Under the pieces are notes generated by a model. That model was not told the DNA's origin and made no database searches. It worked only from the letters and a program-made list of their open reading frames with translations. A stretch of 63,790 nt of DNA, the filler included, from Nemertoderma westbladi (taxonomy: Eukaryota > Animalia > Xenacoelomorpha), in the NCBI GenBank assembly GCA_032718475.1. It is 3 parts of 3 records of this genome, joined end to end, with 100 filler letters (N's around TTAATTAATTAA, not from the genome) between each part and the next. Parts side by side here need not be neighbours in the genome. Positions count along the whole stretch, not along the records: positions 1 to 25,990 come from JAUCBJ010000254.1; 2 more parts are not named here. One strand, 5' to 3'. This document shows, piece after piece, positions 1 through 63,790 of the stretch (its first letter is position 1; each line of letters begins with the position of its first letter). A program made the translations under genes and the position numbers.

Positions 1-356
1 ATACAGATACAAGAGTGCTACCGTGCCGGTACCAGTAGCCCTATTGTTAGGTAGGCCTCCTCTAATGCTGTATTCACAAACCCCGCATCTCAACTTAATT
101 TAATTTTATTATTAGTAACTACGGTACCGGTAACGCTAAAGCTCTGTGGTTGCTGTCGGAGGGGCCATTCTGTCGTTCTACAGTTAAACTCTGATACAAC
201 CACCGGCTACCGGTAGGTGTGTGTGTGTGTGTGTGTGTGTGTTTGTGTAAACTGAGATATAAAAAAATAGATTTTAATGTTTTTATTATTTTTATTGACA
301 TTAAAACAATTATATTATCCCATCACATTACATTACATTATATGCTTAGAGTAAAC

Positions 357-950
357 CTACAGTACATCTTCCACCGCAGTTATTTCTTTCTGTTTATCAT
401 CATCATCATCAGCCGCAGTTAAACGCTTTCTCATGAAAAAGTGTAGAGCCTCAAACCAACCAACACGTTTTGCTGAGCAGTATCGCAGACAGTTATCCCT
501 TATGTTTAAGTGGAACGCGCATACTGTAGTGATTCGGTCGTGAAATCGACAAGGTGTTAAATAATCGTGATATTGCTTATATATTCCCAATTTCTCCACC
601 GAATTTGGTTCGAGAACATCGAGTTGGGAAACTAATATTGCCCGCTTCATCAACCCAAATACATGAATGTTTTTTTTATATTTTAAATGTCTCTTCATAT
701 ATTTTATAAAGTCATCTTGAGAAATGTCCCCATAGTCCCAGGGCAAGTGAGAACCCATATCTCGTAAATTGTTTACGTGAGCTGCATCTAAAGCTGATAA
801 CTTAATATTAGACGGGCCTTTAATTAAAAACGACTTTACATTAGTTTTGGTGTAATTAGAATCGTATATTGCAAATTCTTTAAATACTACCGGATACTCC
901 TTATTGTCTATCTTATAATATTGAAAATCAACAAAAATAATATTATCCAT
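357..950 (-). CDS. Polinton-associated protein, probable DEDD/RNase H-fold exonuclease-like
   Basis: Intronless 197-aa ORF packed next to the protease gene; N-terminal IFVDFQ...FKEFAI and LPWDYG patterns resemble exonuclease-like Maverick accessory genes (recognition, not a search). Confidence 0.5.
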   Translation of the reverse strand: MDNIIFVDFQYYKIDNKEYPVVFKEFAIYDSNYTKTNVKSFLIKGPSNIKLSALDAAHVNNLRDMGSHLPWDYGDISQDDFIKYMKRHLKYKKNIHVFGLMKRAILVSQLDVLEPNSVEKLGIYKQYHDYLTPCRFHDRITTVCAFHLNIRDNCLRYCSAKRVGWFEALHFFMRKRLTAADDDDDKQKEITAVEDVL

Positions 951-981
951 TTTATCTGATAAACAAAAGTTAAATAATTAA

Positions 982-1434
982 TTACAAAGTTTGTTGGTTT
1001 AATTTATAATAATTAACAAGCCATTTATATAATATAATTTCATTGATTTCCACATTATTTGTAAACGCCCTCATTGGATAGATTGTGTGAATACGATTTA
1101 CCAAATAATAGAGACAGTACAGACCGCATGTGGTCCTCCTGGGGTCTTGAAATTGTTTGCGTGTAGTACGCCACCTTGCGGAATTTTTCTCAAGCCATTT
1201 TTCGATGCATCTGTTTGGATATTTTGGTCCAAACGAGTCAAATACTTCAGCCTCATTATCTCGTATATATATCGCGATCCAATGAATCCCAGGCAGATGC
1301 TGTTTATCAGTATTTACTATCAAACCATAATCCTGCTGCTTATTATTATCTAATTTAGGTAATTTATTAGCTGGAAACGCGCCCAAATAGTGACCACCCA
1401 CTGGAAACATATCAAGGTCCTCTGTAGATAACAT
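982..1434 (-). CDS. Adenain-like cysteine protease (Polinton/Maverick virion maturation protease)
   Basis: Motifs IVNTD..PGIHWIA (His), FDSFG (Asp), FQ...TCGLYC (Gln/Cys); starts 2 bp after the capsid gene stop. Confidence 0.9.
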   Translation of the reverse strand: MLSTEDLDMFPVGGHYLGAFPANKLPKLDNNKQQDYGLIVNTDKQHLPGIHWIAIYIRDNEAEVFDSFGPKYPNRCIEKWLEKNSARWRTTRKQFQDPRRTTCGLYCLYYLVNRIHTIYPMRAFTNNVEINEIILYKWLVNYYKLNQQTL

Positions 1435-1436
1435 AC

Positions 1437-2696
1437 TTAATCGATATGTATTTCTTTCCTGCTATTTAAACTTAATGATTGATCATAAATATTAAAAACG
1501 ATTACATTTATGGTTTCAACCAACGGTTCAGCAAATCTTAATTTTAATTGACCGTTAGTATATATCGACGGTTGCGGATCTCTAACATAGCCGTCAGCGG
1601 TTAGGTCCCAGGATAGGATGGGACAATTACCTAAGTAGGTTTCATGGTCTATATTATTACCCCCATAACCGTTAATATATGTATTAATGTTCTTCATTAA
1701 TTGAGTATACTCAAAAATATATGTTCCATCTGTAAAATTAGGTTCGTATATTACACCCCCAACTGGAAGACCGTCTACAATCAGTTCCGCGCGTCTAAGG
1801 TTAAAATGTTCAAATTTCAAGGGATTGCTAATTAATTCTCCCGAATAAGCGTTATTTGTTATGAAGCCAATAATAACTAATTTGGGTTTTTTACCATCAA
1901 ATATGTTTGTTTGAGTGTAATTTGTGGTTTGAGCTGGAATAGTAAATGTAGTCACCTCTTTCTTTTGAAATTGATATTCAATATCGTAGCTCTCTAAACC
2001 TTTTAGGTGACTGCTTTCTATTACCGGATTAACCTCCATTCTAGGGATTAGAATTTTTATTTCATCTAATTCTAGTCGAAGATTTGTTACGGCGTTTGCG
2101 TTTGGTGTGATTTTAAAAATAAACGAATTTGATACTTTTCTAAAATGCATTCTTAAATCATACCCAGGTTGTATTATTTTAGTTTCAGTATCAAAATCAA
2201 TCGTCAATCCACTTACAAATTGCATTTGTTTACTAAAGGCGTCAGCAATAGGATGCGCGCCGGGATCAATTTCATTTCCGTGTTCAGATAAAGGTTGATG
2301 AAAGCCACCAGCACCCAGTAGCCCATTTTTATCCTCGTAAGTTGTAAATAATAAATTGGATAAGTACGACTTGTAGAAATAATGGTTATTGCTATTTTCA
2401 ACCTGCTTCTCATTAAGGTCTATTTTAATATCACTCCACATAGTTTCAGCTGGGTAATTCAGCATATAAATATGGGAGTTTTCAAGTCGTCTATCCCAAC
2501 GTACTGTACATTTTGTAATTAATAACGCGTCTTGCAGTTTCGTATAGAATTCATTGGATCTGGGTACAAGGAAGGTGACCTCCCTAGATTCGCTTCTGAG
2601 ATTAGATACAGGGTAAATTGTTTCATAATGTTTTGCTTTAAATTCAGTCTGTATTGGCTGTGTAGAAAATAAATCTAATTCCTTAATAATTGACAT
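1437..2696 (-). CDS. Polinton/Maverick major capsid protein (double jelly-roll, PY)
   Basis: 419 aa; ELDLF..PIQT N-terminus, YxSYLxxLL, PKLVIIGF...AYSG...NPLKFEHFNL, WDLT, LKLRFAEPL, all typical of Polinton MCPs. Confidence 0.88.
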   Translation of the reverse strand: MSIIKELDLFSTQPIQTEFKAKHYETIYPVSNLRSESREVTFLVPRSNEFYTKLQDALLITKCTVRWDRRLENSHIYMLNYPAETMWSDIKIDLNEKQVENSNNHYFYKSYLSNLLFTTYEDKNGLLGAGGFHQPLSEHGNEIDPGAHPIADAFSKQMQFVSGLTIDFDTETKIIQPGYDLRMHFRKVSNSFIFKITPNANAVTNLRLELDEIKILIPRMEVNPVIESSHLKGLESYDIEYQFQKKEVTTFTIPAQTTNYTQTNIFDGKKPKLVIIGFITNNAYSGELISNPLKFEHFNLRRAELIVDGLPVGGVIYEPNFTDGTYIFEYTQLMKNINTYINGYGGNNIDHETYLGNCPILSWDLTADGYVRDPQPSIYTNGQLKLRFAEPLVETINVIVFNIYDQSLSLNSRKEIHID

Positions 2697-2698
2697 TA

Positions 2699-3361
2699 TT
2701 AAAAAATACTTTTTTCGCAGTGTTTCAGTTTGCCTTTTATATTTCTCTTTTTACTACGTCGATGATGTATGTTCATAGACATTGGTCTAGCGGGTCGCTT
2801 TAAATCTCTATAAACTTTTTCTACAACCGACCTTGTTGATGGTTTCATTTTATTTAATGCTTTATTAATAACCGTATTAGCCTGCTGATGTAAGACTCGC
2901 TTACCTTTTGGTATTACGTGTTGTCTCATAAATTTTGTGGTAAATGGTAAAGCTTTCTGTAAAACTTTTTTAGCTAATGGCTTACCAAATTTTTTCAATG
3001 TAGATAAAGCGTCTGTAAATATACCTTCTCCGTGTTGATTTGCCTGCATACCTCTACGATAACGCTGAAAACGACGTTGTTTTAAGTTTGGACCAAATGC
3101 GCCAATTTGTTGACCGTAAGGGTCAATATATGAACCACCACGAAAAACAGGAACTTGCGCGGTCACACCAGTCTTGGGTCTGTCGTCCGGTCCCTGAAGT
3201 GGGGTATTAATGAATGTTTCCACAGCTCCTGGCTCCTCGTAAACACTACTCGAGCCAGCCTCGCTCTCTGACAGCCCCATCTGCGTCAGTTCCAGTCGGT
3301 GCTTCTGTTTTGCCTGGTACTGCATAAGCCCCCTCAACCGGGCGTGCATGTCATCCCGCAC
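2699..3361 (-). CDS. Polinton basic core/membrane-lytic-like precursor (C-terminal part; 5' part degraded)
   Basis: VPVFRGG...QHGEG followed by amphipathic basic helix IFTDALSTLKKFGKPLAKKVL; the frame continues upstream to about 3575 as E/R-rich repeats through two stops. Confidence 0.6.
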   Translation of the reverse strand: MRDDMHARLRGLMQYQAKQKHRLELTQMGLSESEAGSSSVYEEPGAVETFINTPLQGPDDRPKTGVTAQVPVFRGGSYIDPYGQQIGAFGPNLKQRRFQRYRRGMQANQHGEGIFTDALSTLKKFGKPLAKKVLQKALPFTTKFMRQHVIPKGKRVLHQQANTVINKALNKMKPSTRSVVEKVYRDLKRPARPMSMNIHHRRSKKRNIKGKLKHCEKSIF

Positions 3362-3826
3362 ACGTTTTCCCGTTATATCTCTCTCACTGTCCTCTCATGA
3401 ACTCTGCTCGCCCAATTCCGCCTCTCTCATAACTCTCTCAAGTCGTCTCGCCTCGCGCTCTCTTCGCTAATTCTCCTCTCTCGCCCCACGCTCTTTACGT
3501 TCTTTCTCCTCTCTCGCCTCACGCTCTTTACATTCACTCTCCGCTCTCGCCTCTCGCCTCTCTCGCCGCCTCGCGCTGTTTATTATTTTGGTTACTACGG
3601 GGACTGCTGGATGTCATTGTAAAGAAAGAAATTGAAAGAATTCTAGCGTTGTGGCTTTCCTCAGTTGCCAACTGAGGAATAGTAATTCATTCAATGCTCA
3701 GCAATATCCTTGTTTCATTGCTTATCAATTTTTCACTGCTTTACCGTAGGTTTGCAGTGTTTTCCCTGTGTCTGTATGATTTCATACAGTAGGAGTACAT
3801 TTACAGATCTGGGCAGCTAGGCTTGT

Positions 3827-5047
3827 TGTAAATGCTTTTGCGGATCTAGCTAGTCATTTTCCCCGCAAAGTACTCTTTAGGTGTTTTAGCGGACATAAAA
3901 AGCCGTTTTCTTACTGTGTAGGTGTTTTAGTGGACATAAAAAGCCATTTTTCTGTATGTGTACTTTAGCGGACATAACAAGCCATTTCATGCCGCAATAC
4001 GCCATAATACTCTTAATACAGTGTAGTTCAGATGACGACATCTATCAGCTGATATGTCGACGTGGAGCTTTTGGCTTTCTTTGTTCAGGCTCGCTCGACC
4101 AATCAGAGCTATTTTCATTTTATCTTGGACAGTGCCTATAGAAACTCATGCAATTCAGTCAGTGTGTATCTTTCTAAGCCCAGAACACTGGCTTAGGATT
4201 CTTCTGTACTTCTGTGGAAGTTTCAGACTTTGACCTAAACCTCAGAAACATCAGATGGCTTTGATCAAAGGAACGTAAAACTATTAACATAGCACACAGC
4301 AGACTCACGGCGCAGCACACCGCCACATCACGGCATCACGCAACGCGATTCAACTACACATACTGACTGTTCACTGCATTATTTGATTCTGTTATTAATT
4401 GGTGTTACTGTGTTATGTTGGTATATATTGCTGATATATTTGGAGAATACCGATGAATAATCATAAAACCCTCAATCTCTTTGATTACTAAAGGTTAGAG
4501 GAACAGGTTTACCGGTAGCAACTGCGACTTACATTATAGTGGTTTTTGTGTGAATTGAATGCTATTTCATAATCCCTACATGTGTCAGTTGCGATCCTCC
4601 TTATATATGATCAAATTCAGTGACGGTCGGCAGATCAGTGCGCAGTAGTGTGAACTAGTGTGAAGTCGTGTGAAGTAGTGTGAAGGTTAATAAAGCATCT
4701 CCTAAAGAATGCGCCTTTTACGAAACTCAGTAGCCATCCAGTTGTGATTAGTATAAGTCATAACTCTGTTTTATACTTAAAGCGCCACGTCCTAAAGGAA
4801 CTGTTAATATTTCCCCGAAAGTAAATATATTGTCAGAGATTATATATTAACGATCAATCGAATAATACAGTAGGTCTACACTGCAATCACTATCAAAGCA
4901 TCCGAATCCAGTCTCCCTTAACTGTGGGTGAATGGTCGCGCACAGGCTGGCTTCGGCTGATGTACCTTCAGTACATTAAATAATTGATATACAAAAAGAC
5001 ACCTAAAATTGGCAGGTTAAACTGCTAAAGGTCTAAAAGCGCGAACA
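3827..5047 (+). repeat. 5' LTR of element 1 (1221 bp)
   Basis: TGTAAATGC...GCGCGAACA; about 12 differences from the 3' LTR by eye; CCAAT near 4099, TATA-like near 4137, AATAAA at 4689. Confidence 0.97.
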
Positions 5048-7028
5048 TTAATAGTTTTAACTCCTGATTGCAGCGTAGGCAATAAATATTTTGTCTATTG
5101 TTCTGGTAAGAACAATAACAGTTATTCTTTCTTTATTGCAACGTAGGCAATAAAGGTAAAAGTACCGGTCGACCGGTAACCAGTAGGCCTAACTGCCTAA
5201 CCACCCGAACCGGTACTTACAGCAGTACAGGTACTAGTATTATTTCGATTGTGATATATTGTATATTGGTAGGCTGTTTAAGAGATTAGGGACTGTACAC
5301 CCCTTGTTTCTTTTGGAGCTTATTTATTTCTGTCAGTTTTATTTATTTGTAAGTTAATATTGAGCAGAAGGCATGTAAGCCTGCTCAGATTGTACAGATA
5401 ATTTGTAGGCTGGATTGTTGTCTGGCTGTTGTCAGGTCCGAAGAGATTGCAGTGTGTGTAGAGTGTATGTCCGATAAAGTACTAGTTAGGAACGTGGGGG
5501 CATCCAGTGCTGTAAGGTAAATCCCCCCCGAAAGAATAAGTCGTACTACTCGGTTAGAACGCATACTAACTAACCATTTCGGAGTCTGCATATACTGTAG
5601 TTTATTTAGGCTTGATAGTAGTCTGCCAGCATTTGGTTTGTATTTTGTTTGTGTAGTCTGTACGGGTAGCGTAATATTTATTATTCAGAGTTTATGCGAT
5701 TATTCGCAACATACATACCCCCAAGTTTATTCCTACAGTAATTGTGCTTGTTATACATACCGTTATAGTTAAATTAACCCCGGTACTACATCAGGGCTGT
5801 TCGGTGTAGGTAAAGACTGGTGATTTTATGCTCTGGTCACTCCGGCAGATACCGTGGTTCTTTTAGCTGTACAAGTATTTTTAACTGCTGGTTATTTGTT
5901 GTATAAGTACTTGTACCTAATTTAGGGTTTAGTGTACAGTGCTTTCCGAAGGTAATTAGTGTGTAGGCAGTATATTTGTGTTGTAAAGTGGTTAATAGGC
6001 ATGTTAGCTATAGTAGGCTGCGGTAATTAACTTCTAGGTAGGAACACTCCGGGTACATAACGTAGTACTTATAGCGCTACGGCTATAAGTCGTCAAACGG
6101 TGGTATTTTTCCTATCTAGACAACGCAATATATTTACTACTGCTTTATTATTTTCAAATACCGTAGTATCCTGTCCGTTTGTAATAACCAGATATTCTAA
6201 CTCCTTGTTAGGCTGGTTTGTAGATTTCTTGTAAAATTAACCCTAAAAATTCGTACGTGTAATTTTTTGTGTTTATTTAGAGATTGTAATCTCACCCCGT
6301 AATTGTACGTAATTTGTAGTAATAAGTAACTTAGGCAAGTAGAATTATTTGTTTTAGTGTCCAACAAGTAGCACTTCACTGAGAGTGTACAGCTTCTGTG
6401 AAGTGACTCCTTACCAGAAATAATAACATTTATTTCAAACATTGACAAAAACCCATTATACGGGTATATATATTATAAATCAACTCAAATCGATTTATAA
6501 AATAGTAGGCCTGTTATACATCAATTAGGTCTTAATATCAGTTGGACTACTGCCTAAATAACGGTAATAAAGTAAATTAAAGTAACTAAGTAACCCTAAA
6601 AATTCAGAAATTCAGTTATTATAAAATAATTGACATACCGGTATTTACGATAGGCTTATTATATTTATTTCTATAAATTTATGCTGAAATTATATACCAG
6701 TATTCTGTAATTAATTTTATGTCTATAATTATACTTATATATACTATAAGTGTAAGCTAAACTGTATACTGGTATTCACAGTAGGCTTATCATATATTTA
6801 TATATATTTGCACTGAAATTATATACTGGTATTCTGTGACGAAACCTAGTCCGTAATAATACTTATATATACTATAAGTGTATACCGGTATTCTAATATA
6901 TTGTATATATATCGCGTTACATAGAGTAACGATATCGGTAATTAATTACTAGGCTAACAGTGATACTGAATTACTAGACTTGCTTTAACTGTAGTTCTAG
7001 CAGTAGGCATTCAACTGTATAAACAAAC

Positions 7029-10000
7029 ATGTCTGACACAAAGCAAAACCTGTCAGACAGTCTCCTAGATACAACCATCTGTGATCCAGATAGGAGTGCG
7101 GAACGTTTGAGACCGAAGTTCAACTCCCCTCCTACTGTAAGAAAGGTCACCCATCCAGTAGTAGTATCAGACCCTAGGCTAGTCAAACACCGTAGGTCTA
7201 TCATAGGCACTCGGGCTCAAGTCAAGCAGGACCAAGAAGCAGCTGTTAAACAGCAGCAACACCCGAGCCGAGAACTTATTTCTCAGTGGCCCGATAGCTC
7301 CAGTAGTTTGGATACTGTAGAGCTGACACCCGAGCGCGGAGCAAAGATGGCAGATGCGGTTTATTCGGATCCCCTTCTCATTCTTCCTGCAGCCGTACTC
7401 ACTGGGGTATTGATTGCGGTGGAGGAACACCAAATTGATTGGGCGAGAAGTAAGCGATCGACCAAGGACAGTTATGCGGGATACACAAGGGAGGAACTGA
7501 AGTCTATTGTTGAGACGCAATGGAACTTCCCCGGACCCGGACTCCCGTTTAACTTATCGGAAGCTGCCTGGGAGGACTTATACAGGATGGGAGTGACAAA
7601 GGACACTAGTGATCCAGCTGTATGGAAGAGGTCGGCAGCAGGATATGTACAGGGATTCTTCAGCTCTTTGGAGCGATTAGAGGAACAACTGTTTCAACAA
7701 CACCAAGGACCTCAAGAGCAGGGAGAGCTGCTTTATAGGAGAGTTCATGGAAGAAAGCCCGAGGAAAGAACGAGTGTGCACAACATTAACAAAGGTAAAG
7801 TAAGTAACATCAAACCAAAATGTGCATTGTGCGACGGGCCCCACCGTTTAAGTGTGTGTGATGAATTCTTAAAGAAATCCTTAAAGGATAGATGCAAAGT
7901 CATGTGGGATAAGCAGTTGTGTTATAATTGCCTCAGACAAGGACACCAACGGCGAACCTGTTACTCCGATGCGAGGTGTGCTAAGTGCGGCACGAAACAT
8001 CATATCTTGTTGCACACTGAATTCGAAAGAAACAGCCCGAGTCAGGTAAGTGAGTCCGAACTACATGTCCAATTCAGTGATGTGAACGACACTGACCAAA
8101 GTTCTGAGATGGAAGGATTCTATACGGATGAATTCTCCGACGAAAACGAATCCTGTTACCTAATAAATACCGCAGTATATCGAGCACTTACGTATGAGAA
8201 AGAAACCGATAGTGAGCTCCCCCTAACTACTCCTGACCGACAACCATCTTGGAAAGCACCAACTTCCAACATAGGAATCCGAGAATTTCCCGTAGTGCAG
8301 TTGAGAGTCCACGGGTCAGAAAAGAGCTATATAGTGAATGCCCTCCTTGACTCCGGCAGCACAGGAACATTCATCGACAAAGAACTAGCCGAAGACATCT
8401 TTGCTGGACAACCCAAGTTCCGAACTAAGTTGAACATGTCAGGAATTATGCAGGTTTGGAAATCTACAGTAACTACAGATTACTATGTAGGCGCGTTGTC
8501 CACCCCCCAGGATGAACTAGGAGAACACAGTATAAGGTCAGTAAAAATGGTGGCGATAAAGAACTTCGCTACCAGCCAAGTGGAACCTTATAACTGGGAT
8601 GAGGACGATTTCACCCAGCAGCATAAGATACCTAGATTCAACACAGACTACCCTGGAGTGCAAATACTCATCGGCCAAAATGCGCATGAGGCGCTTAAGA
8701 CATTGGAAAAACGGCCTGCTCAACCGCAACCACTACAAACCTATGCGGGAAGAACTAGAGTAGGTTGGTACTTTACTGGACCTTCCCGTAGAACTCTCAT
8801 GGAAAGGCTACCCAAAGAACGGGTCTACCAGGTGAGTGAATGGGATGAGGAGATCAGTGAGGGAAACGACACACCTGAGGGAACACCATACTCCTCAGAT
8901 AATGACGATATCCACCAACTATTCGACAAGGAGAATACCATCGACCTCCTTACGGAAAATGAAACTTGGCAAAACCAAGTGAACCTATGTCACCTCATCC
9001 ATCCAGCGGGACACGTCGATTACAACGACGAACTGAATGAAGTGATAGATCGTTACAACGCGAAGACTCGCGATGAACACGACGTATGATTATTTACTCA
9101 AGAGGCTGTGGAGCCCAATTCCTACGATAAGGCCCTATCGGTAGAAGAAGAAAGAGCCAAGCAGATCCAGGCAACGACGACACGTTTCCTTAAAGATCAA
9201 GGGAGGTATGAAATTGGTCTGCCATTTCGAAAACGAGAACCTAATTTTATAAACAACTGACCCTTGGCGGAGAAAAGAATCGCGCAATTACATCGACGCC
9301 TTACGGCAAATGCTTCAGCAAAAGAGATGTACAAGACACAGCTGACGAAATTCATAAATAAGGGATATGCGGAGCGAGTACCGGAAGAAACACCCATAAC
9401 TGAGAGAACGTACTATTTAACCCATCATTACGTTCACAAACCCGGTAAACCCAACGAAGTTTGGGTAGTATTTGACGGCTCCGCCCTATACATGGGCCAA
9501 TCACTTAATTCGGAGTTGTTGCCGGGACCCAACTTACTCCAATCCTTGTTGGGAATACTCTTAAGATTACGACAATATTTGATCGCCTTTGCCTCGGATA
9601 TAGAAGGCATGTTCTTACAAGTTAAGGTGCTGGATAGGGATCGAGACAGCCTACGATTTCTGTGGTGGCCTGAAGGAGACCTCAACCAGAAACCGGTGGA
9701 GTACTGGATGACCATCCAGGCTTTTGGGATCATCTCGAGCCCCTCAAACGCCTGCTCAATAGTGCGTACCACTGCTGATGACAACCGGGACGCCTTCTCC
9801 AAAGAGGTTATCGACAACATCAAACGGGATATATACATGGACGACAATTTAAAGTCCCTCCCATCGGTGGAAGAAGCCATTGATGTCGCCAAAGGAACGG
9901 TAGAGTGCTTAAAAAGAGGTGGATTTCGATTAACTAAATTCACCAGCAACTCCCGTGAGTTTCTGGAATCGATCCCGGTAGAAGACCGAGGAGTTAAAGA

Positions 10001-12066
10001 TCTAGACCTAATCAAGGACGATCTTCCAGAAACCAAGATGCTTGGTTTGAAATGGGACACGGAGAGAGATATCCTGTTTTTCCAGCTAAAACAGGGAGAT
10101 AATCCAATTCGAACGAAACGGATTTGTCTAAGTATCCTGAGCACTTATTTCGATCCATTGGGATTTATTAGTCCAGTTATATTGATTGCTCGGAGTTTAG
10201 TACAACAAATGTGGCTTGAAAACCACTCGTGGGACGATCCACTTAAGGGAGAACTACTAAAGAAGTGGATGAAATGGGAAGATTCTCTACCATCCATCGA
10301 GAATTTTACGATTTCCCGTTCTTAATTTGGTCACGTTCTCCCCACGTATTCCTATCAACTCCATGTGTTTGGAGACGCCAGCGACATGGGAATAGGTATA
10401 GTAGCCTACCTGAGGGTTGAAACTCCGGATGGAATTAAGGTCGCCTTGGTTACCTCTAATCGGACCTCTAACCTGGAATCGGCTTTGTAACTACTCCAGG
10501 ACGAAGATCGCTAGCGATACCGCTCCACCGACATCTGCGCACATCCATGTTGTTAAAGATCTTCCCAAATACAAGATATCAGAAAGATTTCTGAAGGAGA
10601 AAATCAGCTACCAGGAGCATAAAGAAACCAATAAGCAGATACTGAGACTCCTGCAATGCTATGAGGATTCCGATAAGTATTTCCTGTTGTTGAGAAATCT
10701 ACAGATGCGCTTAAGGGATCGTTTCTCTAGCACAATGATAGATGGGTTGATACGTGTTGGAGGAAGACTAACTAATGCTCCATTATCCTTTGACACTAAG
10801 TTCCCCATACTCATTAGAAATCTTGAAATACAAATCAAAATGATTGTAGATGTTCACAGTAAGCTTTACCATGCTGGTAGAGAACGAGTTCTTAGTGAAA
10901 TTCGAACTCGCTATTATTTTCATAAACCCCGTAGAGCTCTGAACCAAGTTCTTAGGAACTGTATCCCCTGTAGGAAAGCATTCAGTAGGCCTTTAACACA
11001 GCGAGAGGCAGAATAACCTAGGGAACGAGTAAGCTTCTATGAACCACCCTTTACTAATACCGGTGTGGATTTATTTGGCCCTATTGAAGTATATCGTGCT
11101 AGGACTATAGTCAAGCGATGGTGCGTCCTCTTTGTCTGTATGACTTGTAGAGCTATCCATCTCGATATGGTGAATGATCTATCTACCAACAGCTTTATAC
11201 TGAGCTTACGCCGACAGATCGCTCGCTTTGGAACTAGTAATACGATGAGATCTGATAAGGGAACGAACTTCATTGGCACCAACAATGAAATCAAGGCTTA
11301 CATCAAAGATTGGAACCAAAGACAGGTGGACGATCAGCTAAGGGTAACAGCGTCTAGCTGGACCTTCAACGCCGCCGACGCCCCTTGGTGGGGAGGAAGT
11401 TGGGAGAGATTAATCAGGAGCGTGAAGACCACATTTCACTTTATAGTGCCGTGCCGCGCGTATCTCACCGATGAACTTTTGCGGACGTTAATGGAGGAAA
11501 TCGCCGCCTATCTCAACGAGAGACCGCTTATGCCAGTCTCATTGAGTCCCGACTCCCTGGAAGCGCTAACACCCGCGCACTTCCTACTGAAGAAACCTGT
11601 AGCCATGCTCCCACGATCGGAAATCATGGACGGAAACGAATACTGCCAGCAAACTTGGCAACTTATGCAGTTGTTATCCCGTCGTTTTGCTGACCATTTC
11701 GAAAAACATTATCTGCCTACGCTACAACTTCGAACTAAGTGGTTTGCGCAGCAAGAAAACGTCAGTGCCGGAGACATGGTCCTTATTGTGGATTCAGATC
11801 TTCCACGTAAGCGGTGGCAGACAGGTCGTATCATCGAGACTCATATCTCGGATGATGGTTTGGTGCGATCGGTAGAACTCGTCGTCATGCGACGTAACTT
11901 TAAGAAACTGGGAATTGTCTTCGAGACACAGCAGCTCAATCGCCCAGTTGGTCGTTTATGTTTACTGGAAAGAGACAGAGAACTCTCCGGAAACTATGGA
12001 AGGCAAGATACTCTTCCCACGACCACCTCCCTAATCCAACAAACATCTAGGGACTCCCCAACGTAA
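7029..12066 (+). pseudogene. Bel/Pao gag-pol polyprotein, disrupted
   Basis: Three Cys/His zinc knuckles, protease LLDSGS, RT DIEGMFLQ/YMDD, FDPLG, RNase H start HVFGDAS, integrase HH-CC and DLFGP/SDKGTNF/WE. In-frame stops at 9087, 9258, 10323 and 11014, plus a deletion/frameshift near 10460. Confidence 0.95.
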
Positions 12067-13462
12067 CAGCGTCTGGAGTGGGTGTGTGACTATATTATTA
12101 TTTTATATTTGTTTTTATTATTTTATATTTATGTATGTATTATTATGCAAATTTATTATAATCGTTTTCTTTAATTTTATTTAGTAGAATGTTATTTTAG
12201 CGATTATTTAGTAGATTAGTGCAATATATATTAATGTTTATTACTTACTTACTTATATTATATTATATATTTAGTGCAACGGCGAGAAATAATTATTTTT
12301 CTCTTTCCTTACTGTCCGTATCATATTATAAATACGTGACTATAGTAAGATGAAATGTCCGTACTTATTAAAGTACAATAAAGCTCCTACTATATTTAAG
12401 TATTATTGGTAAGTAGAGTATTAGGAATGCAAAGTTCAGATCCTCCTGTCTCAGCTAAACCAAGCTATGGGTAGACCTTGGAAACGACTTGCCTCTTCTC
12501 ACTGACATTGTTTCTTGCAATATTGCTCTCATACCGTATATTAAATAATACATATAGTAGCGTGATGTCCTTTTAACAGTAGCGTAAAACGCAAAATAAA
12601 TCTGTTAAACCCTTTGACCATCTGTAATTCTAGTCGATTAAGATATCGCGGCACCCACCGATATACTTAAAAGACAAAATTCTAGAATCAGTGGTTAACG
12701 TCCCCAGACAAGTTCTGGAATAAACCGGTGCCCATCTTAAATATTAACTATTAATATTTATAAAATCTTTCAAATAAATACAATAGAGTAACCACAGTAA
12801 CCACATTAGTGTGCGAGAATCTCCAATATAGTCAATAGCCGATAAAATTCATAAAATCATGTATAAAGAGGAATTTTGACAATTAAAGAATTACTATTAA
12901 ATAGCATCCCAGATCTGTATGCATGAGAATTACCCTAATTCTACTGCTAGCTTTCCATAATGTCACCATGGCAACAACCACGCTAGAATTAGAAGTGAGT
13001 TAAAAGAACAATAAAGCTTGCCCCATTGAATAGCATAAGGAATAAATAGCACACTGCTAGTATCCAAGGATACCCAATAATAACGTGGCATTCTGGAAGG
13101 CACTTGACTAACGGACAAATGGCCCGAATGTGTACAATTTGTGACAGTTGTGTGGAATTTGTGCATTTATAGGTGAATGTTACTACTAAAGTGTGTTTAC
13201 AGTAGCGAGTCGCAATTGTGAAAGTAGCCCTACCTCTGCAGTAAGAACCTGAAGTAAATCTTAGCCCTTGGGACGGACAGTGGAGTGACTCGCGCTGGGT
13301 GTTGTGGTCGTTGTGCAGCTACTATGTTGGCGATAGGCACATCGGCGAAAGTACATCGGCGCTGAGGATCTTGCGCTGTCCGAGGGCCGTGAGGGGTAGG
13401 CAGCGACGCCCGCTAGCCTAATTATAAACTCATTATAATATTGATAAACTCAAATAGCAGCT

Positions 13463-15013
13463 ATGACTGAGTTGATAGAAGATGATCTTGGTATCAGGGA
13501 GCGATATACTCTACCGTTGCAAGCATTTGTTGATAGCTTAATACGCGGCGACGCTGGTCCAACTACTATGGAGGACTATGGTCGTTATATCGAACCGCCA
13601 ATGTCCCAGGAGCAACTCACTCGTGAATTGGACTATCGAAAATTCACTGCTCGCTATACGCATCGTAATGGTACGCATATGGACTTCTTAACTACTGGTC
13701 ATCCTATCGATTTACACAATACGGACGATGTCGACACCGAAAGGGAAATGGCCCTGTTTAAATATCCTACCCAGCAGAGTCGGAACGATAAACTGAAAAT
13801 CGAATGCGAAAATTCTATTCGAAATCGACTCGAAAGAGAAGACGTTGAAGAACCTGATAAACACAGTGACTTCAACGTATATTTGGAATTCTTGAGAGAG
13901 ACATTGTAAAACTGGAGAAAGATCACCCGCGTTTCCCCTACAAGACGTGCGTCTTTGGTATTATTACGATGAATGCCCTAGACCCAACCAACACACGGAA
14001 AGACATAAACATCTGCGGAGACGTTGCGCTAAACACAGTTTTACTCGCTATATTTACAGTAGTTTCGAGAGAAACTTGTTCAACGTATCACCTACGCTCG
14101 TTCGACTCAAACGATCCTTAAATAAACCTATGATCAGAGTTCTGGAATACTCGGTCAGACCTCCTCATTCCCTGGTGAGACCTCAGACTCTTGATCCTAA
14201 TAGTATCACGGATCCTCCCGAGCTGTACTCACTGTTCAAAGATCTAGTGTTACCCGAACAATTAGTCGGTGGCACTCCGGTTGTGGGCTCCCTAAATATT
14301 CGCCCATCTTACCTATCCGGATTGGGACGCGGACACCTAATATCGCCATTCAACCGTATAATCGTCCCTGTTTAACCCGATATAATCTGTCACCGAAGTG
14401 GAGGAGAAAATTGTACGCACGCGTTAGACACTATTCGATAAAAGATGGGAAAAGGAACCTACGATTGCTTAGAAAAACGTAAATTGCAGCAACAAGTCCA
14501 AGCGGTAAACGAATTAGCTTTATATCAGTTCGATCGGGAAATCCAGAATCTCTAAGAAGATATCGAACTTGGACGACCCTACTCTCTAAACGAGTTTTAG
14601 ACGAATGCTTCCAACGACAAGCGGAGGAAAATCAGCTCAAGGAGAAGCATATCGATTTCGACAGAGCCCGAGAACTCGAGTCGGAAAGAACCATCAAACC
14701 GAGGAAATTTCTCACTACACACGGTCCACCTACCGCTCTTGTGCAGACGAATCGTCAGGGACCAGTAAGAGCTGCTGTCTTGAAACGTGCTCTGAAGGTT
14801 GTTCGACCTCGTTCCACTGAGGTTGATACCGATCAACCGGGTACCTCGACCGGCGGATACACCGACCGTCATCCTAAACCTTCCGATGCAATTGTATTGC
14901 ACCCTACACCCAGGAGTTATAGCCCTCCTAGTAAAGTGGCTCGCCCCAAAGAGAAAAGGACTCTTGCTAGCCTCAAAAAACTGCGTAAACGCTGTTCGCG
15001 TAAGAAGGACTAA
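13463..15013 (+). pseudogene. Accessory ORF3 of the Bel/Pao element (about 500 aa, frameshifted, unknown function)
   Basis: ORF pieces 13463-13909, 13947-14375 and about 14590-15013; the C-terminal frame is conserved with mostly synonymous changes in element 2 (26092-26310). Confidence 0.65.
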
Positions 15014-15091
15014 CTGTTTAGAGTATTTTTATATTTTAGAAACTGTGATTTTTTATATTTTATAGAATTAAATCCCATTTTCTGGGAGCGG

Positions 15092-16311
15092 TGTAAAGGC
15101 TTTTGCGGATCTAGCTAGTCATTTTCCCCGCAAAGTACTCTTTAGGTGTTTTAGCGGACATAAAAAGCCGTTTTCTTACTGTGTAGGTGTTTTAGTGGAC
15201 ATAAAAAGCCATTTTTCTGTATGTGTACTTTAGCGGACATAACAAGCCATTTCATGCCGCAATACGCCAAAATACTCTTAATACAGTATAGTTCAGATGA
15301 CGACATCTATCAGCTGATATGTCGACGTGGAGCTTTTGGCTTTCTTTGTTCAGGCTCGCTCGACCAATCAGAGCTATTTTCATTTTATCTTGGACAGTGC
15401 CTATAGAAACTCATGCAATTCAGTCAGTGTGTATCTTTCTAAGCCCAGAACACCGGCTTAGGATTCTTCTGTACTTCTGTGGAAGTTTCAGACTTTGACC
15501 TAAACCTCAGAAACATCAGATGGCTTTGATCAAAGGAACGTAAAACTATTAACATAGCACACAGCAGACTCACGGCGCAGCACACCGCCACATCACGGCA
15601 TCACGCAACGCGATTCAACTACACATACTGACTGTTCACCGCATTATTTGATTCTGTTATTAATTGGTGTTACTGTGTTATGTTGGTATATATTGCTGAT
15701 ATATTTGGAGAATACCGATGAATAATCATAAAACCCCCAATCTCTTTGATTACTAAAGTTTAGAGGAACAGGTTTATCGGTAGCAACTGTGACTTACATT
15801 ATAGTGGTTTTTGTGTGAATTGAATGCTATTTCATAATCCCTACATGTGTCAGTTGCGATCCTCCTATATATGATCAAATTCAGTGACGGTCGGCAGATC
15901 AGTGCGCAGTAGTGTGAACTAGTGTGAAGTCGTGTGAAGTAGTGTGAAGGTTAATAAAGCATCTCCTAAAGAATGCGCCTTTTACGAAACTCAGTAGCCA
16001 TCCAGTTGTGATTAGTATAAGTCATAACTCTGTTTTATACTTAAAGTGCCACGTCCTAAAGGAACTGTTAATATTTCCCCGAAAGTAAATATATTGTCAG
16101 AGATTATATATTAACGATCAATCGAATAATACAGTAGGTCTACACTGCAATCACTATCAAAGCATCCGAATCCAGTCTCCCTTAACTGTGGGTGAATGGT
16201 CGCGCACAGGCTGGCTTCGGCTGATGTACCTTCAGTACATTAAATAATTGATATACAAAAAGACACCTAAAATTGGCAGGTTAAACTGCTAAAGGGCTAA
16301 AAGCGCGAACA
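15092..16311 (+). repeat. 3' LTR of element 1 (1220 bp)
   Basis: Direct repeat of 3827-5047, followed by TSD CTTGT. Confidence 0.97.
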
Positions 16312-17679
16312 CTTGTTGATTCTAAGCAATAAATACATTAAATATCCTGCTGATAATTTTTATTCATTGTTGTTTTCCTAATCTAGAACGCCCACAATCT
16401 CCCTTTTGTTCTGTAACATGATTGACCTGTACCTTTATAGTTTATCCCACTGCAACAGCAACTTTTACTGTTGGTGTTGGGTGCAAACCCTTCGCCCATC
16501 GCCCGCAGGCAATGTTTACCTGCTATAAGTGCTAATTAGCCTATCCGATAACAGACAAAAGCAGTAGGGTGGTTCTTATTTTAGGTAAAAATCTATTTTT
16601 ACCTCAAAATAATGTTTCAAATAGCACAAAAACATGGCAAAGAAAGCTTCTGAAAATTTGAATGAGTTTTGCCTAAGAGGCGCCACACTTGACTGGAGGT
16701 TTTAACTGATGCGGATGCGGCTATGTGGTATGAGCGCCTATATCCTCAAGTTTGGTGGTGACCAACTCCTGGTACACCTATTATTGCATTGCCTTTAGGC
16801 TCATTCGAACCACAATGATCGATTTAGTAGGGTTAGACTAGACACCTTCAAAGTACAGGAGCAGGTTAATCTTTCAGTGGGTTGTAACTATATATAACCA
16901 AAACAATAAACGGGAGTCATAAAAACAAGTTACAGTTGAGTTTCTTCATAATCAGCTACATGATAACTTTGAGTTATTATTTAAGGGCACGTGTTTGTGA
17001 TAAAAATTGAAAAAAATTCAAAATTCTTTTACGGATTCGGGATCAAAAGCGAGATAATAGCGAGATATCTTTTAGTTCTCGAGTTATAGCTATCTGACTG
17101 CCTGTCAGTCGGTCATTCTGACAAAATTAAAGAAAAACATATGTATTGCACAATTGTTTCTGTTTAGTGATCACATTTCTAATAATGTCAGTTTTAATGT
17201 TTCATGCATTTTTGATTGTCTCTCTTTCTGCCTGCCTGTATGTCTGTAAATCTGCCTATCTATCTGTTTGTTGGCCTGTTTGTCAGTCAAAATAATGAAT
17301 GAAATACACAACTGAAAATGTTTTTGTAGGGGTTTTCCTGGTCTATGATTCCATTTCGGATGTATGTTTTAACGGTTAAAGGGTTTTGACGGACCTACCG
17401 TCACGTATACTGAACAATACAAAGCCATTATATTTGAATACTACTGTAACATCAGAAATGGAATCACCGACAAGGAAAACCCATTTAACTAAAATTTTGG
17501 CGAGGTCGTGTCCTTTCCTAAATTTCGACAGACAGACGGACAGATTGTCTGATATACAGAGAGACTGACAATTATACAGTCTGGGATTCACTTACCCCAA
17601 GTATTAGGTAGTTAATTCATTAAGTACCAAACATTTTGCTCTGGCGAAGATTGGATGCGGGCGAAGTTTGCTGCATAGG

Positions 17680-18770
17680 AACTCTCCGCTCTCGCCTCAC
17701 GCTCTTTACGTTCACTCTCCGCTCTCGCCTCACGCTCTTTACGTTCACTCTCCGCTTTCTCCCCTCTCGCCTCTCTCGCCGCCTCACGCTCTTCTTGTTC
17801 CTTCCTTTCCCTCCTTCCTATTTCTTCACACTCCTTAAACTCTCTCGCGACCCTCTCGGCCCTCTCTTTATTCTCTCTGGCCAGCTCTCTCTCTTTCTCT
17901 TGTAACGCACTCCCTTCTTCCAACTGTCTTTCTAATTCTCTCTGGTCTAGCACCACCAGATCGAGCTGGCACGCCAGATCTATTTCTAGCACCTGTCTTA
18001 CTTTCGCAGAGGATGTAGCAGACTTATCGGTCGCGACGGACTCCCGCCACCTTCCCGTCCTACTAACTTTCCCCCGCTTCCTGGAACTTTCGCCGACCGA
18101 CGAGACCGAATCCTCGGGGTTAACCTAGGATTCGCCCTCCTGCGGTCCTCTCCAACCCACCAACTTAATTCCCCGGGCATCGACTAAGTATGGCCCTATG
18201 CACACTACGCCAGGCACCATACCCCTACATTCCCACAGTTCAAACAGTTCCGTAGCGACCCCTCTCGCTCTCTCATCGGCTAGTTCTCCCTGCCCAAAGC
18301 GCACCAGATAATCAAAATGTTTATTCGACTCACCTAGCCGTTTTTCTAGCTTCACCTTGTCTATCTTCGCCCCATCTTTAGCTTCCCTCAACTGCTTCCT
18401 GGTTGCGTTGTAGGCCCGTCGGAGCCGGTCGCTAACTCCGACGTCCTCGTCGCCGACATCTCCTCTCTCTCTCCGTGTTCGGCGTTGTACCGGCGGCTCC
18501 ACCGTCGCCGTTCCGGTGGGCCGTCCGTCGCCCTCGGCCTGTGGCTGGCTGGTGACATCGGTACGTCGACCGCCGTCGTGTGTCGACTCGTCTCTCTCCT
18601 CTGGTAGATGACCGCCCTCTGCTTGGGCTCCCGGATCGTTCGGGGTTGACGACTCCGGCGTCCTGGGTCGCTACCGCCGCGTCGCGGCCTCGCGGATCGT
18701 TTCGTTCGTATCGTCCGGGGTCCGCGGCGGTGTTGTCTCTTCTTCCTGACCCATCTTTAACTTTACTCGT
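17680..18770 (-). pseudogene. Degraded R/E-rich ORF, probably Polinton-derived (homologous to the upstream part of 2699-3578)
   Basis: 17680-17790 aligns with about 3480-3578 (ERKEREARAES repeats); broken ORFs at 17612-17992 and 18125-18502. Confidence 0.5.
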
Positions 18771-20356
18771 CAGTGGTTGGCTTTATTACTCTGGCAGTCA
18801 GTTTATTACTTTAGCAGTCAGCTCAGGCACTTGGAACTTTATTACTGTGACGTGATCCGAGAATCCCATCCGGTGTGGTTTATTTATTTACACGTCCCCG
18901 CCGCCAGTGAAAGAGTTCGTTATATCGTTCCAACGTTGATAATGAATATAAAATATAGTATCGAATAAGATAAGTTGACAGATAGCACAGTTGATGGTAA
19001 AATATAAGTTGACCGGTAAAATATTGATGGTGGTAGCGGCAACGACGGTAATAAAGGTTACCGTCCTGCCCTAACTGAACTGACTAAGTTGACTAAATGA
19101 AATGACAAGTATCAAAGGGTAATATACTGCACTGGTTTGGCCGTATTACTCAGCGGATGCCTGCCCCCCATTGGCTAATAACCTAATTCTCGCCCTCCCA
19201 TCTCTCTGGGAGTGTCTTCCCCCTCCACTGTCACTTTCCCTCTCCCCGGGGTGTAACCTCTGACCCCTATTGTGTGTGGCCCTTTGGGGTTCGTCGTCGC
19301 CGTTTATTGGGGGTGATACGAGGTTGGTTGGTAATCAACCTCGTACTCCCCAATATTGCTTAAAGGCCCTGCTTATCCAACTTTGTGGGGTGGTTAGCGG
19401 AATTGAATTCGCTAACAGGCATGCCAGAATGAGAACTGTACAACATGCCATACTGTATACCATTTACATGTGGAAAATGCCTCCATTACCGCGAATTTTA
19501 AAATTAGCCAATCATCAATCTCAGATTAGATAATAGAAGTGACAGCGTCTATCACATAATGTTTATTTTATGTGACAAAATAACGTTGTTCTGACATGTA
19601 ACAAACCATGTTCTTAAAATGTTAGAACTAAACACCTATAAAACATTTTTGACTAACGCACATTAACTCACACTCACATTAAAATCACGTTTTTTTAACA
19701 TCAACAGTTATCATTTATTTAATGTCTGACAAAGACATTATAGAGTAATGTTAAAAAATAACATTAATATTGAACATCTAAATATTCTATCAAACAAGGG
19801 AATAACATTTATCAACATTTATAACAAATTAATGATGTTTTTCTGACATTCCTTGAAAGTAAATTGTTTGCAGGGTAGTAGGCCTATTACCATAACACTA
19901 TTACTGTATTACAGTATACCGGTACGGTATTAGCGATTAATTTAAAACACATGTATTCCTGTATTCTGTATTCCGATGATCGTATTTGGTATCAATAGTC
20001 CAAACCGACCTACCTGTAAGTAAGCCTACTGGCTGACTGGCCTGGCAACTAGCGTATCTGACTTTACAGCTTTATGTACGGTTACATGTTACGTTTCATG
20101 AAGACAAGAAAGGTTAAACTGCCGCCGATAGTTGCGCGGGTTTACCGGGAGTGTTGGGAGTGTACTGGCGAAGATTGGACGCGGGCGAAGTTTGCTCAAT
20201 AGGAACTTTTGTAGTTTCATACAACCGCGACCGTACGTAGTTCCCAGTACATCCGAGCACACTCTGTGTCTTTAAATGAATCGCCAATACTAATAACATA
20301 TTTAATAAATCACCTTAAACGCTTAAACCTGTAATTTAGAACCGTACTGGTTAGTA

Positions 20357-22282
20357 ACCTCATGGCGTTTAAAATTTTGCAAAATTTGCCAAATTTTGCC
20401 CTAAAAATACAGCAAACCTACTTCGTAGTCTGTATAGTTGAAATCGATGTACTGTGATTTGGAGTTCTTCCTGAGTGAAAACCAAGTCCCCTGATTTGAT
20501 CACAACTTTATTTCAATACTAGAAACCCAGCTAGCTGGCTGTGAATTTGCCTTTGGATCAAATTCCCAATAAGTATATTATAAACAACAGTAGGCCTAGG
20601 TCTAGGAAGAAGGATAATTCTAAATTAGGAAAACACTAGAAAAACATATGAAAAACAATGTAAAGCACCCGGAAAACATTAAAATTATTGATCAACAGGA
20701 AATTTAATACATGATTACACTGAATTGGTAATCTTAAATGTACTCCTCGCATAGCGCACGTTAAGTAATCTCCGTAAAACATAGGGAAAACACTATAAAC
20801 CCTCTGGACAACAGTGAAATTTTAACTATATTTCGCTAGAAAGCGGGGTAGCTCAATTGGCTGAGCGCCAGGCCTGCAATCGATTGGTTGTAGGTTCAGC
20901 CCCACCAGGGTCCACTCAGCCGCCTTTCATCCACTGGGGTCGATAAATTAGATTTGCTTTAATATAATTATTTAATTTAATTTAATATAATTAAAATAGA
21001 TTTGCTTGATATGCTGCTAATAATACTAGGTGAAAGAAGAAATCAATCAGCATGCAGTTCAGCACTACTATCCTTGTTTTACTGGTCAGCCAGTAGTACC
21101 AGTGTTGCTATATTCTGGTATTACATAGCAAAAAAAAAACAAAGCAAACAGTCGGCCGAAGCCGGAGGCGACCCGAAGGCTCCTCTATCGATAGCTGCTA
21201 CCCGAGGGTAGGGGTGGGCGCTACTCCTATCCCAAGATTTGCTCCCAGTTATTTAACTGGTACTCACTGGTATGGTATTACATAGTGTATTCCAGTATTG
21301 TTAGTGTTAGATCAATTCATCTGCTAAATGTTGGCAGTTGAAGTGCAGAAGTTGTGGTATTTATATTATTAAGGATACCATTCATACCAGAAAACCGAAC
21401 AGACTAGAAAATCATGTGTGATGTGTTCTAGATCTTGCATCCGCGCTTCTAGCCACACTGGTATGCCACTTCACTACAGTATCTCTGTAGGTAGGACCTA
21501 ACTATGGCACTCTTGCTGTCTTAACATTAAATACCGCAACCATCTGCACTTTAACTGTTCAACATTTAGCAGATTACAAGATCCAACACTAACAATACTT
21601 GAATACTGGAATACACTAATACCAGAATACACCATTAATGTGCCTCTACCGACTGACCAGTAAAACTGTTGAAATGCATGCTGATTGGTTACTGTTCCTT
21701 GGTTGCCGGGCAACAATGGTTTCTGTGTAGTATTAGACACTTTCAACTTATTGTTTAGCAGCATATTAGGTAAAATTTAATGCTATTCAATGCCAATCAT
21801 TTTTTCACTGTTTTCTGGACAGTTTATAGTTGTCCCTATGTTTTACGTAGATTACTTAATGGTGTGCTATGCGAGGAGTACATTTAAGATTACCAATTCA
21901 GTGTAATTAATACATGTATTAAATTTCCTGTTGATCAATATTTTTACTTTTTCCGGGTGCATTACAGTGTTTTTCGTTGGTTTTTCTAGTGCTTTACTGT
22001 TTTACTAGTGTTTTCCTAATTTAGAATTATCCTTCTTCCTATATACCTACTGTTGTTTATAATATACTTATTGGGAATTTGATCCGAAGGTAAATTCACA
22101 ACCAGCAAGCTGGGTTTCTAGTATTGAAATATAGTTGTAAACAAATCAGGGGACTTGGTTTTCACTCAGGAAGAACTCCAAACCCTAGTAAATCGATTTA
22201 ACTATAGAGTCTACGAAGTAGGTTTGCTGTATTTTAAGGGTGAAATTTGGCAAATTTTGCAAAATTTCAAAGGCCATGAGGC
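20357..22282. mobile_element. Foldback/MITE with about 460-bp TIRs and nested inverted repeats
   Basis: About 20357-20820 is the reverse complement of about 21800-22282; inner inverted pair at about 21270-21362 / 21528-21630. Confidence 0.75.
20843..20948 (+). mobile_element. tRNA-derived SINE fragment
   Basis: A box TAGCTCAATTGG, degenerate B box GGTTCAGCCCC, then a SINE-like central domain GTCCACTCAGCC..TTTCATCC..GGGGTCGATAAAT. Confidence 0.6.
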
Positions 22283-23216
22283 TGGGGTAGATTTATATGA
22301 AAACCACAATTTCACATTTTGTGTTTGTTTCCAACCTATTTGACATTAAATATTTGCATCTTCCTTAACTTTTATCAAAAATACAAAATATCTGGGATTT
22401 TCAAAACTGGCATTGCCTTCTCAAAAATTTGAAATTTTCAAGTGTCGTGAGGCCCGCTTAGAATTTTTCGAAATCAAAAAATTTTTTTTGCAAAATTAGT
22501 TTAGACCGATTTGGCATCAGAAAAATAGTGCTTCCCTTAAATATAAAGAAAATTTTTTTTTTCACTCCACCCTACTGGTTACTGGAACCGTACTACCTGA
22601 TTAGTTCAGAAGTTATGTCAGTCTTGTACCAGTCTTCTTATTATTATTTATAAAAAAATACAAATATACCCAACAATACCTGGAGTAAGGAGATGAGCTT
22701 TAAACGTAAAAATGTTAAGAATCATATTTAAATTTAATTATGGCTCTGAGACCCTGACTCTGTTTCAATGTATCCTCTGCCAGTCACATACCGGTATAAA
22801 CATTTTGTTATAAAAGTGAAACCGGGTGTTACTACTTTTTTAGTGTGGGTGATTAATATTTTTGAACTCTGTAAAAACATCTGAATGCTATCAAAAAATT
22901 GCCGAGATGTTGGCGTTCTAGAGTTGCATGTTTTTGCATCATCGCTCGGTCCTACGAATCTCCCAAATACTCCGTTTGGTTGCCAAACTAATTCAAACTA
23001 CTATTCTAAGCAGGTAGTGCATATTGATGTATTGATAGTTTTCTTTCGGTTCCATTGACTGTCACTATTACCTGCTCAATTTCATTACACTGGCTACAGA
23101 CAACTTTGGAACACCTTTATCATCTATTTATTTTAAATGATTCGCTTTAAATTTATAATAGAGATAGCTTGACATACCGTAAACTATATTTAATGTATTG
23201 ATTAATATATATTGAT

Positions 23217-24400
23217 ATGGATCATCATATTAATTTATTGAAAGAGAAATCATCTGGCGCCGATATAGTTATAAAGAAAGAACAAACTGATTGTGCCTCT
23301 TATGAACCCCTTGGAGATTCTATTATTGTCGAAAAACGGGAAATCGACAGCCCAGACTGTTTGTATGGTAGGCCTATTGAAACTGAAGGTACAGAGCAGA
23401 CAATGAGTTGTTCAACAACAGAGTCCGGTAGTTCTAATGAAACGGTTTGGTATCTTCTTCAGATACCAGTTCCTGTTTGCATTGCAATGAATTATTTAAT
23501 AACAAAGGAAATTTAAAGGGACATATAGAATCCGTTCATAAAGACGTCAAGAATAAGTATAAATGCGATTATTGTAAGAAACTGTTTAAATGGAATAATG
23601 CTTTAAAGAGGCATGTTGGTTCTATCCATAAAGGTATAAAATATAATTGCAGTTATTGTCATAAAGATTTCAGTCATCAAGGCAGCCTAAAGACCCACGT
23701 TGACTTTGCCCACAAATGTATAATCAAGTATAGCTGCTCCGATTGTGGAAAATCATTTGAAAGAAAAGCAATACTAAAACTACATGTCGACTCTATACAT
23801 AAAGATATCAAACATAAGTGCGGTTATTGTCATAAAGAATTCAGCCAGCAAGGGAGTCTAAATACCCATGTGAACTACTTTCATAAAGATATCAAGTACA
23901 ACTGTTTCGATTGTGGAAAATCATTTAGTACAAAAGACGCTCTAAAACGACATGTCGACTCTATACATAAATATGTCAAACATAAGTGCGTTTATTGTAA
24001 TAAAGAATTCACCAAGCTAACGAATCTAAACATACATATCAACTACGCCCATAAAGATATCAAGTACAACTGTTTTCATTGTGGAAAATCATTTGCTAGG
24101 AAAGCCGAACTAAAACAACATATCGAATCCGTTCACAAAGATATAAAACATAAATGCGATTATTGTAATAAAGAATTCAGACAGCAAAGGAATCTAAACA
24201 CTCACATTAACTTTGCCCACAGAGGTATCATCAAGCATAGCTGCTCCGAATGTGGAAAATCATTTGCTAGAAAAGCCGTACTAAAACAACATGTCGACTC
24301 TATACATAAAGATATCAAATATAAGTGCGGTTATTGTCATCAAGAATTCAGTCGACAAGGCATTCTAAACAGCCATGTCAATTCTGTTCATAAATCGTAA
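23217..24400 (+). CDS. C2H2 zinc-finger protein (about 11 fingers), probably two exons
   Basis: Repeated CxxC-x12-HxxxxH in 23447-24400; the upstream frame from ATG 23217 joins in phase via phase-1 GT donors (23368, 23389 or 23428) to acceptor TCTTCTTCAG at 23462. Confidence 0.85.
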
Positions 24401-24828
24401 AGTTACCGGTAACACAATTGCTGTATTTGTACTGAAATATATATTTGTATCGGATCATTATTGGAAAGATGTTTTTTAGAGTGAAAAAAAATATAAAATA
24501 AAACAAATTGAAAGTGGTTCAAATACATTGATTTTCAGGTTATTATGCGTTCAGGGATGCTGATTGTAACAACGTAAACCAAATCAATCAATGAACCAAA
24601 GTGAAAGTTATAAATTAGTAGGATTGTCAAGTCAGGTACCGCCACACCCCCTTCAACCGATTCCCACTTATTCCCATGCACTCTTATTCGATTCAATCCT
24701 TATCATATTTTGTAAATAGGCTTGACATATCTCGCCAATACCTCCTACCTTCCGCGTACAGTATAGTGCGCCTTGACTTCAACTGGTGCTTAGATCGTGG
24801 CTTTTCCAGTTAACATTATTCCATTTTG

Positions 24829-25144
24829 ATAAAGTAAGGATAAAGTGATCTTTAGGTGCCGCTGTAATTATATTATATAAATGCCAGATATTTCAACAAA
24901 AAATTGTAAACGTGGACAAACAATTAAACAGGCCTTCTTCAGTGGCTCTGGTACCTAATGAACCTAACTACGGAAACTCTACAAAACGACCGGACCGAGC
25001 AACATAGTACCGAGCAACGTACTGTAGTTAGTTCATTAGGTACCAGAGCCACTGAAGAAGGCCTGTTTAATTGTATTTGTCTACGTTTACAATTTTTGGT
25101 GTAATTACAGCGGCACCTAAAGATCACTTTATCCTTCCTTTATT
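24829..25144. mobile_element. MITE-like inverted repeat
   Basis: Arms of about 130 bp (ATAAAG...CTAACTAC / GTAGTTAG...CTTTAT) with an indel. Confidence 0.7.
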
Positions 25145-25708
25145 ATGCATACGACGGTGCTCAGGGCGAGGAACTGTACTTCAAATATTATTCCATTTTG
25201 TATAATACAGTACTAGTAATGTGGTTGGAGAAAGCTGATACTAAGCAGCAACCAATCACGTCAATCCTGTTTAACACAGAGTCAATGAGAATGGAATATT
25301 GCGAACATGAAAAAGTTCAGGTTACCATTATTCCATCACCCTCCCCTTGCAGCCTTGTCTGTTTCATTATACAAGTTACAGTAGTTATACCGAAAGTGCG
25401 AAAGCAGTCAGGCGTCAGGCAGAATAGTTAGACCTACATTTTTTTCCACATTGAATATTATTACGTATGGCAAGTACTTCAATGAGATATTGTATGAGTA
25501 CAGTATGTTTATTACTAAACCAGACTTAACTCTAAATACTGTATTTCATTTACAGTACATCATTGTGATTAAACTAATGCACTTATACTACGGTATTTTT
25601 TATTTGTCTTGCATATATTATATATTACTGCCTGCGTATTGTACCACCTATAATATATGGCTTACTCGATTACTAACTGACTAACACTACTGTAGCAGCT
25701 TAATTAAT

Positions 25709-25822
25709 GTCTCAGTGTCCGAGTGGATACGGCGCCTGAACTTACACAATAGTGTTTGGTGGTTCAGGTTCGAATCCGACTAAAGGCTGTAGAAATTTCG
25801 CACTGTTGTGTTCCTAGGCAAG
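25709..25822 (+). mobile_element. tRNA-derived SINE head (duplicated in inverted form at the contig end)
   Basis: A box TGTCCGAGTGG, B box GGTTCGAATCC (25767-25777), CORE-like GTTGTGTTCCTAGGCAAG. Confidence 0.6.
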
Positions 25823-25990
25823 AGGAACACAACAGTGCGAAATTTCTACAGCCTTTAGTCGGATTCGAACCTGAACCACCAAACACTATTGTGTAAGTTC
25901 AGGCGCCGTATCCACTCGGACACTGAGACATTAATTAAGCTGCTACAGTAGTGTTAGTCAGTTAGTAATCGAGTAAGCCATATATTATAT

Positions 25991-26090
25991 NNNNNNNNNN
26001 NNNNNNNNNNNNNNNNNNNNNNNNNNNNNNNNNNTTAATTAATTAANNNNNNNNNNNNNNNNNNNNNNNNNNNNNNNNNNNNNNNNNNNN
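25991..26090. other. Artificial contig spacer
   Basis: 100-nt N run with central TTAATTAATTAA (stops in all frames). Confidence 0.95.
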
Positions 26091-27639
26091 CAGAGCCGTT
26101 ACACCCCTCTCCCCGGACGTTGATGTCAATCAACCCGGTACTTCGACCGGCGGATATACCGATCGCAATCCCATACCTTCTGATGCAATCATATTGCACC
26201 CTTCACCCAGGAGTTATAGCCCTCCTAGTAAAGTGGCTCGCCCCAAAGAGAAAAGGACTCTTGCTAGCTTCAAAAAACTGCGTAAACGCCGTCCGCGCAA
26301 GAAAGACTAACTGTTTAGAGTATTTTTGTATTTTAGAAACTGTGATTTTGTATATTTTATAGACTTAAATCCCATTTTCTGGGAGCGGTGTAAAAGCTTT
26401 TGTGGGATAACTGATACGTTTGCCTTTGCTGGCCAGTTTCCCCACAGGCGCTGGAATACTCTAAAAAAGGTTTTCTAACTGTGTATATATTCCCCTCGCC
26501 CGCAAGGTACCTTTACAGGTGTTTTAACGGACATAAAAATCATTCTGCTATATACGTGTTTTAGCGGACATGGTAAGACAAAAACTTGTAATGCAACAAC
26601 CACCTTTCACAGCTTAGCCGTGATGATTCATATTACGACATCTAACAGCTGGATGCTGACATGGAAACAGCCATTGGACGCGTGGTTCTTTGTTTGGCTT
26701 GGGCCAATCAGGGCGGTTTTTCCTGTCGACGTGTAGCTTTTCTGCCGATCATAAGGAGAGTGTTGAGTCTTACAGCTTTTTCTTGATACTTTGTTGTTAT
26801 TGCTGTCTAAGCCAGAAACACCGGCATTTTTAGATGTATGATACTGCTGTACCGTAAACTGCTTGAATTATCGAAAGTATAAACTGTTACCGGCGGCGGT
26901 GTCACCTTACTTAATTAACATACTCACTTAATTTAATTGTGTTAATCATATTGTTTATACTGTTATTTTACCGTCAGTTATTAATTGTAAATATTTGTTG
27001 ATGGAAATATTGCTATTTGGATAATACGGATAAATCACCCAATTCCCAAATTTCTTGATAACACTACAGGTTAGAGAGACCGGCTATACATAACAATTGC
27101 GATTTATATTAATGTGGTGTGTATTGAATCCAATGTTATTTAGCAGACCCTACGTGAGTCAATTACTGCTCTCTTTATGTGTGATCAAATGTACTGACTG
27201 TCGGCAGAATAGTGTGTATGATCGTGACTGGTAACAAAGTATTTCCTAAAGAATACGTTTTATACTTTAATCATCAGCAGTATCGTTGCGTTTAGTATAA
27301 GTCTTAGTTCTGTTTAAATAGATAAAGCGCCACGTCCTAAAGGAACTGTTAATATTTCCCGAAAGTCAATAATATCTGTCAGAGATTAATTATTAACGAT
27401 CTATCGAATAATACATAGGTATACACTGCAACCTTACACTGTAATAATACAATTCAAGCATCCGAATTCAGTCTCCCGGGTGTAGATCCATCGGGTGAAT
27501 GATCGCGCATGGGCTGACTTCGGCTAATGTTTTTCGTATTAGCATAAATTATTGTCGTATGCTAAAGTGGTTTTAATTAATTAGAAGACATATAAAATTT
27601 GGCAGGTTAAACTGCTAAAGGTCTTCAAAAGCGCGAACA
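26091..27639 (+). mobile_element. 3' end of related Bel/Pao element 2 (ORF3 tail 26092-26310, PPT, LTR 26389-27639)
   Basis: High similarity to 14810-15091; LTR TGTAAAAGC...GCGCGAACA, divergent from element 1 in its middle part. Confidence 0.92.
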
Positions 27640-28330
27640 GAAGGGATGTTCGACAGTTAGGCGGATATGTACGACAGATAGTACGTGAGTTAAGCTGGGA
27701 TGTACGACAAATAGACTGATATGTACGACATATAATACGACAGTTAGGAAGGGATGTTCGACAGTTAGGCGGATATGTACGACAGATAGTACGTGAGTTA
27801 AGCTGGGATGTACGACAAATAGACTGATATGTACACATATAATACGACAGTTAGGAAGGGATGTTCGACAGTTAGGCGGATATGTACGACAGATAGTACG
27901 TGAGTTAAGCTGGGATGTACGACAAATAGACTGATATGTACGACATATAATACGACAGTTAGAAAGGGATGTTCGACAGTTAGGCGGAGTTGTACGACAG
28001 ATAGTACGTGAGTTAAGCTGGGATGTACGACAAATAGACTGATATGTACGACATATAATACGACAGTTAGGAAGGGATGTTTTCGTACATCCCAGCTTAA
28101 CTCACGTACTATCTGTCGTACAACTCCGCCTAACTGTCGAACATCCCTTTCTAACTGTCGTATTATATGTCGTACATATCAGTCTATTTGTCGTACATCC
28201 CAGCTTAACTCACGTACTATCTGTCGTACATCTCTGTTTATCAGCACATCAGTACATCTCAGTCTAACTGTCGTACATCTAAGCCTTACTGCCATACTAG
28301 TTGTCGTACATCTCAACCTAACTGTCGTAC
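27640..28330. repeat. 108-bp tandem repeat (4 copies) followed by inverted and degenerate copies
   Basis: Unit GAAGGGATGTTCGACAG...CAGTTAG with GATGTACGACA subrepeats; orientation flips at about 28081. Confidence 0.9.
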
Positions 28331-28416
28331 TTTCTTCGTAATTGTATATAAATTGAATCTCCTGTTTTGTAAGGGTTTTGTAATTCCTTTATATAAATGT
28401 AGTTGGTCGTAGAAAA

Positions 28417-28929
28417 ATGTTTGCATTTGATATTGCGATCGGGATATTTATTATTGTATGTTATGATATCGCCATGGTTACCTCTTTGGAGTTTCCCATA
28501 GTAACCTACAACGGCGTCGGGATTGTAGTGGACCAGCAGGACTTAACGGCCAAGAAGAACAGACTGTCTGCGGCTCCGAACGTCCAGTGCAGCTGTCTGA
28601 GAGACTGCGACTCCATGACGTTACTGATGATAGACCCTGACGCCCCCGACCCTGCGAACCCAACCGCGGCACCCTGGCTGCATTGGCTCGTGGGAAACAT
28701 TCCCGGGAATAAAGTCTCGCAAGGGGAAACCTTCACTGATTACAATGGGCCAACGCCCCCAAGCGGCAGACATCGGTACGAGATTCGGGTTTACAATCAA
28801 ACAGACGGCGTCTCAGATAACTTCCCGACTCCGAGCTCCAGGCGTAATTTTGATGTCGCGCAACTGGAAACTAACGTGGGTCTAACTTTAGTTAGTAAAC
28901 TTACCTACACAGTGTCGGCCAACAATTAA
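28417..28929 (+). CDS. PEBP/RKIP-family phosphatidylethanolamine-binding protein, probably secreted
   Basis: LMIDPDAP, WLHWLVGNIPG, YNGPTPPSGRHRY motifs; hydrophobic N-terminus; TATATAAA about 25 nt upstream. Confidence 0.92.
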   Translation: MFAFDIAIGIFIIVCYDIAMVTSLEFPIVTYNGVGIVVDQQDLTAKKNRLSAAPNVQCSCLRDCDSMTLLMIDPDAPDPANPTAAPWLHWLVGNIPGNKVSQGETFTDYNGPTPPSGRHRYEIRVYNQTDGVSDNFPTPSSRRNFDVAQLETNVGLTLVSKLTYTVSANN

Positions 28930-30789
28930 CTATTTTTTTTATTTCCAATTATTTATTTATTTAAAGTTATTGAATATGTTATCGGTATGTAACAATATAA
29001 TAATAGATGTTATTATGGAATTATATTGGCAATGGCAATTGGGTTTCAAAAATGTAGATGTATCTATTTTATACAATCCGTTGGATAAAAAGATTACTTT
29101 TATCTGAAATTAATTAGTTACATCCTATAAGCAGCATAACAGACCTATCAACTTCTCAATTAATGGAAAGAACAGGTTACAGTGGCTGATTGATTATTTG
29201 AACAAAAACAATATACGAGAGTAAATTAACAGTTTTTCTGGCAATCAGCTGTTATTTCAGTCGATTTCCCATGGATAGGATTGGATTTTGATAGCGTAAA
29301 CAGTTGCACCCCGTCCCTCCCCACCCACCCAACCCCCCCCCCCCTCCCCACCCCCGCCGGCTATCTGGAAGGCGTAGGTCAATCAATTAGTGTCGATGTT
29401 CAAATAGGATCCCGATCTCGAAACATTTGTATCCCAACGAAAAATGTAATCCGTATAATTATCGAGACCTACACAAGTCTAAAATATAATCCGTATAATT
29501 GTTTGGGTTGGTTAGATCTATCGACCTCATTCGAGACCTACACAAATCTAACGGCGCCGGGCGCTACCTTCCAGGGGCGCAAAATTTGAATTGTAGTGAC
29601 AGTGGAATCAAAGCCAGCTGATAGTGAAGTTAGAGTAATAAAATAATTTGGAGTAGCGGGAATGGATGGTGATCAGTTATAATAGAGATTCAAGATATTT
29701 ATTTTATAACAAGTGATTTTTTCGTCTTTGCATTTTTAATTTCGAATGGCAATTCATTCCATATTTCTGGGCCTGTAAATCAAGACTGTTTGTATATTTG
29801 GAATCAAACACGCGTAATGAAAAAACTTTTAGTGGATGCTGAACGAGTAGATTACTTATGAACATTGGATATTGAATTAAATAGTTTTGAAAGGCCGTCA
29901 GTTTTAGAACAATTTTTGATGTCAAACATTCAAAATTCCAGCACAAATTGTTTTTCAAGTGAAGTGGGAGAAAGTGACGTAATTAAATATATATGCCAGT
30001 TAATTCTTAATACATTATTATACACAATTATTATACTGTAAATACATTCCAATGTGATAATGTTTTTGTCCGTTTTGATTTAAGTTCACTATTCCTCAAT
30101 GAAATTTAAACATATTATAATTTTATTATCAGGATCGGATCCAGTTGAGGCGTCAAAAGTGAGAGTTTAAGGGGGGGGGGGGGGGGGTTCACCTTTTGGA
30201 GACACCTCCAGTTTTTGGAGGTTTAAAAGAGTTTATATTGCATAAATACACTGAAATTATACATACATATGTATTAGTTAATTCTTTAAACAATTTTAGA
30301 AAAAAAAAATAAAATTTGAATTTCCCGCCAATTTTATTCAAATTTTTCTGATTTTCATTCTAAATGCTAAGGCTCCTAGAATTTAAGTCAAGTTAAATTC
30401 AAATTTGGCAAGGAGCATCAGTGGGGGCTGCTTTACAGAACTTCTAGACAGATTTTTGAAATTTTGACCGGAAGTGTATTTTTTATTTAAAAAAATATTT
30501 TTATTTTTTTAAATTATCGGCCCAGAACACCACTTAATTTCAAGAATTCAAAATTCTGTCTAGAAGTTTTATTGCTCAACATCTCTAGATCACTGTGTGA
30601 AAATTTCAAACGATTTGATGAAAAAATGACGGAGGAGTTGTATTTTGAGTGGAGCAGAAACGAGAAAAAATAATTCCGAGTAAAATGGGTTTAAAGTTTG
30701 AACCTTCCCGCTCAAAATTTCCTCTCTATTATTCTGTCAATATGTAATAATCATAGTGTGTAATATATGTATGTTAATGAAGAAGCACA

Positions 30790-31385
30790 GAGCTGAAATC
30801 TTCGCTACGGGGGTTTTCGAGGTTGCTGATTTCATTTCTAGTATCTGTTTTCATTTTTGTCAAAATCTTGTCTGTCTGTCAGACTGTCTGTCTGTCCGTC
30901 AAATTATACAAAATAATTACATGGCAAGCTACAATTTCCGCTACTGAGGTTTTTGAGGTCACTGATTTCATTTCTGGTATCTGTTTTCATTTTTGTCAAA
31001 ATCTTGTTTGTCTGTCTGTCTGTCAGACTGTCCGTCTGTCCGTCAAATTATACTGAATACTTACATAGCAAGCTAAAATTTTCGCTATTGAGGTTTTCGA
31101 GGTCGCTTATTTCATTTCTGGTATCTGTTTTCATTTTTGTCAAAATCTTGTCTATCTGTCTGTCTGTCTGTCTATCTGTCTGTCTGTCTTTCTGTCAGAC
31201 TGTCTGACTGTCCGTCAAATTATACTAAATACTTACATGGCAAGTTACAATTTTTGCTACAGAGGTTTTCGAGGTCGCTGATTTCATTTCTGGTATCGAT
31301 TGACATTATTGTCAAAATATTGTCTGTCTGTCTTTCTGTGTGTCTGTCTGTCTGTCAGTCTGTCCGTCAATCAGTCTATCGATGA
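30790..31385. repeat. About 135-bp tandem repeats with (GTCT)n, DINE/Helentron-like element
   Basis: 4-5 units GGTTTTCGAGGTCGCTGATTTCATTTCTGG...CTGTCTGTC; related sequence at about 17100-17570. Confidence 0.6.
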
Positions 31386-31747
31386 TAATATATGTTCAAA
31401 ATTATTCCAAATCTGTTTTAGAACAAATTGAAGTCACTAAAATAGTTAGATCATAAAAATTACCAAAAGACATTATTTCTTCATTAAATTAATATAAATT
31501 TTGATTTTCGATGCAATCATGCCGTAGTAAAATCGTCATATCTTAAAATCTAATCAAGCTGAGAACTAATAACTTTCATATTCGGAATTACCATTAAATT
31601 CAACACAAAAATCGCACAAAAAAACATTTTTCACTTTTTTGACCAAAAAAAGAAAAAAACAATTTAGAATGATAGAAACATATACCTATCACCTCTAGAA
31701 GCATGTTCGTTTGGTTCGCTCGATGAATTTTATTTACCACACTTTTT

Positions 31748-31781
<34 letters not shown>

Positions 31782-32780
31782 CACCTCCTGATTTAGCCCC
31801 GGGCACCACTTTAGCTCTGCACGCCACTGACACCTAACCATAACACATGGACGATTCAATTATTCGCCTATCCTACCTAAATGACTTCCTAATTCGCTAA
31901 ACGGTTCGTACACAGAATGGTTCGCCCCACAATGATACAATATTCTTCAAAGATTTAAAATGTAGCCCATAACAATGTTCCACCCATAACTCAGAAAACC
32001 ATAGCATATACTTAACGGTAGGAGATCCCTATCGCTTAGACCCATCTGTGCTGTCCCTTTGCATGAGGTCATTGAGGTCTCACGTGTGCGTTAAAGAAAC
32101 CTGTGGTATGGGTCACTGGTTGTTTGCGGCCGAACCGATAGTCCGTCACATTGTTGCGTCCGGTGTGGATAAAATCAAGCTCCGGTTGATTTTTATATAT
32201 TTGTGTCCGTCACTGTAGGAATATATTATACCTACGGAGGTTCAGTCATACGAATTCATTAATACAATAGACCTGGCACACTCTACCACGAATCTTTCCG
32301 GCAAACTACTCCAAACAATAACGGTATCACGCCGAGTTAATATACGCCAGAACTCACTGGCCAACTCATTTAGTTTAAATGGACAGGCGGAATGATTGAT
32401 TGAATAGTGACGGGTTGGTGAGCGTAATCGTAAGACTACACTCGTATCAATGACCGAACACACAACCATAATATGTCAGTGCCAAGAATTTTAATGATGT
32501 TGATTGTTCTTAGAATTTAGGTGGAAAAGTGAATCAAGTTATATTTATTGATGTTCCTGTACTTTAGTATATCCAAATTTATTGAATACCTTGTAACATC
32601 ATTGATAGAGCCATAAAAGTTATTTCTATTGCTAGTATTATTCAAATATTTCACCTAAGTGTAACTTTATTTATTTTATCTGACATCTAACATTTTTTCC
32701 CTGACATTAATTTATTATCGGTTGATTTATATATTGTAAATAATTAATAAAATCGAACTCAATTAATTTATAACCAAAAT

Positions 32781-35700
32781 ATGTTTAGAAGAAAATCAAA
32801 CTCAAAACGATCTTCTGCTGAGGACCACGGATACACCAGTGAGTCAGCAGCCCATCACAGATCCTCCAGACACAAATACAGGGGTCACACAGCGACGTCG
32901 CATAGCGACCACGAGGACCAAGTTAAAACTGGAAAACATTCCGCAAAGTCGAAGTCTTCATCATCCGATCGGTATAGAAATTCGAACCCACTGGAGGATT
33001 ATTTCATACCGCCATCTAACCCAAGAATATTTATCGAGAGAAATGAGAAAGGAAATAATATGTCAGGAAGTGGTGAAAGTCTAGTTAAACCGCGCCCTGA
33101 CTTAGTGCAGCACGTGAATAACGTGGTGCCACCCGACCTTCCGCCAAAGAAGACCGGGCGAGGTCACAGTAGCGATGTGGAAATGGAAGGGACTAGACGA
33201 CGTACAAACAATGCAAACAGAAGAACTACTTACTATTCAGATGATGAGAGAATACGCAGCTCCGACGTAAATGGGTCGCCTGGGAGTGCGGTTGGATCAC
33301 TTGACCATCTGCTTGCCGATAAACGCAGTGCCTCAATAAAGCCACGACTGGCGCCAATATTGCAATCCAATATGTTACAAACCAATAAATCGAACCAGCA
33401 AGGCGTAGAGTATATACGGGCAACCGCCGGTGTCACCCCCTATGGACGAAACAACCATCGAAATGAACCGCCAATAAATAGTCCACAGAAACCCGCCGTC
33501 ACCAGAGCTTTCCCTTCAGATATTCGTTTTGCCGCGGTTTCTAAGGGAGTTTCGGGTTTTCAGCCGTATAAACCTCCAGGAGTTCCGCAAAGACATCATA
33601 GTGCCGACGATATCCTGGCAGCTAATCGGAGTATCGGCTCTCAACAACATCAGAAACCGGTACATATGCCATCAAACAATGCAGAAAAGGATCAACAACA
33701 TCAGAAACCGGTACATATGCCATCAAACAATGCAGAAAAGGACTATATTATTGTTGGAAATCAACGATTTTCCTATGTTAATAATATATTTGATAAAAGC
33801 GACCATAAAGATGCAAAGAATTATGATACATCAGCTTATAATTTGGGGAAACAGAGAAAGTTAAGCTCTTCTAAGAGTGTATCCAGTCATTACTCGCAGG
33901 ATGCTATCAGTAGAAGCACTACGGATTACCCAACTGTTGGGCAACAATCAGCCTCATCGATTGCATATCACTCCAGCAAACCCAATACCACGCATGGATC
34001 TCCATTACGTCATCACAATGTTGCCATGGTAAGACCACAGAAAATAAGTGATAACATTGTGTTGAGAGGAAGTTCTGTATCATCTCAAAATGGTCGACTT
34101 GACGATACGAGTAACTCACAATTGGGAAGAGACACACATGCCATGAGAAATATCTCCTTTCCACACAATAATGACGATGTTGCAATAGCTACACTAGGGT
34201 CTCTAAGTGGAGGTTACCATAACACTAATGGTTATAATGTAACTACAACCGATATGGATCTTCGTGATGAACAGAGTGTATTCAGCCAAGATGTTGAAAG
34301 TATGGCTGAAGATTTAGCGGCTCAAAAGAAAGCTTACAACAAATTACTGGAAGCATTCCGCATGTTTAGGGATGAGGATGCTTACCAACTTATAAAAGAG
34401 AAAGAGATTTCCAAAAAGCTTGCTGAAGATAATCATTCTTTGAGTAGTGAGCTTGAAGAACTTAGTAAGAAAATGTTTGAAAAACGGAAACATGTTACCT
34501 CTCCGCTAACTATCAGTCCAACCAAATCTGTAATTGTGGAGCTAACAAAAATAACTAATAGCTTGGGTGATATATATAATAAGGTTAATCCTTTGGCCAA
34601 GAAGCTATCCGATGTTATTAATGCCAAAGGGAGCAATGTTTCCCAAACTGTAGTTCAACTACAAAACCACCTCAAGTGCATATCCGCCGAAATAATCTCT
34701 CTCAGAGGATTATTATCATCTAAGATTAATCCTCGCGATGTAAATGCAAGGAATAAAGATTCGCCTAAATCTGAAAATGTGATGAACGATCTAATACACA
34801 TGCAATGCATTCTGTCAGAAGCAAATATTGTGGATATTCTTGAGAAAATGTTCACCAATTCTCAGAATTTTATCTGGGATGGACCAGTTTTGCTAAATAT
34901 TAATGGGACTTTTGATCCAGCGAATTCTGAAGCTATTCTCAGTGCTCCGCGATACAATGCTGGCGAAAATTTGGAGAAGTTGGTGTATAGATTAGTGTCC
35001 GAATATATTGAGACAAACACTTCACAGGTGGTTATTTTGAATGGCGTCAGCGGGAGCGGAAAAACGCATCTTGCTCAGAGCATCATTCGCGTTATTTACG
35101 AACGAAATTCTAGCTGTGGAACTCACAGTGAGATTTACAAACAAATGGCAGCAGGAGTGTGCATTCTACAAGCATTCACAACCTGCCATACTCCCACTAA
35201 CTTCAACTCAAGTCGCCTTGGATTCTTTTATGAAATCCAAATGCATAAATACCAATTAATTCGAACTAAATTTAATTCATATTTCCTGGACCAATCACGG
35301 ATTACAGATCGGCCTTGGGCCGAGGGTAACTACCACATATTCTATCAGATGCTGGCCGGTCTGTCCTATGATGAACGTTCTAAGTTGCATCTCAGTGGGT
35401 ACACAGCTCAAAGTTTAACATTTCTTAAATACAAATGCGCGGATGGCTACGGGGCAGCAGTTGGAAACCCTTCAGAATCGTTTTCACAATGGCGCCAAGC
35501 TCTCGCTAGTTTGGGAATACCGTTTGAGGATGTAACACGTGTGCTATCTGCTATAATGCTTCTAGGAAATGTCGAATTCATAGAGAGCAACGAGACCATG
35601 GATTTGGATGTAAAGGGTCACGATGAGATAAAATCAGTGGCAGCCCTTTTAGGGGTTTCTGGTGTATCCCTCTACCGTGGACTAACAACTCGTACAGTCG

Positions 35701-36182
35701 TAGTTCGAGGAAATTGCACAAAGACCATGTGTAATGCAGCAACAGCAAACCACAGTCGGAACATTCTAGCGAAAGCATTGTATGCTAGAACTCTTATTTC
35801 CCTTAATCGAAGGATCAACAATCCAAAACGACCTTTAACTCCCAACAATTCGAGTAGAGCCAGTGATTCCAGCGAATCTGTGCCACCCATGATGCAACCG
35901 CAGACAGCTGAGAACTTTCTCAGTATAGGGCTACCTAAAATCAATGGCAATGCAGCTAACAAGGAAGAACCATATGGGTTTATAGGAATTGTGGATCTAT
36001 TTGGAACTGAAGATGCCAACCCAAATAGTTTAGAACAACTTTGCATTAACCTTTGCACAGAGACTTTAGAATACTTCTACACAACCAATGTGTTTCGCTC
36101 TACGCAGGATAACTGGCGTGATGACTGTGTATCCTGCGATATCGAGCTCAGTTACCATGACAATGGGCCTTGCGTGGAGTGA
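32781..36182 (+). CDS. dachs: Unconventional myosin, dachs-like, motor domain incomplete
   Basis: Long low-complexity N-terminus and coiled coil; P-loop GVSGSGKT, NSSRLG, NYHIFYQMLAGL, DLFGTE, LEQLCINLCTE; ends at DNGPCVE*. Confidence 0.75.
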   Translation: MFRRKSNSKRSSAEDHGYTSESAAHHRSSRHKYRGHTATSHSDHEDQVKTGKHSAKSKSSSSDRYRNSNPLEDYFIPPSNPRIFIERNEKGNNMSGSGESLVKPRPDLVQHVNNVVPPDLPPKKTGRGHSSDVEMEGTRRRTNNANRRTTYYSDDERIRSSDVNGSPGSAVGSLDHLLADKRSASIKPRLAPILQSNMLQTNKSNQQGVEYIRATAGVTPYGRNNHRNEPPINSPQKPAVTRAFPSDIRFAAVSKGVSGFQPYKPPGVPQRHHSADDILAANRSIGSQQHQKPVHMPSNNAEKDQQHQKPVHMPSNNAEKDYIIVGNQRFSYVNNIFDKSDHKDAKNYDTSAYNLGKQRKLSSSKSVSSHYSQDAISRSTTDYPTVGQQSASSIAYHSSKPNTTHGSPLRHHNVAMVRPQKISDNIVLRGSSVSSQNGRLDDTSNSQLGRDTHAMRNISFPHNNDDVAIATLGSLSGGYHNTNGYNVTTTDMDLRDEQSVFSQDVESMAEDLAAQKKAYNKLLEAFRMFRDEDAYQLIKEKEISKKLAEDNHSLSSELEELSKKMFEKRKHVTSPLTISPTKSVIVELTKITNSLGDIYNKVNPLAKKLSDVINAKGSNVSQTVVQLQNHLKCISAEIISLRGLLSSKINPRDVNARNKDSPKSENVMNDLIHMQCILSEANIVDILEKMFTNSQNFIWDGPVLLNINGTFDPANSEAILSAPRYNAGENLEKLVYRLVSEYIETNTSQVVILNGVSGSGKTHLAQSIIRVIYERNSSCGTHSEIYKQMAAGVCILQAFTTCHTPTNFNSSRLGFFYEIQMHKYQLIRTKFNSYFLDQSRITDRPWAEGNYHIFYQMLAGLSYDERSKLHLSGYTAQSLTFLKYKCADGYGAAVGNPSESFSQWRQALASLGIPFEDVTRVLSAIMLLGNVEFIESNETMDLDVKGHDEIKSVAALLGVSGVSLYRGLTTRTVVVRGNCTKTMCNAATANHSRNILAKALYARTLISLNRRINNPKRPLTPNNSSRASDSSESVPPMMQPQTAENFLSIGLPKINGNAANKEEPYGFIGIVDLFGTEDANPNSLEQLCINLCTETLEYFYTTNVFRSTQDNWRDDCVSCDIELSYHDNGPCVE

Positions 36183-36183
36183 C

Positions 36184-39100
36184 GACACAAGTGCCGACAC
36201 AGGTGCGTCATGACACAAGTGCCGCTATAGGTTCCGACACAGGTGTCGAATAGGTTCCGACACAGGTGCCGAATAGGTTCCGACACAGGTGCGTCATGAC
36301 ACAAGTGCCGCTATAGGTTCCGACACAGGTGCCGAATAGGTTCCGACACAAGTGCCGCTATAGGTTCCGACACAGGTGCCGCTATAGGTTCCGACACAAG
36401 TGCCGCTATAGGTTCCGACACAGGTGCCGCTATAGGTTCCGACACAGGTGCCGCTATAGGTTCCGACACAGGTGCCGCTATAGGTTCCGACACAGGTGCC
36501 GAATAGGTTCCGACACAGGTGCCGCTATAGGTTCCGACACAGGTGCCGCTATAGGTTCCGACACAGGTGCCGCTATAGGTTCCGACACAGGTGCCGCTAT
36601 AGGTTCCGACACAGGTGCCGCTATAGGTTCCGACACAAGTGCCGCTATAGGTTCCGACACAGGTGCCGCTATAGGTTCCGACACAGGTGCCGCTATAGGT
36701 TCCGACACAGGTGCCGCTATAGGTTCCGACACAGGTGCCGCTATAGGTTCCGACACAGGTGCCGCTATAGGTTCCGACACAGGTGCCGCTATAGGTTCCG
36801 ACACAAGTGCCGCTATAGGTTCCGACACAGGTGCCGCTATAGGTTCCGACACAAGTGCCGCTATAGGTTCCGACACAGGTGCCGCTATAGGTTCCGACAC
36901 AGGTGCCGCTATAGGTTCCGACACAGGTGCCGCTATAGGTTCCGACACAGGTGCCGCTATAGGTTCCGACACAAGTGCCGCTATAGGTTCCGACACAGGT
37001 GCCGCTATAGGTTCCGACACAAGTGCCGCTATAGGTTCCGACACAAGTGCCGCTATAGGTTCCGACACAGGTGCCGCTATAGGTTCCGACACAAGTGCCG
37101 CTATAGGTTCCGACACAGGTGCCGCTATAGGTTCCGACACAGGTGCCGCTATAGGTTCCGACACAGGTGCCGCTATAGGTTCCGACACAGGTGCCGCTAT
37201 AGGTTCCGACACAGGTGCCGCTATAGGTTCCGACACAGGTGCCGCTATAGGTTCCGACACAGGTGCCGCTATAGGTTCCGACACAGGTGCCGCTATAGGT
37301 TCCGACACAGGTGCCGCTATAGGTTCCGACACAGGTGCCGCTATAGGTTCCGACACAGGTGCCGCTATAGGTTCCGACACAGGTGCCGCTATAGGTTCCG
37401 ACACAAGTGCCGCTATAGGTTCCGACACAAGTGCCGCTATAGGTTCCAACATAGGTGCCGCTATAGGTTCCGACACAAGTGCCGCTATAGGTTCCGACAC
37501 AGGTGCCGCTATAGGTTCCGACACAGGTGCCGCTATAGGTTCCGACACAGGTGCCGCTATAGGTTCCGACACAGGTGCCGCTATAGGTTCCGTCACAGGT
37601 GCCGAATAGGTTCCGACACAGGTGCCGCTATAGGTTCCGACACAGGTGCCGCTATAGGTTCCGACACAGGTGCCGCTATAGGTTCCGACACAGGTGCCGC
37701 TATAGGTTCCGACACAGGTGCCGCTATAGGTTCCGACACAGGTGCCGCTATAGGTTCCGACACAGGTGCCGCTATAGGTTCCGACACAGGTGCCGCTATA
37801 GGTTCCGACACAGGTGCCGCTATAGGTTCCGACACAAGTGCCGCTATAGGTTCCGACACAGGTGCCGCTATAGGTTCCGACACAGGTGCCGCTATAGGTT
37901 CCGACACAGGTGCCGCTATAGGTTCCGACACAGGTGCCGCTATAGGTTCCGACACAAGTGCCGCTATAGGTTCCGACACAGGTGCCGCTATAGGTTCCGA
38001 CACAGGTGCCGCTATAGGTTCCGACACAGGTGCCGCTATAGGTTCCGACACAAGTGCCGCTATAGGTTCCGACACAGGTGCCGCTATAGGTTCCGACACA
38101 GGTGCCGCTATAGGTTCCGACACAAGTGCCGCTATAGGTTCCGACACAGGTGCCGCTATAGGTTCCGACACAGGTGCCGCTATAGGTTCCGACACAGGTG
38201 CCGCTATAGGTTCCGACACAGGTGCCGCTATAGGTTCCGACACAGGTGCCGCTATAGGTTCCGACACAGGTGCCGACATAGGTTCCGACACAGGTGCCGC
38301 TATAGGTTCCGACACAGGTGCCGCTATAGGTTCCGACACAGGTGCCGCTATAGGTTCCGACACAGGTGCCGCTATAGGTTCCGACACAGGTGCCGCTATA
38401 GGTTCCGACACAGGTGCCGCTATAGGTTCCGACACAGGTGCCGCTATAGGTTCCGACACAGGTGCCGCTATAGGTTCCGACACAGGTGCCGCTATAGGTT
38501 CCGACACAGGTGCCGCTATAGGTTCCGACACAGGTGCCGCTATAGGTTCCGACACAGGTGCCGCTATAGGTTCCGACACAGGTGCCGCTATAGGTTCCGA
38601 CACAGGTGCCGCTATAGGTTCCGACACAGGTGCCGCTATAGGTTCCGACACAAGTGCCGCTATAGGTTCCGACACAGGTGCCGCTATAGGTTCCGACACA
38701 GGTGCCGCTATAGGTTCCGACACAGGTGCCGCTATAGGTTCCGACACAGGTGCCGCTATAGGTTCCGACACAGGTGCCGCTATAGGTTCCGACACAAGTG
38801 CCGCTATAGGTTCCGACACAGGTGCCGCTATAGGTTCCGACACAGGTGCCGCTATAGGTTCCGACACAGGTGCCGCTATAGGTTCCGACACAGGTGCCGC
38901 TATAGGTTCCGACACAGGTGCCGCTATAGGTTCCGACACAGGTGCCGCTATAGGTTCCGACACAGGTGCCGTATAGGTTCCGACACAGGTGCCGCTATAG
39001 GTTCCGACACAGGTGCCGCTATAGGTTCCGACACAGGTGCCGCTATAGGTTCCGACACAGGTGCCGCTATAGGTTCCGACACAGGTGCCGCTATAGGTTC

Positions 39101-41992
39101 CGACACAGGTGCCGCTATAGGTTCCGACACAGGTGCCGCTATAGGTTCCGACACAGGTGCCGCTATAGGTTCCGACACAGGTGCCGCTATAGGTTCCGAC
39201 ACAGGTGCCGCTATAGGTTCCGACACAGGTGCCGCTATAGGTTCCGACACAAGTGCCGCTATAGGTTCCGACACAGGTGCCGCTATAGGTTCCGACACAG
39301 GTGCCGCTATAGGTTCCGACACAGGTGCCGCTATAGGTTCCGACACAGGTGCCGCTATAGGTTCCGACACAGGTGCCGCTATAGGTTCCGACACAGGTGC
39401 CGCTATAGGTTCCGACACAGGTGCCGCTATAGGTTCCGACACAGGTGCCGCATAGGTTCCGACACAGGTGCCGCTATAGGTTCCGACACAGGTGCCGCTA
39501 TAGGTTCCGACACAGGTGCCGCTATAGGTTCCGACACAGGTGCCGCTATAGGTTCCGACACAGGTGCCGCTATAGGTTCCGACACAGGTGCCGCTATAGG
39601 TTCCGACACAGGTGCCGCTATAGGTTCCGACACAGGTGCCGCTATAGGTTCCGACACAGGTGCCGCTATAGGTTCCGACACAGGTGCCGCTATAGGTTCC
39701 GACACAGGTGCCGCTATAGGTTCCGACACAGGTGCCGCTATAGGTTCCGACACAGGTGCCGCTATAGGTTCCGACACAGGTGCCGCTATAGGTTCCGACA
39801 CAGGTGCCGCTATAGGTTCCGACACAGGTGCCGCTATAGGTTCCGACACAGGTGCCGCTATAGGTTCCGACACAGGTGCCGCTATAGGTTCCGACACAGG
39901 TGCCGCTATAGGTTCCGACACAGGTGCCGCTATAGGTTCCGACACAGGTGCCGCTATAGGTTCCGACACAGGTGCCGCTATAGGTTCCGACACAGGTGCC
40001 GCTATAGGTTCCGACACAGGTGCCGCTATAGGTTCCGACACAGGTGCCGCTATAGGTTCCGACACAGGTGCCGCTATAGGTTCCGACACAGGTGCCGCTA
40101 TAGGTTCCGACACAGGTGCCGCTATAGGTTCCGACACAGGTGCCGCTATAGGTTCCGACACAGGTGCCGCTATAGGTTCCGACACAGGTGCCGCTATAGG
40201 TTCCGACACAGGTGCCGCTATAGGTTCCGACACAGGTGCCGCTATAGGTTCCGACACAGGTGCCGCTATAGGTTCCGACACAGGTGCCGCTATAGGTTCC
40301 GACACAGGTGCCGCTATAGGTTCCGACACAGGTGCCGCTATAGGTTCCGACACAGGTGCCGCTATAGGTTCCGACACAGGTGCCGCTATAGGTTCCGACA
40401 CAGGTGCCGCTATAGGTTCCGACACAGGTGCCGCTATAGGTTCCGACACAGGTGCCGCTATAGGTTCCGACACAGGTGCCGCTATAGGTTCCGACACAGG
40501 TGCCGCTATAGGTTCCGACACAGGTGCCGCTATAGGTTCCGACACAGGTGCCGCATAGGTTCCGACACAGGTGCCGCTATAGGTTCCGACACAGGTGCCG
40601 CTATAGGTTCCGACACAGGTGCCGCTATAGGTTCCGACACAGGTGCCGCTATAGGTTCCGACACAGGTGCCGCTATAGGTTCCGACACAGGTGCCGCATA
40701 GGTTCCGACACAGGTGCCGCTATAGGTTCCGACACAGGTGCCGCTATAGGTTCCGACACAGGTGCCGCTATAGGTTCCGACACAGGTGCCGCTATAGGTT
40801 CCGACACAGGTGCCGCATAGGTTCCGACACAGGTGCCGCTATAGGTTCCGACACAGGTGCCGAATAGGTTCCGACACAGGTGCCGCTATAGGTTCCGACA
40901 CAGGTGCCGCTATAGGTTCCGACACAGGTGCCGCTATAGGTTCCGACACAGGTGCCGCTATAGGTTCCGACACAGGTGCCGCTATAGGTTCCGACACAGG
41001 TGCCGCTATAGGTTCCGACACAGGTGCCGCTATAGGTTCCGACACAGGTGCCGCTATAGGTTCCGACACAGGTGCCGCTATAGGTTCCGACACAGGTGCC
41101 GCTATAGGTTCCGACACAGGTGCCGCTATAGGTTCCGACACAGGTGCCGAATAGGTTCCGACACAGGTGCCGCTATAGGTTCCGACACAGGTGCCGAATA
41201 GGTTCCGACACAGGTGCCGACTATAGGTTCCGACACAAGTGCCGCTATAGGTTCCGACACAGGTGCCGCTATAGGTTCCGACACAGGTGCCGCTATAGGT
41301 TCCGACACAGGTGCCGCTATAGGTTCCGACACAGGTGCCGCTATAGGTTCCGACACAGGTGCCGCTATAGGTTCCGACACAGGTGCCGCTATAGGTTCCG
41401 ACACAGGTGCCGCTATAGGTTCCGACACAGGTGCCGCTATAGGTTCCGACACAGGTGCCGCTATAGGTTCCGACACAGGTGCCGAATAGGTTCCGACACA
41501 GGTGCCGCTATAGGTTCCGACACAGGTGCCGCTATAGGTTCCGACACAGGTGCCGACATAGGTTCCGACACAAGTGCCGCTATAGGTTCCGACACAGGTG
41601 CCGCTATAGGTTCCGACACAGGTGCCGCATAGGTTCCGACACAGGTGCCGCTATAGGTTCCGACACAGGTGCCGAATAGGTTCCGACACAGGTGCCGACA
41701 TAGGTTCCGACACAGGTGCCGCTATAGGTTCCGACACAGGTGCGTCATGACATAGGTTCCGCTATAGGTGCCGACATAGGTTCCGCCACAGGTGCCGAAT
41801 AGGTTCCGACACAGGTGCCGACATAGGTTCCGAAACATGTGCCGACACAGGTGTCGACACAGGTGCCGACACAGGTGTCGACACAGGTGCCGACAGAGGT
41901 GCCGACATAGGTGCCGACAGAGGTGCCGAAACAGGTGCAGACACAGGTGCCGACAGAGGCACCGACACAGGTGCTGCCATAAGTGCCGACAC
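36184..41992 (+). repeat. 24-bp satellite (GCCGCTATAGGTTCCGACACAGGT)n, about 240 copies
   Basis: Dimer of 12-mers; decays to 12-bp units at both ends. Confidence 0.98.
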
Positions 41993-42382
41993 AGGAGACT
42001 ACACAGTTGCTATGAATAAAAATTCGGTAAAAAAAGGTTATAAAAATTCGGGCTCACCCACTAATGAGGCGTGAGATGAAAATATTTCATGAAACCTGAT
42101 TAAGATCTTTAGAAAAGTTTTTCTTTTTTTTGTGGGGGGGGGGGGGGGGGGGGGTGGGGGTGGCATGTGCCTCAATAAAGACATTATATGTGTATGTATA
42201 TGTGGGGGGGGGGGGGGGGGGGGGATAGTGACCGTCAAGTCACCCATATACAAAAGGTGACAATATCTCGCGTCATCAGCACCCCGGTAAATTATTTTAC
42301 AATTAATTAGTTAGTTAATTAAATTCACAATCAATTGTGTACACTAATAAAAAGTTTAATAAGTTGTACTATAGTACACCAT

Positions 42383-45300
42383 GGTACCGGGGTAGGTCGG
42401 TGACCTACAGTTGTACAACGCAGTCGGTACCGGGGTAGGTCGGCAACCTACAGTCGTACAACGCAGTCGGTACCGGGGTAGGTCGGTAACCTACAGTCGT
42501 ACAACGCAGTCGGTACCGGGGTAGGTCGGTAACCTACAGTCGTACAACGCAGTCGGTACCGGGGTAGGTCGGCAACCTACAGTCGTACAACGCAGTCGGT
42601 ACCGGGGTAGGTCGGTAACCTACAGTCGTACAACGCAGTCGGTACCGGGGTAGGTCGGTAACCTACAGTCGTACAACGCAGTCGGTACCGGGGTAGGTCG
42701 GTAACCTACAGTCGTACAACGCAGTCGGTACCGGGGTAGGTCGGTAACCTACAGTCGTACAACGCAGTCGGTACCGGCGGTAGGTCGGTAACCTACAGTC
42801 GTACAACGCAGTCGGTACCGGGGTACGTCGGTAACCTCCAGTCGTACAACGCAGTCGGTACCGGGGTAGGTCGGTAACCTACAGTCGTACAACGCAGTCG
42901 GTACCGGGGTAGGTCGGTAACCTACAGTCGTACAACGCAGTCGGTACCGGGGTAGGTCGGTAACCTACAGTCGTACAACGCAGTCGGTACCGGGGTAGGT
43001 CGGTAACCTACAGTCGTACAACGCAGTCGGTGCCGGGGTAGGTCGGTAACCTACAGTCGTACAACGCAGTCGGTACCGGGGTAGGTCGGTAACCTACAGT
43101 CGTACAACGCAGTCGGTACCAGGGTAGGTCGGTAACCTACAGTCGTACAACGCAGTCGGTACCGGGGTAGGTCGGTAACCTACAGTCGTACAACGCAGTC
43201 GGTACCGGGGTAGGTCGGTAACCTACAGTCGTACAACGCAGTCGGTACCGGGGTAGGTCGGTAACCTACAGTCGTACAACGCAGTCGGTACCGGGGTAGG
43301 TCGGTAACCTACAGTCGTACAACGCAGTCGGTACCGGGGTAGGTCGGTAACCTACAGTCGTACAACGCAGTCGGTACCGGGGTAGGTCGGTAACCTACAG
43401 TCGTACAACGCAGTCGGTACCGGGGTAGGTCGGTAACCTACAGTCGTACAACGCAGTCGGTACCGGGGTAGGTCGGTAACCTACAGTCGTACAACGCAGT
43501 CGGTACCGGGGTAGGTCGGTAACCTACAGTCGTACAACGCAGTCGGTACCGGGGTAGGTCGGTAACCTACAGTCGTACAACGCAGTCGGTACCGGGGTAG
43601 GTCGGTAACCTACAGTCGTACAACGCAGTCGGTACCGGGGTAGGTCGGTAACCTACAGTCGTACAACGCAGTCGGTACCGGGGTAGGTCGGTAACCTACA
43701 GTCGTACAACGCAGTCGGTACCGGGGTAGGTCGGTAACCTACAGTCGTACAACGCAGTCGGTACCGGGGTAGGTCGGTAACCTACAGTCGTACAACGCAG
43801 TCGGTACCGGGGTAGGTCGGTAACCTACAGTCGTACAACGCAGTCGGTACCGGGGTAGGTCGGTAACCTACAGTCGTACAACGCAGTCGGTACCGGGGTA
43901 GGTCGGTAACCTACAGTCGTACAACGCAGTCGGTACCGGGGTAGGTCGGTAACCTACAGTCGTACAACGCAGTCGGTACCGGGGTAGGTCGGTAACCTAC
44001 AGTCGTACAACGCAGTCGGTACCGGGGTAGGTCGGTAACCTACAGTCGTACAACGCAGTCGGTACCGGGGTAGGTCGGTAACCTACAGTCGTACAACGCA
44101 GTCGGTACCGGGGTAGGTCGGTAACCTACAGTCGTACAACGCAGTCGGTACCGGGGTAGGTCGGTAACCTACAGTCGTACAACGCAGTCGGTACCGGGGT
44201 AGGTCGGTAACCTACAGTCGTACAACGCAGTCGGTACCGGGGTAGGTCGGTAACCTACAGTCGTACAACGCAGTCGGTACCGGGGTAGGTCGGTAACCTA
44301 CAGTCGTACAACGCAGTCGGTACCGGGGTAGGTCGGTAACCTACAGTCGTACAACGCAGTCGGTACCGGGGTAGGTCGGTAACCTACAGTCGTACAACGC
44401 AGTCGGTACCGGGGTAGGTCGGTAACCTACAGTCGTACAACGCAGTCGGTACCGGGGTAGGTCGGTAACCTACAGTCGTACAACGCAGTCGGTACCGGGG
44501 TAGGTCGGTAACCTACAGTCGTACAACGCAGTCGGTACCGGGGTAGGTCGGTAACCTACAGTCGTACAACGCAGTCGGTACCGGGGTAGGTCGGTAACCT
44601 ACAGTCGTACAACGCAGTCGGTACCGGGGTAGGTCGGTAACCTACAGTCGTACAACGCAGTCGGTACCGGGGTAGGTCGGTAACCTACAGTCGTACAACG
44701 CAGTCGGTACCGGGGTAGGTCGGTAACCTACAGTCGTACAACGCAGTCGGTACCGGGGTAGGTCGGTAACCTACAGTCGTACAACGCAGTCGGTACCGGG
44801 GTAGGTCGGTAACCTACAGTCGTACAACGCAGTCGGTACCGGGGTAGGTCGGTAACCTACAGTCGTACAACGCAGTCGGTACCGGGGTAGGTCGGTAACC
44901 TACAGTCGTACAACGCAGTCGGTACCGGGGTAGGTCGGTAACCTACAGTCGTACAACGCAGTCGGTACCGGGGTAGGTCGGTAACCTACAGTCGTACAAC
45001 GCAGTCGGTACCGGGGTAGGTCGGTAACCTACAGTCGTACAACGCAGTCGGTACCGGGGTAGGTCGGTAACCTACAGTCGTACAACGCAGTCGGTGCGGG
45101 GGTAGGTCGGTAACCTACAGTCGTACAACGCAGTCGGTACCGGGGTAGGTCGGTAACCTACAGTCGTACAACGCAGTCGGTACCGGGGTAGGTCGGTAAC
45201 CTACAGTCGTACAACGCAGTCGGTACCGGGGTAGGTCGGTAACCTACAGTCGTACAACGCAGTCGGTACCGGGGTAGGTCGGTAACCTACAGTCGTACAA

Positions 45301-46534
45301 CGCAGTCGGTACCGGGGTAGGTCGGTAACCTACAGTCGTACAACGCAGTCGGTACCGGGGTAGGTCGGTAACCTACAGTCGTACAACGCAGTCGGTACCG
45401 GGGTAGGTCGGTAACCTACAGTCGTACAACGCAGTCGGTACCGGGGTAGGTCGGTAACCTACAGTCGTACAACGCAGTCGGTACCGGGGTAGGTCGGTAA
45501 CCTACAGTCGTACAACGCAGTCGGTACCGGGGTAGGTCGGTAACCTACAGTCGTACAACGCAGTCGGTACCGGGGTAGGTCGGTAACCTACAGTCGTACA
45601 ACGCAGTCGGTACCGGGGTAGGTCGGTAACCTACAGTCGTACAACGCAGTCGGTACCGGGGTAGGTCGGTAACCTACAGTCGTACAACGCAGTCGGTACC
45701 GGGGTAGGTCGGTAACCTACAGTCGTACAACGCAGTCGGTACCGGGGTAGGTCGGTAACCTACAGTCGTACAACGCAGTCGGTACCGGGGTAGGTCGGTA
45801 ACCTACAGTCGTACAACGCAGTCGGTACCGGGGTAGGTCGGTAACCTACAGTCGTACAACGCAGTCGGTACCGGGGTAGGTCGGTAACCTACAGTCGTAC
45901 AACGCAGTCGGTACCGGGGTAGGTCGGTAACCTACAGTCGTACAACGCAGTCGGTACCGGGGTAGGTCGGTAACCTACAGTCGTACAACGCAGTCGGTAC
46001 CGGGGTAGGTCGGTAACCTACAGTCGTACAACGCAGTCGGTACCGGGGTAGGTCGGTAACCTACAGTCGTACAACGCAGTCGGTACCGGGGTAGGTCGGT
46101 AACCTACAGTCGTACAACGCAGTCGGTACCGGGGTAGGTCGGTAACCTACAGTCGTACAACGCAGTCGGTACCGGCGGTAGGTCGGTAACCTACAGTCGT
46201 ACAACGCAGTCGGTACCGGGGTAGGTCGGTAACCTACAGTCGTACAACGCAGTCGGTACCGGGGTAGGTCGGTAACCTACAGTCGTACAACGCAGTCGGT
46301 ACCGGGGTAGGTCGGTAACCTACAGTCGTACAACGCAGTCGGTACCGGGGTAGGTCGGTAACCTACAGTCGTACAACGCAGTCGGTACCGGGGTAGGTCG
46401 GTAACCTACAGTCGTACAACGCAGTCGGTACCGGGGTAGGTCGGTAACCTACAGTCGTACAACGCAGTCGGTACCGGGGTAGGTCGGTAACCTACAGTCG
46501 TACAACGCAGTCGGTACCGGGGTAGGTCGGCAAC
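42383..46534 (-). repeat. 43-bp satellite, about 96 copies, derived from the NAXE 3' end
   Basis: Unit matches the last 13 codons + TAG + 1 nt of the NAXE CDS. Confidence 0.98.
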
Positions 46535-47019
46535 TCCAGATTATATTTCTCCTCCAACCCGGGCGGTATGAACCGACCCCCGAGGTAATGAAACCGCCCC
46601 TGGAACTGTTTAGCGCAGAGTTTCGGCGCAGTGAGGGATATCAGCATATCGGGCTGCAAGAATGGGCCGTGGGTTGGGGGGCCGGTCTCTACATCCCACC
46701 CCGACGGGATGTCTATACTGGCTATGGGTGTCTGTGTCTCCAATACTCGGTTTAGCACGGTGTCGAACGGAGCCCTGATTCCGCCACCCGCGCGGAAACT
46801 AAACCCGAATATCCCATCTATTATTAGTTTATAATCGCCCAGATTATCTGGTAGTTGCTTTAGTATCGGAATCTCCATTCCTTCGACCTGTTTCATTAGG
46901 TTGGTAAACAGCGGCTTATTGGTCGGCTTAGGGTAGTAGAGCTCCACTGATTGGCCGAATAGTTTAAGATGACGGGCGGCGACCAATCCGTCGCCACCGT
47001 TGTTACCAGGACCGCTGAT
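46492..47019 (-). CDS. NAXE: NAD(P)HX epimerase (YjeF_N/APOA1BP), 5'-partial at the contig end
   Basis: [59 protein letters not shown]. Confidence 0.95.
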
Positions 47020-47021
47020 CA

Positions 47022-47121
47022 NNNNNNNNNNNNNNNNNNNNNNNNNNNNNNNNNNNNNNNNNNNNTTAATTAATTAANNNNNNNNNNNNNNNNNNNNNNN
47101 NNNNNNNNNNNNNNNNNNNNN
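47022..47121. other. Artificial contig spacer
   Basis: Same N-TTAATTAATTAA-N linker. Confidence 0.95.
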
Positions 47122-48467
47122 GACGGACCTACGGCAGTACCGGTTCTGGCAGTTGGGCCTACTGACCTACAGATGGACCGTTCAGGTTTACCGGTTGACC
47201 GGTACTTTCAACTTTATTGCTTACTGCAATAAAGAAGCTATATCCTTTAATGTTCGCGCTTTCAGACCTTTGGCAGTTTAATCCGCCAAATTAAGATGTC
47301 TTCTAGATATTAAATCGCTTTTTAGCCTATGACAAGTATTTGATTCACTACACTAGTCGAAACCAATCTGTGCGCGATCATTCACCCGCTGGATATTCCC
47401 GGGAGATTGGGTTCGACGGTTTAATTTTATTGCTATGTAAGCCTAATGTATTATTCGACTGACAGTATTATATAATCTCTGACAATATTATTCACCTTCG
47501 GGAATATTAACAGTTCCTTTAGGACGTGGCGCTTTATCTATATAAACAGAGTTATGACTTAAACTACTCACAACGATATGGCTTAATTATAATTCACATA
47601 TATGGCGCATTCTTTAGGAATTGCTTCTTTAACAGACTCACTCATACACAATGCTGCACAATACTGCACACTAATCTGCCAATCTTCACTGATTTTAGTC
47701 ACATATAAAAGGAACACAGACTGACTCATGTAGGGTCTATCAAATAACATTAGATTCACTTCAAACCACTTTAACATAAGTCACAATCGTTATTGATAAC
47801 CTTTCTCTCTTACCTTCGGTATATCTAGAATATTGGGTTTTCGGGGTTATTTCTCGTTATTCCAATATAATAATTCATCAACAAATATAATGAATAACCG
47901 ACAACAAATAGCAGTATACAGTATTGATTGAGCAGGTAATTTTTAGCAGCAGTTATTAAAAGCCGTGTGATATTCACAGCCGCCAGTGATTACGAAATTG
48001 CAGTGATTCCATGAGTTAAAGGATATATGTCCTTATAATTAAACCTACTAGTGTTGAGCTAAAAAGCAGAAAGCACAAAACACTAAAAAGCCGTTCTTTC
48101 GTGGCTTTGAAAAACTCGTGACTACTGCTCTATACGAGGATACCAACTACCCTTATTCCACGAAGCTCCCGTTCAACACAGAGAAAGAGCAGTGAGATAG
48201 GAAAATTTCAGTTCAGTAGCTCTGTGATAGGTCAAAATCAAGGCTAACTCAAATTCTATTGGGAGATACAAAAACAAGGCTATGACGCAACCTTCCATGG
48301 CTGGTTGGCTGATTAAACAGAGCCCAGATACCTGCGTACAGCAAATCAGCCAATAAGTTGGTAGCTTGCACTATTTTAACTATAGATCCCCTTTAGAGTA
48401 TTCTAGCGACCGGGGGGGAACTGGCCAACAAGGCAAACGAATCAGTTATCCCACAAAAGCTTTTACA
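47122..48467 (-). mobile_element. 5' end of related Bel/Pao element 3 (LTR 47251-48467 plus leader)
   Basis: Minus strand reads TGTAAAAGCTTTTGTGGG...GCGCGAACA; leader is homologous to 5048-5220. Confidence 0.9.
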
Positions 48468-50542
48468 CCTTAGCTGATCTCGCGTCTCGTCTGTAATTAT
48501 CTAACTAACCTTAGCTGATCCCGCGTCTCGTCTGTAATTATCTGCCTAACCTTAGCTGATCCCGCGCCTCGTCCTGTAATTATCTGACTAACCTTAGCTG
48601 ATCTCGCGTCGCGTCTGTAATTATCTAACTAACCTTAGCTGATCCCGCGTCTCGTCTGTAATTATCTGCCTAACCTTAGCTGATCCCGCGCCTCGTCCTG
48701 TAATTATCTGACTAACCTTAGCTGATCTCGCGTCGCGTCTGTAATTATCTAACTAACCTTAGCTGATCTCGCGTCGCGTCTGTAATTATCTAACTAACCT
48801 TAGCTGATCCCGCGTCTCGTCTGTAATTATCTGCCTAACCTTAGCTGATCCCGCGCCTCGTCCTGTAATTATCTGACTAACCTTAGCTGATCTCGCGTCG
48901 CGTCTGTAATTATCTAACTAACCTTAGCTGATCCCGCGTCTCGTCCTGTAATTATCTAACTAACCTTAGCTGATCCCGCGTCTCGACCTGTAATTATCTG
49001 ACTAACCTTAGCTGATCCCGCGTCTCGTCTGTAATTATCTGACTAACCTTAGCTGTTCTCGCGTCTCATCCTGTAATTATCTGACTAACCTTAGCTGATC
49101 CCGCGTCTCGTCCTGTAATTATCTAACTAACCTTAGCTGATCCCGCGTCTCGTCCTGTAATTATCTAACTAACCTTAGCTGATCTCGCGTCTCGTCCTGT
49201 AATTATCTGACTAACCTTAGCTGATCCCGCGTCTCGTCCTGTAATTATCTGACTAACCTTAGCTGATCCCGCGTCTCGTCCTGTAATTATCTGACTAACC
49301 TTAGCTGTTCTCGCGTCTCGTCCTGTAATTATCTGACTAACCTTAGCTGATCTCGCGTCTCGTCTGTAATTATCTGACTAACCTTAGCTGTTCTCGCGTC
49401 TCGTCCTGTAATTATCTGACTAACCTTAGCTGTTCTCGTCGCGTCTCGTCCTGTAATTATCTGACTAACCTTAGCTGATCCCGCGTCTCGTCCTGTAATA
49501 ATCTGACTAACCTTAGCTGTTCTCGCGTGTCGTCCTGTAATTATCTGACTAACCTTAGCTGATCTCGCGTCTCGTCTGTAATTATCTGACTAACCTTAGC
49601 TGTTCTCGCGTCTCGTCCTGTAATTATCTGACTAACCTTAGCTGTTCTCGTCGCGTCTCGTCCTGTAATTATCTGACTAACCTTAGCTGATCCCGCGTCT
49701 CGTCCTGTAATTATCTAACTAACCTTAGCTGATCCCGCGTCTCGTCCTGTAATTATCTGACTAACCTTAGCTGATCCCGCGTCTCGTCTGTAATTATCTG
49801 ACTAACCTTAGCTGATCTCGCGTCTCGTCCTGTAATTATCTGACTAACCTTAGCTGTTCTCGCGTCTCGTCCTGTAATTATCTGACTAACCTTAGCTGAT
49901 CTCGCGTCGCGTCTGTAATTATCTAACTAACCTTAGCTGTTCTCGCGTCTCGTCCTGTAATTATCTGACTAACCTTAGCTGATCTCGCGTCTCGTCTGTA
50001 ATTATCTGACTAACCTTAGCTGTTCTCGCGTCTCGTCCTGTAATTATCTGACTAACATTAGCTGTTCTCGTCGCGTCTCGTCCTGTAATTATCTGACTAA
50101 CCTTAGCTGATCCCGCGTCTCGTCCTGTAATTATCTGACTAACCTTAGCTGATCCCGCGTCTCGTCCTGTAATTATCTGACTAACCTTAGCTGATCCCGC
50201 GTCTCGTCTGTAATTATCTGACTAACCTTAGCTGTTCTCGCGTCTCGTCCTGTAATTATCTGACTAACCTTAGCTGTTCTCGTCGCGTCTCGTCCTGTAA
50301 TTATCCGACTAACCTTAGCTGATCCCGCGTCTCGTCCTGTAATTATCTGACTAACCTTAGCTGTTCTCGCGTCTCGTCCTGTAATTATCTGACTAACCTT
50401 AGCTGTTCTCGTCGCGTCTCGTCCTGTAATTATCCGACTAACCTTAGCTGATCCCGCGTCTCGTCCTGTAATTATCTGACTAACCTTAGCTGAACCCGCG
50501 CCTCGTCTGTAATTATCTAACTAACTTTAGCTGATCTCGCTC
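48468..50542 (-). repeat. 41-45-bp satellite (about 50 copies) at the start of EHD intron 2
   Basis: Plus-strand unit CCTTAGCTGATCCCGCGTCTCGTCCTGTAATTATCTGACTAA; merges into the exon 2 end and donor. Confidence 0.97.
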
Positions 50543-53207
50543 TTTTACATAAGTCGTTAAGTTTCCTCATCGCCGAGTTCCTCGGAAGGTGCCGCAGTTC
50601 CGTTAATAAATCATTTTTCTCTAATTCGAATAATTTTTCGTTATCTTCGTAAAGTAAAGGTTCGTCCCAGAAACTTCCGGTGTAAACTCGAACCACTTCG
50701 GGAGTTCTCAGGACCTTACCTGGGAAATAATGTAACCATTTAACCAATGAAGCGCCAGCTACTTACTTACAGTAGTACCGAACCGGCACAGGAAAGGGTG
50801 CTTCGGACATTCGGAATTATATGCATTATATTACATAGTGTTTCTATAGAAGCTTTGGCTCAAAATTAATGCGTACTAAATAACAGGTCATACAGCGAGC
50901 GGATTGTTAAAATTAGCGGAGGCCGATCTTTTCCCTATTTATGGCACTATTTTCATAATATTTCCTTAGAAACTTTATATTTCCTTAGAAACTTCTTTTA
51001 TGCTACTTTTGTTAGGTGGATATGATGATTAGGGTTCACATAAATGTAATAAAATGTCTTTCTGGATTTTTTATCTTGTTGTTGTCAAGGAAACCCGGTG
51101 CATTCCCAGCAAAGGTCAAATTTTGAGCAGCCTGTAATTTAAGACGACGAGGGATTCTGATCTTGAGATTTGGTAGGTGAGTAAACTGACAAACCGAATA
51201 AAAATGATGTTTCATAGAATTGGTAGACAATTATTAAATTCAAAATTTTCATTATATTTATTACCATGGCAATGGGAATGTAAAAAACTCAAATGCAAAA
51301 TATTTTGATAGACTTTTATTCCCTTTACTCACCTGCCACATCTCAAGAACAGAACTCATTGTATTCTTGAAATACAGGCGCGGAAAGTTTGAACTTTGCA
51401 CCCGGTTTCCTTTGACAACAACAAGATAAAAAAATCCAGAAAGACATTTTATTACATTTCTATGAACCCTAGTCATCATATCCACCTAAGAAAAGTAGCA
51501 TAAAAGAAGTTTGTAAGGAAATATTATGAAAATAGAGACATAAATAGAGAAAAGATCGGCCTCTTCTAATTTCAGCTATTCGCACGCTGCATGACCTGTT
51601 ATTTAGTTCATTGTTCTGTTACATTGTTCAAAATGCACGAATCACAATGTTAATATTATATGCTTCAACGGTATATGGAATAACTTAGGCCATAATACAA
51701 TAAGATCTTAAGATGTACAGTTGGGGCTAAATCACTAAAAGTGGCCAAGAAACTAAACAAAAACATTAGACTTTAAACTTTTGACTTTCTCGATCATTTC
51801 CAATAATTTATATCTTAAAATGACCGGCATTTACGATTACGGGTTACGATTATTTTGCAACGCTACCTTATATTTATTTTTCAGAATATCTGCGCGAACA
51901 TATACACGGACACATATACGCGGACATAGATTTTTCAGTGTAGACACGCAATACGTAAGTTTTAAAGGCATTTAAATTTTAATACAATGTCAACGAACCA
52001 GATATGTTGATATCTATATACCATCTTGTGTGTAACGTGTTATGTCCTGTGTTTTATAACCCTGTATGTTGTATGTCCTGTGTGTAAGGCAATTTTTAGT
52101 ATTATGACATAAATTATAATGTACCGATACTGTATCATACTTCTCACATCAGATTATATAATATTAAGATATTCCTCCATTGCGATCTGGTAGGTCATAC
52201 AGAATACGCATATTATTCATCATACATCACTATGCACTTTACACCATTGCAAAACGGGTACGTAAGTTTTTATTTTTTGTTATTCACATTTTATATCACG
52301 TTCCTACTGCTGAGGTTGACGTAATACAGTAATGTTCTTCGCTATAAACTAAACCAGGGATTAGTTCTCGTTACCCTAGCAACTAACCTAAAGACCACAT
52401 AAGAGCTCCATAGACTCGTAATAACTGCTGCGGAGTAACCCGATCGGCTTTATTCAGGACAATCCGAATCTTCTCGCTGTTATCTTTAATCGACTCGATT
52501 GCATTTCGGAACTCGTCCGATATATCGAGTTTGTGAGCGTCGAATAAAAGAACAATTAGATCTGATTTCTGCGCGAACCAGTTTAAAGCTCCGAGAAAAT
52601 CGTAACGTCTGTCCGTGCGTTGCTTCTCCCCGGAAAGAATCCCCGGCGTGTCTATCAACGATATGTGTTTGAGCAACTCGCTCGGACACTCAGAACATCC
52701 GAACTTATTGAGGAAAGAGTTCCCGAACATTTGAAGAGGGGCGAACTGTCTGTTCTTATCGACGACTAGGGCGTTGCCATGGATGAATCCTTCCTTGGCC
52801 CCGTGCAGTGGATGCATCACGGCGATAAACCCGTCGGTCGTCGGCTCCGGGCCGATTCGCATCCCCGGATATCCCCGACGCAGGAGGTGCTGAATGAACG
52901 TCGTCTTACCGGTGGAGTACTGGCCAACCAACAGCACCGTGGGTTTAGCCAGGAAGTACTGCTGGTCCAACGGATGGTAACCGAAATCATAGAAACGGTA
53001 ATGCTCTTCCAAAGGCCGTAGGTACTGGTTGTATTGCTTGTACAAGTCCTGCATCACATCCGTGACGGCGACGGGAGCTACCGGGGCTGTCCACGACAGT
53101 CTGGGGCCATGAACCAGGGGCGATAATGACAGATATCTGTATGAAGCGAGCACAGCAGTAGCAGATCGGGGTGACGTTGGAACATAAAGCGAAACGTAAC
53201 GAAACAT
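50526..53207 (-). CDS. EHD1: EH-domain-containing ATPase (EHD/RME-1/Past1), exons 1-2 (53207-52388, 50719-50526)
   Basis: GQYSTGKTTFI, GPEPTTD, DTPGILSGEKQ, FDAHKLDISDEF, LNKAD; intron G|GTTAGT...CCCAG| joins WSLG-KVLRTPEV in frame; second donor after RARSAK. The paralog number is not resolved. Confidence 0.92.
50875..51607. mobile_element. MITE in EHD intron 1
   Basis: Long imperfect TIRs ACTAAATAACAGGTCAT... / ...ATGACCTGTTATTTAGT. Confidence 0.75.
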
Positions 53208-54932
53208 AATTTATTATTGTTTACTTTATTAAATTACGTTTGAAATGTCGAGCTGTTGGTGTTTGAATAACCGCGACAATCTGACAATTGCTGAATTGGG
53301 CTCAAATCGGATTCAGTACACCCACCTTGCTCGGAGGTGATCGTTGATTGTTTTGGTTAGAAAAACCCGCCTCTGTAACCTGCTCCTTTCCATCAATTGG
53401 TAAAGTGGCCGTTTATTGTTTTGGTTTGAAAAGCCCGCCTCTGTAACCTGGTCCTTTCCCTCAATTGGTATATATATATACCATATACAATACCAGTATA
53501 CAGTACATCAGAAAATCAAGGGGTTTTGGAACTTCAAAAATTGCCGGTGTGGTGTACCGGTACTGAAACCGATTTTACCCCTGAATTGCGATTGATAACA
53601 ATATTAATATTAGAATGTCTGATTATCAATTACTTCTCACAAGCACACAATCAGACAATGTAACGCGTAGCTGTTGCCTGTAACCGCTGTCGCAACTATC
53701 AGACTATTGAGCTATGACTGTATAGTAGGCCTATCTGCCTATGGTATGAAGATACAAATATAGACTATAACCAAATATTCACCGCACAACCGAGACCGGT
53801 GCAATTATACAGTTATATGTTTTGTTTACTGGATTTTTTATTATTATTATGTTCAGATGTTTATTGAATTACGACAGTACAGCAGTACAACTGCAGTACA
53901 GTGGACTAATCACTAATCAGATTCTGCGACGACTGCTTGAGGTCATTTGTAAACCAACAACATACCATAATCTGATGCATGATATACCAGTATTACAAAT
54001 TGAAATTCCCGCTCTTGGTGTTACTAAGTTAGTAACAGCCAATAGTATTACAAACAGTAGGTTAACAGTCGCATTGACGACAAAATGAATTAACTAGAAT
54101 ATATTAGATACGGTAAAAGCTTAAATTTAGGCTGTTCTACGACCCCAAGTGAATGACACGAGGAGAACGCTTGCTCATGATTAACAATCAATTAATAGTG
54201 CCCTTCCTTCTACTAGCTAGTAATAGTTTTGAGAGTTTGACTCTTATGACAAACCACCAAGGGATACTCTAGAATAAATATTTTCGATTTTTAAGTTCTT
54301 TCACAATAATAAATTGACCCCACCCGAAAGTGGGTAGAAAATAGAGAACATCTTTTTGTTTTTGGAATATATATATCACTAGCTGGCAATAATAGCAGTT
54401 GTCTCCCCTAAATCCCGTAATCAATTCTATATATCATAATTTCCGTACTAAAAGTGTTATTTATTTTTTACGCAAATTGTGTTATATTGTACGCAAATTG
54501 TGTTATATTGTACGGAAATTTGTAGCATTCTTGAAATCGTCAAGTTGTATTAATTCTAGAATATTAGCTACCGCATTGTTACATAAATTATACCAAGGTA
54601 AGGATTCCCCATGAACATTATGAAATTGGCCTACAATCATTCTAGAAAATTTAAGATTCCCGTTTCATTTAGCGCAATGTAGGCTACTATACAATACATA
54701 GTACTAAGCCATCATATTTTTTACTTTTAAAGTTGTTCTGGTAAGTTCGACACAGTTGTGACTTGTGGAATGATATCGGGAAAACTTTGAAATATACTGT
54801 AGTAAGGCAGTAGGGACTGGGTGAGAGAGATTGACTTTCTCACATTGACTTATAATGTTAAATCTGGGCCATCATAATACGATGATACTATTAATACTCA
54901 TAGGATCGGCATGCTGCATTGCAGCTGCATTT

Positions 54933-55190
54933 TTAAGAATGCTGTGCCGGCTTGTCGACAAAATTGCGCCACCACAACTCCCTATCACCCATAACATTTG
55001 CTAGATCATCCGTATCTTCAAGGCCAGTGTCCTTTAAGATGCGTCTCAAGAAAGTCATGGGCTGTCCACCATGCTTATTCACTCCATGAGGCTGCCAAAG
55101 TACAAGATTATGCACTGGCTGGTCCTCAAGGCGAAAGCAATGTCCTGCAAAGCGGAGGCGATTTTGTTCTAGTGTCAAGCTTGGGGGACC
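54933..55190 (-). mobile_element. RTE-clade LINE 3' fragment
   Basis: RLRFAGHCFR...LVLWQP...DRELW C-terminal signature. Confidence 0.75.
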
Positions 55191-56083
55191 CAATAAGACC
55201 CCTCCAAAGTTATATAGTGTCTGGTTGGAATGAAACACAATGATAGCCTTTGTTAAATAGTCCGATGGCAAAATAAAGTAAAAGTAAATTTTCTTCGACC
55301 GCTAGGCCAGGGATTACGCACAACGTCTGACGACTTAATTCCAGTGCGGTCCCCCCGGAACTATACTCCCCAGAGTCAATTAAAGTACTCATTAAGCTAC
55401 CACTTAAGCATGCAAGGCAGAGATGCGCCCTGGCTGTCCCTTCAAAGCATTCGCGCCGAAACGAAAACTGCCCTTGGCCCATGCGAGGATCGAACCCGAG
55501 GATACGAGAGATGTGAATTCAATGCAACCACTACACCAAGGTGGGAACTAAGGGGGCAGAGGTATGAGAAAGAAAATGGTGGGTATGGGCTTCGCCTGAG
55601 TCCTGAATGCCTTGCTTGGGGTGAGTTTCATAAACGGTAGATTAATCTCTTAGAAACGCCGACCTGACCATTCTCTCAAATTTACTTCAGCTGGGTCACA
55701 GAATGTTGATAATCTAACTATAATGTTCTCCTGTACCACCACATATTAAGTAAAAACCCCCATGAGTGGATCAGCTTTACAGCATGACTTCAGTTGACCC
55801 GAGCCGTGAAATATGTCTTTCGCCAAAGAAAAGAGCAACAATTAGTAATAATTCAATTAAAGTTGTCAATTTACATAGAGAAATTAAATAAAACTTTTTA
55901 AATTACCTTTATTATTTATGATTATTTCCCGTCCCGCTACTAGTATAATTCGTTTTATTAAACAGAGTCCGTAATAAATACCGTTATTTATATTATCCCC
56001 CAAAAATTCCATGCCCCATTTTCTTTACTCTCCCCCAAACAAAACCCTTTTAGAATTGTTAACCTTCTCAGGGAGACAACACA

Positions 56084-56260
56084 TTTATTGAACTGTTATT
56101 TGTTATTTTGTACGGATATTTTGTACTCGTAACTATTATTTCGTCCAAGGACTGTTATAACGTCCGAGGCGAAGCCGAGGACTTATAACACGTCCGAGGA
56201 CGAAATAATAGTTACGAGTACAAAATATCCGTACAAAATAACAAATAACAGTTCAATAAA
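56084..56260. repeat. Palindromic MITE-like hairpin with central CCGAGGCGAAGCCGAGG
   Basis: Near-perfect arms of about 60 bp; similar architecture at about 59366-59506. Confidence 0.8.
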
Positions 56261-56261
56261 G

Positions 56262-56469
56262 ATAGAGACTCGCCTGTTTTCAGTGCTTTTCTTCATGCTT
56301 CTAAAGCTTTTGACCGTGTTTCACATTTCAAGTTATTCGGAAAATTATTAAGTTTAAAAGTTTATGTTGGAGTGGTTCGTTTATTATCGTATTGGTATTC
56401 TCATCAATTACTTTGTGTTACTTGGGGTTCTGCCGTGTCCGAATTCTTTAGTGTGACCCAACGGTGTCA
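56262..56469 (+). mobile_element. LINE RT fragment, left half
   Basis: Translates to SAFLHASKAFDRVSHFKLFGKLL...WYSHQ...W...SEFFSVT-NGV. Confidence 0.8.
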
Positions 56470-56737
56470 TAGGCGAGTCAATCTAGCCGAAAAGGGTGTC
56501 AACCCATAACAAATTCGCAATTCATCCAAACAATGTTTTTTATTCTACATTACCTTGTTAACACACCCAAAATGTCTATAAAAATATATTATGCGGATCA
56601 CCTTCAATTTCCTGTTTCTTTCCTTAGCAACATGGATTTTACATAGCAACAAGGGGTCTATTGGTGGGATTTTCTCCAAATTTGGTACAGACAAACTTTA
56701 CTCTAATGACTATCGATTGACTAAAGTATGCATGATA

Positions 56738-56773
<36 letters not shown>

Positions 56774-59700
56774 TAATATGCACGATAAAGTATGATGATT
56801 CTTCGAAATGCCCCCATTCCTTAATGGCCGACCATTATCAAACATTTGGTTCAGGGGATGTTGTAGCCACGTTTAAATATAATAAAGTATTTCCTATGGA
56901 TTTCGTATTACCTTCTCAAGTAATTAATGTAAATCGCACTCAACTTGATACTGATGTATTTTTGAAGAAAATTGAACAACTACGGCAAACTGGGTGTTCC
57001 ATATTTTTATCTGTACAAGAAAAACTAAAGGCTGGTGAGGATAGTGATACCATTCATGAGCTATTGGAAGCTTGTACATCTGATCTACATAAATTTTTAA
57101 CAGAGATAGATATACTTATTAAATCAACAAACAATAACCTTACTCAGCCATCACGTGACAATTCCATCTGTGACAAACATTCACTATTGGAAACCGAAGA
57201 TTATTTGATGAGATTGAATTGCCAATTATTTGAAACTGTGCATCATTGGAACGAAAAACTTTCCTCATTCTACAGCACAATTAAATCCAAAGTTTCTATA
57301 ACGAATGACAGCAGTAGGGAGAGCAAGCCATCCTCACTAACTTACAATTTTTCCACACCAGATCTCCTGGCTGACTTCAATGAAGATAAGAAACCTTCCA
57401 AAGTACCCGAAGTTCCAGACACAAATCACAGTCCAACTCCAAAGATAATTAAACGAATCCCATCTATCGATTTCAGTGGATCATTTTCTTCGAGTGTTGG
57501 AGAAACTCGCGCTGATAATAGTAAAGAACATAATAATAGCAAAGCTAGTGATTCTGGTTTGCGCGTTTTACCTTCCCATCGAAGACGAGTTTCGATGCCA
57601 GTACTTGCAATAGCAGATCTCCACAACGGCCCGCCAACACCTCCGCATGGTTTCAGTGATTCCTCTGAAAATGCTTTAATTGACGACCCAACAGGCGGGG
57701 AAAGGGAAGATTTTCAGCACCCAGCTTCCACTCCAATGACCCCTGAAACAATAAGAAAGGTTAAGAGCCAACCTAAACTCTCAAAGACTCAATCAACTGT
57801 CAGACAAATGCTGGGGAAACTGAAATCTGGTTCTTCTTACGTTCCAATAACCAGTCCGTTTTCAAATGATGAACATCCCAAACTTGCTCTGGGAGTGGGA
57901 ATACCGGTGATGGTGAAAGACAACCAACCGAGTTCCGTCATCGCCTACACACTCTGCTCAAACGAATATAAACTTCGATTGGCGGATATTAAAGCTGAGA
58001 GTATCGCTCTCTTACCTGAAAAAACATCGCGTCAATCAAAACGTCTTGGTAATCTCAAAGACACTGATGCTAATATTTCATTTGTGGAACCACCAGACGG
58101 TGATTTAATTAAGACCAATAATAAACAGCCTCATGGTCAAAATGTACTTTATTCAGTGACATCGACTGACAAAATTCAGGGTGCAGAGGAGACGTATAGC
58201 AATGAACAATCTCCAAGACATATCGCTTGCCAATTCTCCGACGCACATACAAAGTTCTTTTGCTGCGTGTTTTTTGCTGAAGAATTCTTTCAGTTTCGTA
58301 AACTCGTTTTCAGTGGCGGTGAAGATGACTTTATTCGTTCGTTGTCACAGTGCGCCCCTTGGAATCACGGCGCAGGTAAATCAGGCAGCACATTCTGCAA
58401 AACGTTGGACGGATGTTTCCTTATCAAACAGATGACAAACAACGAGGCACAATCTTTTCTTGAGTTCGGCCCAAAGTACTTCGAACACGTCAAGAAAACC
58501 CAAGAGGAAGGCAAGAAACCCACGTTGTTGGCCAAAGTGCTGGGAATGTACCGTATCGCGTTTAATAACACCTCCACCAACACAGCTTCCAAACAATATC
58601 TTATTGTAATGGAGAATTTATTTTACAATCGCAAGGTGGATATCATCTACGATCTCAAAGGGTCGCGTAGGAATCGGATGACAGTAATGAAATCGGGTAC
58701 GCCGTCGGTTTTAATGGACGATAATTACCTTTTACGATTAAATGAAGATCCGTTATATGTTAGGAAATACTCAAAGTCCGTGTTACTAGAGGCGGCTATA
58801 ATCGATACCGACTTCTTATTCCAGCAGACTGTCATGGACTATTCCTTATTGGTGGGTGTTGATGTGACTAAGAAAGAGCTTATTGTGGGTATTATAGACT
58901 ACATACGAACCTTCACCTGGGATAAGAAGTTGGAGATGGTAGGTAAATGGCATATCAATATGATTGGTAGTTCCCAGGACAACCCTTCTAAGATGCCCAC
59001 TGTTGTGTTTCCTGATGTCTATAGGAAGAGATTCATAAACGCCATCGATAAATATTTCTTAGAAATGCCGGACAGATGGTCGGGGTTGTCTAAATGCCCA
59101 GAGGTTGTATGATTCCTGGTTTTTTAAGGCGTAACTCTAACTGCTTTTGTAATAATTAATATTACGCTTTATAGCTAAAATAGCAATGCTAATTTCCGGG
59201 TTTTTATAATTGATCTCATTGAAACGTTAATTCAATGATTTATTATTTTATTTAGATAACCTATTGAAACACAACTTCTCTAATTTTATCTTCTGAAACT
59301 AAAATTTATCAAAATTCCACCCAGTTATATATTGAAGTGCAAGTCGTGGCAATTTAATAACTATTTATTATATTGTGTATAATGTAGCACTTTATCTCAC
59401 GCTGGTCCCGAACGTGTTAATATCTACACGAACGAGCGAAGCGAGTGAGTGAAATATTGAAACGAGGGACCGAAATGAGATAAGGTACATTATACACAAT
59501 ATAATATGTTGGTTGTTTTATTGTTAAATTTCTGGTTTACTTAACAAGATGTATAATAGATAATATTGGCCATTTCTTATATTTGTATGTTTTGTTCACA
59601 ATTCACGAACATTTTCGCTATTATATACTAAATTTCTAGCACTATGTTCTAGACCTCTTAAAAATGTTACAGAAAAAAATTCTGGAACATTTTTATATAC

Positions 59701-61406
59701 CAGCAAACATGTTCTAGAACAACAATTTAAAAATAACAAAAACTAGCTAAGTATATAAATTTTGAACTATTTAAAAAAATTGTAATATAATTAAAAAAAT
59801 AATAGCTAACATGTTGACTAACATACCAGCTAGTATAAAAAAAATACATTATATTAGGTAATTTCCTATATTAGGTAGCTGCAACAAGAAATAGCTATAA
59901 TACACTATGTTATTAATAGCAACCAAGACAGCGTGAGCGATAAATAAATAGGTGGATTACTTACGGCTCGTCCATAGACGAGCGTTAAGTAATCCAGAAA
60001 ATTAACAATAAAGAAGTGTATTATTTTAATTTATCTTCTGGCGAAAAACAAATTGGCCTGCATTAAAGTATTTTTTGACCCAAATCTGCAGCCAACATCA
60101 TTAAGTACAGTACAGTTTGAGCAACATTAATAATTTTGTGAATTCTGACTGGAAACTGACCAAAAGTATCATAAAGCTGTATTATCATTCAAAATTACAA
60201 TTTACTTACCAACACTAAACCAACCACTAACCGCTCGTAACCTTGGTGCTATTTTATTAAATATTCTATTTTGAACTTCACAAAAATGTATTTGTAATAC
60301 AAACTTAATTTTAACACCATTCCATTTTTTATAATTAGAAAATTAAAAGTCTTATCCAAATATTAAATTGGCCTTTGTTGAACGCGTTCAGTCCCTTAGC
60401 CGTCCCGGGGTAGTAGGTGAGTCAATCTAGCCGAAAAAGGGGGTCAACCCATAACAAATTCGCAATTCATCCAAACCAACTTTTTTTTATTCTACATTAC
60501 CTTGTTAATACCCCCAAAAAAGTCTATAAAAATATATTATGCGGATCACCTTCAATTTCTGTTTCTTTCCTTAGCAACATGGATTTTACATAGCAACAAG
60601 GGGTCTATTGGTGGGATTTTCTCCAAATTTGGTACAGACAAACTTTACTCTAATGACTATCGATTGACAGAAGTATGCGACTTCTATATAGTTACCAATT
60701 TAGTTTCCAGAGCAACGGAAATTTGTCTAATAATTTAACCATTTTTAATACCAATTTTGCTGGTACAATATAAGGACCTTATTTACACAACTTCTCTACT
60801 AAACGGTGGATGTAACCCGCCCATCGGATTTATCGACCTCAAAAACCCTTATCCCCAAAAAATTTATTTGTTATATGATAAACTATTGTGGTTTTCAAAC
60901 TAAAACAAATAAATAAATTACACCTAAAATCAATAGAGCAATCACAATTTAATTATGTGAAAAATCTTCACTAACATTAATGGAAATTATGAAATTTCCT
61001 TGCAGTGGAATTGTATAATTTTTTTACAACGGTTTACCTTAATATATCGTGAACTTTTTGATATATTTAAAAATTTGATGCGACTTCTAGTTTCCGAGAT
61101 ATAGCAATTAATGTGTAACACGCCAGTGTAAATATTACTAATTTCCCATTGAATCACAGCTTATTGTGAAATTAATTAAATTATTCTGGAACATCACCAA
61201 TTTGCTACTTACTTTTCCCTACTGTTCCTTTTGTTTGGCTTGTCTTATGCAAATTTACGCAGAATTTCCATGAATAAACATATGATCCGCAAAATAAAAT
61301 TTTATAGACTTTTTTTGGTCATTAATAAGGTAATATAGAATCCAAAATGTGTGGTTCGGATTGATTGCGAAATACTTATGGGTTTTTTGCTAGATTGACT
61401 CGACTA
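56470..61406 (+). mobile_element. Composite TIR DNA transposon (TAG...CTA ends) carrying PIKfyve sequence
   Basis: Left end TAGGCGAGTCAATCTAGC at 56470, second left end at 60414, right end GCTAGATTGACTCGACTA ending 61406; flanks rejoin as one LINE RT. Confidence 0.75.
56728..59112 (+). CDS. PIKFYVE: PIKfyve/Fab1 PI3P 5-kinase, C-terminal part only
   Basis: CPHSL..DH, QPSSVIAYTL, GAGKSGSTFCKT, FLIKQ, VMENLF, YDLKGS.RN, MDYSLLVG, GIIDYIRTFTWDKKLE, PTVV.P..Y..RF. Confidence 0.93.
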
Positions 61407-61995
61407 CCAGGCAGGGAGTCTGATCTCGCCTCGCCGTTATTTAAGCTTTGTGTCAATGGTCTAAGCCAAAGATTAAATAGTTGTGCAATGGGTTGCCGGG
61501 TTTCAGGTAAAAAGATAAATCATTTATTTTATGCGGATGATCTATCTCTTATTTCTCCAAGTATAACTGGACTCAGAGTTTGTTAAAAATCTGTGAAGAA
61601 TATGGAGTTGAATTTGATATTATATTTAATCCTTTGCAATTATAAACATATAAACTTAGGCGTGTATCAGATGTGTGTACTTGAACGGTATGATTTTAAA
61701 TTGTGTGTCAAACGTATTGTATTTAGGTAATATTATTAGCTGTGATCTCTCAGATGAGAGTGACATTAATCGTGTTAAATCGTCATTATATTATCGTGGT
61801 TATCTCCTTGCCAGAAATTTTTCTAAGTGTTCTCTTCCTATTAAGGTGCTCCTCTTTAAATATTTTTGTTCTAATTTATATTGCAGCCCGCTTTGTGTTA
61901 TCTTCCGTGTTGAGTGCCTATGGCAACTCAAAGTGGCTTATAATGCCACGTTTCGTTTACTTTTCAATTATTCTAGAGTGACAGATTTGTAAAAT
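61407..61995 (+). mobile_element. LINE RT fragment, right half (RTEX-like)
   Basis: RQG...SP.LF...GCRVSGKKINHLFYADDLSLISPS; YLG motif further on. Confidence 0.85.
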
Positions 61996-62759
61996 TTTAC
62001 CACATTTTATTTTCTAATTTGTCTTGTCTTAATAGTTTTATCTCTGATTAGCACTAAAAAAGAGAAAATTCTGAGCTTTCGAAATATGTATAATATGTCA
62101 TGCTTTTGAAAACTTTATGTTTTGACCACTTTATTCGGCTTACAGTGTTACGTGCCTGGAAACAACATTATTCATTTAATGACTGTGAACACTTTTTGTA
62201 AATATTACATTTTTAATTGTATTTATTTTGTAAACAATTTAAGATTTAACATGCCGTTATTTTTCTCATTGTTTCTAATTGGAAGAAAGCAAATTTAATT
62301 AGACAGAAGGAAACTAATAGGTATTTTAAATGGAAATTCAATACTACGTTCAATTTTCGGATAAATTGTGTATTGAAAATACAAATTGAATAATTGAAAA
62401 AAAAATTATATGAAAGGTTGTTAACCCTATTACCACTGGGGGAGGGGGGGGGGGGGGGGGGGGGGGGGGGCGAATCGGCCCCTTCCTAGTTTTTAGTTGC
62501 TGTAACTATGCAACCACATTACGTACCGGCCCAATTTTTATTGAGAATTAGCCAAATTTAATGCCGCATCTTTTGCAAAAAACGACGTTGCAATTGGATT
62601 TCTACTTTTCGATGTGGGTGCCACCTCAAAATTTGGTCTCCAGCACCAAATTTTTTGAAATTTTCGAATTTTACAAAGTCATTCGTGATTTAGTAATTAT
62701 TTATGTTTGGGCTATTTTTATTTATTTTTATTGGTTTGGATCACTCTAATGCTCTATAC

Positions 62760-63590
62760 AAGTATGTAAGTGTAGTGGTACGTCATTTTTGGAGCACCAA
62801 AATTAGGGCGTGGCACTTTAAAATTTCAAAATTACTTTATTCGGAAAATTTACTAAAGTTTTGATTTCGAAGCATTTTTATTGGTTTTCTGGAGCGCTGA
62901 ATCGATTGAAAGTAATATAGAAGCCTGAAGACTTAGTGGTTCGCCATTTTTGGTGCACCAAAATTAGGGCGTGGCACTTCAAATTTTGAAAAATACGAGA
63001 TTCGGAAAATACACTAAAGTTTTGATTTCAAATCATTTTTATAGGTTTTCTGGAGCGCTGAATCGATTGAAAGTAATATAGAAGCCTCAAATCCTTGGTG
63101 TACGTAATTTTCGGTGCACCAAAATTAGGGCGTGGCACTTCAAATTTTCAAAATTACTTTATTCGGAAAAAACACTAAAGTTTTGATTTCAAAAAATGGC
63201 TAACCTCTAAGTCTTCAGGCTTCTATATTACTTTCAATCGATTCAGCGGTCTAGAAAACCTATATAAATGCGTTAAAATTTCAATTTTGGTTTATTTTCC
63301 GAATCTCGTATTTTTCAAAATTTGAAGTGCCACGCCCTAATTTTGGTGCACCAAAAATGGCGAACCACTAAGTCTTCAGGCTTCTATATTACTTTCAATC
63401 GATTCAGCGGCCCAGAAAACCTATAAAGATGCGTTGAAATAAAAAATTAGGGGCATTTTCTGAATATCTAATTTTTCAAAATTTGAAGTGCCACGCCCAC
63501 TTCTTAGGTGCACGAAAAATAGCATCCACTTCAATTTTTGGAAATGGAATATAATCACATTCGATTCAGCGTCTTGAAAAACCTACTAAA
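62760..63590. repeat. Foldback array of about 162-bp units (3 direct, 2 inverted)
   Basis: GCACCAAAATTAGGGCGTGGCACTT at about 62793, 62955 and 63116; reverse complement at about 63325 and 63485. Confidence 0.8.
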
Positions 63591-63790
63591 TCTAGCCAAC
63601 ACTGCCACACTATTAGTTTTTAGAAAACGAAAAATTTTGTAATTTTGTCCTGGGACTACTTTTATTTTTCATCAAAATTATGAGTCCCTGCTTATGAAAT
63701 TTTAACTTTTTAAGGTTTGGTAGTGTTCATCTATAGTTGTTTCACCAACAGCCCAAATTTTGTAGGATTTCATTGGACGATTACAAAAAT

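Follow-up and report, generated by a model that had tools for sequence, protein, structure and literature searches.

The primer-binding site (PBS) of a Bel/Pao family of LTR retrotransposons from Nemertoderma westbladi (Xenacoelomorpha; GenBank assembly GCA_032718475.1) is the exact complement of a segment within the element's own long terminal repeat (LTR), and this arrangement is real and not a product of chance. The stretch of 63,790 nucleotides in which the family was analysed is hereafter referred to as the window. That the family primes its own reverse transcription in some form is considered very probable. The reading preferred here, to which a probability of roughly 0.58 is assigned, is that a self-primer lying internally, about 100 bases into the RNA, would have its 3' end generated through a cut by the element's own RNase H and would prime without a tRNA. 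The self-priming interpretation of the original prediction is supported at the level of sequence, and the self-complement is probably part of a lineage-wide mode of priming. The novelty lies in the Bel/Pao group, in the predicted long 5' extension and in the splice-built form of the primer.

The window joins three contigs, the spacers of N between them occupying 25991-26090 and 47022-47121, and holds three elements, of which the features of elements 1 and 2 lie on the + strand and those of element 3 on the - strand. Element 1 (3827-16311; 12.5 kb) has paired LTRs and is flanked by a 5-bp target-site duplication, CTTGT, at 3822-3826 and 16312-16316. Its 5' LTR (3827-5047; 1221 nt) begins with TG and ends with CA, so that both the LTR termini and the duplication agree with the description of Bel/Pao elements. 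The 3' LTR (15092-16311; 1220 nt) is 99.0% identical to the 5' LTR (12 differences) and directly follows a short purine-rich tract (15078-15091) which resembles the tract in relatives. Element 2 is represented by its 3' LTR only (26389-27639), which is also preceded by a purine tract, its PBS falling outside the window, and element 3 by a 5' LTR of 1217 nt (47251-48467), which together with a short leader spans 48467-47122. Over the last 600-700 nt the LTRs of the three elements are 69-72% alike, and upstream of this they diverge. Comparison of the LTRs revealed a block of about 32 nt (4778-4809) that is invariant in all three, in LTRs otherwise about 70% alike; within it lies a branch-point-like motif, about 30 nt upstream of an acceptor-like site that is also conserved. 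A short inverted repeat at 4178-4192, upstream of the primer segment, is by eye also kept in all three LTRs amid divergent sequence, and a hairpin just past the PBS occurs in two copies in element 1 (5061-5092 and 5130-5163) and in one copy in element 3.

The surroundings of the elements were also inspected. Beside element 1, open reading frames (ORFs) at 357-3394 on the - strand include a match to an adenovirus-type C5 protease (982-1461), and element 1 probably sits inside a Polinton-like element. Elements 2 and 3 adjoin tandem-repeat arrays (27640-28340 and 48467-50540), as do the relatives L005 and L007 discussed below, and an insertion bias toward such arrays is possible. A long tandem array with a 24-nt period occupies 36190-41000, and long open frames at 23441-24400, 32751-36182, 52383-53210 and 56725-59112 correspond to a C2H2 zinc-finger protein, a myosin head, a dynamin-like GTPase and PIP5K.

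On the evidence of its predicted proteins, the window family is placed in Bel/Pao as a variant, with the PBS as the point of departure. The first frame of element 1 (7029-9089) encodes Gag, with three Cys/His clusters recognised by eye, and an aspartic protease, while Pol (9261-12066) is found in pieces interrupted by stops and frame changes, comprising a reverse transcriptase (RT) with YMDD, the Pao RNase H region (PF05380), an integrase zinc finger (PF17921) and DUF5641. The closest homologues are Pao polyproteins at 40-47% identity, the order Gag-PR-RT-RNase H-IN is accompanied by the Pao families PF05380 and PF18701, and no match to a chromodomain or other sign of a Gypsy chromovirus RT was obtained. 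The host is an animal, the neighbouring PIP5K gene being nearest to animal proteins at about 55%. The ICTV profile of the Belpaoviridae gives an 18-nt PBS for tRNA-Arg or tRNA-Gly and calls replication poorly understood (PMC8742986), in agreement with the statement in the original prediction that Bel/Pao elements are described as tRNA-primed. The window family resembles that profile in its animal host, LTRs of up to 1.2 kb, domain order and Pao-specific Pfam families. It departs from the profile in that element 1 carries no such 18-nt site, in the 12.5-kb length of element 1, in a 2-kb leader and in 3' ORFs downstream of the integrase. Three of these ORFs (153-176 aa; 13448-15013) gave no Pfam match at E-values up to 1 and are possibly an extra gene of the window family. 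In the RT tree the window family forms a long branch; the tree, built with no named reference elements for the Sinbad, Suzu, Sparrow, Surcouf, Dan and Flow clades, resolved neither its kinship with the junction-type families described below nor a named clade.

The PBS of element 1 (5048-5059) is of a non-tRNA type and lies flush with the LTR end, TGG being absent from the first nine leader bases, in line with the lack of a TGG tRNA-type PBS stated in the original prediction. The exact 12-nt reverse complementarity that it had reported between this site and 4276-4287 was confirmed, the pairing opening immediately past the terminal CA and extending no further than 12 nt. The latter segment, the predicted self-primer, occupies LTR positions 450-461, 760 nt before the LTR end, and the same 12-mer recurs in the 3' LTR at 15541-15552. 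Element 3 likewise repeats the arrangement with a different 12-mer, its PBS (47239-47250, - strand) being an exact complement of its own LTR segment (48016-48027, - strand; LTR positions 441-452, 765 nt before the LTR end); the two elements differ at 4 of the 12 positions, every change on one side of the pairing having its counterpart on the other. Dinucleotide shuffles reached at least 12 nt in 5 of 20,000 cases for element 1 and 7 of 20,000 for element 3, and pairing of each PBS with the LTRs of the other two elements is limited to 4-6 nt. An unpaired C follows the primer segment in elements 1 and 3. An LTR-adjacent PBS complementary to the own LTR, as is characteristic of Tf1/sushi elements, is present in this family. 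Searches of elements 1 and 3 for a splice-built primer, made under both relaxed and strict definitions of splice sites, found none; the conserved donor at 4494 therefore does not build their primer. That donor-like site, present in all three LTRs, and a conserved acceptor-like site which is weak and pyrimidine-poor delimit a possible, predicted LTR intron 3' of the primer segment (4494-4836). In run X1 (share 0.14; contigs only, and RNA only as a guess), the element 3 PBS and a third PBS variant starting TTAA were found on one contig each, with no partner LTR seen for the latter; none of seven joints was GT-AG, and depth over the 12-mer region was about 1, a result that carries no weight in either direction.

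An RT alignment was used to collect 97 loci from distant relatives, of which 17 lie on genome contigs and 80 on metagenome contigs. Loci L001-L017 are Bel/Pao elements in contigs filed as bacterial MAGs in a species-representative collection, and the occurrence of Bel/Pao relatives in microbial assemblies is probably due to contamination with animal DNA. The main test covered 30 of the 97 loci. The LTR end was set by an LTR pair in 19 of them, four of these ends being shifted by hand (three by one base), and by eye in 11; L002, L004, L014 and L074, in which the repeats gave no resolvable LTR ends, were left out. The textbook splice-site filters were written after the pattern had been seen by eye and in a relaxed scan.

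The original prediction had named the lack of the complement in further subfamilies as the outcome that would speak against it. Instead, 16 of the 19 relatives with LTR-pair ends carry an exact self-complement of 10-13 nt (several loci in the collection being near-identical copies), and a TGG tRNA-type site was found in one of the 19 (L062), being absent from the other 18 as well as from the window family. Twelve of the 16 match only across a predicted donor-acceptor junction in the LTR and four are contiguous, while all 11 relatives with LTR ends set by eye match over at least 10 nt, every one of them in the junction form. In the null set of downstream leader windows, matches of at least 10 nt were obtained in 0 of 1,118 cases across a junction and in 4 of 1,118 cases of either kind; swapped leaders matched in 11 of 420 cases, eight of which paired families with a common primer. 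L051 has an 11-nt match across an acceptor that the filter missed and L003 has one mismatch in 11, and a later search by motif, in which an AC end was required, yielded a further 1 of 11 and 9 of 41 among the loci left over, its misses being loci that may not hold an LTR at all. The predicted LTR introns of the relatives measure 67-1022 nt. Exact scans for the invariant LTR block gave no match in viral or metagenome contigs, and no relative was found in a protein scan of viral contigs.

Both sides of the pairing have changed across the junction between the sister elements L005 and L006. L090 has an acceptor in its 5' LTR (1-326) and a contiguous primer in its 3' LTR (near 6694-7103), the two LTRs being 88% alike, an apparent case of precise intron loss between two copies. 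Contiguous forms are placed at three positions on the tree and the TGG type among the junction types, with modest support. In the latter family, nested among junction-type relatives, the TGG tRNA-type site lies at offset 5 (L062:56-75; L084:18-40), and a switch back to tRNA priming is possible.

Several features of the helix bear on its role as primer or structure. Among 23 chosen representatives, a set selected for pairing, 229 of 230 base pairs in the first 10 helix positions are Watson-Crick and none is G-U; the edges of the helix are sharp. The 23 representatives yield 19 distinct 11-mers, which argues against a single host RNA. The helix, 10-15 nt in length, always begins 0-5 nt past the LTR end and is found where TGG is lacking. 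G-U pairs do occur, by contrast, in the U5 helices predicted for the window LTRs, as in a hairpin close to the LTR end that all three LTRs keep (5009-5028), and 5 of 55 predicted U5 pairs show double changes over the three sequences. In 22 relatives, poly(A) hexamers number 21 in the 2,916 nt downstream of the primer against two in the 9,873 nt upstream, as strand transfer requires; the three window LTRs lack a conserved poly(A) signal. A primer ending in UUAA, as originally predicted, holds for the window family and is not general, since the predicted primers end AC in every relative represented. The window family is further set apart from its relatives by the absence of an intron at the primer, a primer end of AA with an unpaired C next, the lack of a spacer, the conserved donor-like site 3' of the primer, the long RT branch and a distance from primer to LTR end of 760 nt as compared to 44-216 nt.

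According to the preferred reading, transcription would start near 4165, as suggested by the TATA-like box and the relatives, and 4276-4287 would then pair with 5048-5059, a predicted helix for which both complementarity and covariation are observed. A cut after 4287 would free a 3'-OH by analogy with Tf1, minus-strand synthesis would cross about 760 nt of R-U5 before transfer to the 3' R, and the last 11-12 primer bases would be copied into a new PBS during plus-strand synthesis. Internal cleavage had been put forward in the original prediction, next to a short LTR-encoded primer RNA, as a mechanism not known to be described; a precedent exists in Tf1, where the available part of the report places an RNase H cut between bases 11 and 12 (PMC7175516), and this cut and a three-duplex pretzel around the PBS are described in the accessible portions of the Tf1 literature (PMC7175516; bioRxiv 10.1101/2022.12.06.519325). 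Copying of the primer into the new PBS is described for retroviruses in the part of the source at hand (PMC7472051); such copying would hold both sides strictly Watson-Crick and would explain the covariation. For most relatives, the primer would come into being only once the host has spliced the LTR intron, the window family having the contiguous form. A broader proposal is given slightly better than even odds: that a large marine Bel/Pao branch swapped tRNA priming for a primer assembled by the spliceosome from two LTR exons, with replication gated by splicing, and that the window family represents a derived state, its primer being contiguous, cut a base earlier (ahead of the conserved C) and acting over 760 bases.

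The position of the primer in the RNA is central to the choice between this internal primer and a plain Tf1-type arrangement, considered unlikely, in which the RNA would start at or just before the 12-mer and its first 12 or so bases would be the primer. The predicted promoter comprises CCAAT (4099-4103) and a TATA-like box, TATAGAA (4137-4143), 139 nt upstream of the 12-mer; the original placement of the 12-mer about 110 nt past an apparent start thus refers to a predicted and not to a mapped start. The window boxes are weak and, at -139 in element 1 and -107 in element 3 (by eye), unevenly spaced, which favours a Tf1-type start, as does the agreement of the 11-12-nt length with Tf1; against such a start, no TATA match occurs at -25 to -35 from the 12-mer in elements 1 or 3, and the first exon of the junction-type relatives would be only 3-7 nt. 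TATA matches were found in 8 of 23 relatives, seven of which have one 124-240 nt upstream of the primer, a spacing that also counts against the Tf1-type start; L006 has another at -26, L003 has matches only at -44 and -54, and 15 of the 23 have none. A second helix 5' of the primer, which likewise speaks for upstream sequence in the RNA, is enriched at a mean z of -1.16 over 25 elements that are not all independent, and falls short of significance when elements 1 and 3 are taken on their own (z of -0.4 and -0.7). Equilibrium RNA folding, which is unreliable over long range and ignores nucleocapsid, gave the unspliced primer helix of element 3 a probability of 0.94 only when the 12-mer opened the RNA, two earlier starts giving 0.00, in favour of the Tf1-type start, but gave that of element 1 a probability of 0.00 for all three starts, including the one at the 12-mer. 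With the predicted LTR intron removed, the values were 0.61-0.94 for three upstream starts in element 1, and 0.92 only for starts within 30 nt in element 3 (0.00 at 110 and 60 nt upstream); in spliced relatives, the helix reached at least 0.4 in 10 of 15 and was not predicted in five. In comparison with the pretzel, U5-end helices are predicted, and for the duplex 3' of the PBS the predicted partner lies upstream of the primer and not downstream of it.

Poor predicted folding in cis over 760 nt is a point in favour of a primer acting in trans, a separate short LTR-derived RNA (from a solo or 3' LTR, or a spliced RNA without the PBS) with its 3' end made by host processing or trimming and not by the element's RNase H. 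The presence of the 12-mer in the 3' LTR fits such an RNA, and the donor-like site 3' of the 12-mer in all three LTRs could give primer-bearing RNAs without the PBS. Yet no 3'-end signal is seen at 4287, and among the relatives the distance from the end of the primer to the poly(A) hexamer is 0-133 nt and the next base is variable, so that a precise cut would still be needed; a trans primer is considered unlikely. A structural or regulatory helix acting in packaging, translation or a splicing switch, with priming by something else, is judged improbable. The structured U5 with its double changes is in its favour, and the invariant LTR block of element 1 can pair over 11 nt with the PBS by way of three G-U pairs; this competing site, however, fails to pair in element 3, and the fixed onset of the helix just after the LTR, its narrow range of lengths, the absence of G-U pairs, the fixed end dinucleotide and the absence of TGG speak against such a structure. 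Priming by half of a host tRNA, or by another small RNA, with the self-complement incidental, is regarded as highly improbable, even though tRNA priming is given for the family by ICTV (PMC8742986), half-tRNA priming is known in Copia lineages from the available part of PMC6317226, and L062 and L084 carry a TGG site. Against it stand the absence of TGG from the window family, the variety of 11-mers among relatives and a PBS that differs between subfamilies, each matching only its own LTR. Read as anticodon arms, the two 12-mers are a poor fit to tRNA structure, which also counts against a host RNA. No tRNA gene lies within the window, and no Rfam match was obtained in 3800-5400 at E-values up to 5, a search too insensitive for 12 nt.

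Self-priming is known in Tf1/sushi, Tcn1 and Copia TAR elements, as set out in the accessible part of PMC6317226. The internal self-primer preferred here shares with Tf1, Tf2 and Tj1 of the Tf1/sushi group (Ty3/gypsy chromoviruses) and with plant Tcn1, as far as the available texts describe them, an 11-12-nt LTR-adjacent PBS complementary to the own RNA, the lack of a tRNA site and the need for a cut to provide a 3'-OH. It differs in belonging to another superfamily, in a primer predicted to be internal, in extra predicted 5' pairing and in the predicted splice junction that it spans in most relatives. In the TAR lineage of Ty1/copia (Houba, Osr-1), self-priming was likewise predicted from LTR-PBS complementarity alone; the domain order is that of Copia, the hosts are plants, and the portion of the source available describes no splice-built primer (PMC6317226). 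PBS, primer and tRNA are not mentioned in the Bel/Pao surveys PMC3118150, PMC6238403 and PMC8556966; PMC554778 mentions only PCR primers, the available part of PMC8220671 refers to the PBS only generically, and Bel/Pao LTRs are not modelled in that of PMC3601003. No account of self-priming in Bel/Pao elements, or of a primer built by splicing, was found in the literature covered, which was partly in excerpt and did not extend to subscription journals, Repbase Reports or GyDB.

If the preferred reading is true, self-priming would extend to a third superfamily of LTR retrotransposons, in which the primer would be internal and, in most relatives, splice-built, and reverse transcription would be tied to host RNA processing. 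The elements would be free of host tRNAs and hence of silencing by tRNA fragments, and the failure of tRNA-based annotation to find a PBS in them would be accounted for. The reading also yields exact predicted RNA ends.
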